Origin: Psilocybe cubensis
Taxonomy: Eukaryota
Length of the DNA: 64,000 nt
Direction of reading: 5' to 3'
Assembly: GCA_017499595.2 (NCBI GenBank)
Contig: CM039008.1
Coordinates: 62,001 to 126,000, forward strand
The notes below the pieces were generated by a model. It did not search any database. It saw only the letters and a program-made list of their open reading frames with translations, and was not told the origin of the DNA. Both the position numbers and the translations under genes were made by a program. How positions within the stretch are numbered: position 1 is the stretch's first letter; each line of letters begins with the position of its first letter. This document shows positions 1-64,000 of this stretch, piece by piece.

Positions 1-20
1 AAGTAAGAGATGCGTTTCTC

Positions 21-3000
21 TTGCAGGCCCTAAACCACAAAATAATAAACAAAGAAGATAAGCGGAGGCTTAATAATTACTTTGTGGGAAAAGCCTACGA
101 GGTACCCCATAAGAAACATACCGAACCTAGCCAGAAGGTATCAGTATTACAGGGGAAAAAGTATAAGCCAGTAGCACAAAAAGTAAGACCCATCTATACA
201 GACCTACCAGACGAGTTCAGAATAGAACGAAACATAACAGGGGACCCGCTGGCAGACATGCCACCATTGAACCCACATCCGGTAGACTTCAAGCCGACCG
301 GCAGGTATACCAAAGAAAGAAAAGAAGCCATGGACAAAGTCCATGATGGCAACTTCCTATGGCCAGAAGAAAGAAAATTAGTACATAATATTGTTATGAA
401 TCAAGAACAAGCCTTCGCCTGGGAAGACAGTGAGCGTGGCCATTTCAAGGAAGAGTACTTTCCACCGGTCAAGATTCCCACCGTTGAGCATACGCCATGG
501 GTATACAAAAATATACCCATACCCCCAGGACTATATGACGAAGTCTGCAAAATAATTAAGTCAAAACAAGCATCGGGGGTGTACGAGTTGTCAAACGCAT
601 CATACCGGTCGAGGTGGTTTACAGTGATAAAGAAAGATGGAAAAAGTTTACGAATAGTACACAGCCTGGAACCGCTGAATGCAGTAACCATAGCTCACTC
701 CGGAGTGCCCCCGGGAACAGATAATCTTGCAGCACACTTTGCTGGCCGCGCATGTGGAGGAATCTTCGACCTATATGTGGGATATGATGAGCGAAAAATC
801 GACGAAAGGTTCAGAGACATGACGACATTCCAGACGCCGTTTGGGGCAATGAGGCTGGTCACCCTACCAATGGGATGGACCAACTCAGTCCCGATTTTCC
901 ATGATGATGTTACCTATATCCTGCGGGAAGAAATCCCTCAAGTAACTATACCTTATATTGATGATGTGCCCGTTCGAGGACCCGCTAATAGGTATGAAGC
1001 CAACGGACAATATGAGACTATACCTGAGAATCAAGGCATCAGACGTTTCGTATGGGAACATTTACAGAATGTAAATCGAGTCCTGCAACGAATGAAATAT
1101 GCGGGTGGCACCTTTTCTGGGTATAAATCAGTACTGTGTGCCGATGAAATCACTGTAGTAGGGCATCGCTGCACATACACAGGAAGGAAACCACTAATCG
1201 AACGAGTTAAGGTCATCACTAACTGGGGACCGTGCACCGAATTAACAGATGTACGATCGTTTTTGGGCATTTGTGGGACCTTGAGAGCCTTCATACCCAA
1301 ATATACAGAGCGGGCCCACCATCTGCAAAAGTTAACAAGGAAAGAACGACCGTTTGAATGGACTGATAAGCAGGAGTTAAGCATGAACTTGTTAAAAGAA
1401 GGTGTACTTAATGCAAAATGCTTGCTGCCCATTGACTATGAAAATGGTGGTGCTGTGGTGCTTGCAGTAGACACATCATGGATGGCAATAGGGTATTATA
1501 TCTACCAAGAGCCTAGTCAGAAAGGAGATATAACGAGGTTTGTAAAATTTGGATCAATAATTTTGCACGACCATGAAGCCCGATATTCACAGCCAAAACG
1601 GGAGCTTTATGGTTTAAAACGGGCTCTGGCGGAAAACAGGGAATTATTAATAGGTTGCAGAAAGTTGATTGTCGAAATGGACGCAAAATACATAGATGGT
1701 ATGCTTAGAAACCCGGACATGATGCCCAATGCCACAATAAACCGATGGATTGAGCAAGTAATGATGTATCATTTTACGCTGAGGCATAAGCCAGGAAAGA
1801 CCTTTGGACCGGATGGCCTATCTAGACGGAAACATTATGAGGGGGATGACGAACCAAGAAGCAAGAGTGAAGAAGTAACTGAATGGATGCTGCCGCCAAC
1901 AGAATTTACGGGAATGCCGGAGGGGCTGCTGGCAATAACGGAATTTAAAGATAGTATTGACCCCCGAGGCGGATACACACAGATAATTCCAAGTCCTGTG
2001 CCAAGTATATGCCAAGCCCCGGAGCCTATAGAAGCATTTATAGACGACTTAGAAATAGAACAAGGGCATCTGTATGGGGCAGCAACATCAACAGAAGAGT
2101 TTGCAACCGAGCTTCATACCGCCGACACCCTGCGTTACAATGAGTTGCTAGCGGTAGAAAATTGGTTAGCCCATTGCCTAACCAAGGCCCAGTTACCAAT
2201 CAAAGAATACGTGGAGCAATTAGTGAATATTCTAGCATTGCCCGCCGATGACGACACGGTTTTATATCCAGCAGAGATACGGCCAGCGGTGGCTCAGTGG
2301 CAGGATGAGCAGCTAGAAAGTGTGAAAGAATGGCTGAAAAACGGCCACCAAGAACGACCAGGAGTAAGTCAATTAGAACGTCGTAAATTCGAGAAGTTTG
2401 CGCGAAGGTTCTTTTTATATAAAAATAACCTATATCTAAGAAGTTACCAAGCGGAACACCGCCTGGTAGTAATTGATACGAAAAAGCGATTAGAGATGAT
2501 ACGAGCAGCCCATGACCATAACGGCCACCGAGGCTTCTATGCAACCAGTCAGCTGCTCAACAAGAGGTTCTGGTGGCCGGCCATGGATAAAGACATCAAT
2601 TGGTGGGTGAAAACCTGCCATCGTTGTCAGGAACGACAACAAACAATGGTGAAGTTGCGCCCGGTTTTAACACATACCCCATCCCTGTTTCAGACAATGC
2701 ACAGTGATTCTATGAAAATGTCCCCGCCGTCAAATCAATGTTCCACAATAGCCCATGGCAGAGATTATCTAACAAAGTGGGTGGAAGGGCAGCCGTTGCG
2801 GAAAGAGACGGGGAGAGCAATTGGGCAATGGATGTGGGAGGATATAATATGCAGATGGGGCTGTCTCACTGAAATTGTGACAGACAACGGTCCGCCGTAC
2901 GTGGCCGCCTTAAAATGGTTGGCCGACAAGTTTGGAATAGTGGGGATAAAGATATCGCCCTACAATTCCAAGGCTAACGGCAAGGTTGAGAGAATGCACT

Positions 3001-3707
3001 TCGACCTGCGACAAATGATATACAAGCTATTAGGAAAAGAAAATCTGTCTAAGTGGTATTGGTTCCTACCATTCATCTGGTGGTCAGACAGGGTAACCAT
3101 ACGAAAACGAATGGGGTGTTCCCCTTTCTTTTTGGTAACAGCCGCCCATCCCACACTGCCATTGGATGTCAAGGAAGCTACTTGGTTAGTCGACCCCCCT
3201 GCGGGAATGCTATCAAATGAAGACTTGATAGCCGCCAGGGCAGCGGCATTATCGAAACATCGAAAGCAAGTTGATAAAATGCGACAAAGGATCGATAAAG
3301 AAAAATATGACCAACTGATAAAGTACGAGCAAGATAATAAGGCCGTCATAAAAGACTATACATTCCAGCCTGGAGCCCTAGTCCTAGTCAGGAATACGGC
3401 GGTAGAATCCTCCCTGGACAGAAAGTTGAAACCACGATACCTTGGCCCTATGATTGTTGTGCGAAGGACAAGGGGCGGTTCTTATATAGTAGCAGAACTT
3501 AACGGGGCAGTATGGCAGTATAAAGTAGGGGCTTTTAGGGTGGTCCCTTACTATGCTAGAGAAAAGCTGCAGTTACCTGATGACATCGAGAACTTGGTAG
3601 ATGTTTCAAGAAAGGTACTTGACCAAATTGAAGAGGGACCAGACGATATTTATACGGCAGCGCCAGACTGGGATAACTGGGTCTGGCAAGACGACGAATC
3701 AGATTAA
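21..3707 (+). CDS. pol: Pol polyprotein (RT, RNase H, integrase) of Gypsy element 1; true start probably upstream or reached by frameshift
   Basis: 1228-aa uninterrupted ORF with RT motifs LPMGWTNS and YIDD, RNase H AVDTS...ELYG...DGLSR, integrase HHCC (AHDHNGH...CHRC) and DDE (HSD...TDNG...VERMH). Confidence 0.96.
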   Translation: MQALNHKIINKEDKRRLNNYFVGKAYEVPHKKHTEPSQKVSVLQGKKYKPVAQKVRPIYTDLPDEFRIERNITGDPLADMPPLNPHPVDFKPTGRYTKERKEAMDKVHDGNFLWPEERKLVHNIVMNQEQAFAWEDSERGHFKEEYFPPVKIPTVEHTPWVYKNIPIPPGLYDEVCKIIKSKQASGVYELSNASYRSRWFTVIKKDGKSLRIVHSLEPLNAVTIAHSGVPPGTDNLAAHFAGRACGGIFDLYVGYDERKIDERFRDMTTFQTPFGAMRLVTLPMGWTNSVPIFHDDVTYILREEIPQVTIPYIDDVPVRGPANRYEANGQYETIPENQGIRRFVWEHLQNVNRVLQRMKYAGGTFSGYKSVLCADEITVVGHRCTYTGRKPLIERVKVITNWGPCTELTDVRSFLGICGTLRAFIPKYTERAHHLQKLTRKERPFEWTDKQELSMNLLKEGVLNAKCLLPIDYENGGAVVLAVDTSWMAIGYYIYQEPSQKGDITRFVKFGSIILHDHEARYSQPKRELYGLKRALAENRELLIGCRKLIVEMDAKYIDGMLRNPDMMPNATINRWIEQVMMYHFTLRHKPGKTFGPDGLSRRKHYEGDDEPRSKSEEVTEWMLPPTEFTGMPEGLLAITEFKDSIDPRGGYTQIIPSPVPSICQAPEPIEAFIDDLEIEQGHLYGAATSTEEFATELHTADTLRYNELLAVENWLAHCLTKAQLPIKEYVEQLVNILALPADDDTVLYPAEIRPAVAQWQDEQLESVKEWLKNGHQERPGVSQLERRKFEKFARRFFLYKNNLYLRSYQAEHRLVVIDTKKRLEMIRAAHDHNGHRGFYATSQLLNKRFWWPAMDKDINWWVKTCHRCQERQQTMVKLRPVLTHTPSLFQTMHSDSMKMSPPSNQCSTIAHGRDYLTKWVEGQPLRKETGRAIGQWMWEDIICRWGCLTEIVTDNGPPYVAALKWLADKFGIVGIKISPYNSKANGKVERMHFDLRQMIYKLLGKENLSKWYWFLPFIWWSDRVTIRKRMGCSPFFLVTAAHPTLPLDVKEATWLVDPPAGMLSNEDLIAARAAALSKHRKQVDKMRQRIDKEKYDQLIKYEQDNKAVIKDYTFQPGALVLVRNTAVESSLDRKLKPRYLGPMIVVRRTRGGSYIVAELNGAVWQYKVGAFRVVPYYAREKLQLPDDIENLVDVSRKVLDQIEEGPDDIYTAAPDWDNWVWQDDESD

Positions 3708-3769
3708 AACATAGTAATACAAATATTTTCTGAGATAAAAATACAACGTATGAGGACAAAAATAAGTAC

Positions 3770-5044
3770 TTAGTGATGCGGGGCTGGAAGCTGAGGCCGA
3801 GCAAGTTGCTGAGATTGACGGGCAATCTCGCGCTGGCATACATCGAGTACCTGACGGGCGTGCGCGATCTCGAATTGCAAGCTGGCCTCCTCTGCACGAA
3901 GCTTGCGCAGGTTGCTTTCGGCAACAGAAACTGAGAAGGGTTTCTCAGGATGAGGGTCGGGCGGCAATTCGACACGCGGCCTTTTGAGAAAATGTTGTGC
4001 CTTGCGATACTGATTGTCATTAGGGGAAACGCCGACTTCCTCGTAACTAAGCAGGGCCACTTCGCGAGGCTAACAAAACATCGACATAACTAACAAGCTA
4101 TAAAAGCAAGAGGATAGCTACCTTGTTAGTGTCCGAAGGGTTGGGTGGTGCAGTTTGCGCTGAAACAGATGTCGGGAAGGCGTCTTGCATTGACGTTGAA
4201 GGTGTCAGTGCGAATGGCAGAGGTTGGTCGGGCGAGCTGACATGAGGAGTGGGCGGCTCAGCAGGCCCAGGCACCGCCGGAGGACCTGCAGGCGACGTAG
4301 AAGAACTGGGGTTGCCGTTATCGGATACGACAAGAAGGGGAGGGCCGGTGTCATCAATGGACATGGCCTGTAGCCGACGCATGAGTAAAGAAGTAAGACG
4401 GCGAAGAGTTCTTACTTCGTCGCGGTCATCCTAAGTAGTCATGAGTAGGCAGGAGGAATACACCAATAATCCACTCGCCTCGGAATCAATGTATGGCTTT
4501 GACTTGGGCTGTTTGCTGGCGCGGCCCCGCTGTGAAAACAGAAAGATGATAAGACAAGGAAGGAAGAACCCAGTGGTGCACAAACCTTAGGTTTGTTCGG
4601 CTTGTTTGTGTCTGCAGAATCGGATGCGGTAATTAAGCCGGCAACGGGCCCAGTCTGGGGACTCTGCCTTGCATGTTGAATATCGCGACAAATATGTCGA
4701 ACAGTGCCGCATTCAGGCGGAGTAATAGGTGCATTGGACACTCCGGAATTAATAACCTTATGAAAAAGTGTGCGAATGCGAAAGAATAGATTAACCGCAT
4801 CTTGGAAAGGTAGGAGGCCAGGGCCTCCCAAAGCAATCCAGGGCCCCTGATTAAATATGAGGAAATAACAAAATAAATGGTAACAACAACATACCATCTG
4901 ATGGACGGCACTGATGAGCTGCCCATATGCCATGTACAGTTGAGTAGTATCCCAAACGGGGTCTTTAATGTCGATAACCTTAGCTGCATCAGCCACAATT
5001 TGCGAAACCGTGGCAACCTTAGGCTCGGGGAGTACGGGGGCCAT
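3770..5044 (-). CDS. Six-exon antisense gene inside Gypsy element 1, about 340 aa, unknown function, C-terminal coiled-coil-like segment
   Basis: Exons 5044-4895, 4846-4586, 4529-4479, 4430-4416, 4367-4122, 4069-3770. Five phase-0 introns of 48-56 nt (four GT-AG, one GC-AG) join into one stop-free frame, MAPVLPEPKV...PQLPAPHH*. Confidence 0.8.
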
Positions 5045-5186
5045 GATGGTAGGTAGGACCATCCAGACAAGGATGGTAGCCTTAATAAACTTGAACCTGA
5101 AACAGAAAGTCAATAATCCACCCTGTCTCACCACAATAAAGGGTGGTGACTTCATAGTACTGAGACTGGGGACCCACTAAGCTGAA

Positions 5187-5225
5187 TGACTGAGGACAGT
5201 CACGATTTAAGTTGAGGGGGGATGA
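5187..5225 (+). promoter_or_regulatory. Stem-loop plus polypurine tract of element 1
   Basis: TGACTG-AGGA-CAGTCA hairpin followed by TTAAGTTGAGGGGGGATGA directly before the LTR TG. Confidence 0.75.
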
Positions 5226-6016
5226 TGTGGCATGAGCCAGTATGCGCATAGAATACGCCTGACCACAAAACCTGACCACTAATACTAAGTATGGTAACGG
5301 CTCGAGCAGCGCTAAGTCACGAGAAAGTGTGAGTCAGCCAGGCAGCACCGGAATGACCATACTCCGCTCTAACAAGGCAGCCCGGCAAGTGAAAGGCATA
5401 GTCAGTAACGCAACTATTGCCTTCCACGGGAACGAGCTGACCGGCAACATGAGCTCCCAGTAAAGCGCAGAAGCTATGAATTAACTAGAAGGGCCAATAG
5501 TCCAGAAAGTGGTCAAGAGAAACAAGTATAAGTGGTAGGAATATAGTTCTTGCACATGGTAAACCCTACGACAAGACGAAAATACACCATTATGGTAACA
5601 GAAAAACTATAAAGATAAAGCGATGTGGGAATCCTCGCGCGCGCACGGACGTGCTGAAAGGTATAAATACCAGAGGAAAGGGCCAGGAAGAAGCAAGCAG
5701 TCACCGTGGTACAGAACCGCATAAAAGTGAAGGCTTCTGATATTGATCACACCTACCAATTGGATTAGATTGATTGACAATTTGAGACCTACTTGATTGA
5801 TTGATTGACTACAAACTTGAAGTTGAGCCTGAAAACCAATTGATTGAGTTGACGCGTGATTGTCAATTGTTCGAATCTTGCATTAAAATTCATACTCTGT
5901 CCATATTGTAAAATATTAATATACACATTATCCCTGGACGAACTACCCTCCACCAATCTACAATATTGGTGAAGTCCCGTGTGAAAAGATACACTAACAT
6001 AAGTGAACTCGCCACA
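5226..6016 (+). repeat. 3' LTR of element 1 (about 791 bp)
   Basis: Starts TGTGGC right after the PPT, ends GCCACA, and has a TATA-like GTATAAATA near 5661. The right boundary rests on the inverted terminus only, because the 5' LTR is outside the window. Confidence 0.7.
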
Positions 6017-6662
6017 AACTACTTCACTGGACCTTAGTGCCATGACGCCTGTTCTGGACGACTTGCCATTCACTCACAGCTCACGAGATCCAGCGCAAAT
6101 TGTTGGTTCAGGTTACGAGTCTCGATTTCTACAGTTACAATAGGTCGCCAGCCTTTTCTGGGCGCAGTTGATTCTCATTTACTGATGTTGTGTTCAATAT
6201 CGATAATCCGGTCTTTTTTCATCGCCGTCAGCAAATCGCCAGCAGTAGCAGCATCCTTTATCCACTGAGCCCCGCTGTAGAGGACGCAACTGGCTGGATG
6301 TAATCCAAGCCAAGTGAGATAATCAACTGATATCGAGCTTAAAGACGTTAGAAATTATATTCAGTAAGAACTAATTTGTACTCGTTGTTGTGTTCTTTAC
6401 CTATACTAACCCTTTTGTTACAGTTCTCAACTCTATGCGCCTTTTATAACCCCAAGACAATGTGCAGGCGTCCGCTATGTTTCATATTTCCACACATTTC
6501 CCTAATTCTGCGCCCCAGGACTCTGGCGCTGTGCATGGATGGGCTTCCCCGAGCCAGTATTGTGTTCCACCAAACCTCTTCGTTATTCATGTCATACCCA
6601 GCAATTTCGCTACGTATCAAATGCCCAAGCTACGTCAGACTTTATAGCAGTCGTTTGCACAC

Positions 6663-7230
6663 TTAAATAAGGGGGGATTTTCACCCCAGCCAGGATTGCA
6701 CCCCGAGGTAATGTCTTAGCACATCCATTGCTGGATAGTGTGGGACTAGGGGTATTGCCTGTCACGGGCTCACCCGACACCCACTAAACCCCGGTCTCCC
6801 TGAGCCAGTCGTCCTGCAACAGGTGTCTGTTTGCCAGCACACCCCACCATGTAGCCTCGACCACATCTGCTTTTAGGGCGAGCTTTCCGTACCGTATTCT
6901 GTTGGTTGCCAGCATTTCTGCTCTGAGGCGCGCGTTTAGAGAGGCTAGTACTCTCTTGCGCATTGCAGTTGGAGGAGGGAGCTTCAGCGGGTCGCTACCC
7001 TCTTGAATCCTCCGCCGGCCGTGTTCCTTCCATATGAGGTGTGCCGTTTCTGAGAGTAGTATGGTGCGTAGGCGGCTGGCGCCCTTGAGAGGCCTACCAT
7101 TCTCCGCTCGCACTCTCCACATCTGGGCACCCAGGACTTGGCCTATGGAGGGGGCCGTGTAGGGGAGGTTCTTCAGTTCCCGGACTTCTCTTGCGGCCCT
7201 CCACGCCGCTCTCCTTTGCTGTTTCGTGGC
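6663..7230 (-). mobile_element. 5'-truncated non-LTR retrotransposon (L1/Tx1-like LINE), ORF2 C-terminus plus 3' UTR
   Basis: ORF 6784-7269 contains RLRTILLSETAHLIWK...LNARL...RYGKLAL...TWWGVL...DDW...GV, the pattern I recognise from the ORF2 end of basidiomycete L1-like elements. It is a GC-rich island against its flanks; boundaries are approximate. Confidence 0.75.
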
Positions 7231-7981
7231 GGGGAAATTACGTGCCAACACCATGAATCTATGCATCACTCAGCTGCCAGTGTTTTACCAGTTTCAGGAC
7301 CCGGTCACTATACTCACTGCGTCTTTACTATCCAAATATCCCTGCCCACCAAATGTTTGAATACGGCGACAAGGCCCCGGACCTTCACACGGCATGGCCA
7401 CTGCCACCTGAGTGGTTTTTTTTACTATCATCCCAGAATAAGCAAATCCACATCGCTCATACAAGGACAATGTCAATCCCCGCTCATCATCAAAAATGTA
7501 CACTCCATTTTTGACGTCGATTAAGACACGAATCAGATTGAAGGGGTGTGAAAGGGTGGTGCGTTTGCGTTTTAGCGAGTAGAGTCAGGGTCCAATTGAA
7601 ATAAATGAAGTTATTGGTAATATGTTTCCAACTGTCGATGTTGATCAAAAAGCCGTGAACACGAAGTGCCGAATGCCGAAACGCTGTGCGCAGCAATATG
7701 ACCCACGGTCACTGTGCGTCGTGATTATCTCGGAGATATTAGCTCAAGGAAAACCAGTGTTATCTGATCTCTTATGTCGCTCTGGGACGACATCGCCTTT
7801 GATATGCGATGTTTTTATGCTATCCCACCTTCATGACAGTGTTAAAATGTGCTCAAGGTTATCAGGATATTCAGTGTCTCCAGAGGTATTTGTATTCTTT
7901 TTGATTTTCATTAGATACTACCTACTTTCTGTTGGCTAGCATCAAACTAGGGTACTGCACCCCTGAATCCTCCTATGGATA

Positions 7982-9897
7982 TTATGTGGGCCTCATGACC
8001 TGGAAGGTGAGTCCTCCATCCTTTTTTCGGTGACGTTCACGCTTCTCGATCACCAAGCGCCCTTGCGAGAACCCTTCAGCTAGACAGCGCGGCTGTGCTG
8101 GCTGCAACAGGGGTCTTGGTGCGGCCGTCAGGGTCGCTGCGACCCTGCTCACACTCCCCTCTTGGTCCTGTAGAACCTCGGTCTGCGCCGAGGTGCTCGT
8201 TCCACTGCCACGAACCAGCGGAGATGCTGTCCGTGGCCGTTTGGCAGCAGAGGGGGATTTGCCCCTGGGTAGGAGAGGGAAGGAGGAAATGGAATGTCAG
8301 AGGTTAAGGGGAATGGTAAAAGGTGTGTTATACATACTCATTGCTCTTTGCCGCTGACAACCTCCGCTTCCGGGTGTATCTGGAAGCAGTAGCGACTTGC
8401 CTAATTTCGAAAGGTACAGTCAGTTGTCGTGTCATGTTTGTTGACTTGACTAAGTGAATGGACGCATACCTGTCGCCATTTTGAGTTGTAGAGTGATGGC
8501 TGACCATCCTACAGAATCGAAAAAGCGTCAGATTCGGTTTTTCACTCTGAAAATGAGAAAAGGGAACAATTTATCATACCCTCCATTGCCGTGTCTGAAC
8601 TTATCGAGAGGCTCGACGGGGTTCCCCCCGGAGCTCTCTTCGCAGTTCAATTTCGCCCACATGGATCCCTCTTGATTTGTTGTTTCCTTTCCTCTGATAT
8701 AGGAGTGGAAACTGTCGGTAGAACTTCCTGGGAGGATAGCACGGCTCCCAGGGTTATAATACAACACCTGTTTCTCAACGCTTTCAAGCGTTGGAAGCAA
8801 CTGTTGTTTTCGTTTTTCATCTTCTGTGACTACCCTCGTAAGGGTATTCTCCACCTGTGCTCGTGGGTCTGAGTCAATGAGCCAGATCCCACCATGAAGA
8901 ATGTCGATGTATCGACTTCCGTGCACATTTTTCGGGGCCACACTCGTGGACGCGGTTGACAGATAACTGGGATTCCTGAAGAAGAACATTAGTTTGGAGC
9001 AAAGTCTGGGACAATAAACACACCCGTCAGCCACGTCCGGGGATGGATATTTCCCAAAGTTTTCAAGCGGTCGAGATTGGCATCTGCTTGATAATGCCTG
9101 ATGAATGGCGAGTGGGTGAGTTGCAGGCGCAAATAACCGGGCAGATGGTGGGGTGTGTATATTTGATGGGGCGTTCATAGAGGTTGAACTGAGCCCAAAA
9201 GCTGCCGTGGCCGATTCGACAGTAGACTCTGGAAAGATGTTGCGTGGATTGGAGGTAGGCATATATTCTGAATTTGTTTGAGGGAATCAGTCAGACGACA
9301 ACCTAAACAAGGCTGTTGGAGGATGTGTGGTTAGCGGGCTGAATTGAAAACATGCAGCATTAAAATCTTACGATTGATGTCTTCAACACTTTGAGGAGGA
9401 TAATTTGGTAATGATTCCGTCGTAGGCTGCAGGGAGGGCTCAAATGTCGATGAAGAAGTTGAAGCTTGTTGATAACCGCTTATCGAAGACACTTGAGTGG
9501 ATGAGTTGGAAAACGGTGGGTAAGAGTCGAATCCTGCATCCCACTCTGCGAATACTATTGTTTATAGCCATGGTCAGATAAATTAATCTAATCCGTGGCT
9601 TACTGTTCACATCTCCCAAATCTAGAGCGGGATAAGACGACGGCTCGACAAATGTTGGTTCAACGGAAAGATCAAGGTGTCTTGAGAGGAATTGAATCTG
9701 TTGAGAACCAGTGCTGGAAGAGCCTTGGGGGCTATCTGAAGCGAAACACAGCGACGGTTCTCTCTCTGGTGATATCCTTGAACTGTCTGAGAAATGGTCC
9801 ACGATCGATAAGAAATCCAACTTGATTAATTGGTGGGAGTGTATTCACCGGCAGAGAGTCCAGAGTTCAAAAAGTCATAACTGGAAAAACTGTACAT
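7982..9897 (-). CDS. Orphan multi-exon gene A, copy 1 (Ser/Thr/Pro-rich, unknown function; intactness uncertain)
   Basis: Spliced ORFs from MYSFSSYDFLNSGLSA through RYIDILHGGIWLIDSDP and SSGGNPVEP to LTFQVMRPT*. Peptide blocks and several intron positions are shared with the copy at 46.6-47.9 kb. Confidence 0.6.
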
Positions 9898-10039
9898 ATT
9901 CCTGGAGTCTGGAGATGGATTGCGCTCTGGGGGGCAGGGTTTGGGGGTGACAATGTGGAAAGGAAGAAAGGAATGATTTGCTACGGTGTGAAGGGTTATT
10001 TCTTTTAAGCTAGTGCAGGAAGACTCGTCGACTCATCGT

Positions 10040-10300
10040 GTATAAAATGATGTTTCAACCCTTTAGGCAATAAAATGCTATGGTTTCCCATGAAAACACA
10101 CAATCGACCATTGTCTACGCCTATGGCCGCACCAGTTCCCTGACGTGCCGAGAGAAACGACCTGTCATCCACCTCATGTCCTATTTCCATCACACGAAGT
10201 GTGATTGGTTGATATATCATTTTTCATAGGTCTAATTATAATACAGCAACCGGTTACATCGAGGTCGATGTCCCTACATCAGGTGTACCTATTAGTCGGA
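10040..10300 (-). promoter_or_regulatory. Highly conserved block upstream of gene A copy 1 (promoter or small ORF)
   Basis: Near-identical runs with 48090-48370, e.g. TCAACCCTTTAGGCAATAA, TTGTCTACGCCTATGGCCGCACCA, CCCTGACGTGCCGAGAGAAA, TGTCCTATTTCCATCACAC. Confidence 0.55.
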
Positions 10301-13300
10301 CCTCAATGTCCCAGTATTGCCATTAAACCACCCATAGGGAAGAAGAATAAGAGAAGAGATGTCATACCATACATGTGTGATTCTTTACAGCTGCGGTGAT
10401 GTCGATACACATTGGAAGGCAACTCCAGATGAACAGATACAAGCGGTCTTCCTGCGCGCTGCTAGGGGAGCTCGCAGTAATTGACATTTACATTTCTGAA
10501 GAAATTTCTGAACACAGCATACATACACACCCGTTCATGACCCAAAGAATTGGTCAGGCAAGAAAACATGTAACAAAGATATCCCGCCATTCCTTCAACG
10601 CGAACACGACCTCACTGATATGCCAGAAAGTCCCTTAATCTCAAACGGAATGCGCAAACGGTGCTCTGAGCGTGTTGTTTGAGTTCCTATTCGCTGTTGT
10701 TGGCATTGTTGAAATGCAGAACGGAACAGCAGTGGGGAGAGAGGGACAGAATGGTGTCACCGTGTGTCCGTGCTGTTATGGAGGATGTGTCAGGAATAAA
10801 GAGCCGTCATAGAAGATCTCTAGGGAGCCATAGTACAACTATAAATACTATGAAGAGCACAGGTCGATATTCCAAGGAAGCCCATAGAATGCACACGGGA
10901 TACGAAGATAAAACAAGAGTAGACAGTTCCACGTTCAAGTCTCAAACGAGCAGATTGATTACATGCGGAATCTCCAGAGGTAGCAGCGGTATCACAAACA
11001 CAGAAGAGCAGATACATATCTATACCAGCGTGATATTCCAGCCGTCGCAGACAGCGATTAACCGTAACGCGTCATTTTCTGTACTGAATTTGGCATTTTG
11101 AACGTGCAGGATAGACTCCGGAATCTCATTCAAGGCAACATAGAACGATTGTTCATTGTTGAACAGGAACGCGTTCAGAGCAAGAAAGGAAGACACTCCT
11201 GACTCTGCTGCTTCCCAACGTCCGCCTCTTCCTTGTTCGTGGCGGGTGGGGAACAATGTTTGGGAAAGAGTCGCAGTAATGGGGTGAATCCAACTGTTAC
11301 AGTGTCGGGGTGTGTAGTCAGACTGCAGAATCCCGAGACACCATTGTCGAGGTTAAGCAAAGAACCATAGGCAAGTGTTGTCAGCGGTGGTTGGTAATAA
11401 AAGATATGGGGATTGGTTCTGACAGTGTTAGAGGTGGTATACGACAGGTCCAACGCTAGTAGAATAGCTCAAATGACTTACTTTTGCGCCCTTGTCCTCA
11501 GTCCACTCTGGTCACTCGCTGCTTTCAACCAACGACCCCCAAAGCGCCAGTTTCCTGTGGCGCACGAGAATTCATTTCTTTGGTATTGAATTTCTGTTCT
11601 TGAGTTTGGGTGTAGACATTGTACGCTACGGGACAAGCAGGCGGTGGTGGTCGGTCGAAGTGAAGCGGCCTTTGTTTGACCTTATTGTTTGCAGATTACG
11701 ATTGGTCGAGAACACCCGGGAATACAATTTAGGGGCTCCGAGTCCAAAAGATGGAGGTCAACTTGAATTGAACCCGATACAATAAATGTGACTTATTAAC
11801 ATCAGCGTTATTTTTCAGCTGAAGGCTTGGGCAGTGTCAAATTCAAGGTTTAGTTCACTAACTCCATCACCTTGATCTTCCCATTGGACTGGCGCACGGT
11901 GGCACGCATAACACAGTCTCCGTGGCGTTCTCTGCATCAGACTTGGCCCGCAAGCTCGCTTACACCCTGTCCGTGTGCATGGCGTATATACGCGGTATTT
12001 TCTTCCCTGTCGAGTGAAGTGCGTGCAACGTGAACATCAATTTCAATCTCCGCATTAAACCCTTCCGTTTGTTTCGCCTCTTCGATGCTTCCAACAATCG
12101 TCCATGGACGATCTCAACCTCAACGGTATGATGGGTGAGCCAAGAGGTGTCAAAGTGAAGGATCGGAGGTCATGGCAACGTTTTGAGGTGCGTCAGTGTC
12201 TTATTCCATTTCATTCACTAGTCTTGTTTGCTCACACACAATATCCTTGTTTTTCGCATCTACACTCCGCCCCCGCCCTTGTATTCTCATGTTTCCATCG
12301 CCATCGTATACCACCCAAACACACGTCATGTACCCCGAGTGTCTTTATGGCACATACACGCAGAACCCACGTCTTTCCGAACCGCTACACGCCACCGCTT
12401 CAACTCACCACCCTATGCCCCTCGTCGCAGACCTCCCAACCTTTTTATATGGCGCTCGAAATAGCGAAAACACCCCCTGCATCCATCTTCGAGACTTTGT
12501 TGACGGTCATTACTGTACGGCGATCGGATGAAGGTTGAATTGGGGTGATGAGCGGAGGTTACTGACAGACGTATATTCTGTGTAGTAAGGTGTGCTTTCT
12601 TCGGTTTCGGTAGTATTGCCCACTCATCTACACCTGCCCTGTCCCATCTCAACTTCATCCCACACAACACACATTCACATTGCACTCGTATTCGTAATCT
12701 CAGCAAAGCATAATAAACCCCCACTTAAACCATCGATTTCAGCGCCCGAACCTCTCACACTGCCATCCATCACCAATACCACCGCATACCCCTCCTCAGA
12801 AGTCTTAACAGTGAAAAATGCGCAATTGTTCGGTTACTCGTCGACCGACTAAGCATGGCCTTGCGTAGGACCCCACCATCTCTCTCGTTGACGTGTCCTC
12901 CGCTCCCTCCTTGGCTATACCCACTCCTTGGGCCCCGACACTCCACAGTTCTACTTCACCTCATTGTTGTTGTCAATAATGTTGAGTATCACCCCCTAAA
13001 CGATGTCCTGTTCGATTTCGAACTTCCCAATCCCATCCCCATCCTCGTCTGGAGGCGCCTCGTCGCTGAGAACAACTGGTATGTTACTGAATTACACTCT
13101 CTATCAGCGTGATGCAAGATAATTTTGAATTTGACTTATTTTTAGACAGTGTCGTTGACGAAGAACACGAACACGAACGTGATCGTGAACGTTAAATACA
13201 GGACGAGCAGACGGAGAAAGACACATCGAGGGTGGCAAGACTCTCTACCTCAACGTCGACGGGCTGTATGCGCGTTCGACGGCAAGTAGCATGTAGACGC

Positions 13301-15158
13301 AGCGTCTGGCTGCTCGCATTGAACAGTGGAGTCCTTGTACGTGCACCTGTGCGTGGGTTTGAGGTATAGAAATGTGTGTGATGAGTTTTGGGAGGGCTTT
13401 TTGTAGTATGCGAGCGTGTGCGTGTGCGGAAATGAGTTAGTAACTATCGTCTTCTCCACTACCTCTCTCCACTAATCTCCACGCTTTCTACCACCATCAC
13501 CACCAACCCTCACCCGATTGCTGAGGCCTCGCTGAGAATACGTCGTCCATAATCTATCACCTGTTACACCTCTATCGGCATCGCATACACGCCTGACCCA
13601 ATCCCCTATCTCCCAACTCTTCGAAGCACGCTGTCAAAAACAAGGTCCGGAAGAAGTGGTCCATGCCTCTCAGATTATTGCCAGACTTGTGCTGTGCCAT
13701 GGTACATGGTTCGGCGGGCATCTAGGATGCGAGTTGGTGCGGGTGCGGTCAGGGTGCGGGAGAGCTTTGATGATGGGATTAAAGAAATGTGTGCTCGATG
13801 GGTGTATAGGTACGTGAAAGAAGCGCTGCTATTCACATTCATCGAATAGTTGTGTTTGAATCTTCTCCATCCGCTCTCCATGCGCCTTCTATTCGCTCTC
13901 CTATCATTCCTTGTCATTTTCCTGTATACAATGGTCGTAGTCTATCCCACTTGGCTCTTCACCGGTCACTCTCCACCGCCTCTCCATCGTCACCCGTTGA
14001 CACAGGTGGCTCCTCACCCAATACCCTCCATCTGCGTCTCACACTCCTTGTTACTTTAGTGCATCGCTATGTGGCCGTCCATTGTCGTTGCACAAGTAGG
14101 TGTATTTAGCTCATACGACGGAATTGTTGTTACATTGGGTCGCGTCACTCGTAAAAAGGCAATTGAATCCGTAGAATCTTGCCACTTATTGTACATATGG
14201 GAACCATGCTCACTCCACTATCTGCGGGAATGTCTCGTAGTGTGTTCTCGGATCATATTCCGTTTTCCCTACTCCAATAATTTTGTTGCACAATGATCCA
14301 AAATTCGAACAGAAGAACGTACATCACCGCAATAACCGGAGGAAACGCATGTACAGGTCATTCTTTGAGGGTAGCTTTACATTAGGATTGATGTATCAAA
14401 TATCACAGATGAAAGAGGCTCGATTCGCCGTTTATTAATACTCTTATCATCACTCACACGAAATATGTTGGTCAATATATCCAGGCCGCCGGAATTTGAT
14501 CTTCTGTGAATCTCTTGGCCTGTGATAAAAATACAGAACACAGAGTATGGGCGGTTATTTTCATGCCTGTTCATTGACTTCTTCTCTATAAGTAGACAGT
14601 TCGGAGATATATTCATGTGCAATGGTCAACACTTGCTTTTGAGGACTATCACTGGCCGTTCTCAGTGAGAGTATTGAAGGGGATATTATCGAAGGAAAGG
14701 TGCTGCTCACTCTATGAGAATACGAAATGATTTATTTGTTTGAAAATGCAGTGAGAACAAGAGCAACAAACTAGCTCTTGAGAACTACCTGTACCGGACA
14801 TTATAATCACAAAGTTCACCGAGGTTCCGCCATGGATCATCAGTCATGAGGGAACTTTTTGTAAACGCAATGTGGAATGAAATTTAAACTTGGTGTAAAG
14901 CTTCTGATACAACAACTCAAATGAGCACGAAGCAGAGAAGCAGATTGTAACAACATCCTAATAATGGATCAGTCTTATCGTTTCTTGACTTGGAATTCAC
15001 CCTACAAATTTGCGGTTTGCAAGCTATGGTAGATATTTTGTTGGTGATACAGTTATTACTAACCTGCGTTGACCGCGGCGTATCCATGAGTATAAAACCA
15101 CCAGAAGGTATGGGTTTACTCATCAGTTGAAGATTTTCTCCAAGTCAAATCCTCCAAC

Positions 15159-15786
15159 ATGTTTGCCTTTACCTCTCTTGTTGCTCTTGTATCCACCACC
15201 ATTACTCTTGTTCACTCGAGCCCCACCGTCTACCCAGACGTTATTCCGGGACCGGGTCTCCCTAGCCTAGAGTTCCTGAACCTTACGTCAAAGGATCTGT
15301 ACACAATGACGCCCCCAACATTTGACTTGTCTCTCAACTCGCGCAGCGCAAACTTTGATGCCGAATGGTATGATGATAACAGTACACCATTTCAAACGAC
15401 TAATCGCACCTCATGCAGTTTTACCTTCACCACCGGTGACGTAGACAACACCATAGCCTGCTTCAACTACCTCGTCAGCATCGGAAACAACGCCTGCGTT
15501 GTGTCCGCGGACAATGTTGAATTCTGCAGAGCTGGAGATGCCTCCATAGGCGGATCTAACCTCCACCAGACGTCCGGTGCGGCGTCGTCAGCTTGCAGAG
15601 ATGTAGCTACAGCTGTCCAATGGATATTCACTAATTGCAATGTCGGTGGTAGAGTTGGCGGTAAGCTCCCGTTTGCAATCTTCCTAGAATTTAAATTTGC
15701 TGATATTGACTCTGTGTAAAGGCGCAGACGCAGCATATGGAAACGGAGATTTAGTTGTAGGAGTTTACAATGTAGATTGGATTTAA
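15159..15786 (+). CDS. Small secreted cysteine-rich protein B, copy 1 (3 exons)
   Basis: Signal-peptide-like MFAFTSLVALVSTTITLVHS, pro-region YPDVIPGPGLPSL, six Cys in the mature part, two GT-AG introns, ending GADAAYGNGDLVVGVYNVDWI*. TATAAAA near 15091; close paralog at 50746. Confidence 0.88.
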
Positions 15787-16509
15787 GCTGCTACCAAGAA
15801 GCAGTGAAACCCTCTATGGGATTGTTAGAATTTTGGAAAGGGAAATTATGCGGAATGATTCGGTGTTTGATTATTTGTCAATGAATTTGCACACATGAGT
15901 GGGGATTGTGTAATACATGCATGTACAACCTTCTCTTCGTACTTAATCGTTTGCTGTGAGATCGAGAGCTGTGTAGGGTATGGAGAGGTTGAGATGGTTA
16001 ATCTGGACGTCGAAACGACAGGCGGTTGCAATATCTAGAAAAATTCCATCCAAATCATCATTTCAATGACTCAAGAGGGTTTGTATGGACTCACCGTTCG
16101 ACCTGACTCCTCCGCGCTTCTGCAAATCATCCCATTTCGCATCCCGCCTTTCCCTCGCCGCCAAATTACGCCCATTACCATCGCACGGTCAAAAATAAAA
16201 ACGATTATAGGGTGTACAATACGTGTTCGTAATAGGGGACGTGAGATAGCGCACTACCGCCTTTATATCCTATCCATACTATCCCTCCTAGGCAACTTCC
16301 TTCGTGGATGCCATTGCCTACAGTGCAGTGCACTGTTTAGCCTAGTTGGACGGGCGAGGGTTGCGGGAGGGAGAAGAAATGAAAATTTGGCGTTTTCAAT
16401 CTTTTGGACAATATAGACGTCAGCCTACCTATAGATTTGAGATGGAAATACGTGTATTTGTCGGTGATCATGAGTGTGTGAGCGGTTGTGTTCTGTCTGT
16501 TACTCGACA

Positions 16510-17000
16510 TCTTCACCGCCGTGGGCGGAGTTTGAATGTCCCTGACAACAGCAGGGACAAACAACGCGACATTTGTTGTCTTCCACCAACATCTCTAGAC
16601 TCTTCCCCAAACACATGCAACTGGTGAGAGGGATGCAGGACAGCAAGGTAGATGCACAGAGCAGGGAGAGAAGTTGGGTGAGTGGTTCGCGTATGTTTTC
16701 TTTTTTGTGTTTTTTTTCGCGACTCGGCAACCCTCCCCTCTCCACCGCTATCACCCTCAACTTCCCATTACGCTGGCACACGTTTAGCATCGACGCCGCT
16801 GCAGCTGCACAGCGTCCACATACATATATGTGAGATTTGTTGTACTGCCAGCGTCGGTCTGATGGTAAAAGTCTGTGGCTCCGGTGCTGTCGAAATTGCG
16901 GGTTTGTTCGCACTCTTCATGTCATTCCCTGTACACACATACATTATTTGTGGCCTCGTTCATGCCTATGGCGTATTTAACGCCGGGACTGGTAGGTGTG
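16510..17000 (+). repeat. Dispersed repeat family R, copy
   Basis: Contains GCGGAGTTTGAA-N-TGACAACAGCAGGGACAAACAACGCG and the CATCGACGCCGCTGCAGCTGCAC core shared with other copies. Confidence 0.7.
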
Positions 17001-19542
17001 TGTCGTCGACGTCAATGGTGCGAGATGGAGGCCGGGTTGATGTTATTTTGTGATCAGAACGGCAGGTGACAGAACGGTTCTTCCAACAACTCCCTCGCCC
17101 TCACACTTGGTTTCACTCTCCCAACGTCCATACACTCGTGTCATAGCCCCTCAGGTTCCGATAATCTCCTGCAAGATAGTTTGACTACGTCTATACTCAG
17201 GCTTGTACGATCTTCAGCAACACATTGCTGGATTGGTGTCGAGTGGGAAACATACCTACTCTTACGTTGAGTCAAGGTTTTTTCCCAACTTCTCGTCCGA
17301 CGGTGGATTACAATAAGGTGCGCTGACCTCCATTACTCCCTTCTCGGACTCCATGTCCTCTGCATCTTATCCCTCGCAGCTTAATTGGATACACCGCTCC
17401 GCCGCCAATTCAACTGGGAACGAAGCTATTACGAAGGAGGACATTGTGACGAGGTTGGTAATTCGACATGGACCCAAGTGCAACAACGGTCTCCCGGCCC
17501 TGCACAACAGCGACGACTCCACCTGGCACGCATCTAAGTACACAGCTTTCATCTTTGCAACAAACCTGCCAGCATTTGTGTCCCTCTCTCACCCGGTTTC
17601 ACCCGTTCACTGTATTCTGTGGTTATCTCAGCGCTGGTGAGTGATCATTGCTGCCTATTCAACTTCTCTCTTCCATTTGAAGATACTACTGTCAATCTCG
17701 CGTTCACTCCGCAAATCACTCCCATCCCTCTCTTCCCATTTTTGTGTCTAATTACCCGAAATCCTAACCCAGGCCTGAGGCAGTGTCGCACATGGTGTGG
17801 TTCTAGAAAGAGTTGACACCAGTCATCCGGTTGACGCTGCGCTCTGCGATTTCCGTCACCACCACCATCATCACCTTCCCATCCGCCTTCCCGTCTTTAT
17901 CCATGTCTGCATCTTGTCATCCTCCACACCATGCTACGCATCGGAGGTGCGTCGTCTGCTGTTGAATAACAACACAATTCACCATCTTGCAAGTAGTACA
18001 ATGCACCCTGCTTTGCTGACATTGCGCTCTCTCCATAAATCCATATACCAGGCGACGTGCTGAATGAATCGTAGGGCTGGAATTGCGTGAAGGTGGGGAG
18101 AGGACCCAGGGTGTTGATGATTATCTGTTAAGGTGTCGTGGAGGATGTCAAATGTTTCGGTGGGCCGTTCTATGTCATTTTCTACGTTCAGGCAGTTGGC
18201 ATCAAATCATCCATAACCAACCTCCCCCTCCCCTGCCATTTTCGCACTTCATTGACACACAGATGATATCGACGCGGCAGCAACTACACCGGGTCTACGT
18301 GCCCTGCGTCTTCTTTTCTACTTCTGATGCGTCCAGTGATATGGACAGTGTAGTTTATCCTACCTCGCAAGCTTCATGATGTTCTCCCACGCACCTGTGC
18401 TTGTCTCTGTGTGTATCCCTGCATATGGACCCATTGTCCGCAATCCAGCATTTTTTTATGACATATATACATCTTGCTTTCACTTTTTGTCATGCTACCA
18501 CCGATATGGAGTCCCTCTTTACCCCCTATCATTTCTTCTTTGACACGTACCCTTGGCTATAGCGAGTGTCCCGCTATTGCTACCCCATTCCTGGACAACA
18601 GTGCTCGGCAAAGAAGACTGCCGAAGCTCATCTTCATACACATTTCCATTATGCGTCCCATCGTATTTGTCAAATGTATGCATGATTAGATGGATTCCTT
18701 TTTCAAACAGTGCGTATTTCTTCTGCCATTTCATCTCCCGAGTTATCGTCTGCACGTCGAATTACTCACTAGAAACAGAATCCTCACGAGCGACCCACCT
18801 AAAAAGGCCGATTCCTACCTCAGTGTGTTGCATACTATTTGTTAATTTTGAGCTGGTAGTAACTAATTAGGTTATGCACAGGCGCCTCATTTCATGACTC
18901 GGGCATTGGAATACACAAGGAACCAACTGTATCTGTCCCTGTTACTGTCTCGAATACCACCGCCGCTGCCACCACCGCAGTCTTAGGACCGCGGGACAGG
19001 GAACTGGTAGGGAGTTGTTATTTCTCATGTTTGAATCATGATATATCAAGCTATGTATTCCTATCTCACCATAGGAGAAACAATGCAGGATAGAGTGCGG
19101 GTACAGAAGTATTGACAGCAGCCTGTGCTGCACCCCTGCAAATTATCGGTCGGACATCAAACTGCGATATCAAAAGAGGAGTTGAAAAATGCAATTTTTA
19201 CCTACAGGACATCGACGTCGGTCACGGCGAATGCACTCAGAATGTGTACGAATGACCTGTGGGTGGCTCTATTCTTTCGATGGATTCTATGGCCGAGTCT
19301 AATTGAGACTCTGATTGGTCGATGGGTGGCAACACTGGCCCGTAGGGGTGGGGGTGGAGTGTGGGGTAGACCTAAATTTACAAATGAGGATGGAATTGGG
19401 CATGTGAGTGTGCAGACACCCATGTCCACTCATGGATGTCAAATTGGGAGTCTTCAAAACGTTTTGTTTGATTGCTCTGGAGCTATTTCTGCTTCCGGAC
19501 CTGCCACCTTCAACGTTACTAGCCTCTCCTCCTCCTCCTCCC

Positions 19543-20616
19543 TATGGCTGTCCGTTTGCACATTTAATACCAATCTATAAACTTTTTTTTCCATACATAG
19601 AAGTCGCAATTATGCACAATTCCATATACATAATCTGGTGTCCAGTATAGAGAAAGGTGGTTTCCGAACATATAAATCTTGTATCCATACATTCATAGGT
19701 TGCACCCTCGGATACAATTTTCAGTACCATACATGTAGTTTTGGTGCCCACATATACAAATCACAATCCCTTACATAGGGCAAACACTCCCTTTTACACA
19801 TATTTTGTTCCCTCACTTATATCTGAAGGTTCCTCGTATGATTATTTCTACCTTTCTTCATCCCGAAGATATACTGTCATTTTTCGGCATTCTGTCGATG
19901 CCGTGCATGCCTAGACATCGTGAGAATCGGCAAATCTCGGCAAATAAGGACACAAATTACAGTTCATTGCCTGTATGCCTGTCGACACACGCTGATTGAA
20001 CACTTCAAAAGATTCACATTTATACAATCAGTAAGTATCCTCCTGTGAATGCTGATTGCATAAGTAGATTGTCTTCATAATGTGATACGAGTGCTTTGCG
20101 TGCTAAGGCTTAAAAAGGCCTAACGTTGAGGTTGAAGACAGAAAATTGCATTGGAATAGCCTATATGTAGTCTTATGTTATTTTAATGTATGAAATTATG
20201 CTCCTAATGAATTGTATAATCTTGTAACGACCATCCTACTGTCTTCACAAGTAGCAATCCACTGCAAAGCGGGACAAAAGTCGAGTTCCCACGCCTCTAC
20301 GGCACGGACGGCACGCATAATGTTCTTCTGGACAACTCTATATCTTCGGACAAAAATTAAGATACATGCGGAGAGGGCCACAGACTATGGTACTGAATTT
20401 TTTATGTACGGGTAGCATACCCTTATGTGTGCAGCTCCCATTCAAACTGAAGGGCATGCAAAGACAATGATCGGGATAATTTCTTCTATGCTCGGAAACC
20501 ATTTCTCTACAACCGGGACACCAAGGTATGTAGTTGAGTTCAATCAAAATTGCAACTTATATGTATGGGGAAAGAAGTTTATACTTTGGCATTAAATGTG
20601 CAAACGGACAGCCATA
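19543..20616. mobile_element. Non-autonomous TIR DNA transposon (about 1.07 kb), TATGG...CCATA ends, degenerate TIRs of about 200 bp
   Basis: Left end TATGGCTGTCCGTTTGCACATTTAAT is the reverse complement of right end ATTAAATGTGCAAACGGACAGCCATA. Flanked by CTCCC on both sides (19538-19542, 20617-20621). Confidence 0.8.
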
Positions 20617-22799
20617 CTCCCATCCTGGTGTCGCCGATGAGCGCACTGCGCTGGTTCTATACCAGCCAATTTTCAAACCGCAAATAACGTCTATTTCACT
20701 ATGTATATCTTAACACACACTCCACTCCTTAGGTATAAACTCAGGTTCGCTGGTCTGTCGTTCTCACTGAAATATGTAGTTTATCTACCACACCATACTG
20801 TAGACAGGCCTTTTTTTTTATTGTACAGATCTATCAATTGAATTTATCCCGGATTCATGTAGCCCCCTATTTACTAATTTCCAAGTTGGATTTACCGTGT
20901 TGTGTTGTTTTCCAGACTTTAACCGTGAGACATCACCCACAAGATTCGGTTTGCAAAAATGAGACGCAAGGCCCCAATGTAAGACTCACTCTCACACTCA
21001 AGATTTGTACACTGCACAGGAAACGACAAACCGGTAAAATCAAGAAAACAACCAAGTCTGAAGAAGCAAAATCAAGGAAATTGCACATGGAAAACCAGAA
21101 ACAGCAATGGCACTCTCAAAAAAGTGTGGACGGTAAGCAGTGAACGGAAATGAAAAGCTTTTACCTCAATAACCCCGCAAATGTCGTCTCTTTTCTGCTT
21201 TCCTCAGTTTCGTCCTGTACAGAACAAGCCTGATTATATCTGACGACTCTCAAAGAAAGTGCGAAGCTCCCACATCGAAATCAATACCTAAACTTCTAAT
21301 GTTTGCAGTCTAAGTGCTTAGTCAAAGTTCCCACTTGCAAGGTGTTTCAAACGTAACGAGCAGGGTCGGATATGTAATGTGACGCGACATTAGAAATCCG
21401 GTATCGAAATCATGGATATGAAGATGTGGGTGACGAGGGTACCCACGCGCCGCAACGGTTGGAGTTCAAGCTCAAAAAACGATGGCTGGAGTTGCAGAGC
21501 GAATCAGCCAAGGACTCACAGGGGAGGACGAGAGACGGTATGACAAGGTTGCAATGATGTTGTTCAAGGGACGGAATGGGAAGAAGGAGGAGCCATGGAA
21601 TACGATATGCACAATGTGATGCAATGCGAAGGAACACCCACGATGCGACTCGACGCGGTGGTGGGGTAACACTAGAAATGAAGCTAATTATACGTTGGAC
21701 CTTAGATCTAAATGAGGGCCGCTCCAACTGAATGCAAATATATCTGCTCGAAGATGCGATGCTATGCGACGAGGTGGTTGGAATGTGAAGTGGAATGTAG
21801 ATATGAGTACCTGATGGCGATGGGGAGGGTAAAAATATACTCACATTGCGAAAGCAGTGCAATGGGCATAAGAAAGAGTGTATCGAGCTGACAGTACACG
21901 ACGCTATCGTTGTCAATGAGCGCTAAACAGCGATATAGTATGCGTGTCGAACACTTGAAAGAACGAAGAAGGGGTATTTGCGGGTCTAGTCGATCGGAAA
22001 TACCCACCAATCCATTAGTGAGTTGTTAAACATTGTACAATCCTGAATATTCAAATCGTCGAACTGTCTAGTGTGAGGGTGAGGTAAAGGGGGATGGAGC
22101 GGCAGATAGGAGGGGCCGTCGAGAGACCGATGATGAGATACAGTATACGTACCAGTACAGAATGGAGCAGGAAAGGGCAGAAATGTAGGTGTTTTTCCTC
22201 CCTCCCGTAGCGCTTAGCTGCTCAATTCAGATTGTCATTGCACCACACCGCAGGAGATGGCAAAAGTGAAGGAAATTGCAAATGAGGAATGTTAAATCAA
22301 CCTATGCACGCGCATAAGGTCAAAAAACCCATTTGCAAAACCATTGTGCAGCCCCCTGCACGCACACCCGCGTACACCGAGCTTCTCAAAAGGCACAACC
22401 ACATTACCATCTACACCAAAATACCGCCCACATACCTGTACATGTAAGCATCTGTGCATTGCCCTTGAACGTCGAAGTGCATATATGCCCTTGTCACGAG
22501 GCCGGGGAGCCACCTTGTTCCAGTGTTCTACCCCCTTGCCTGTGCCATAGAACCCATGGAAGACCACACTCTGCGCGGGACAAGTCACAAATTGGAGGAA
22601 GTGCGGGGCTGTAGTGCATCCGCTTAGTGTCGACGGTATGGTAGTCAAGAGAGCGAGGGTGGCGTGCACTGTCTGGGTTTAGGGTGAGAGATTGCGATTG
22701 TGGGGGAGAGTGAAAGAAAACATGGACCCGACAGGTATGAAGTTTATAAGACAACCAGAATCACCAACGCTGCGATATCCACTGATTCCTGCGAACGGA

Positions 22800-23340
22800 C
22801 GAAACCGGACGAGAGAGGCGTGGTGTCCATGCAGAAATCGATGTTGTACAAACGGGGTACCATACAACATGTCAATGTCCGGACAGGGAGCAACATAGAG
22901 AACACAAGATAGAAAAACCATTATTTCCACTGCACTGGCGCAGGAAGCACACCAACTGTCATATGGACACGGTGTAGCTGCACCGGCGTCGATCGAGAAT
23001 GTGTTCCAGTGCAATGGGTAAACGAGGGTGGAAGAGACGGAGGGGGAGGCTTGCAGGGTTTTTCGAGTGCCGTTCCAGGTGCCAAAGCGAAAAAAAGACA
23101 AACATTGAATACAAACTACTCACCTAGACGCTCCTCCACCGTCATCTGCGCCTCGACTTTGCTATCCCGCGTCCAATTCCCCCAATTACGTATCACAATG
23201 CTCGTGTTGTCGTTTGAGTGGGTGGGGGATGAGTCCGACGAGATGGTGGTGGAAGACAACCAGTGTCGCGTTGTTTGTTCTTGCTGTTGTCAAAGACTTC
23301 AAACTCCGCTGCTGACTCTTGACTTGGGCAGGCCATGGCG
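22800..23340 (-). repeat. Dispersed repeat family R, inverted copy
   Basis: Reverse strand reads GCGGAGTTTGAAGTCTTTGACAACAGCAAGAACAAACAACGCGACACTGGTTGTCTTCCACC and ATCGACGCCGGTGCAGCTACACC; most similar to the 16.5-kb copy. Confidence 0.7.
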
Positions 23341-23599
23341 GTGATATATGCCTTGCAGGGTCTTGCGAACACAATACATGAACATTTAAAGTCACGGAGA
23401 GTTCTGTGGTGTTTAATTTTTCAAATGACAGACAATATGTGTCTTGGTTTGTGAATGAAGTAAATATGCAAACAGACAGCCATAGACCAATGAATCTCTT
23501 GCACAGTACCCTCGTCCCTCAGCTCCTGTGCTCGTCTGGTGACCTATACCCTTTGCAGTTCTTGTACGTTGATGCAAATTTTGCCATCATGGTTTTGTT

Positions 23600-23790
23600 T
23601 CTCGACCGGAACCACAAAAACCACCACCAACCTCTCCCCTTCCTCTTCGTAGCTTGCACTGTCGACTTCCCAGTGCGCCGGCGCACGCGAAAAATCAACG
23701 CCGCGGTAGCTATACCAGGTCTGTAATAACGACTCTGGTATACTGTATGGATGCGCCAGTGCAGTGAAATGTCAGGTGTATGCTACCTTT
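23600..23790 (+). repeat. Dispersed repeat family R, partial copy
   Basis: ATCAACGCCGCGGTAGCTATACCAGGTCTGTAATAACGACTCTGGTATAC matches the family core. Confidence 0.55.
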
Positions 23791-25000
23791 CCCTAGGTGC
23801 TCGTCGGTGCATATACAAAATACCCCCATTTCTCGGACCTTGAACACTCACACCGCTTTATCCTCCTATCCCATGCCTCCGCTGCCGTCGAAGACTATCA
23901 ACTCATTCATGCAGTGCTTGCAAAACACGAATATGGGTTTCTCAGTGCTGCTTTCCTTCCACCATGAGTTAAAGATAAGGTATCAAAGTCTACGGGTGCA
24001 TGCACTCACGATGACTGGAGATAAGATGTAGAGCGGGATTAATTGGCAAACACAGGTCGTTTTGTACACATGGCTGAGGCGCATATCGCGATTGCGCGTG
24101 TTTGTACTACGAATTGCTTGCGAGGTGACATGAACCTCATACCTTTCATTTCACTCTACAGATCTCCGCTTCAACATACTCATTTACTTCTTCATCGAGC
24201 GCAGCATCCAATCGGAAGGATTAGGTTACCAACTGATGACCGGATAACATACGGCGACTAAAATTATGTATATTTCTGTTCCACGGAACTGGACTCGGAA
24301 TTCTGCGCCTTGAGGTTAGTTTTTTGATACCGAGGACATGCGACCTCACGCAGGTTATAATTCACACCCGCCACTGCCACTTCATGGAAGGAGCGTGCTA
24401 AGAGGTAGCTTCTTGACATATAATACGGAATGAACAATCATATTTGATTCCCAGACACCCATAACCTTCCTGCATCTTTGCTAAACTTTGTCATTTCAAC
24501 TTTCCAGCACTCAGAAATGTAGACATTCAACGTCAACGTCGTTCACGTTCACAACTCCCAAACTGTTCCCATCAGCACACCCAAATCGCCTCAGCATACT
24601 CGAGACTCTTCCGGTGCTGGTGCTACAGAATCTGGAGTGGCGTCGCAGGCGACATTGTCGTTGAATTACACCCCTGGACCTTGGACTGATACTTTGTTGT
24701 TGGTGGGACCTACCCCACGGGATCTCTTGGAGATTTACTATGCAAAGTTCTCAAGTCAAACCATCGACATCGGAAACACGACATCAATCATTGATTCCAC
24801 AAGAACCTCTGGTTCCGTTGCAAAGGGATCCGAGTCGATTGTGGACCGTCTTGTCGTGGATAGCCTGGCCAGTGGAACGGTAGACCCAGCCGTTCTCATT
24901 CGCACGTCACCCCACTTGCGAGAGAAGCGTTCACAGGGTGTGATGCGAAGCCAGGCGGCGTCAGACAGACATCACCCGTACAACGTGGTGAATAGGCCAT

Positions 25001-25752
25001 TGATGAGCCGTGGTCGGTTGCGCGCGCGGAAACGTTTCGAACACAAGTCCATTCTCCCACGATATGCCGTGTCACATGTTCAATCTCCGACATTTCGCAA
25101 AGCACCCGCTCTGGCAATATCGCCCACACAAGCTTATCGTCGTGCACATAGAATGTTCAAGAAACAGTATTCCCCACCTATTCTCCCTTTTTATTGGCCT
25201 AGACTCGCGTACTGCACTGTTGAGTCAGCTATCGGCATCTTGGCACCGTTTCCCACGACTTTGATCGGACACTGACACCTCTTGACCTCCTCATCCTCCT
25301 GAGAAAACCAAGCGCCAAACACTCATTTCCTTTTCGTTCCACTTGAAACTTTGATATACCATTTCGTTCCATATGCTACGCCTTCTAGAATTTTTATACA
25401 TTTTTCTTGGCTGTTTCAGAGTTGCTATGGCTAGATTACTATAAATTCAGGTGTAGTAGCTAGCTAGAAGAAAAACAACCCATTGGTTCGCTCCCCTCTT
25501 CTCGTTTACCATCTGATATTCATAACCTCTCGTATATATCGTTTCGCGCTCGAATTTCGTGTCGTTATCTCGCCCCAGAGTGGTTCGAAGTCCTTGAGTG
25601 GCTTACACTCAGTTACTAGTCAAATTGTGGTTAGAGGTCTTTGTGGAAGCGCATCTCGCCATTACGCACCTTCTACGAAGTGTTGGGTGTTTCCCAGTGG
25701 TCTCAACTTCTTTTGGTTCTGCTCCGCACCTCACACGCTCGTAGGCGTATCA
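25001..25752 (+). repeat. 5' LTR of element 2
   Basis: Direct repeat of 32355-33106, TG...CA ends, TATA-like CTATAAAT near 25439. Confidence 0.97.
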
Positions 25753-25755
25753 TTT

Positions 25756-25773
25756 TGGAGCCCACCGCGAGGG
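25756..25773 (+). promoter_or_regulatory. Primer-binding site of element 2
   Basis: TGGAGCCCACCGCGAGGG begins 3 nt after the LTR; its complement has the layout of a tRNA 3' end (CTCGC-GGTGGGC-T-CCA). Confidence 0.75.
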
Positions 25774-26080
25774 TGCTTCAATAACCATTGCAGCTTCAAC
25801 CACAGCCCGTATTACTCGCTCACAAACGCTACGAGACGAGCTCATCTCGGCGTTCCAAAACCCCGACGATCTTACCGACGACTCTTTCTTTGTTGAGGTA
25901 CCCGACGTCGACGCTACACACAACAATCTCCCTATCCTCACTTCCCCTCTCTTCACTTCTTCTCAATTGCCCTCGCCACTTCATTCTCCATCGTCTTCGG
26001 TATCGTCCATTACTGCTTATTTTTCTGCACTCAATATCAACCCCAACATCTCCGTAACATCACCATCACCTCCAACCACC

Positions 26081-28351
26081 ATGACCACTCGAATGCCTGC
26101 TCGTGGCGATCGCAGTGCGCCCACCTTCGACCACACTAAGCCTAGAGAGCTCAAGCGATACTTCTCCGAGCTGGAGTTCCTATTCTCAGCTGCAGCAGTC
26201 ACCTTGGATGCGGAGAAAAAGCAACACACCACTCGTTATGTCAGTATTGAGGTCGCAGACATATGGGAAACCTTGCCAGAGTTCTCAGACCCCACCAAGA
26301 CTTATGTGGACTTCAAGAAAGCCATTCAAGAGCTCTACCCAGCTGCGGACGAAGAATATAGGTACACTATGGCGGACATGGATTTGTTAATTGGAAATCG
26401 TCAGCGCTTAGGCATTCACTCACTCGGAGACCTAGCCGACTACCATTCGCAATTTCTGGCAATCACCAAATTCCTTATTTCGCGTCAACGCCTCTCAGAG
26501 ATTGAGCAAAAGCGTGCTTACATACGTGGTTTTCCTCCAGAGCTTTGGGCGAAGGTATCTCAACGTCTACAGCTCAAATTCCTTGACCATCTCCCCGACG
26601 AACCCTATGATATCTCAGACGTGCAAGCTGCAGCTCGTTTTGTGCTTCATGGCACACATTCTATCGCTTCTTCGCTTCCAGCAACCTCTGCAGGCTCGTC
26701 TCCAGCAATAGTCCCATTGGAAGGCATCGTCAAGACGGAGCAGCTTGGGTCTATCTTTACAGAGTTCACCAAGTCGATTCTTGAGGCTATCAATGCAACT
26801 TCACAACGCTCACGCTTCCCTGCGTCTTCTGATGCGACTCCTCGCGATGTGAAGTGTAATTTCTGTGGTCGGGATCACTATATTCGCAATTGCGAGTTAG
26901 TGGACGAATATATTCGTGCTGGCAAGGCTAAGCGCAATATTGAGGGAAAGGTAGTCTTACCTACAGGTGCTTTCGTTCCACGCGAGATTACTGGGTCTCT
27001 GTTGAAAGAGCGCATTGATGAATGGCACAGACGCAATCCTGGACAGCTAGCGGCAGCCACAGTCTCGTCCAACATGCTTGGCGCAGTTCAGTGCAGTCCC
27101 AATGCTTCCAGTGCGTTGTCTCCACATCAAGCGGCTTATCAGTTCACAGCTGATGACCGCATCGCGCTGCTTGAAGCAGAACTCTTTAGTCTTCGTGCAC
27201 GGCGCCCTGACTTCTCTCCTACTGTTCGCACCCGTGCCCAGAAGATACGCGACATGGAGCAGGCCGCAAACAATGAAGCGCTGCGTGCGGATGCAGCTGG
27301 TACTCGTCCTAACCCGCCAGCATCAACACCGGATCCCCAAGAGTCTCAGAACGTTTCCAAGTCCACAAATCAAGCTGTTCCACCTCCTCCTCCATCTCAG
27401 CCTGAAGAAGAGCCAGAACACCCGTTTCGCAACGCCCGAGATGCAAATTATTTGCCACCGCTTCATCGCAACCTTGCTGCGCAACCAAAAACCGTTCCAA
27501 AGAAGGCAGAGCCCGCGTACCGCACCGCTGCACCAATACAAGATGCAGAAGTCGTTTCTACCGTCTATAACCGCTCCCTTGATGCTCCAGTTACGCTCAC
27601 GCAGCGGGAATTGCTCTCAATTGCCCCAGACGTTCGTGCACATTACAAAGATGCGACTACTGCCAAGCGCACACCTACCACCGACTCTACACTCCAAACA
27701 AACATATTAGAGGGTCAACACATGCAACAGCGTACTCAAAAGGCTTACCAGTCCATGCCAGTCGCCGTTGCTCTCGCAGCAAGCCAACATCGCAGTCCTC
27801 CTGAAGGTGCAACCATTGTAGACGATCCTTTTGAGCAGTACTATCGCTCGCTGCGTCCAGGAGAAGAGCCCGATCCGACTCGACTTGCTGTTGCTAAGGA
27901 ATCTGCGGCGCTTCGTTCTATTTTTCCCATCGTAGACAACAACCTTAAGGTTGAATGCATCTTGGATCCCGGGAGCCAAATCATTGCAATGTCCGAGGAA
28001 GTCTGCCACGCGCTGTCTCTTATTTATGACCCCACAATCACGCTCAATATGCAGTCTGCAAATGGAACAGTTGATAAGTCATTAGGTCTCGCACGCAATG
28101 TCCCTTTCCGCATTGGGGATCTCACCTTGTATATGCAAGTTCACGTTATTCGTGCGCCTGCGTACGATATCTTGCTTGGCAGACCGTTTGACATCTTGAC
28201 TGAGAGTGTTGTGCGCAATTTCCGCAATGAAGACCAGACAATTACTGTAGCAGACCCCAACTCGGGTCAGGTAGTCACTATACCCACTGTACCAAGAGGA
28301 CCACCACGCTTTGCCTGTCGCCACTCGGATTTTCACGGAACGAGGATCTAG
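26081..28351 (+). CDS. gag: Gag-protease polyprotein of element 2
   Basis: Zinc knuckle CNFCGRDHYIRNC and aspartic protease ILDPGSQI...ILLGRPF. First ATG at 26081; the ORF is open from 25967. Confidence 0.93.
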   Translation: MTTRMPARGDRSAPTFDHTKPRELKRYFSELEFLFSAAAVTLDAEKKQHTTRYVSIEVADIWETLPEFSDPTKTYVDFKKAIQELYPAADEEYRYTMADMDLLIGNRQRLGIHSLGDLADYHSQFLAITKFLISRQRLSEIEQKRAYIRGFPPELWAKVSQRLQLKFLDHLPDEPYDISDVQAAARFVLHGTHSIASSLPATSAGSSPAIVPLEGIVKTEQLGSIFTEFTKSILEAINATSQRSRFPASSDATPRDVKCNFCGRDHYIRNCELVDEYIRAGKAKRNIEGKVVLPTGAFVPREITGSLLKERIDEWHRRNPGQLAAATVSSNMLGAVQCSPNASSALSPHQAAYQFTADDRIALLEAELFSLRARRPDFSPTVRTRAQKIRDMEQAANNEALRADAAGTRPNPPASTPDPQESQNVSKSTNQAVPPPPPSQPEEEPEHPFRNARDANYLPPLHRNLAAQPKTVPKKAEPAYRTAAPIQDAEVVSTVYNRSLDAPVTLTQRELLSIAPDVRAHYKDATTAKRTPTTDSTLQTNILEGQHMQQRTQKAYQSMPVAVALAASQHRSPPEGATIVDDPFEQYYRSLRPGEEPDPTRLAVAKESAALRSIFPIVDNNLKVECILDPGSQIIAMSEEVCHALSLIYDPTITLNMQSANGTVDKSLGLARNVPFRIGDLTLYMQVHVIRAPAYDILLGRPFDILTESVVRNFRNEDQTITVADPNSGQVVTIPTVPRGPPRFACRHSDFHGTRI

Positions 28352-28353
28352 GA

Positions 28354-31300
28354 GTGTCTGCCAACCTCATAGCACTCAGGATACGCATCAAGGAAGGGCA
28401 TATATTTCTTGAAGCGGTAGAACCTCTAGAGTCCTCGGATATTATCTCAGTTTCGTATTTTTCAGCCTGTGATCTTGATATTCCCCCAATCTCTTCTGTC
28501 CTCAATTCCACAACCACTCAATCCTCTTCTATTTTGTTTACATCAGCTCTATCCAACCTCTGTCCAGCTAACATTCCTAACATGCCCACTCAATCCTTCC
28601 CATTGTGCTTTAATCTTCAACATTCATTACCTTTCCCATTAGAATCCGCTTCCTCAAATCTAGACCCCACTCCAGCAATATTTGCCGCCACCAAGAAGAA
28701 GTATAAGCCAGTATCAAAGAAGACGCGACCTATTTATGGAGAGCTTCCGGAGAAGTATCAAATTATCCGCAATATTATTGGAGATCCTCTCGCCTCCTTA
28801 CCATCCCTGAGCACCACACCTCCTCCATTTCAACCTATTGGGCGCTATACCGACGAGCGCATGAAGCTAGTTGATGCAGCACACTCTTCAAGCTTCCTGT
28901 GGCCGGCCGAGCGCGACCTCTTGCACCACTTCATGATGCTACATCAAGATGGCTTCGCATGGAATGATACCGAGCGTGGTCATTTCCGAGAAGACTTCTT
29001 TCCGCCCGTGGAAATTCCAGTCATTCCGCACAAACCCTGGATAGTCCGCAATCGACCCATTCCCCCTGGCATCTATGACGAGCTCTGTCGCCTTCTGCAG
29101 AAGAAGCTCGATGCGGGAGTGCTTCAAAGATCTTGTGCGTCGTACCGAGGCGGCTGGTTTGCAGTTGTCAAGAAGGATGGGAAGTCTTTACGTATTGTGC
29201 AATCACTGGAGCCGCTCAACGCAGTCACCATTGCGCATTCGGGTGTTACTCCATTCACTGAACAGATTGCAGAGCAATTTGCAGCACTAGCATGCGTTGG
29301 ACTATTGGATTTGTTTGTTGGATATGACGAGCGCGCCCTAGCAGAGTCTTCACGAGACTACACCACATTCCAAACGCCTTTCGGACCCCTTCGCCTCACT
29401 ACACTCCCTATGGGGTGGACTAACTCTGTCCCTATATTCCACGACGACGTCACATACATTTTGCAGCCAGAAATTCCTCACACCACTGTCCCATATATCG
29501 ACGACGTCCCCATCAAAGGCCCACGTTCCCGCTATATACTTCCCTCTGGCAACTTTGAAACTATCCCGGAAAATTCTGGAATACGACGCTTCGTTTGGGA
29601 GCACTTCCAAGGTCTTAATCGCGTAGTGCAACGCATGAAATACAGCGGAGGCACTTTCTCTGGCCCCAAATCGATTCTCTGTGCATCTGAAGTCACCATT
29701 CTAGGCCATCGATGCACATACGAAGGCCGTCTCCCGGATTTATCACGCGTCGCCGCTATTTCGAACTGGGGGCCATGCAAGGACCTTTCTGATGTCCGTT
29801 CCTTCCTTGGTACCATTGGAGTCTGCCGATTATTCATCCGTAACTTCGCACATCGAGCCCATCATCTCGTCAAGCTCACACGCAAAGGCCAGGACTTCGA
29901 GTGGACTCAAAATCAAGAACGCGCGCAGCAGGATCTTAAGGAGGCATTGTTAAAGTCACCTGCACTTCGTCCCATCGATTACACCTCCCCTGCACCTGTC
30001 ATCGTCTCGGTTGACACTTCCACCATCGCAGTAGGTCACATCCTTGCTCAGTGCGACCCCAGCAACCCGCGCATTCGATATTTCGCCCGTTTCGGATCCA
30101 TAACGCTTAACGAACGCGAGGCGCGTTATTCGCAACCCAAACTCGAGCTGTACGGATTATTTCGTGCACTTCGCGCACTCAAACTGTATATTTTGGGTGT
30201 TCGCAACCTCGTAGTCGAGGTAGATGCGAAGTACATCAAAGGAATGTTGTCAAACCCCGATATTGCACCCTCAGCAACTATAAATCGATGGATATGTGCT
30301 ATACTCATGTTCCACTTTGAACTAGTGCACGTACCAGGCGTTCTACACGGTCCAGATGGTCTTTCACGACGCAAGCCACAGCCTGGAGATGCACCCGAGC
30401 CTGAGGACGACTTTGAAGACTGGATCGACGAAATGCACGGTTTTATGCACATCTTAAACCCCATCCTTCCCGCCGCCTTGATACAGCCTCACATTGTAAT
30501 CTTTGCTACTTCCACTACAGTTGAACCAGCCCCACCCATTCAGGAGTCTAGTGACTCGGCTCCATCGCCTCCCGTTACTCCCAAGCCCTCGTACTCCATT
30601 ATTCCACGCTCTGAACTCGCCCACAAAGCTGACAACCGCCTCTTTCAAGTCCGTATATGGCACCAAACCCTACAACGTCCTGCCGACATGTCTGATAGTG
30701 AATATGCGTCTTTTATGCGATACTGCACCGAGTTCTTCATCTCTGCTGACCGCCTGTGGCGGAAGGATGCCAATGGAAGACACAAGGTCGTTGTATTCGC
30801 TGAGAAGCGCTTATTTATTATTACAGCTGCGCATGATGATGTGGGACACCATGGGTATTATGCAACACATTCTCTGATTGCTGAACGCTTCTGGTGGCCA
30901 TTCATGGGCTTTGACATTGGCTGGTTCGTTCGCACATGCCATATTTGCCAACTTCGACGCACTCATGACATTCTCATCCCTCCCACTGTCGCTATACCCG
31001 CACCACTCTTCTCCAAAGCGTATATGGACACGCTGCACCTCCCTCCGTCGGGTGGCTTCAAATATCTTATCCAAGCTCGTTGTTCAGTTTGCCACTTCCC
31101 TGAATACTGCCCACTTCGACGCGAGATTGCACAAACGATTGGCGAATGGATTATGCGTGATTTAGTATTCAGATACGGACCTCTAGTGGAGATTGTGACG
31201 GATAACGGCCCCCCAATCGTCAAAGCGATAGAGTACATTGCTAAACGATATCACATCTATCACATTCGCGTCTCAGGCTACAATTCGCGTGCCAATGGAA

Positions 31301-32031
31301 TCGTGGAGCGTGCACACTTTGACGTGCGGCAGGCTATCTTCAAGGTGACGGACGGCGATATATCTTTATGGAAACAGTTTATACACTTCGTCTTTTGGGC
31401 AGAACGTGTAACCGCAAGGCGTCGCATGGGATGTTCGCCATATTTCGCTCTCACGGGCACTCAACCACTCATTCCTCTTGATATCAGCGAAGCAACCTAC
31501 CTTCTTCCGCCTCCCGAATCGGTTCTCTCCACCACTGAACTCATTGCTCGTCGTGCACTCGCTCTTTCGAAACGGCAAGAAGACCTCCAACGCCTCTACT
31601 CTAAGGTGTATGAAGCACGTCGCAAGGCTGCTGTGCGCTTTGAAAGAGAGCATGCCCACCAGATCCGTAGCTATGAATTCAAGCTCGGTGATCTTGTCCT
31701 CATCCGCAACACACGCATTGCAAAGTCACTCAATCGCAAGATGCGCACGCGATATTTAGGTCCTCTTATCGTCATCTCTCGCAATCGAGGTGGAGCTTAT
31801 ATTCTGTCCGAGCTCGACGGCACACTTCTTGATCGGCCTATTGCTGCATTCCGAGTTATTCCATATTTTGCTCGTCGAACTTTGGACTTGCCGCCTCTTG
31901 ATGAATTACTCGATGTTTCGCAGCACCGCCTACATGAGCTTGAGGATACTTCAGCGCCCGACCCTGAGGACGTTGAGGACGTTGAGGATGTTGATGCCGA
32001 CGAAGAAGACCCAGAGGAAGAGGAAGAGTAA
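28354..32031 (+). CDS. pol: Pol (RT, RNase H, integrase) of element 2, in the -1 frame relative to gag-pro
   Basis: LPMGWTNS, YIDD, SVDTS, DGLSR, AHDDVGH...CHIC, MDT...TDNG...VERAH; acidic tail and no recognisable chromodomain. Confidence 0.96.
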   Translation: MSANLIALRIRIKEGHIFLEAVEPLESSDIISVSYFSACDLDIPPISSVLNSTTTQSSSILFTSALSNLCPANIPNMPTQSFPLCFNLQHSLPFPLESASSNLDPTPAIFAATKKKYKPVSKKTRPIYGELPEKYQIIRNIIGDPLASLPSLSTTPPPFQPIGRYTDERMKLVDAAHSSSFLWPAERDLLHHFMMLHQDGFAWNDTERGHFREDFFPPVEIPVIPHKPWIVRNRPIPPGIYDELCRLLQKKLDAGVLQRSCASYRGGWFAVVKKDGKSLRIVQSLEPLNAVTIAHSGVTPFTEQIAEQFAALACVGLLDLFVGYDERALAESSRDYTTFQTPFGPLRLTTLPMGWTNSVPIFHDDVTYILQPEIPHTTVPYIDDVPIKGPRSRYILPSGNFETIPENSGIRRFVWEHFQGLNRVVQRMKYSGGTFSGPKSILCASEVTILGHRCTYEGRLPDLSRVAAISNWGPCKDLSDVRSFLGTIGVCRLFIRNFAHRAHHLVKLTRKGQDFEWTQNQERAQQDLKEALLKSPALRPIDYTSPAPVIVSVDTSTIAVGHILAQCDPSNPRIRYFARFGSITLNEREARYSQPKLELYGLFRALRALKLYILGVRNLVVEVDAKYIKGMLSNPDIAPSATINRWICAILMFHFELVHVPGVLHGPDGLSRRKPQPGDAPEPEDDFEDWIDEMHGFMHILNPILPAALIQPHIVIFATSTTVEPAPPIQESSDSAPSPPVTPKPSYSIIPRSELAHKADNRLFQVRIWHQTLQRPADMSDSEYASFMRYCTEFFISADRLWRKDANGRHKVVVFAEKRLFIITAAHDDVGHHGYYATHSLIAERFWWPFMGFDIGWFVRTCHICQLRRTHDILIPPTVAIPAPLFSKAYMDTLHLPPSGGFKYLIQARCSVCHFPEYCPLRREIAQTIGEWIMRDLVFRYGPLVEIVTDNGPPIVKAIEYIAKRYHIYHIRVSGYNSRANGIVERAHFDVRQAIFKVTDGDISLWKQFIHFVFWAERVTARRRMGCSPYFALTGTQPLIPLDISEATYLLPPPESVLSTTELIARRALALSKRQEDLQRLYSKVYEARRKAAVRFEREHAHQIRSYEFKLGDLVLIRNTRIAKSLNRKMRTRYLGPLIVISRNRGGAYILSELDGTLLDRPIAAFRVIPYFARRTLDLPPLDELLDVSQHRLHELEDTSAPDPEDVEDVEDVDADEEDPEEEEE

Positions 32032-32317
32032 TGGCAGCCTTGATTTAAGTAGGGAGGAGTTCCCTGCCTCCAAACTACATTTCACTATTGGCCATGACCT
32101 TTTCACCGTTCCCTCATCACTTCCACATCCAGTGCTTCCCATCTATTTATTCCCAAAATCACCATAACCCCAACTCACTTCAAAACATAAATCATGTCTT
32201 TCCTTTCTTTCCTAATCTATGTATTTGTCAACACCCCTTCCTATTTTGCCCTAATACATGCCAGTCCCATGCATTCGACTCTCAGTACACATTCTATCAA
32301 TATCCTTTACGATACAA

Positions 32318-32354
32318 CTGACTGGGGACAGTCAGAAGTTAAGTAGGGAGGAGA
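32318..32354 (+). promoter_or_regulatory. Stem-loop plus polypurine tract of element 2
   Basis: CTGACTG-GGGA-CAGTCAG hairpin, then AAGTTAAGTAGGGAGGAGA abutting the 3' LTR. Confidence 0.85.
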
Positions 32355-33106
32355 TGATGAGCCGTGGTCGGTTGCGCGCGCGGAAACGTTTCGAACACAA
32401 GTCCATTCTCCCACGATATGCCGTGTCACATGTTCAATCTCCGACATTTCGCAAAGCACCCGCTCTGGCAATATCGCCCACACAAGCTTATCGTCGTGCA
32501 CATAGAATGTTCAAGAAACAGTATTCCCCACCTATTCTCCCTTTTTATTGGCCTAGACTCGCGTACTGCACTGTTGAGTCAGCTATCGGCATCTTGGCAC
32601 CGTTTCCCACGACTTTGATCGGACACTGACACCTCTTGACCTCCTCATCCTCCTGAGAAAACCAAGCGCCAAACACTCATTTCCTTTTCGTTCCACTTGA
32701 AACTTTGATATACCATTTCGTTCCATATGCTACGCCTTCTAGAATTTTTATACATTTTTCTTGGCTGTTTCAGAGTTGCTATGGCTAGATTACTATAAAT
32801 TCAGGTGTAGTAGCTAGCTAGAAGAAAAACAACCCATTGGTTCGCTCCCCTCTTCTCGTTTACCATCTGATATTCATAACCTCTCGTATATATCGTTTCG
32901 CGCTCGAATTTCGTGTCGTTATCTCGCCCCAGAGTGGTTCGAAGTCCTTGAGTGGCTTACACTCAGTTACTAGTCAAATTGTGGTTAGAGGTCTTTGTGG
33001 AAGCGCATCTCGCCATTACGCACCTTCTACGAAGTGTTGGGTGTTTCCCAGTGGTCTCAACTTCTTTTGGTTCTGCTCCGCACCTCACACGCTCGTAGGC
33101 GTATCA
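32355..33106 (+). repeat. 3' LTR of element 2
   Basis: Same length as the 5' LTR and no differences noticed by eye. Confidence 0.97.
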
Positions 33107-33859
33107 CCATCCAGGGTAGCTATACCGAGAAACAGTAGTAACGAACATGCAAACACTTTCTGTCATCCATCCGGAGAGACATAAAACGCACAATATAGAA
33201 CTTCCCAGCACCGGGAACAACACCACAGGCACGGCTCCGGGTATGATATTCCTGTTGAGCAGATGCCTCGACCGGCACCGAGCCCAAACGAAGATGGAAG
33301 GTACTTTGTGGATCTCTATCTCTCGATATCATGGCACTGACAGTTTTGTTATGCAAGGAGTCGGAATGAGAGGATCAACTGGAGATGGGGATAGTGGGGA
33401 AACTGAACAGCAGCCCCAAAAAATGCAAGGTCATAGAAGCGACTATGACAGTTGCTTTAGGAGCCGGGAGGAGATTTTCTCCAAGGGCAAGGCTGGTGTA
33501 GGGAAAAGGAAGAGGGAAAAGCGGTGATTGAAGTTGCAGAGGATGGTAAAATTAAAATTAGTATCTTATCAGTCCATCGACTGGATCGATGGAGGCTGAT
33601 TAGATTATATATTGTTTTTTGAGTGATGAGCGTGAGACTTCACACACAATCATGACAAAATCACCAACTTTAAAGATTGCGACTTGCCATGATGCACAAC
33701 ATAACCGGGGACAAGGGAGCTAATCCGCATGAAATCTCATCTGGGCGCGCACATTTTATAATTGTAGTTCTTAAAACACAAACGACAGCATTTCATTAGC
33801 TCGATAGAAAAAGTAGAGAAGGGTCATCGAGGCGAATGATACCGGGTGGACGCGTGAAA

Positions 33860-34330
33860 GCGGAGTTTGAATGCGCTTGACAACAGCAAGGCCAAACAAC
33901 GCGCGCGCTGCTTGTTCACTGCCATCTCCACTCAACTCTGCCTCGAGTACAACGATTCAAACAGAAGGGAAGGGAAGCTCGAAAGGGTTAAGAAGTGTGG
34001 GGGACTTGGTGTCGAGTTTGGTAAGCACTCTATTTTGCTCTCCATCGTTCTCGCATGGAAGTTGGAACCACATAAACCACGACGACACTCTCCCCAACCT
34101 CTTCCATCGCTCGCACCCGTGCACTGGCGCATGCAAAACCATCGACGTCGCGGCAGCTACACCAAGTCAATCACCGACTCTCGGTATACCCTACTCGGCG
34201 CGATGGTTCATTTAGTACTCCGTTGGTGCAGTGCAGTGCCTCCCTTTACCCTCTGAATCTTCCACGCATGCCAATTTGTTGAGATACATCATGCTCCACC
34301 TGGATCCCGCGTATTTTTGGGCGCATACAT
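33860..34330 (+). repeat. Dispersed repeat family R, copy
   Basis: GCGGAGTTTGAATGCGCTTGACAACAGCAAGGCCAAACAAC and CATCGACGTCGCGGCAGCTACACCAAGTC. Confidence 0.7.
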
Positions 34331-37300
34331 GCAGTACCTTCGTCTTTCCGAGCTCGCTACAACACCGCCTCTTCATCGCTCTCGCTCTCGCTCTCGTTCC
34401 CGTCCTCCTACTCGCATACCCCCATCGTTGTTCGTCGTCAAACACCTCCCACACTCACTCGTCCAGTGCCTGAAAAAGAAAATGTCGCCATAGAGTCGCT
34501 TACACGTATCACAACGACCACGCGGTGCGTTTCTGACACAATCCGCGAATTCGAGATTAGTTGCAGAAACACGTGTCGCGCCTGTAGAACATTTATCAGC
34601 AGTTCTTAGCGAAGCAGAATGACTTTGGGACTCGAAAGGTTAGAAATCAAGGTGGAGTGTGCGGTTGGCGGCGAGGACGAGGACGAAGATGAGGACAAGG
34701 GATGTCATGAGATTGGTTGAGAAATTGTGGAGGAGGATACTCAAGGTGAGTGGTTCGCGTTTGACTTTCTACGCTCTGGCGCATGGAAATTCAAGAATCC
34801 ACAACACATTCCCCATTTCCCTCTCTATCTACACACCTACGATGACCCAGCCCTGGAATTCAAGTATTTCTCTCGACAACAAGCATCACCGCATACATAA
34901 TGAAATGCAGTACATCGCCGACAGACTTTCAACATCAAGCAACAACCGTCCAGCCATGATCCACATGCCAATCAGGAGGCTCAGCGAATCCTCGCGCTGC
35001 GTTCTTCCCACCAACATGCCCACGAACGCGACATGCAATGCGGACAATGGTGCGTCCTCGCATCCCTTCAGGTTCCCGCCCACCTCCACCTCCACCACAA
35101 CCTCTCCCTCACCACTCGCACTCTCACCCCCATTCGATCCCTCCGTTACAGGCAAACATGTTTCCACCTGACGCCTCCCTCTTAAACCTCCGCGCCATCA
35201 ATGAATTTGACGACAACGCGACAGTCAGTAACGTTGGGATGGGTGGATGGGTGGACGGCGTGAGTGGGGTAGGGTATGAACTTATGAGTCAACACTGGGA
35301 CCTGGGGCAGTGTGCAGAGGGACGTAAGCGTACTCCCGGACGCTGAGATCTGCCTCGTTTCTGCTCAGACTACACACTACATCTCCGAATCATGTTCTTT
35401 GTTAGTCTTTGAATCCCCGGGGTATATTTGCTCTCGCTGCTGAATGGCACCTCAAGTGGCTGTCACTTAAATTTTACGTCGTCATTAATTCTGCTGATCA
35501 AATGCAGATGGATCCAGCTATGAATACCCCTTGCGCTCGAAACTAGGACAATGTGCCTAACAGGCTAAAATGCTTTCAGACTACCACACCCTTTCACGTA
35601 TACAAAGCTCAGTGATATGAAAAATTAAGAAGAAAATGAATAATACAATCTAGCCACACGGCTGAATGCACAATCAATATTTATTAATATTACTCTACAA
35701 ATACTACTTCTGCAGTCTTTAACAATGACCCATTTGGCAGTATGATTTGCTTGGTTCCCATCTGACATGAGAATGAGGGATATGACGGTGGTTTGAACTC
35801 CTTGTCTGAATCGTTGATTGCATTTTGACGAACAGCAGTGTATGCAGGGATCCATTCTGGAAAGGTGTTGCAAGGATTAGGAGTTGGTACATATCCTCAG
35901 TTCATTCGGGGCAAAAGCCCCATAATACAACCACAATGAGGCTGTCGGCAGATGTTTGGTTAGCAAGCTGCAAGCTGAAGCATGAAACATGGCGCATGAA
36001 ATTCCTTACAGATAATGTCCTCAAAGCTCATTGATCAAGGGTGGATGACGATGTTCACGCTTGTCGGTTGCATCCTGTATACAAACATCAACATGAATCA
36101 GAAGTCTGGGTAGTAAGCTGGACGGTCTCATAGATGACATACCTGTCAATGCTGGAGAGTAGCTATAGACAGATAACGAATTGCAGTGCAGCGGTACTGC
36201 GAGCGATATGTATGGATGGATTTCTGCAGGAGCAAGCATTGTGCGCGTTTCGTTGAGCATCTGGGATGAAGAGTAGACGACTCGACTCGACGTAGATTGG
36301 TCGTCTTTATCCGTAACATTTGACATCTTCATCTGCTTATCATAATGCTCGCAAGAATATCTTTTCACAGGCATAAAAACTCCTTATTGTTTGTGCACCA
36401 TATGGTGTGATTATTGATACCATGACACTTCTCACACCATGCCTTCTCCGGCTACAATGACTCGCGCCGGCACAGAACTACGGATTTCCAGGACAATAAC
36501 TATGTATTTGATCACTGCAGATACACCTGTCCTTGCTGCAGCAGTATCGGGCTCCATACAAAAATCCGGGACGCTGAATGAATCATGCATCTGAGATTGC
36601 GTGAGCGCGGTTGGGGTGATGAGAGGTGTTGATGAGCGTCGATTGAGGAATTATGGATAATGAGAGGTAGACATCTCAGTGTAGTGATTCGCTTTCCCCT
36701 TCCCCTCGTTATCTACACTTCCCAACAGCGCATGACACGGAAACTCACAGGGTCCCAATATACCTCGCGGTGTAACACAACGCTCACATAACTCCGCAAC
36801 CAAAGTCCTACTCAACTCACACGTCCCAACACCCCCTCTTCCCCATCTGCTGCGTCCTTCCCTCGCTGATACATGTTGATTGTATGTAACGAGAGTCGCA
36901 CAGTCTTGATTTTCATCCTTTCGCCTCCGTGTCCGTCTCGTTTTTGGGTTTGAAGTTGGATAGTTGGCTGGTGGGTTTGGCAAGGATCATGTTGTAAGGG
37001 GAGAGAGTGCGTGAGTGAGTGATCGTCAGTAAGTGGATAATCCTCCTTCTCCTGTGTGTATGTACGTCACAAATTGTGGTTCTTGTTGGAATCGCAGTCA
37101 TCCGTTCTTCCAATGCGAATTCAAAGCCACTTGCGATGAAATCAGTACATGCCGGTGTGACAAACGCGCTACCTTGATTCCGAACTCTCGTCTCGTCTTC
37201 GTCTTCGTGCAGAATGAACAAACCACGCCCAACACTGCGAACAAACCCTTATAAAACAAGAAAGACAACGTAACTGTCAGATATTTTTTCACACACATAT

Positions 37301-37424
37301 ATCAAATGACCTGCGATATCGATCGACGTCACAAATTGGACACAATAGAGATGAGAGCATTCAAAGACATTGTGCATAAAATTACAAGTTGCAATATATA
37401 ATACAGTGCCTTCTTCGCACAGCA

Positions 37425-38716
37425 TGGACTCATCGGGAATTGAACCTGACACCTTTCGCAGTCCATAAATGCAAAGCGAGCGTGATAACCAACTACACCA
37501 TAAGTATGGAAAGCCGGAAGAGCGAGGTGCCCAGACACAAACCAAACATCGTCTGGCAGAGATGCCGAGTGATCGCTAGGCAACTCACAATCCCGCTGTG
37601 GCTGAACGACTTCCGACACCCTGCACCGAGTGCACTATACAAATATCTATATTCCGTCGCATACTGTAGGTGTTACCTGCCCTGGTAGGTAATCTGGATA
37701 CACATAATTATTACATGTAATCTAGTACACAATAGCAAACACAATTTTACTGGCATGGCAGGCAATTGCTGCGAAGCCGCCGTTTGAAGTTATTTTTCGC
37801 ACTATTATTTACTAGCTATGGCCTGTAAGAAAGGGTTTTTGCATCAGTTACAAGTTTTTCTTGCCCCCGCTGTGACGTAAGTAACAATATTGACACCGAG
37901 AGTAACAGCGGTTCCGTAGCCTTCATTTATATTGTAGAAATAAGGTGTTCAAAAGAAATAGACAAAGAAAGAGATAACAGGGTTAATTGAGAAATACATG
38001 AAGGTATAGTATAAGTCAGTTTCAAGAAATAGGAAAATAGAGTAAAGAAAATGAGCTAAAGGACTGGGTGTGTCGGGTGGATGGAACAAAGGTGAAGTCC
38101 ACAGAAAAGTAAATTAAAGATAAGATAAAAGGAAGATAATCGGCGGTGTGGGAAACAGTCAGTTTTCTACAGGCTCACATCAAGGCTCACATCTTCAGCT
38201 CAAGGTCTCAACGACGTCGAGCTTAGACCACTCACCGCGCTCTATCACCTGCCCTAGATCTCCTCTTTCTCCTTTCCTCTCATGTCCATTTCGTCCGTTG
38301 CCCATGAACAGCCGTCCCGCCGTGCTGAGCGCATACCAAAGTTTGGTTTGGGTCTGATGGGTGAGTATAAGCACTCTGGATCTTTTTACAAGCAGTTTAC
38401 CTGTCCTAGTTCACTTCCTCTTATGTCATCAATGTGCTAGCCAAGGCCCAAACACCGCGGTCATTTTAGTCATGCAAAATATTGAATTTATTGCCTTTCT
38501 TACAGGCCATAACTAAATAATAGATGGCGAAAAATAACGTACCTAAAGTATGTGACGGAATATAGATATTTGTATAGTGCACTCGGTGCAGGGTGTCGGA
38601 AGTCGTTCAGCCATAGCGGGATTGTGAGTTGCCTAACGATCACTCGGCATCTCTGCCGGACGATGTTTGGCTTGTGGCTGGGCACCTCGCTCTTCCGGCT
38701 TTCCATACATAAGCCC
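37425..38716 (-). pseudogene. tRNA-Ala(TGC) gene with a short intron, split by a TIR element
   Basis: Body at 37425-37504 (A box TGGTGTAGTTGG, anticodon arm CTCGC-TTTGCA, B box GGTTCAATTCC, 3' TGAGTCCA). The missing 5' GGG lies at 38714-38716. Removing the insert restores GGGCTTA/TGAGTCC with G3:U70. Confidence 0.88.
37505..38707. mobile_element. Non-autonomous TIR DNA transposon (about 1.2 kb), TIRs of about 167 bp, TATGG...CCATA ends, 6-bp duplication CATAAG
   Basis: 37505-37671 is the near-perfect reverse complement of 38541-38707. CATAAG lies at 37499-37504 and 38708-38713; an alternative reading is GTATGG...CCATAC with a 4-bp ATAA duplication. Confidence 0.92.
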
Positions 38717-38899
38717 AGTAAATCCAATTTCTGCGTGGCTGGTCTCCAGAGCGTCATCAGACGGAGAAGAGCAACGACATAGTTCATACAATTTACAAGT
38801 GTGATAACAACCAAAGTTTGAGGTTCTGAATCAATGGTGAAGAAAAACGTGTTTTGTGGATGTGAACATGAGCATATATGAATCAAAATGAATGCAAAA

Positions 38900-38988
38900 T
38901 GGACGCATTGGGAATTGAACCCAACACCTCTCGCAAAGTCATCCAATTGATGCTAAGCGAGCGTGATAACCAACTACACCATGTGCCC
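38900..38988 (-). tRNA. tRNA-Ala(AGC) with an intron of about 15 nt
   Basis: GGGCACATGGTGTAGTTGGTTATCACGCTCGCTTAGCA[intron]TGCGAGAGGTGTTGGGTTCAATTCCCAATGCGTCCA, G3:U70 pair, followed by a TTTT Pol III terminator; one A-C mismatch in the acceptor stem. Confidence 0.9.
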
Positions 38989-39369
38989 TATACACTTGAC
39001 GCGCGCCTATGGCGTCTCAGCGGGCGGATAAGTATCAAAGAACGGTGTAACGCAAGTCACTCCAGTCTAGACAGGTTCATTCAGGTATACCGTTGATGTG
39101 GTACTCAATACGAGTGCAACCGTGTCTGGACTTGATCGGCTGGGTTCATAACGGTTAGCGCCCATATCCATATATAGGTTTGTCCTTTGACATTCAATTC
39201 GGAAAAATAATTTCAGAGATATTCGCATCGTAGTATGACAATGCAAAAATGCAAGTTGAACACGTCACGATGCTCCGTATCCATTTCGACAATGACATGG
39301 AGAAAAAAGTGCAGAGGGAATATCGAGACGCATGACGTCGTCGTAAGCTGTCGCGGTGCGTGCACGCCA

Positions 39370-39990
39370 GGAGTCAACGCGGAGTTTGAATACCCTTGAC
39401 AACAGCAAGGACAAACAACCAGCGCGCTGCTTAAGCTTTGTTCTTTTACCTTTTTCCACTGCCATCTGCACTCAACTCTTCTCCAGCCACTCGAACGACG
39501 ATGATTTGAAGGAAAGGGAAGCTCGAAATACTGAAGGAGTGCGGGGGAATTGGTGGACGAAGCTGTTTGATTTTGGGGAGGGGACAATGGATTCAGATGT
39601 CCAGTTCGGTGAGTGTTTCACATGCCCTTCATCGTTCTCGCATGGAACCACGGAAGCCACGACCACAACCACCCTCTCCCTGTCCTCTTCCATCGCTCGG
39701 ACCCGGCACCATCACTTTCCCACTCAGCGACTGCACTGCACTGGCGGCGGGCGCACACGAAACCATCGACGCAGCGGCATCTACACCAAGTCGATCAATG
39801 ACTCTCGGTATGCTACGTGCAGCTCACCTGTGCATTTTTTAAAGCGTCTATGTAGTGGAGTGTCTACGTCCACGTCTGCGCTACATCTCCCTTTATCCTA
39901 TGAATCCTTCCACGCATGTCCATCTGTTGAGGTAAGTCATCCACCACCCTGGGGCCCGCATGTCTGTGGGCGCATACAAGCAGTATCTTC
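39370..39990 (+). repeat. Dispersed repeat family R, copy
   Basis: GCGGAGTTTGAATACCCTTGACAACAGCAAGGACAAACAAC and CATCGACGCAGCGGCATCTACACCAAGTC; closest to the 33.9-kb copy. Confidence 0.7.
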
Positions 39991-41633
39991 GTCATTTGTA
40001 CCTCGTCACAGCAACACTGCTTCAAGATTTTAGTGTGTTTTCCGACATTGGTGGCTTCCTCTTTCTATGTAGATTATAATGCTCGACGCTCGCCGAAGCA
40101 GGCTGAAAATTGTGAACCTGATATGTCACTCACTGATATCTAACTCTTAAATGTATGTATGATACTGATAACCATGGACGTCATTAAACGGTGCAAAAAT
40201 ATCCATCGAATGACGCATACATCTAACTCGCAACACCCTGGTATTGAATCTCACCGTCCCCTACATGCTTCATTGATCAGTGAAGATGTTTTTCTAACAC
40301 CAAGTCTGTAAATGTTGTTAATTTCAATCACAAATGGGTTCTGAATACTCAGGTATGGCACTTCAATGACACTTCAATCTAACCAAGTCTGTATCAATTT
40401 TAGATTCTAATGGTCTATAGAGGTTCAGGGAATGGATTCCAATCTACATACATAGATAAAAAGCAGTCTAGTACATTGGCTATTGCCAAGGGTAGGCTCT
40501 GTTCGGGTGGGAATCGCGGCTCGACCATTGACTATACGCCTGTTCTCTTGCTTCTCTGCAAGCGCCCACAAACCCTTTCGTATAGGCTGGGCATTTTGGA
40601 GTATCTTGAGGATACTGGCCTCATCATCTTCCTCCTCCATTTCTGACTACGTCGGCATAAATCACGGGTGTTCGTGCATTGATGCAGCGTTGAGTAGGCG
40701 CTCCAAGAGGGGAGGGCCTGGCCGTGTGTGAACAGCCTATGATTTCGGTTTGCCGCCACCTTCACGAGGGAGAGATAGCCGTGACGGCCGGGTTAGGATG
40801 GGCGGAGGGCTAGGTAAACCTTCTGGAAAGACGCGCAGGTTGTGAGTGGCTTTGCTGGAGTGTTATTTGTGTAGCGCTCTGGAGTCATTCTGGAGGTATA
40901 TGTTATGAAGTGCGTTCTTAAATGCTCGACTGGGTTGTGCTAAATGTTGGGTTGACTGGTGTAAGAGCTATTTGGGTGGTGTATTTATATGTTTCTGTTC
41001 TGTGCCACGAATGTATGAAGTCAGTCTTGGCTCAATATTTAGAACGTTATGGAACATCTAGCGTTATGTGGCCCGTTTCAATCCCTGTTGTCAAAACGCC
41101 CGGGGCCCACCGGGGCCTCACTGTCTGCACCCGATCGTACATTGCTGCTCAACACGGGTGGCCCATTATACGGACTTATGACCATGATCAAAGAAATGGC
41201 CAAGAAATAACAAATTTTCAGTGGAACACATCAACCTTCCGTCTGGCCTGGTCAAGGCCAGGTTGTCGTCGAGTGCATTTGATCAGCGCCCGCCGTTGTT
41301 TGCCGACGAATTACTTGAACAAAACATGCACAAATAACCTGCCGACATCACCCGAGCTACGGTCGCAGGAAGACGGTAATATGGGTAAAAAACAAAGAAT
41401 GAATACAGCTTTTCCAATGGTTCAGACCCCCGCTTCGAGTCGACGAAAATATGTAAACTTTACAATCCCATTTAATACATCACGAAGAAGTTAATCCAGT
41501 ACAGTGGATACATCATTGGGCAGTTGCCACCGATTATTCAGCCTTGTTGGACAGCTCAAGCGAAGAACATTCGTATCATGGCTAGGTGCACTAGAAATTG
41601 AACAGGGGACTACTACTATGTAAGCTCCAGTAC

Positions 41634-42214
41634 TTATTCCGAGATCAAAGCTTCGGCACTACTCTTGACAGAGACAGGCACATAGAATACACAAATTCCT
41701 GTAGTTCGAGTATATTCAGAGGTTTGTGATGATAATGCTTAGTTCCAGATAATGATATTAACCTTTGGATCCGGCAGAAGAGCTACAGTGCCAGCGGAGC
41801 ACTGAACCCTCTTCTACATGCACTATTGAGCCTGCTGTAACGGTTACATGGGTTCTGGGATTTTTTGGGTCTTCATATTTTGTTTCACCTGATAGATGCA
41901 GATTTAAACGAGGGCACAAAATTAATAAACGACACAGGCGGTATAGGAACGGGAGAGGGTATACCTACCCTCAGTGAAATAGATAACTCCAGGGCCAGGA
42001 TACTTGTAAGCCAACTGGCCCCCTTTGTCCATGGAAAAGACGGAGGTGAGAAGATAGTGCGTGGAATCGCTCCGTTGTCCGTGAAGTTCGATATCGGGAT
42101 GTATGAATGTTTTGTAGGCAACTTCCTGGGTATCTTGGTATTCTTCGCGTGCGATATGCTACTTGATGTCAGAGAGTAATTGAACAAATGTTTTGAACGG
42201 CATACTTTAGGCAT
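41634..42214 (-). CDS. Small cupin-fold (EutQ-like) protein D, copy 1, 129 aa, 4 exons
   Basis: Exons 42214-42206, 42158-41969, 41888-41763, 41698-41634 give MPKHIAREEY...YKYPGPGVIYFTEGETKYEDPKNPRTHVTVTAGSIVHVEEGSVLRWHC...ISE*. Same intron positions as the copy at 56550-57143. Confidence 0.82.
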
Positions 42215-43019
42215 TGATGGTTATAGAATGAGAAAGTAGAGAATGAAGTGGTTTTCGAGGAATACCCCCCACTTGTTCGAACGCTTTTATATCATGGCCT
42301 GCAGCGGATTCTCAGAACTCTAAATAGACTCCTTCAAATAACATTACCCTATACCAAAGCCTAGCTCGTTTATTCACACATCTGTCAACAAACCTTTATG
42401 TCACGAGGATTATAGAACTACATGGGGCGTATGACACAGAAGTTAAACGTTATTACGAGACTTAAGAAATAGATACTACTTTAATTTCCTTGGGCATGCA
42501 GTCAGGTGTCCAGGATTATTGTATTGGTCTTTTTACGAGATGTGATAGCGGTGTTCAAAACCCCAATAATGTCACTTATGGTCATATCACAGGACTAGAT
42601 ACTTTGCACGGATACAACCCTTTGCCACTTTTCAATCGCAATGTAATTACAGTTGTACAGCAGGTCACTGCTGTATTTGACAGTTTAATATTTGACAACG
42701 ACATATAGGTCGAATTTTCACTGCGAGTTTGTGTGTATGCCGGATCTCTAATCTCACCTAATCTCACTCTGCGACGACTTCCCCTGTGCGCAACGTTTAT
42801 GTTTATCCATTTACATCATAAGCCAGAGTTGATCAGTGCTCAAACTTATAAATAAATTAAGTTTTCTGGAGGTATTTGTAGGCTCAAACTCTTTATTTTC
42901 TTTGGATACTAACTACTTTTTTGGTACTGCCCTGGAGCCTGCAATGGCTCTTATGCGGTCAAAAGTTCATATTCATGCCCTATTTTCAGCGACGCACAAC
43001 CTCCATTACCAAATGCCTC

Positions 43020-43135
43020 TGTGAGAACCGTCAGAGCCATGATGTGGTTGTTAGAGTCCCCGTTGCCCTGCCTTCACCTTCCTCTTGATCCCAAAGAACA
43101 TCAGTCTGCGGCGAGGTGCTCGTTCCACTACCTTG
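43020..43135 (-). pseudogene. Third, fragmentary copy of the last exon of gene A
   Basis: GTCTGCGGCGAGGTGCTCGTTCCACT and its flank match 8160-8207 (GTCTGCGCCGAGGTGCTCGTTCCACT). Confidence 0.55.
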
Positions 43136-44858
43136 GTATAATGATATCCAAATTTCTTGAAAATAAGGCCGTCAAGTTGCTTTGAAAGCCAGTGACTCGA
43201 TGAATAGTCTTTGGGTCGGTTGTGTATTCTCTACGAATACATACAGTAGAAATCAGCAATCCAACTCAAATATCATAGTCTGGGAGAGTACCCACCGGCC
43301 AACAGTTCATAGATCAGAAGATCGTAGCCCCAAGGATGGGGACCCTACGATTGGATTATCACCCTCACGGCTTGTCGACGAAAACGCAGTAGTGTGTCAC
43401 GATCATGGGCGATTCGCCCCTCTTGGAATCGGTTTCGATATTGGATTTCAGTGGAGCCCAGGTCCACAAGATGTTCCGTGGCAATGCTACACGATGCCCC
43501 TGCGCTGAACGTCGATGAGTTGGGGCCATGACTACCTGGTTATGTGATATGACATTTGTGAGCTGCGCACATTTCAGGCCTACTTGACTGGGACACTCAC
43601 CGTCGGACGCGATGTCCAACTCTGCTACTTAGACTGGCGATAACCGCTGCTGAATTGCACAATAGAACAGTTCAGCCCTGACTACTGGATTGATGTTTGA
43701 AGCAATAGAAAACGTACTTGGGCTTCTAGCCCGTTACACTCGAAGGAAGATGTAGCAATAGACAGATATGACATGGCGTGCGAGTCTGCGTGAGTCGAAG
43801 CGCAGTGTTCACCGTGGAGTGCATTGTTCTTTGCCACAGTAACATGGGTGAGGATTTGAGATTTGTGTAAAACATTGGGGTGTTGGGCTTTGCTAGACGC
43901 TCAGTATGTATAGTTAATGCAAAACCAAAGTCTGTTTGTTTGCCATGGACTCAGCGTGATTCTTGTGCAAAAACTGCACAAAAATGCCTTTATTCCCTCA
44001 CAATCAAACATTATTGTGGAGCATACTAAAGTATCCTGCTCCTCATGACAGCATAATAATCTCTCGACTATTCTAAGAGCCACTCGTCCCGGATTTCATT
44101 ATCATGTGTTACATTCGTTTCGATTCTCCTCGTCCTTGGTCTTTTTGATTAACAAACAAACAAACAAATGTATTCCTACACAGACAACGTCAATGACCTT
44201 TTGAACACTAGCTTACAATACAATTGACTCGGAAACATATTCAATGGCTGATTCCATGTGCTGCCTTTGTCTTGCCCCTCGCCGGCGTTGTTAATTTGGA
44301 TGAAGCACGAACAAAGAACTTTTGATTTCAATCTCCTCAATCTCCTCTTGAAACGCGAGTTCTTCCTTTTCTCACGCTCTCGACCCTTCGTGTTCAATCG
44401 AACTCATGGGCCCTCTCGGCTGGTTACTTGACCTGATATTCGCAATTGCCAAAGGTAGACCTTGGGAGTGGAGTTTGGTGACGTATCAAGGCATGAATAG
44501 AGGTGCGTAAATCAACATATCATTTTCGGCGCCACCTGATGATTCGACATTGCTTTCTGCCGCTTGGTTCCCTTCGACCACCGTCTCTCCCTCTTCCTGA
44601 TCGGTGGACAAAAACTCAAGCATATTGGCGCTTACAAATAGCTGACAGGCCTTCCCCCATCTCGTCAAGGGCGGCGGAAAACTGTCGGGAGTTTGATGGG
44701 GCCCCGGGATAACGCTCTTGGTAAGCGGTTTACTACCTGTTCCCCCGTACTGTTAACATTGGAGGTAGCTCGCGCACAGGAGTGGAGTCCTCTTTTACAT
44801 TCCCTCTCCCTCGATACGACTTCCCACACTTCTCACTGAGCCATTCTCAACTTTCTCA

Positions 44859-46070
44859 ATGTTGCGTCACCAATGCTGCCTCCACTCCAAGGTTATATTA
44901 ACCCCGCCTCCAGACCTCCAGTCCTTTCGACTACCTTCGTGTCATCCTGGGTACAGCCTTCCTATTCAACATACTGGGAATGAGGTCGGATCGACGGCAC
45001 CGTGACCGCTGGCTATGAGAATTGGAGAAGACTCCGCAGGGGCTACAAGACATTACCACGCCTCAAACGGTATTGAATGTATGCTCCGGCTTTAGATCTC
45101 GGTCGAGCGAAGGATGGAACACATGGGCAGTTGGAGGTGATGGTAAGTCACTCATAAACAACTGATTCTTTTGTCTTTCCTCTTGTTTGAATCCTTGCTT
45201 ACAGTATCAACCATTCCTCTACGTTCATGCACGCTTGCGCCTGGACGATGTATCTCAAACTGACACACTCAACGTATAGAACGTGATGAAAACAGACAAA
45301 AGCTGGTCTTGCATTGCGGAATAGTTATAGGTACGTAAATGATACTCTCTTTGGACCTCGCATTCATGATGATTAAGATCATCCACCCTTCTGTCTGCTC
45401 AACTGACGTCCACACAAAGATAATGGAAGTTGAGAACGAATCAGTAATTTTCCACCGTTTGAAAGTGAGCATGGAAATGAGTGTTAGGAGTTTAATCACG
45501 AAGCAGAACAGGATTATGCGCTCTCGGTAAGCGTTTATCATTTGATCAAGCATGTACTGCAATTTTCTCTTTAGATTAAATGGTTGCTCAGGAACCCTCC
45601 CATCCATATCAATGCCACACGCTTCCTATCTCACTGGCGCATGCTTTCACAATGAAGGGTTTCGTTACCTGGAACCGAGACGCACCAATTTTGCATCACC
45701 GTCTCCCCAGAAGCGCTCTCACACCCGCATATAAGCACACGTCTCCTTTGATTTTTCAATTCATTCACATCTTCTGAGGCCTAGCCGCATTGGTAGGACT
45801 ACACAGACTTGAGACCAGCTCGAGGAAGCCAGAGATGGATACGCTGATGCTACTGAGTCGTTACTGCGTCTCGTACGACATCTAATAGAGTACGTGAAGG
45901 ATCCATAATGTGTACGTGATTGGTATCTGAAATGATCATGTTATAGGGCGGCTCATTGACACTGTGGAGATGATGGTATGTTTCATTTTTGCCGTTTCTC
46001 AACGTTTCTTACCATTCAAGACCTCGACATCTCTTCAACGCGCATATTTCGAATACTTAAATGCATGAGG
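44859..46070 (+). pseudogene. Possible decayed multi-exon gene
   Basis: Series of GTAAG/GTACG...YAG intron-like gaps between short frames with in-frame stops; no recognisable family. Confidence 0.25.
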
Positions 46071-46649
46071 GCGGCGGTGGAATGACTCTATGCGTTGGAG
46101 ATTTGTCGTTACGAGTGCGCTGTATTCGAAGAAATACTGCCCTTCACGATCTTTATTAGATGCTATCTTTGACTAGTTTCTTTCTCACAATGTTTGTAGC
46201 CTTTGGGCTATCTATAATTTGTAGTTTCGGGCGTCTAGGTGACTTTGTTCTGGATTTTTGTATCCCTGAGGTTTGAGGAATGTATATAATTAGACGTTGC
46301 TAGTGAACCAGGTAAAACAACTCAGCACGCATGCTATGAGGAATACAGTAAGCATGCAGAATGCATTGCGGCATGGAGTGCAGGCGGGGGTTGAAAGAAG
46401 TCAGTGAAGTTTAAACAGGTAATCCCCACTACCTTGATCTTCGGGCCAAGGCCGTTCACAGCAAGATGTCGCACGGTCACTGCACTTGATTATCTCGGAA
46501 TTATTAGCTTGAGGCAGCGTGTTATCTGATTTCTTATCTCACACTGCAACATTGTCCTCTTTGTACGACACTGCTGCTTTCCTACCTACCCATTACAAGA
46601 TAAACAATGCTCAAATTTTAACAAGCCTGCTCAGTGTCAACCAAGGTAT

Positions 46650-47946
46650 TTCTACTCTTTTTCATTTTTTACTAGATACTGACTACATGTTCGTGAGTGT
46701 CTAAGCGTCGAGCGTGAGGTCGACATCACCTGGAAGGTGAGTTCCTTCCTTTTCTTTGAGTGGTGCTCACGGCCGTGCATTACCAAATGCCCTTCCGAGA
46801 CCGCACCAGCCATGCATCGCGGTGTAGCCGGCTTGCGCTGTGTTCTCCGAGTTGGTGCGGCCGTCAGGGTCCTCGCGACTCTGCCTTTACCAGCCTTTTG
46901 GTCCCGAAGAGGGTCCCGTGGTGACCTCTTTCGTGGGCATTTTGCGGCGGGCGCGGATTTGCTGCTGGAACAGAGTGCAAAGGGAGGAGATAGGATTTAG
47001 ATATTGAGAAGAGTAATAAAAGGTGTGTTGTACATACCCATCATTGTCCCCCGTCGACAGCCTTTGCTTCCTAGAATTTCTGGATGCGCTGGCAACTTGT
47101 CTAATTTTGAAAGGTAAAGTCAGTGGTCGAATCATCATTTTTGACTAGATGAATGGCCACCTCGTACCTGTCGCCGTTTTGTGCAGTGGAGTGATAGTTC
47201 GTCATCCTAAATCACAATTGGTAATATCAGCATCACAGTTGTTCATACTCTGGAGGAGAAAAGGGGACAGCATATCATACCCTCCATCTCTGTGCATGAG
47301 CCGCGCGAAAGGCTCGACGGGGTTGCCCCCGGAGCTCCCTTCGCGGTTTGACGTGCTCTGCATGGATCAAAAATACATGTCGATACCTTTTCTCCGATAT
47401 GGGAGTGGAACCTGTTGTTAAAGCTCGCCTGGGTGCTATAATGGCTTCCTCGGTGAAAATACGAAACTCGTTGCTCAACGCTTGAACGCGTTGGAATCCA
47501 CTGTCGTTTTCGTTCTTCATCTTCCCTGTCTGGCTTCGTAAGGGTGTTCGCGACCTGTGCAGATGGGTCTGTGTCGGCGAACCAGATCCCACCGTGAACA
47601 ATATCGATGTATCGATCATTTTGCCCATTTGTAGGGGCAAACCCCGTGGAAGACGTTGATGGATCAAGGGTGGAAGTAGATGTTGAAGCTTGTTGTGCAT
47701 GGAGGATCGGAGAAAATTGAGTGGTTGTGTTTGAAGACGGTGGGTAGGAGTCGATGATAGGTATATGTCCTGCATCCGCCTCGTTGAAAGCGGAGTAAAT
47801 CAATGGCTCGCTCTCTGGTACTAACATTGTACTGTCTGAGAAGAAGTCAATGATCGATAAGCAATCCAACTTGATCACTGGGAAAGAGCATATTCACCGG
47901 CGGCGAGTCCAGATTGCAGAAAATCAAAAGTGGAAAAATTATCCAT
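46650..47946 (-). pseudogene. Orphan gene A, copy 2 (shorter, apparent frameshift near 47370)
   Basis: MDNFSTFDFLQSGLAA, RYIDIVHGGIWFADTDP and ELTFQVM are shared with copy 1, but the SSGGNPVEP block lies in a different frame from the preceding ORF. The 3' end is approximate. Confidence 0.6.
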
Positions 47947-48089
47947 TTCGATAGAGTCTGTGGATGGACTGTGCTATGTACTGGTGGGGGGCGACAATGT
48001 AGAACGGAAGAAAGAAATGATTTTGATACAGAATGAACGGGTATTTCTCATGTTTTCGGCCCTTGTTGTGCTAGTGCAGGATGACTCCT

Positions 48090-48370
48090 CAGCTCCTCGT
48101 GTATACAATGATTCTTCAACCCTTTAGGCAATAACGTACTGTCGTTTCCCATGAACACACACAATCGACGTTTGTCTACGCCTATGGCCGCACCATTGCC
48201 CTGACGTGCCGAGAGAAATGACCTATCATTATCCGCCTCGTGTCCTATTTCCATCACACAAAATGCTATTGGTTAATGTGTTATTTCTCATAGCCACTGG
48301 TTACATCGAGGCAAATGTCCCTACCTTGGCTGTGATTATTAGTTGCTATTAGTCGGACCTCAATGACCTA
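48090..48370 (-). promoter_or_regulatory. Conserved block upstream of gene A copy 2
   Basis: Paralog of 10040-10300. Confidence 0.55.
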
Positions 48371-49269
48371 GTACTGGCATCAAACTGGTACCCGTAATCC
48401 GTAGGTATTAGGTGTAAGAAACAGATGGCATGCCACCCATACGTATATGTTCTACTATTGTCCTTGTTGCCGATGTTTTCGATGGATCTCAATATCTGCA
48501 CCGCTCCTCAATTTAAAGCGAGGCACGCGCACAAGAGGCGCATGTCGGCTTGCACCGGAAGGGCACATGCGGAGTTTAAATTTCTTTTGGAACCAACAAG
48601 GACAAACAATGCGCCTTTTGACAATGTGTCAATGCCGTCCCAGCAATTCAAAGGACGATTGTTCAAAGAAAAGCACTTTTAAAGCAGCGCAAATCACATT
48701 TTATGAGGAATACAAGAAACATACAGAAGTTATCGCGACGTGGAGTCGAGGGAAGCTAACGGTAGGGGAATCGAGGAGGACGATCCCGGTGAGTGCGTTG
48801 CTTTTGGTTTTGCATGTTCTGGCGGATGGAATTGGAGAACACACGTCCTTACCATCTCTTTGTGTAGCCAACCCCGTCATCTTGATCTTCCCATTGCACT
48901 GACGAACAGTGGCACACACAACATAGTCGCTGTGGCAGCTGCACTCTCGCTCTTCATCATTTTCTTCAATGTGCCTTTGCTCATTTCTCTTCATCATACT
49001 TGGCCCACAGATTTGCTTACACCCTACACATGCTTATGATGCATATAGGAGGTATTTTCATCCTGTTTACCTCCCTTCTACCACGTCGTGTAACATATGA
49101 ACAATGAAGGGAACATGGGGTTTAACGACAGTTTAAGGATTCTTATTGCGGCCTAGAAACGGTGACTCGTACGTGTAGTTGCACTTGCTGTATTCAGGGT
49201 TTGGTTCTAATGTGCGCATACATTGTAGGGTGTTCTCTGGACTTGAGAAATGCGGAATACCTGCGCCGC

Positions 49270-49560
49270 TCGAAACAGAGTGACCTTTGGGAGGGGACAA
49301 CCGATTCAGACGTCAATATGGGGCATTCAGGTGAGTGGTTTTCTCTTCATTGTCCTTGCATAGAGCCAGAGAGACCACCACCACCCTCTTCCCATCCTGT
49401 TCTACGGCCGTCACCATCAATTTTCCACTGCACCGGCGTACTCAAACATCGACGCTGCACCAGCTACACCATGTCTATAATAACGACTTTAGGTATACTG
49501 TGTGCCACTTAACGGTTCCAACTTTAGAATGCGTCAGTGCAGTGGAACGTCAAGGTGTAT
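49270..49560 (+). repeat. Dispersed repeat family R, partial copy
   Basis: TTTGGGAGGGGACAACCGATTCAGACGTC and CATCGACGCTGCACCAGCTACACCATGTC match the 39.4-kb copy. Confidence 0.6.
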
Positions 49561-50745
49561 GCTATTTGCCTATACACTTCTCTCTTTTTTGTCCATCATC
49601 CTCTTAAACATACGCTTAACGCTGACGTCTCCTGTTGAGTATATGCCACTCATCTTGGTTACGGGCCGCAGGCCGCGGGTGGTGGTATACTAAAAACTTG
49701 ATCTCGCTCTATGCAGTCGTAGGCAGGACAAAGGGGTACCCAGGTATCCATTAGAACACTCCGAGCAACTTGACAGCTACACGACCAAACTTACCCAACC
49801 CTGTAAGTGCCTGCACCACACAATATCATTGGAGGATGCATAGCGATTCTCCAATGTAGAGCTTGGGCCTACTCAGTTTAAAAAGTATCTATATCCCATG
49901 AAGTATTTCTCGGATCGTTTACCGGGTTCCCTATGCCATTAAGGTGTACAATAATGTCCTGGAATTCAAGAGAGTAAGTAGTGAGACGTCGAAGAATACC
50001 AATTACCGCATTACCGCAAATTCCGGAGGTAACACATGTGCAAGCCATTCTCTTCGAAGAACCTATGATTCATTTTATGTGATCAGATTCAGAGTATCAA
50101 GGTTGGACAAAGACCCTTATCATTAGTCACGGCGAGTTTTGGCTCGAATCTTATGTGTTGGGACAAAAGCAACGTACACAGAGTACGGGAGGTTATTTTT
50201 GTACTTGTTCATCGACTTCTTGTTTATAATTAAGTTCTTCGGAGAATTATTGCTGTGAAAGGGCGCGTTGGTTGGACTCTGCTTTCAAAAACAAGGCAAT
50301 GACTGGATGGTTGAAATGCCATTGGTTTTACTGTAGGCTCACCGAGGAATTCTATAAGAATATTACACTAAATAATTTGTTTGGTTTACAATGCGGGACA
50401 AGTAACATTTAACTTACCCTCTAACCATGAAGGTTCTCCTCAAAACTCCCAGTCACGAGGGCCCCCTAGGTCTGAAACTTCAAAGTTAACGAATCACATG
50501 AACTCGAAGAATACCAGTGAGCATTCAAACGTTCGATGATAATGGATCAGTTTTATCTTGCCAGACTTGGAGGCTGGAGTTCAGGAAGCAAATTGGTAAA
50601 TGATACCAGACCTCTCGCTGGCCACACATCTCTGACAAACTTTGCGCTTATGGCGGCATATAATGGTATATAAAAGCCCACCTGAAGGCATGAGTTCAGT
50701 CATCACTAGACACTGCAAGGTTTCCTCCGAGTCAAGTTCTCCAAC

Positions 50746-51379
50746 ATGTTTGCTTTTACATCTCTCTTTGCCTTTGTGGCCACCACCATCACTATCGTCC
50801 ACTCCAGTCCAACCGTCTACCCAGACGTTATTCCTGGACCGGGATTCCCTAGCCTGGAGTCCCTTAACCTCACATCAAAGGATCTGTACACCATGAAGCC
50901 CCCAACATTCGACTTGTCTCTCACATCGCGCAGCGCCGAATACGATGCGAACTGGTATATTTGGCTAGCAATATAACATTGAAATTGACTAATTACAACA
51001 CATCTAGTTTTACATTCACCACGGCAGACGTAGACAACACCATCGCATGCTTCAACTACCTCGTCAGCATCGGGAACAATGCATGCACCGTTCCCGCGGA
51101 CAACATCGCATTCTGCCGTGCCGGCGACGCCGCCATCGGCGGGTCCAACCTCCACCAGACGTCCGGCGCAGCTTCATCGGCCTGTAAAGACGTCGCTACC
51201 GCTGTGCAATGGATATTCACCAATTGTAATGTCGGTGGACGAGTTGGTGGTAAGTTCCTTCATTTGCAAGCTTCCTACTATATTTGCTGATATTGACTTT
51301 GTGTGCGTGGAAAGGTGCGGATGCTGCGTATGGGAACGGAGATTTGGTTGTAGGAGTTTACAATACCAATTGGATTTAA
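50746..51379 (+). CDS. Small secreted cysteine-rich protein B, copy 2 (3 exons)
   Basis: MFAFTSLFAFVATTITIVHSSPTVYPDVIPGPG...IACFNYLVSIGNNAC...GNGDLVVGVYNTNWI*; same introns as copy 1; TATATAAAA near 50668. Confidence 0.88.
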
Positions 51380-52172
51380 ACTAGCTACCAAGGAAGCTAC
51401 AATTGCCCTTTAGTTGTTGCTTTGACAATCCCAATAATGAATGCGTTATCAAGGAATGGTGATAATGTGGACACATTAACATCGTTTTTATTGATTAAAG
51501 TTCACCGAACAATATTGGTTGATCATGTTACCATGACTTACCAGTATGTCAATTCTGATGTATGCGAACGTCAGTGATTGGATAGTGGAAACAACATTAT
51601 ATACTTGTTAAACTCACCACATGTCCTATACCATGCTAGATGTGAAATTTATGCTGAAGTATGCCCGCAAAGAGCACGCTACCTCAATGACGCTGCACGT
51701 ATTTCAATGACATGCACGCGCAAGGTTTGACAACTTGCACGCAAACTCATAAGAAAGTCGCGCAAATTTAATTGAATGCCATTTATGCGTGCCACGCAAA
51801 AATAGGTCGCACGCGGGCAAGCCACGCTCTTTTCCTGGTGCCCGTGTTGAAGTCTATAATTGTTCTATCGGTTGCAAAGTACATCGCGACTGCAGCATGC
51901 TCGGAAACGCCAGGGAATTGTCAACCGGTTAGCTGTGATTGGTCAGGAATATTTTTTTTCCACGGAACTGCGATTCTGCGCCTCGAGGTTAGTTCAGAAC
52001 ACACAAAAACGGGCAGCCCTGAATGTGTACCTGCGAGCTGGTGGGAAACGCGTGTTTAGCTGGGATTTATGAACCCATTCCGACGGACGAAGTAAACTTT
52101 CCACTTTCCTAACAACATAACCAGCCTTCGCATAAGTTGCTTCTTTATTTTTCCCATTCTTGCTACCGCAAA

Positions 52173-53525
52173 ATGCAGAACGCCAACGTCGTCAGCTTTT
52201 CCCCAATTAATAGCGAACACTTTGCTATCCCTACACTGTCAACGTCTATATCATGGGACAGTGCCTGGTCAAACCTGAATTTCTATTCAGAAGGCCGCTA
52301 TACAGGCGTCCCTTTAGACACAGTCCAGACGGCGTCAAATATCCAAATGTTCCCGAGTGTTGCATCAAGCTATGCCAGTGAGGAGGCTTCCCAGGACACA
52401 TCGGCCTCCACCCATCACGCTCCCTTGGGGTCTGAGAGCTTGTCGTACCCAGGATTTGTACCGCAAGGAACTCAAGAACTATTTGACAATCATCACTTGA
52501 GCGAGGAAGACAATGTGTCTATCAACGGTCAGACCAATAACACAACACTTGACGTATCGTCTCCTGAGTTATTACCTACCAATAACATCTACCCAGATAC
52601 CCATGTTTCTGTGTTGGTCGGTCATGAAGGGTCTGAGGATACCACATATCCAACCAATACACCGAACGAACTCACATTAGCTTCGGACACTGTGTCCCAG
52701 AGTGACCCCATAGACAGCCTACTTTCGTATGTCCTGTCCACAGGAACAATCGATCCTGCTTTGCTGGCGAAATCAATGCCATCATCACATAGCAAGCGTG
52801 AACAGGATATACCGCAAAGTCAGGTGGGCGACACATTGTTCAGTAGAAATGAGAACAACAGGGGGACATGCAGTGGGGTATACAAGCCAGTCCGCAGCGC
52901 GGTCGACGATCAAGATATGCGTGCAAACAGTTTCCGTCATGGGTATGGAGAGACGGAAACGTCGAAAAATGATACGTTCCAGCACCAGGAACCACACCTA
53001 GAGTATCGCTCCAGGGCCACACCTGTTGAGCAGATACCCACCATGGAATCTGAACCTCATGATGCTCGAAGGTATGTTTCGGCCTTCCGTTTCTCGATAT
53101 CATAATACTGAAACCACTGTAATGCAAGGGAGCCTATTCGGCTTGCTCAGAGCCGAGATACGGAAGAATCCAGAGTTCAGTGTCATGAAAGTGGTCATAG
53201 GTATGTGTATATGTATGCCTGCAGTTGAAATGAATCTCTAACATACAGATGGGTTGATGTTAGAGAAACTAGACCGGCAAGAAGAGAAAAACGCACTCGG
53301 TCACGGAGTCCTACTGAAGAAACACAAGACCGATTGCCAAAGCGCCGCAAAAATCTTGAAAGTGTGCAGGAGAACAACTCAAGAGGGAGGGAAAGAATGA
53401 ACAGCAATCCTGGCTGTGAGGCTCCCACCAAGAAAAAGGGCATACAAGGTCATAGGAGCGATTATGATGATACATTCCGTTCGCGGCAGGAGATAACTTC
53501 CAGTTCTTCTATCCGAGGTCGTTAG
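52173..53525 (+). CDS. Orphan gene C, copy 2 (3 exons, disordered, basic C-terminus)
   Basis: Long exon 52173-53071, then about 53129-53200 and 53249-53525. Motifs GTIDPALL, LPKRRK and QGHRSDYDDTFRSRQEI; paralog at 24517-33527. Confidence 0.7.
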
Positions 53526-54174
53526 AGGGGATGCATCATCATGGAGGTATAGAAGTTGGCAGTTGGTGGGAGAGCCGTGCCAGACATTTTTATCTTATCG
53601 ACCTAATCGATAGTCAGCCTGTTCTGTTATCTTATCTCATTTTTGTTTTATCATTGACCACGGCTACCGTGGGAAGTTTAACATTGTGAGGAGCGCAAGT
53701 GAAAAGGAAGAGTTTAAGGCGACAACGAATCGACGCTCGTCGTCTTCAAGGGAGTGGTGGGAGGAAGTGACAATGGGTTCAAGCGTGTATTGTAAGACGG
53801 GATGCGGACTGGTCACATTGTCAAAATTAAACTATCACGACTTTGGCTGAGGGTCGTTCGTATAAAAACAAACCTTTTCCCATCGGTAGGGACTCGTTAC
53901 TAATTAATGTTTCAATACTGTCCTTTATTGACAGGATATTTTTTAGAGTAAAATCCAATCTTCATTTTCGCAAAAAGAAGGTAAATTCATTGAGGAACGT
54001 AAGAAACGATACAAAACCGTGTATATATCCAAATTTACAATTTCACAAAACAAGAGAGCGTTAACAAGCAATGGGATCATTTGTATTATTGTAGTAGCTC
54101 GCTCAGATCTTCTATTTGAATATCAGCACTTCGGTGATTCTGAAAGTTTATGCTCATACCTCGTGTCAAGCTGG

Positions 54175-55113
54175 TTACTTCTGGGTGATAATATGGCGGA
54201 GATTCCAAGTCGTTACGCCATAGTACATTCCTTCTGTCTCCACCACAACTCCGCTCTTTGATTTGCTGTAAATGGTGAAAGGGATATCCAGGGTAGATTG
54301 GGTAACACTGGAGGTAGCAACAACAGTGGAATGGGGAGGAGCTGTGACAGGGAATGTGGCCTTGTAAGCTTTGGACTTCTTCGTCGTTGAACCCCAGGTA
54401 AAATTGGACGTGCTGGTTGCGTCCACTTTAATCGACCCTTCTGAAACCAAAGGGACTCCCGTTTTTATCTCCAACCCCACCGTGAGACTGAACCCCTGCG
54501 AAAATTGGAATGATGATGTCTCTTCGGTGCTCGTGTCGACGGAGGCTTCCAGTTTTTGGACGATGCTGGTGTCGTTTTTGAGCTCCTGTGTGGCGAGCAC
54601 CACCGGGGTGGACTGCACGATTTTGCCTTGATCGACGTGATATACAACACGGTCAATTTCCGTGTGCTCAAAGGTAAAACTGAAGTATTGAGTTACGTCC
54701 TTGGGGTTTCCTTCAGGGACACTTGTTAATAAGGAAACGGCCGAGGACCAGACAGCGGAGATGGAAGGGCAAACTACGCGAAAGCCAGACGAGAGATGCT
54801 CTGTTCCGACTTCAAATGTGAACCAGTTCTCGTCATGGACGCCGTCTCCAGCGGTATGTTCGACAAGAGCATGTGTGCCCTTCTTCGATAACAGTACTTT
54901 TCCAGAGTATGTGCCTCTTATAGCGTATTGGCCAGCACGATCGCCAGTACCATGGATAAGTTCGAAATTACAGTCACGTTCCGGTTCCGTAGACCCCATG
55001 GTTAGCCCTACTTTAGGATCTTTGCTGTCGTTAGAGTAGACTGGGTTTGGCAGTAAAAACGAGCTACAGATTGAAAAGTAAAATTTTGGAGGAGGTATAA
55101 ACAGGTCTGGCAT
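54175..55113 (-). CDS. LSL-like hemolytic lectin: N-terminal beta-trefoil plus C-terminal aerolysin-type pore-forming domain, 312 aa
   Basis: MPDLFIPPPKFYF...LIHGTGDRAGQYAI...GKVL...GDG...NWF...QYFSFTFE...STPVVLATQEL...GVP...ATFPVTA...EGMYYGVTTWNLRH follows, from memory, the Laetiporus sulphureus lectin along its length. The ATG at 55155 in the ORF track falls in an intron. Confidence 0.9.
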   Translation of the reverse strand: MPDLFIPPPKFYFSICSSFLLPNPVYSNDSKDPKVGLTMGSTEPERDCNFELIHGTGDRAGQYAIRGTYSGKVLLSKKGTHALVEHTAGDGVHDENWFTFEVGTEHLSSGFRVVCPSISAVWSSAVSLLTSVPEGNPKDVTQYFSFTFEHTEIDRVVYHVDQGKIVQSTPVVLATQELKNDTSIVQKLEASVDTSTEETSSFQFSQGFSLTVGLEIKTGVPLVSEGSIKVDATSTSNFTWGSTTKKSKAYKATFPVTAPPHSTVVATSSVTQSTLDIPFTIYSKSKSGVVVETEGMYYGVTTWNLRHIITQK

Positions 55114-55440
55114 TGTGACGTTATCCTTTCGTGAAGAACAAACCATTGTCAGCATATGTAACGCCTGTTAAAGATAAACAGCTTACAAATTGACTGCAAA
55201 GAAAGGCAAACGGATATGTCGATGATTACAATAATCGAGCTTCTATATGATGCCGGTTGGAAATGTACCAAAGGAAACCTTACAATCTTGGAAAGTTAGA
55301 AGATGGCCGAATGGAGGGGAAAATAAGTCAGAAAACATTTAAAGTGCATGCAAAGTCATCTTACAATCTCGGAAGCCGCCCACCAAATGAGAGGAGGAAT
55401 CGATGATGGGATGAGAGTTGCTCTGGCGTTGGTTTACCTT

Positions 55441-55450
55441 GCTTTTATAC
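55441..55450 (-). promoter_or_regulatory. TATA box of the LSL-like gene
   Basis: GTATAAAAGC on the minus strand upstream of an intron-containing 5' UTR. Confidence 0.55.
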
Positions 55451-56549
55451 CTAACATCTGAGCATATTATATACATTCACAAGTGAAATTTATCAAAAAC
55501 TTCCAAAACGTGTTATCAGGTTAGTGTCCGATTAGTTTCTTTTTTGACTGATGTATGTAATCACCTATGAACACCGAAGGGATAGAGAAATCTCACCGTC
55601 GAACGATTGAATTGTTCCAGGGATTCGTCGTACAATCAATGTGTGGGGGATATTTGCCGGGGATTGATGCCAGCATATGCCAGTGCTGAGCGGTACCGAA
55701 TGACGGGAAGCGAGAAAAGAAAACCAACGTTTCGTTCCGTTGTCTCTTTCACGTATATGTGTCACCTCCTTTCAATTCAACGAAACATAATCCGACATGC
55801 TTCCAACTTCGAATTTGACAGAAGACGTAATGAGGCTTGAAAGCTTTGGAGCGCCAACAACTATTCCACGTACCTACCACAGGGATAATGTTCTAATAGG
55901 TTGATTTCTGTGGGTAATATTCCTCCAGTGGGATATCGAATTTTTATCCCCAAGTCCCTGAAGCGCAAAATTCTGAGGTTCACCAGAACAAACATTGTAT
56001 GTTTATACAACGCGAATAGAAGACGATTGCAGTCTGGAGATGTTATGGTTCACTAAACACAAGCGAATAGAGGTTCAAGTGATAAGCGAACATTCAGTTG
56101 GATCATTGGCAAATAAATTATTGAGACCATGCTCATCGATAGTGTGTGGCGTCCGAAGGTAACGAGGGAGTTCAGGTCGTAATACGAGTTCTATTCGGAC
56201 CTGTTTATGCAGCGATAGTGTAGCATTGCAAAGGTCGAATTTCTTTGTCTTTGTCTTCTGTTGTGATTTTCGTGATTTCAGCCAGGAGAAATGGGTGCGA
56301 GTACATCACGAGTTAGCCACTTAACAGGAATTGATCATTCAAGGGTGCTAGCGCCATGATACATGTGCATGAGGCCTTGAGGAGTCAAATTCAGGTTAAC
56401 GATGACATATCATTTCCAATTGTGAACGATTCAGTATGTTATAAAGATCTCATCGACGACAAAACTTCCGATGGTCGACCAAGGGGTCTTACTCTTCTTT
56501 CCAAAAACCTTCTCAAAAACAGCACTTAACGGTCTCTCTCGTTTCCGCA

Positions 56550-57143
56550 CTATGCCGGCACGACGATAAAGTCCTCAAAACCCTTTACAGAAACTGGGAC
56601 ATTGAAAACCCCGAATCCTATAAGTACATGTTATTATACAGAGTCAAATTGTGAGTTAACGTGACGTTTTGTAGAACAACGCACCTTTTAGTCCTGCAGG
56701 GTTGTTGCAATGCCACCGGAGAGTAATTCCCTCCTCGATATGCACGACTGAACCTGCTGTCACTGTAACGTGGGATCTGGGATTTTTGAGGTCTTCATAC
56801 TTCGCTTCACCTATGAAATGAAAGTTAAATTAGTGAGATTGTGATATTGGGAGGAAAGATTGAGTAGAAATAGTTTTTTTCTCACCGTGAATGAAATGGA
56901 CTACCCCAGAGCCAGGATATTTGAGATACACATCAGTGCCTTTTTCTGCGATAAAGACAACTGGAAGCAGATAGCGTGGCGTATCACTTGAATGGTCGTG
57001 AAGGACGACATCGCGGTGTATGAATCCATGGTCGCAGGCTTCATAAGGATTGTGGATATATGCTTCGATGGGAATGTGCTGTTCGAGGCCAAATGTTAGC
57101 GTCAGAAAGGCTGTTGATGATTTTAACGGAATACTTTAGGCAT
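56550..57143 (-). CDS. Small cupin-fold (EutQ-like) protein D, copy 2, 131 aa, 4 exons
   Basis: Exons 57143-57135, 57078-56886, 56810-56685, 56617-56550 give MPKHIPIEAY...LKYPGSGVVHFIHGEAKYEDLKNPRSHVTVTAGSVVHIEEGITLRWHC...VPA*. Confidence 0.82.
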
Positions 57144-58929
57144 GATGCAAATATTGAGTTGAAGGTGAGGACTGAGAAATTGCCTGTGGCTTTAAATCGT
57201 GTTTCGCAACTACATAAAAATAGACCTATGCGGCTGATCTGTTCAAATAGCATTACCCTAGACCAAAGAATATGTCTGTTATCTACGAAGTCGTCAAAGA
57301 GCCTCGTATCACGAGGATTGCATGGCTAGAGAATCGATATGACAATACTGAAGGATATAGTAGAAAATGGGTGTACTGGAATAGATGCTTAGGGTACCAC
57401 AACCTCAAATCACTCTACCTTTTTATCCCATTTGGGTAGGTGTGTTATTATTAAATACGATGTATTGGACTGCTGTTTTCAAGGGATGGTTCGCAGACGA
57501 TATTGCCTATTAACGGGCTAGAGTCAACGGGATTGATGGGTGCGGGTGCAATTGTTCACACCCTCACGAGTTACAATTTTATCAGAAGCTCATCGTTTAG
57601 ACGGACGGATTAACACTCTATCTGACGTGGTATGTTCCTTCCGTAATGAATATTTTATACTAATTTTCCGAGCTCAGTGAAGTACAGTGATAGCTCATAC
57701 ATAAATGGAGAACAATGAGGATTCCGAGACGAAAATTTCTTCTGTACTGTTTACATTGTCCGGGACATAGTTCACGGGTAATCCTGTACTTCGAGTATAA
57801 TATGAAGTCAATGACAGTCAAGTTCAAGTTCAAGTTCCAAAGTAAGACCTATAGATGTAGAAAAGGAGCTGCAATGCCAGCCGACTTGTACATGTAGTTC
57901 TGCAATTTTTTGATCGTCTTTCAATGTACGTGCGAAATCTCAACTTACAATGTTATCGATAAATATACAACCTTCCGTAAATCATATGCGTCCCATCCCA
58001 CATTTTCAAAATGTGTCACACACGTCGACTATTTATGGTTAAACTAGCCACTACAGCCACTACTTACATCGTCACGACGAGACAGAACTGCATATCATGT
58101 ATGAATAAGAAAGTTAGACCAAGGTAAACGATGCGACTGAAATCTTGATATAAGCGCTCACACAGGTTTATGATTGTTGAAATCCTAATGCTGGATACAA
58201 TGATACTGATGATAAAGGACAGATCCGCTCAGCGCGCATGTGCATAACTACACGTTCCGCTTCGACCTTTGCATGGCAAATTCATGATCTGTGACATCTG
58301 AGCAATGTCATATGGTGAGATTTAGCTATTATAATGCCGATAGTATTGATTTGATCAAGAAAAGTTGAGCTGGAAAGATTTTTGGGCAGTATTCTACCCA
58401 AGGTGCTGCCATAGCACAATGCCGCAAATCGCCGCCCCAAACATTATTCCCACGCTCAAAAGTCCAGACCGCACAGAAAATAAAATTATTTTGCCATCAC
58501 CCCTAAAGCAAACAAAGCACGCAGCCTCAAGCCTCATTTCCCAACCAACCCTCCCATCATCAATTCCATATTTCCTCGATTCTTCCTGTCTGCCCCTTTT
58601 TTCCGAGCAAGGTGTCGTTGAAGAAAGCAGAACGGTGACCACGAAGGAGTCGGAGACGTGGACAGACGTGGACACATTCCCTCATCCTACGACGTTACGA
58701 CCTATCGACATTTTTTTTGGGGGAACCTCGATACGCGATACACTCATATCTACACGACTTGTACCGCATATATTTACAGCTAACACCTGTTCTCGCACGC
58801 ATATATTCACACCCAACGCCTCTACTTGAACGCATATACTCACCTCCAACGCTTCTGACAGCGACGGCTGAACGTTAGCAGGGATACCACCCAAAAGGAC
58901 ACGGTCGAAAAAGCAGGGCAAGATTAACC

Positions 58930-61900
58930 ATGGGCTTGGAGGCAGCGGAGCTCGCACGGTGGACACGGTTCGCAGCCAAGGGTGGGATCGGAAAGTGCAT
59001 CGCGTTGTGTGACTGTGTCGCCGAGAGCCCGGACGATCTTATGTTCTTGAAGGTGCGTAATCACCTCCCATCTTTTCCCCGTTTCGTGGAGGGGCATTTG
59101 AAGGCCCTGTTGTGGAACCACTCTTTCATACTGCCGTGGTAATGTTGTCGCGGTAGCGCCTCCTTGGAGCCATCAACATAACAATCTTCACGGTCAACGC
59201 CTCCTTATACTGCATGTTTTGCGATTGGAGGATGGAGCTGACAAAACGGCTTCTAGGACGATGAAATCACGGTGTTGTATCAGATACCAGAGCTTGAGGG
59301 GACGTACCTCGTAAGTGCATTCACTGCTTCCATTTTTTTTTCGCACCATTCCAAATTTTGTTGTATTTGGAATTTTATCCACAAACATACCAATCCCCCG
59401 CCTACCTCATTGCATAACGAGTTGACCACTGACTACTACTTTTTCTTTTTCCTGTTCTTCCTTTCTTTCTGCTGTTACTACTCTAACCACACCCACGGCC
59501 ACGCGACATCCTAAACACCAACATTTCGAACCCCTATCCACCACACAGGGCTACTGCGAAGGCGTAGTCGGCCGCTTTTCTGGCTCGAACGTTCATTTCC
59601 TCACGCGACTCAAGCGTCCTGTCATGACCAAGCGCGCGAGCGTTGCCAGTGTGTCTGCAGCCTCTTCTGCGGGGGGAAAGAGCCCGACACCTGGAGGTGG
59701 TGCGGCTGGAGGAGCATCGGGATCAGGTCGAATGAGTGCAAGCCCCGCACCTCCGCCAGGACAAGGACAGGGTCCAAGTCCGAGTCCTGGTTCATCACAG
59801 CAAAGACGTAGCTCCAGCTCTGCTTCCAACCCGTACTCGCATTCCCTAGAAAGACGTGGGTCGACGTCAGCGTATGGTTCAACGCCGCGGGTTATGTCGC
59901 CCCTTTCCATGTCTATGTCAACGTCAGCATCGGGACCTGGATCAAGTTTGGGTGGCGCAGGGGAAAAGGATATAGAGAGGGAGAGGGGCATAGAGACGCG
60001 CGAGGGTAACCAGCATCAGCAACAGCCACGAAAAGCGAGTGCGGGGTCTGTATCTTCCTCAAGCATGGTTGACAGTCCATCTACCAATGCACCAGGCGTA
60101 AATATTGCATACCCAGACTTTTCTGCGCCTCCGCCTCCTGCGCGCGTTGGTGTGCGGAATTTGGCTGTCACTGGCATGAGCCCGCCGACGAGTCCACGTG
60201 CGGGGATAGCGAGTTTTGGGTCAATGGGTGCGTTTAGTTCATCGCCTCCACACGCGTCATCATCAGATCCCACACCCACACCCGCATCAGCACCTTCGAC
60301 CAGTGTACCCATTTCCTCTTCTTCCGCATCGATATCGACATCCGCATCGAGCTCGACCTCTTCAACACCTACATCGACGTCCACATCGCCGACACCATCA
60401 CCCGCATCTGCGCTCTCGCTTACGGCCACAAGCGCGTGGCCGCTCCCACCTAGTGCGACGCGGCATGGCGGTGGGTTGCAGAGTGTCGGTATGAGTATGA
60501 ACTTGGAGCACGCGATGGGGAGGGAGGCTGGACAAGTGTCGGATTCGGATTGGCGTACGCAAGGTCAGCAACAACACCCTCCAAGTACGCAGCGATACAC
60601 CGCACATGCGCCGTCGCCTCTTAACCTCCATCCCAATTCACACTCGGTAGAACCTGGTGGGACCTCGCCGTTGAGGATTCTGAAGCGATCGCCGACGATT
60701 GGTGGGTCTTTTTCGCCTTCTCCTGGACTGTCTCCTGGGTTGTCGCCCGGTGTGTCGATGTCTCCGGCGCTTGCGTCGTCGTATGGATCTGGCACTGGTG
60801 GTGGCGTCGGTGCGGGTGTTGGGGGCGTAGCGCCTCTATCTCCCACCTCACAGAATGCAAACGCGAACCCGCCACCATCTGCAGCATCGCTGACATCCTT
60901 CATATCCGCGTCGTCTGCGAGCGTGTATTCGCGGAGTTCGGGGCCTGAGGGTGTAGATGAAGGGAGTGTTTATTCGCAGGACGACGGCGACGAAGGGGAT
61001 GACGGTGAGCGGACACAGTTGGGTCATGGTCGTGTTTCCGACACGGTCCATGGACAAGGTGGTGGTATACGCGGTGGCTTGGGTGGGTTGGACGCGTTGG
61101 CTGCGTTGGATACCAAGGAACTTGGGACTGGAAATGGTGCTGGAGCAACTGGAGGAGGGCAAGGCGGTGTGGGCGATATCGGGATGAGCCTCCTCGACGG
61201 GCTCAACGCGTTTTCCGACTCGGATTCGGATGGGGACTCGGAGACGTCGTCTGTCGCGTCGTTGCGTCGGAAAACGCGGAATCGAGGGGCCGTTGGTGGT
61301 GGTGATGTCGAGGAAGATGATGATAGGAGTGTTTACGGGAATGGAAGTGAGGAAGGAACCGTTGAGGGTTTGGGATACGCACTTTCTCTGGATGGACACG
61401 GGCAGTCTATGTCCTCCAATACAACTTCCACAACCGCGATACCCGCGACCGTCCACGAATCGCGCAACGAAGCTGCGGAGGAAGACGATGATGGAGAAGG
61501 CCAAGAAATTCTCGCTCCGCTTCCGGCGCATACAGGAACGCTTCCGCTCTCTCCACGCTCGCCAAAGTCGCCTCGATCGCCCGCGTTCTCGGTAAGAAGT
61601 CTTCATTCGCTGCAAGGTTCAGGAAGACCTCCACCTCCAAATGCACCGAGTGCTTCGGGAGTCGTACCTCCTCCAACAATACCAACGCGCGAACGTACGT
61701 CTTCTCATGCGTCTCTTGCGCCGTCCGTGCACTCCTCTATGTCCGCGCTGTCCGGCGCGTCGTCTGTGCGGTCAGGTAAAGCTGATAGCCAGCGCTCGAG
61801 CTCTGACTGGGATGGTGCTGCGGATATTTATGATGATTATCGGTATTCGAGATATTCAAGATATTCAAGATATTCGAGGTATTCTGTTGGGACTGTTGGG

Positions 61901-64000
61901 AGTGGGAGTGGGGGGATGGGGAGCGAGGAGATGCCCGCTGTGCCAAGAGAGAGGAGCGATTCGTCGGGTATGGGTGTTGGTGGTGGTAGTGGGATACCAG
62001 GCTCAGGGTTGAGACACGAAGAGCGGATGGATGACGAGGACGAGGCGGTGGTGGAAGATGATAAGATTGCAGATGCACATGACGACACCCCGCGCAAGCG
62101 CAACACGCTCTCACAGACACGTGATACTGCGCATATGAGGACGGCGTCGGTCGACTCGGACGCGTCGGTGTATACGCAGAACAGTAGATTGTCGGCGGCG
62201 TCTGTTGTGATGGCTATGGAGGCTGCGTTGGGTGTTGGTGCTGCCGAGGAGAAGAATGGAAAGCCGGCACATGCGAGGCCGGCGCCGTTGACGCTTGTCA
62301 AGTCGAATTCGTACGATAACGCTGGACTTGACACTGCGACTGCGACTGCGAAGGATCAAAATACAGCAGGAAATGGGGAAGCGGTGCGTTCGCCGCTGCT
62401 GAACACGACATGGGGATCACCGCTGTCGTCGCCTGACTATGCGTCCGTTACGTCGCCGAAGAGCAGCGCGGCGCTGTACACGCCTGTACCAGGGAGCGTG
62501 AACGTGCACCGGGTGGACGAGGGCGAGGGTATGGGTGATGATGATGAGAGAGAAAGAGCGGGTGTGCGGAGCCCCGCTGCGATGGTCTCGCCTACGCTCG
62601 GTGGGTTCGCGAGTCAGATGCGCATGCGCCTTGAGGAGGAGCGGCGGTCGCCTCTGCCGAAAGCAGACGATGCGGAGGAGAGCACTGTTCAGCTGGAGAG
62701 GGATACGGATAGGTCGGGGTTAGGCCATCGGATTGTAGTTGAGGATGAGGACGAGCTGCCGTCTCGTATTTTGAACAGCACTATGTCGTCGTCGGAGGAG
62801 CATGATCACGACCAAGAGCAAGATGGAGATGGGAGTTTGTTGGCGTCTTCATCTGCGGGTAAACACCTTGCGCCGTTGGGCGTTGCCAACCGGACGCCGT
62901 CGCCGTCGATTGGGGAGGGTAACTCGGATATGGACGAAGGTGATGTGAGCACGCTCGAGAGCCGGCTGAAGAGTCTTGAGAGCGAGGATAAGGAGCAGGA
63001 GAAAAGCAAGGGCACGGATACTCCGCCTCCTGCGACACACCTGCGCCCGTCGTTGAGAGAGCTCAGGGAGGGCGGGATGGTGATCGACCCTGGCACGAAT
63101 CAGCGACGAAGCTTGTTTATGCCCCATCCGAACGCGCCCAAGGCGCCTGTAGGCGTCGAGCCCCAAGGACCGATGTATATTGCCCAGGGACCGCCACAGA
63201 TGCGCGGTGTGCCTCCGCCTGGACATCCACAGCATCCACAGCAGCAGTGGAATGGTCCACATCCACCTCCACATCTTGGCTATGGACCACCTCCACCCCA
63301 ACCGCGCCCACATCTTTTCGCTGTCATCCGAATGGCGCTCTCTCTTCCTCCGGCTCCGCCACGCGGCTCGCAACAGCAACCACAGCAGCAGCAGCGCCCT
63401 GGACCGACGATGCCACTCCGTGGACCTACGATTTATGGGCGCACCGAAGTTGACCTGTCCGCTGCGATGGGCCCCGTGCCGATTGTATGGAGTGTTGAAC
63501 CACCTGGTGCAGGCGGCGCGAGCAAGCCGCCTCCTGGATCTCAACAGCAGCAAATGCAGATGCGGAGCAAGAGTATGGGTCCAGGTGGGCCTCCTCCCCC
63601 TGCGCGTGGTGGTGTTGTCTCGCCACCGCCGTCGACGCCTGCGTCGCCTGTCGGTGGTGCGCCCCCTGGAGGTGTTATACCCCGTGCGAACTTCTTCCCG
63701 AAGGCGCCTGGGCTGCGTCCGCGCTCGAGGAGTTTCTCTGGGTTCAATTATAGTAAAGGAGGGTCGACGCTTGAGGCGGTTGTGCCTGTTATGACAGAGG
63801 GCGAGGGTAGGCGGTGCGTGATTTTTCTTTCGTTTTCTTTCTTATTTCTGTGATTTGTTTCTAATTATGATTTATTGTGGACGTTATACACAGCCGGGAC
63901 ACTACATCTGCCACGCCTGCATCGGACATACTTTCTGCGAACGCGATCAAGCGGTCACTTGTCAAAACGACGAGTCTTTCTGCGCTGCGCTCTGCAGCTG
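58930..64000 (+). CDS. Large protein with N-terminal SH3-like domain and long disordered region; probably a TBC-domain Rab-GAP; continues beyond the window
   Basis: Exons 58930-59052, 59257-59310, 59549 to about 63814, and about 63894 onward join to MGLEAAELARWTRFAAKGGIGKCIALCDCVAESPDDLMFLK-DDEITVL...YL-GYCEGVVGRF (SH3-like). The TBC assignment is from recall of this N-terminus; that domain is not in the window. Confidence 0.8.

Follow-up and report, generated by a model that had tools for sequence, protein, structure and literature searches.

Positions 37425 to 38716 of the window (the whole stretch of DNA analysed, 64,000 nucleotides) raise the question of how a DNA transposon came to lie in the acceptor stem of a tRNA-Ala gene. 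An earlier note, made from the letters of the sequence, had left two answers side by side: a family of elements with terminal inverted repeats (TIRs) that targets tRNA genes, or a chance insertion.

tRNA genes were searched with ARAGORN and with the Rfam tRNA model. ARAGORN with default settings, in which introns are disallowed, gave no tRNAs across the window, and introns had to be allowed. At the gathering score of Rfam, the split gene described below was the only tRNA match in the window. Eight of the 14 listed public runs, from three studies, contain at least half of the sampled words of the stretch. Four public runs were compared over 36900-39300; X11 denotes the raw reads of a related strain. 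Depths in X11 are given as the sum of two orientation columns, at a likeness threshold of 88% or more.

The split tRNA-Ala gene and the inserted element

The following features of the tRNA genes were recorded, with the basis of each in brackets.

37425..37504, minus strand: body of the split tRNA-Ala(UGC), positions 4-73 (Rfam match; stem count; alignment with the neighbour)
38714..38716, minus strand: displaced G1-G3 of the split tRNA-Ala (complement of CCC; the old 5' flank comes next)
38900..38988, minus strand: intact tRNA-Ala(AGC) with a 15-nt intron (ARAGORN with introns allowed; stems and flanks)

The Rfam model matched 37507-37425 with 29.1 bits (gathering score 29), with AUA where GGG is expected, and the acceptor, anticodon and T stems contained pairs marked as non-standard. 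Stem counting of the gene as it stands showed acceptor pairs 1:72 and 2:71 broken and G3:U70 lost. The earlier note had claimed that the 5' end is now ATA from the TIR and that the G3:U70 pair is destroyed, and both the Rfam alignment and the stem count agree with this. The mismatches that it had read in the T and anticodon stems are A51.C63 and C27.A43, present both before and after the insertion. Both Pol III boxes are kept in the body, as had been stated, with the letters of the A-box (positions 8-19) and of the B-box (positions 52-62) intact.

The element and one duplicate were removed by a scripted join of 37504 to 38714, and 7 of 7 acceptor pairs were restored, G3:U70 included. This restoration, together with the complement of 38714-38716, bears out the displacement of G1-G3 by 1.2 kb. 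The rebuilt, pre-insertion gene thus has a complete acceptor stem and both boxes, but it carries the two stem mismatches, and its first TTTT lies 43 nt downstream of the 3' end. Possibly, the gene was already weak before the insertion.

The anticodon of the split gene was read as UGC by alignment with the neighbouring tRNA-Ala(AGC), and its intron as the 9 nt at 37460-37468. In the direct repeats D1 and D2, the halves of the split gene are 86% and 97% alike to the intact neighbour. For the split and for the rebuilt gene, ARAGORN proposed Arg(gcg) with a 7-nt intron, which was rejected as a misplaced intron; Ala(UGC) with a 9-nt intron was preferred because of the 86-97% alignment with the neighbouring Ala(AGC) and because of G3:U70.

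The neighbour lies upstream of the split gene, at 183 bp from 38716, in agreement with the intact tRNA-Ala(AGC) that had been placed about 180 bp away. A TTTT run follows immediately after its 3' end. In both genes, position 38 is followed immediately by the intron, and the D stem has a T13.T22 mismatch.

The inserted element was delimited as follows.

37499..37504: left copy of the target site duplication (TSD), CATAAG (tRNA positions 9-4 on this strand; at the X11 joint the six letters fit both sides)
37505..38707: non-autonomous DNA transposon, 1203 bp, TATGG..CCATA (IS3EU/GingerRoot-type by structural hallmarks)
37505..37671, plus strand: left TIR (inverted repeat I1, 171 nt, 95%; likeness in X11 lost exactly before 37505)
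38541..38707, minus strand: right TIR (inverted repeat and alignment)
38708..38713: right TSD copy, CATAAG (identical to the left copy; X11 joint)

By repeat search and alignment, inverted arms were found at 37501-37671 and 38541-38711, 171 nt long, 95% complementary and separated by 869 nt. This pair is far above chance expectation. It is the sole long inverted pair in 37425-38716 and one of three inverted pairs of at least 30 nt in the whole window. The inverted repeat goes on more weakly, with 38494-38538 against 37789-37834. Directly outside the element proper, the CATAAG at 37499-37504 and that at 38708-38713 form a perfect 6-bp duplication, which on the minus strand corresponds to tRNA positions 4-9. 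The claim that a TIR element of 1.2 kb duplicated these positions was therefore confirmed, with CATAAG present twice and 1203 bp between the copies.

No coding capacity was found in the 1203 bp; the open reading frames (ORFs) that touch the element are short or run into the flanks, and the longest stop-to-stop ORF among them (150 aa) extends into the flank. A Pfam search of 21 short ORFs of the element with E-values up to 1 gave none that reached a family cut-off. Three weak matches (E 0.0045-0.12), all under the cut-offs, were taken as noise. A blastn search of the element against the window returned nothing but the element itself and its own inverted arms. The 16-nt end pattern, searched in the window with up to three mismatches, matched the two true ends and two further places with three mismatches each, which were taken as chance. 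In a metagenome scan, the outermost 24 nt of the inverted repeat had no matches. The 60-aa open frame of the inverted repeat, compared with proteins of 33-105 aa in a collection of 5.8 billion, had too few words in common with any candidate.

Empty site and further copies in public reads

Empty sites in other strains had been proposed as a check, and a precise one was found in X11. There, 25 reads with 12 distinct starts joined 37498 to 38708 and skipped 1209 letters (1203 + 6). The shorter side of this joint reached up to 73 letters, and six letters fit either side. The joint is a precise empty site, from which the element and one duplicate are absent. The empty-site reads extend into the unique 5' flank, the depth of which (42.6) indicates no duplication. 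Since the joint carries no footprint, it represents an allele that was never occupied and not an excision.

Two haplotypes in the X11 sample fit the differences at about half frequency in the flank (16 of 35 reads at 37256 and 17 of 39 at 37269). At 37554, 355 of 385 reads have C, and about 30 reads carry the private T of the window. In the simplest reading, X11 contains one filled and one empty allele, and the insertion, being polymorphic, is fairly recent. The presence or absence of the element could be used to tell strains apart. In the spacer that separates the two tRNA-Ala genes, 15 reads of X11 skip 75 letters at 38783-38857, and differences at about half frequency cluster at 38873-38887. 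Both mark a second haplotype of the spacer, possibly the carrier of the empty site.

The join of tRNA body and inverted repeat could also be an artefact of assembly, in that short-read contigs break within inverted repeats and none of the contigs listed spans the stretch. This we consider exceedingly improbable. Contigs of X1 (36900-37531 and 38681-38923) cross both junctions with 0 differences, X1 being possibly the window's own sample, and the X11 reads with the private T at 37554 also argue for a real filled allele. Furthermore, the duplication of 6 bp is perfect and the tRNA is restored exactly once the element is taken out, both of which are traces of true transposition. A contig of X5 that ends its match exactly at 38708 and continues beyond it was suggestive of an empty site and was not used.

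The copy number was estimated from depth. In X11 the single-copy flank has a depth of 34-42, the bins of the inverted repeats 259-362 and the interior 81-226. The arms are thus at 7-9.5 times the depth of the flank; summed, they amount to about 16 arm-equivalents, or, as a rough figure, eight two-armed copies at a likeness of at least 88%.

Among the loose ends listed for X11, 239 reads match the element from 37505 inward and have unlike letters outside (median 71); the outermost 43 or so bases of the element seem deeper than the rest of the arm, and relatives that share the tip may inflate the 239. These reads fix a family-wide terminus at 37505. A 30-letter plurality consensus of their letters before 37505 has an agreement of 0.44, with mixed flanks that are unlike this tRNA-Ala. 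When placed in the tRNA register, it has 0 of the 3 letters expected at U8, G10 and A14, where the window's own flank has 3 of 3. In X9, a contig of 5.7 kb holds an 85-letter copy of the element end, and its flank is not tRNA-like in that register. A duplication of TA (Tc1/mariner-like) or of 4-5 bp at the borders, which is formally possible, was rejected because the likeness to other copies stops exactly at 37505; with TA, the six-letter repeat would in addition need four extra coincident letters.

Further loose ends were found inside the element, again among those listed: at 37920 (118 reads, agreement 0.95), 37924 (126 reads, 0.98), 38316 (138 reads, 0.85) and 38538 (198 reads, 0.96). Other copies of the family share segments with this one and continue with different interiors. 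The 1203-bp element has the look of a derivative whose interior, compared with that of longer relatives, was deleted or rearranged. Its features are those of a MITE-like deletion derivative, namely TIRs and a TSD, no transposase ORF, a multicopy state, and ends common to longer relatives.

X11 also contains joints between opposite strands at 37837-37896 and 38494-38553 (for instance, 37896 with 38494 in 30 reads) and a 57-letter replacement at 37838-37896. From these, the inverted region of other members is longer or otherwise arranged.

Superfamily of the element

For IS3EU/GingerRoot, the hallmarks given are a usual TSD of 6 bp, TA..TA termini and TIRs longer than 30 bp, and for fungal IS3EU families the terminal pattern TAYGG..CCRTA. 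GingerRoot elements are described with a 6-bp TSD and TIRs of 100-150 bp, and with no apparent nucleotide preference across the 72 elements reported on (PMC6839031). For REP9, 6-bp TSDs without consensus are given for 33 of 36 copies (PMC8232023).

The element at 37505-38707 was compared with these descriptions. Its TSD is 6 bp (CATAAG twice, and the joint of 1203 + 6 letters in X11), its ends agree exactly with TA..TA and with TAYGG..CCRTA (TATGG at 37505, CCATA at 38707), and its TIRs are long (171 nt at 95% complementarity, compared with the >30 bp or 100-150 bp of the descriptions). The multicopy state, the non-autonomous derivatives and insertion sites without an evident sequence rule are further likenesses. 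Unlike autonomous members of the superfamily, which encode an IS3/integrase-like DDE (rve) transposase, this copy is 1.2 kb long and non-coding, and the family is known here without a transposase gene. Also unlike the published cases, it sits in a tRNA gene, for which no report from this superfamily was found in the passages covered. From structural hallmarks only, the element was assigned as a probable non-autonomous IS3EU/GingerRoot-type transposon. New would be such a non-autonomous family, recently mobile enough to be polymorphic, in a basidiomycete-like genome.

A second element with the same ends was present in the window.

19543-20616: second TIR element, 1074 bp, TATGG..CCATA (arms of 133 nt, 77% alike)

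It is flanked by the 5-letter repeat CTCCC and lies in a CCT-rich stretch. ARAGORN, used with and without introns, found no tRNA at 19543-20616. It resembles a non-autonomous IS3EU-like element that is older and belongs to another family, and the genome would therefore host more than one such family.

Other superfamilies make duplications of this length. The terminal consensus of hAT elements is YARNG, from which TATGG differs by one letter, and 6-bp duplications are also named for hAT6, Ginger2 and Polinton. A hAT6 element, a Ginger2/TDD element or a fragment of a Polinton, inserted by chance, could thus be considered. We find this decidedly unlikely, in that the element has TA..TA termini and those of Ginger are TG..CA and those of Polinton AG..TC (PMC6839031), while hAT6 is placed inside an animal hAT lineage. 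The fungal IS3EU pattern is moreover exact at both ends of both elements in the window.

Few DNA transposons have a specific target, and those that do attract interest with a view to directed gene delivery; Dada is a superfamily known to target tRNA and snRNA genes with duplications of 6-7 bp (PMC3706591). The Dada transposase is a DDE enzyme with a DxxH motif and with CCCC and CCHC zinc fingers. A non-autonomous Dada would account for the 6-bp duplication and for the location inside a tRNA-Ala gene with both gene halves beside the element, and Dada proteins are reported from a basidiomycete, Laccaria bicolor (PMC3706591). No TIRs were found in Dada according to the same source, which gives only subterminal inverted repeats of 7-9 bp (PMC3706591); the present element has TIRs of 171 nt. 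The site of Dada-tA is the anticodon loop of tRNA-Ala (TAGCAT; CATGCTAAG) (PMC3706591, PMC8869645) and not positions 4-9. All or most copies of a Dada family lie at one shared target gene and site (PMC3706591), whereas the mixed flanks of the 239 reads in X11 and the one contig flank in X9 indirectly place other copies elsewhere, most of the family's other ends in X11 being without this tRNA as flank. With termini that match the IS3EU signature, the Dada reading is close to refuted and deserves hardly any credence. The doubt expressed in the earlier note, that Dada would not fit an element with long TIRs, was well founded with respect both to the TIRs and to the site.

Targeting, chance and the consequence for the gene

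A staggered 6-bp duplication, inverted ends, an empty allele and multiple copies with other interiors were observed at this locus and in its family. The insertion would have proceeded by a transposase supplied in trans from a longer relative, an enzyme of the integrase-like DDE type to judge from the superfamily. A cut with a 6-bp stagger at positions 4-9 of the tRNA-Ala(UGC) gene, followed by repair, would have duplicated CATAAG.

A bias of such a family to Pol III genes, with the integrase-like transposase drawn by the Pol III machinery or by open chromatin in the manner of Ty3, was considered. An insertion inside one gene of a tandem tRNA-Ala pair is unlikely for a single random event, and the transposases of IS3EU/GingerRoot are related to Gypsy-type integrases (PMC6839031). 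The loose ends in X11 have to be read with the reservation that tRNA-borne copies would appear loose at half of their ends in any case, as would copies inserted into tRNA genes the other way round or into a different tRNA species. The mixed loose ends may therefore contain some tRNA-borne copies, as a minority. The 239 reads at 37505, however, gave a mixed consensus with none of the letters of U8, G10 and A14, and the flank in X9 was not tRNA-like in its register. The depth of the body of the split gene, estimated from X11 bins, is about 136 and that of the intact neighbour about 216-270, and hence no excess of tRNA sequence accompanies the element. The IS3EU-like element at 19543-20616 lies outside a tRNA, and no such preference is reported for GingerRoot or REP9 in the descriptions cited (PMC6839031, PMC8232023). 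Of the papers that name both 'IS3EU' and 'tRNA genes', none deals with targeting to judge from titles and abstract openings.

With the mixed flanks unlike this tRNA and a second element outside a tRNA, targeting of tRNA genes is not supported, and a bias to Pol III genes in general is unlikely. That an IS3EU-type, integrase-like transposase is drawn to Pol III genes with a minority of copies placed in tRNA genes appears less likely still, and we would regard it as highly doubtful. If true, it would be a TIR-bearing DNA transposon with a tRNA bias independent of Dada, acquired by a tethering route like that of Ty3. Elements of the Ty3 type insert in front of the gene, at the point where transcription starts, and leave it intact. 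The present case resembles these Pol III-directed retroelements in a presumed integrase-type enzyme and in the insertion at a Pol III gene; it differs in that a DNA transposon sits inside the mature tRNA sequence and that other copies are not at this tRNA. A bias to Pol III genes in a full census would raise the importance of the locus, which is otherwise small in this respect.

The frequency of a chance hit was estimated. The contig sets total 40-50 million letters, which suggests a genome of about 40-50 million letters. The tRNA genes of a fungus typically number a few hundred, at about 80 bp each, and would then cover a few hundredths of a percent of the genome. With about 8-16 insertions, far fewer than 1 genome in 100 would have a tRNA gene struck. 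Such a strike would be improbable for any single insertion, yet it would be expected somewhere across very many windows.

The X11 data show indirectly that the family has several other copies and that these are mostly bordered, at their outer ends, by sequence that does not resemble this tRNA flank. Of the two answers of the earlier note, chance is thus favoured by the mixed flanks and by the hallmarks of IS3EU, and targeting has lost ground. Other copies distributed without regard to tRNA genes had been named as the finding that would speak for a single chance insertion, and this distribution was found as far as the indirect flank data of X11 and X9 reach. The insertion is most likely a single, recent and untargeted event in a redundant tRNA gene. 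Taken as a whole, the explanation by a derivative of IS3EU/GingerRoot type, inserted without targeting into a tRNA-Ala gene and still polymorphic, is considered likely.

With the A- and B-boxes kept, TFIIIC could bind to the split gene and set the start of transcription within the terminal bases of the inverted repeat. The putative transcript would open with sequence of the inverted repeat and would be a dead chimera, with no 1:72, 2:71 and G3:U70 pairs; it should be neither normally processed nor charged with alanine. The cost of losing the gene should be small, because there are further tRNA-Ala genes, including the one at a distance of 183 bp, and because the split copy already had two stem mismatches and no T-run close to its 3' end. 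The locus is a textbook example of a DNA transposon that disables one redundant tRNA gene.

The 64-kb window is eukaryotic, rich in repeats and poor in genes. ORFs of Ty3/gypsy-type polyproteins with RT-RNase H and integrase zinc-binding domains were found at 3-3704 and 25745-32031, the latter preceded by a gag/aspartyl-protease ORF with DUF4100. On the minus strand, 54178-55167 is an intact ORF of 330 aa with an ETX/MTX2 (aerolysin-like pore-former) domain, and its nearest atlas cluster is the mostly basidiomycete 'hemolytic lectin LSLa family'. The equal-sized ORF at 52113-53102 was rejected as its paralogue (BLASTP E 0.36). A stop-to-stop ORF of 1475 codons at 59426-63853 on the plus strand encodes a low-complexity protein rich in Ser, Pro and Gly with no Pfam family. 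A transposase without a Pfam match was rejected for this ORF on account of its low-complexity, Ser/Pro/Gly-rich composition; a disordered protein of the host is probably encoded here.
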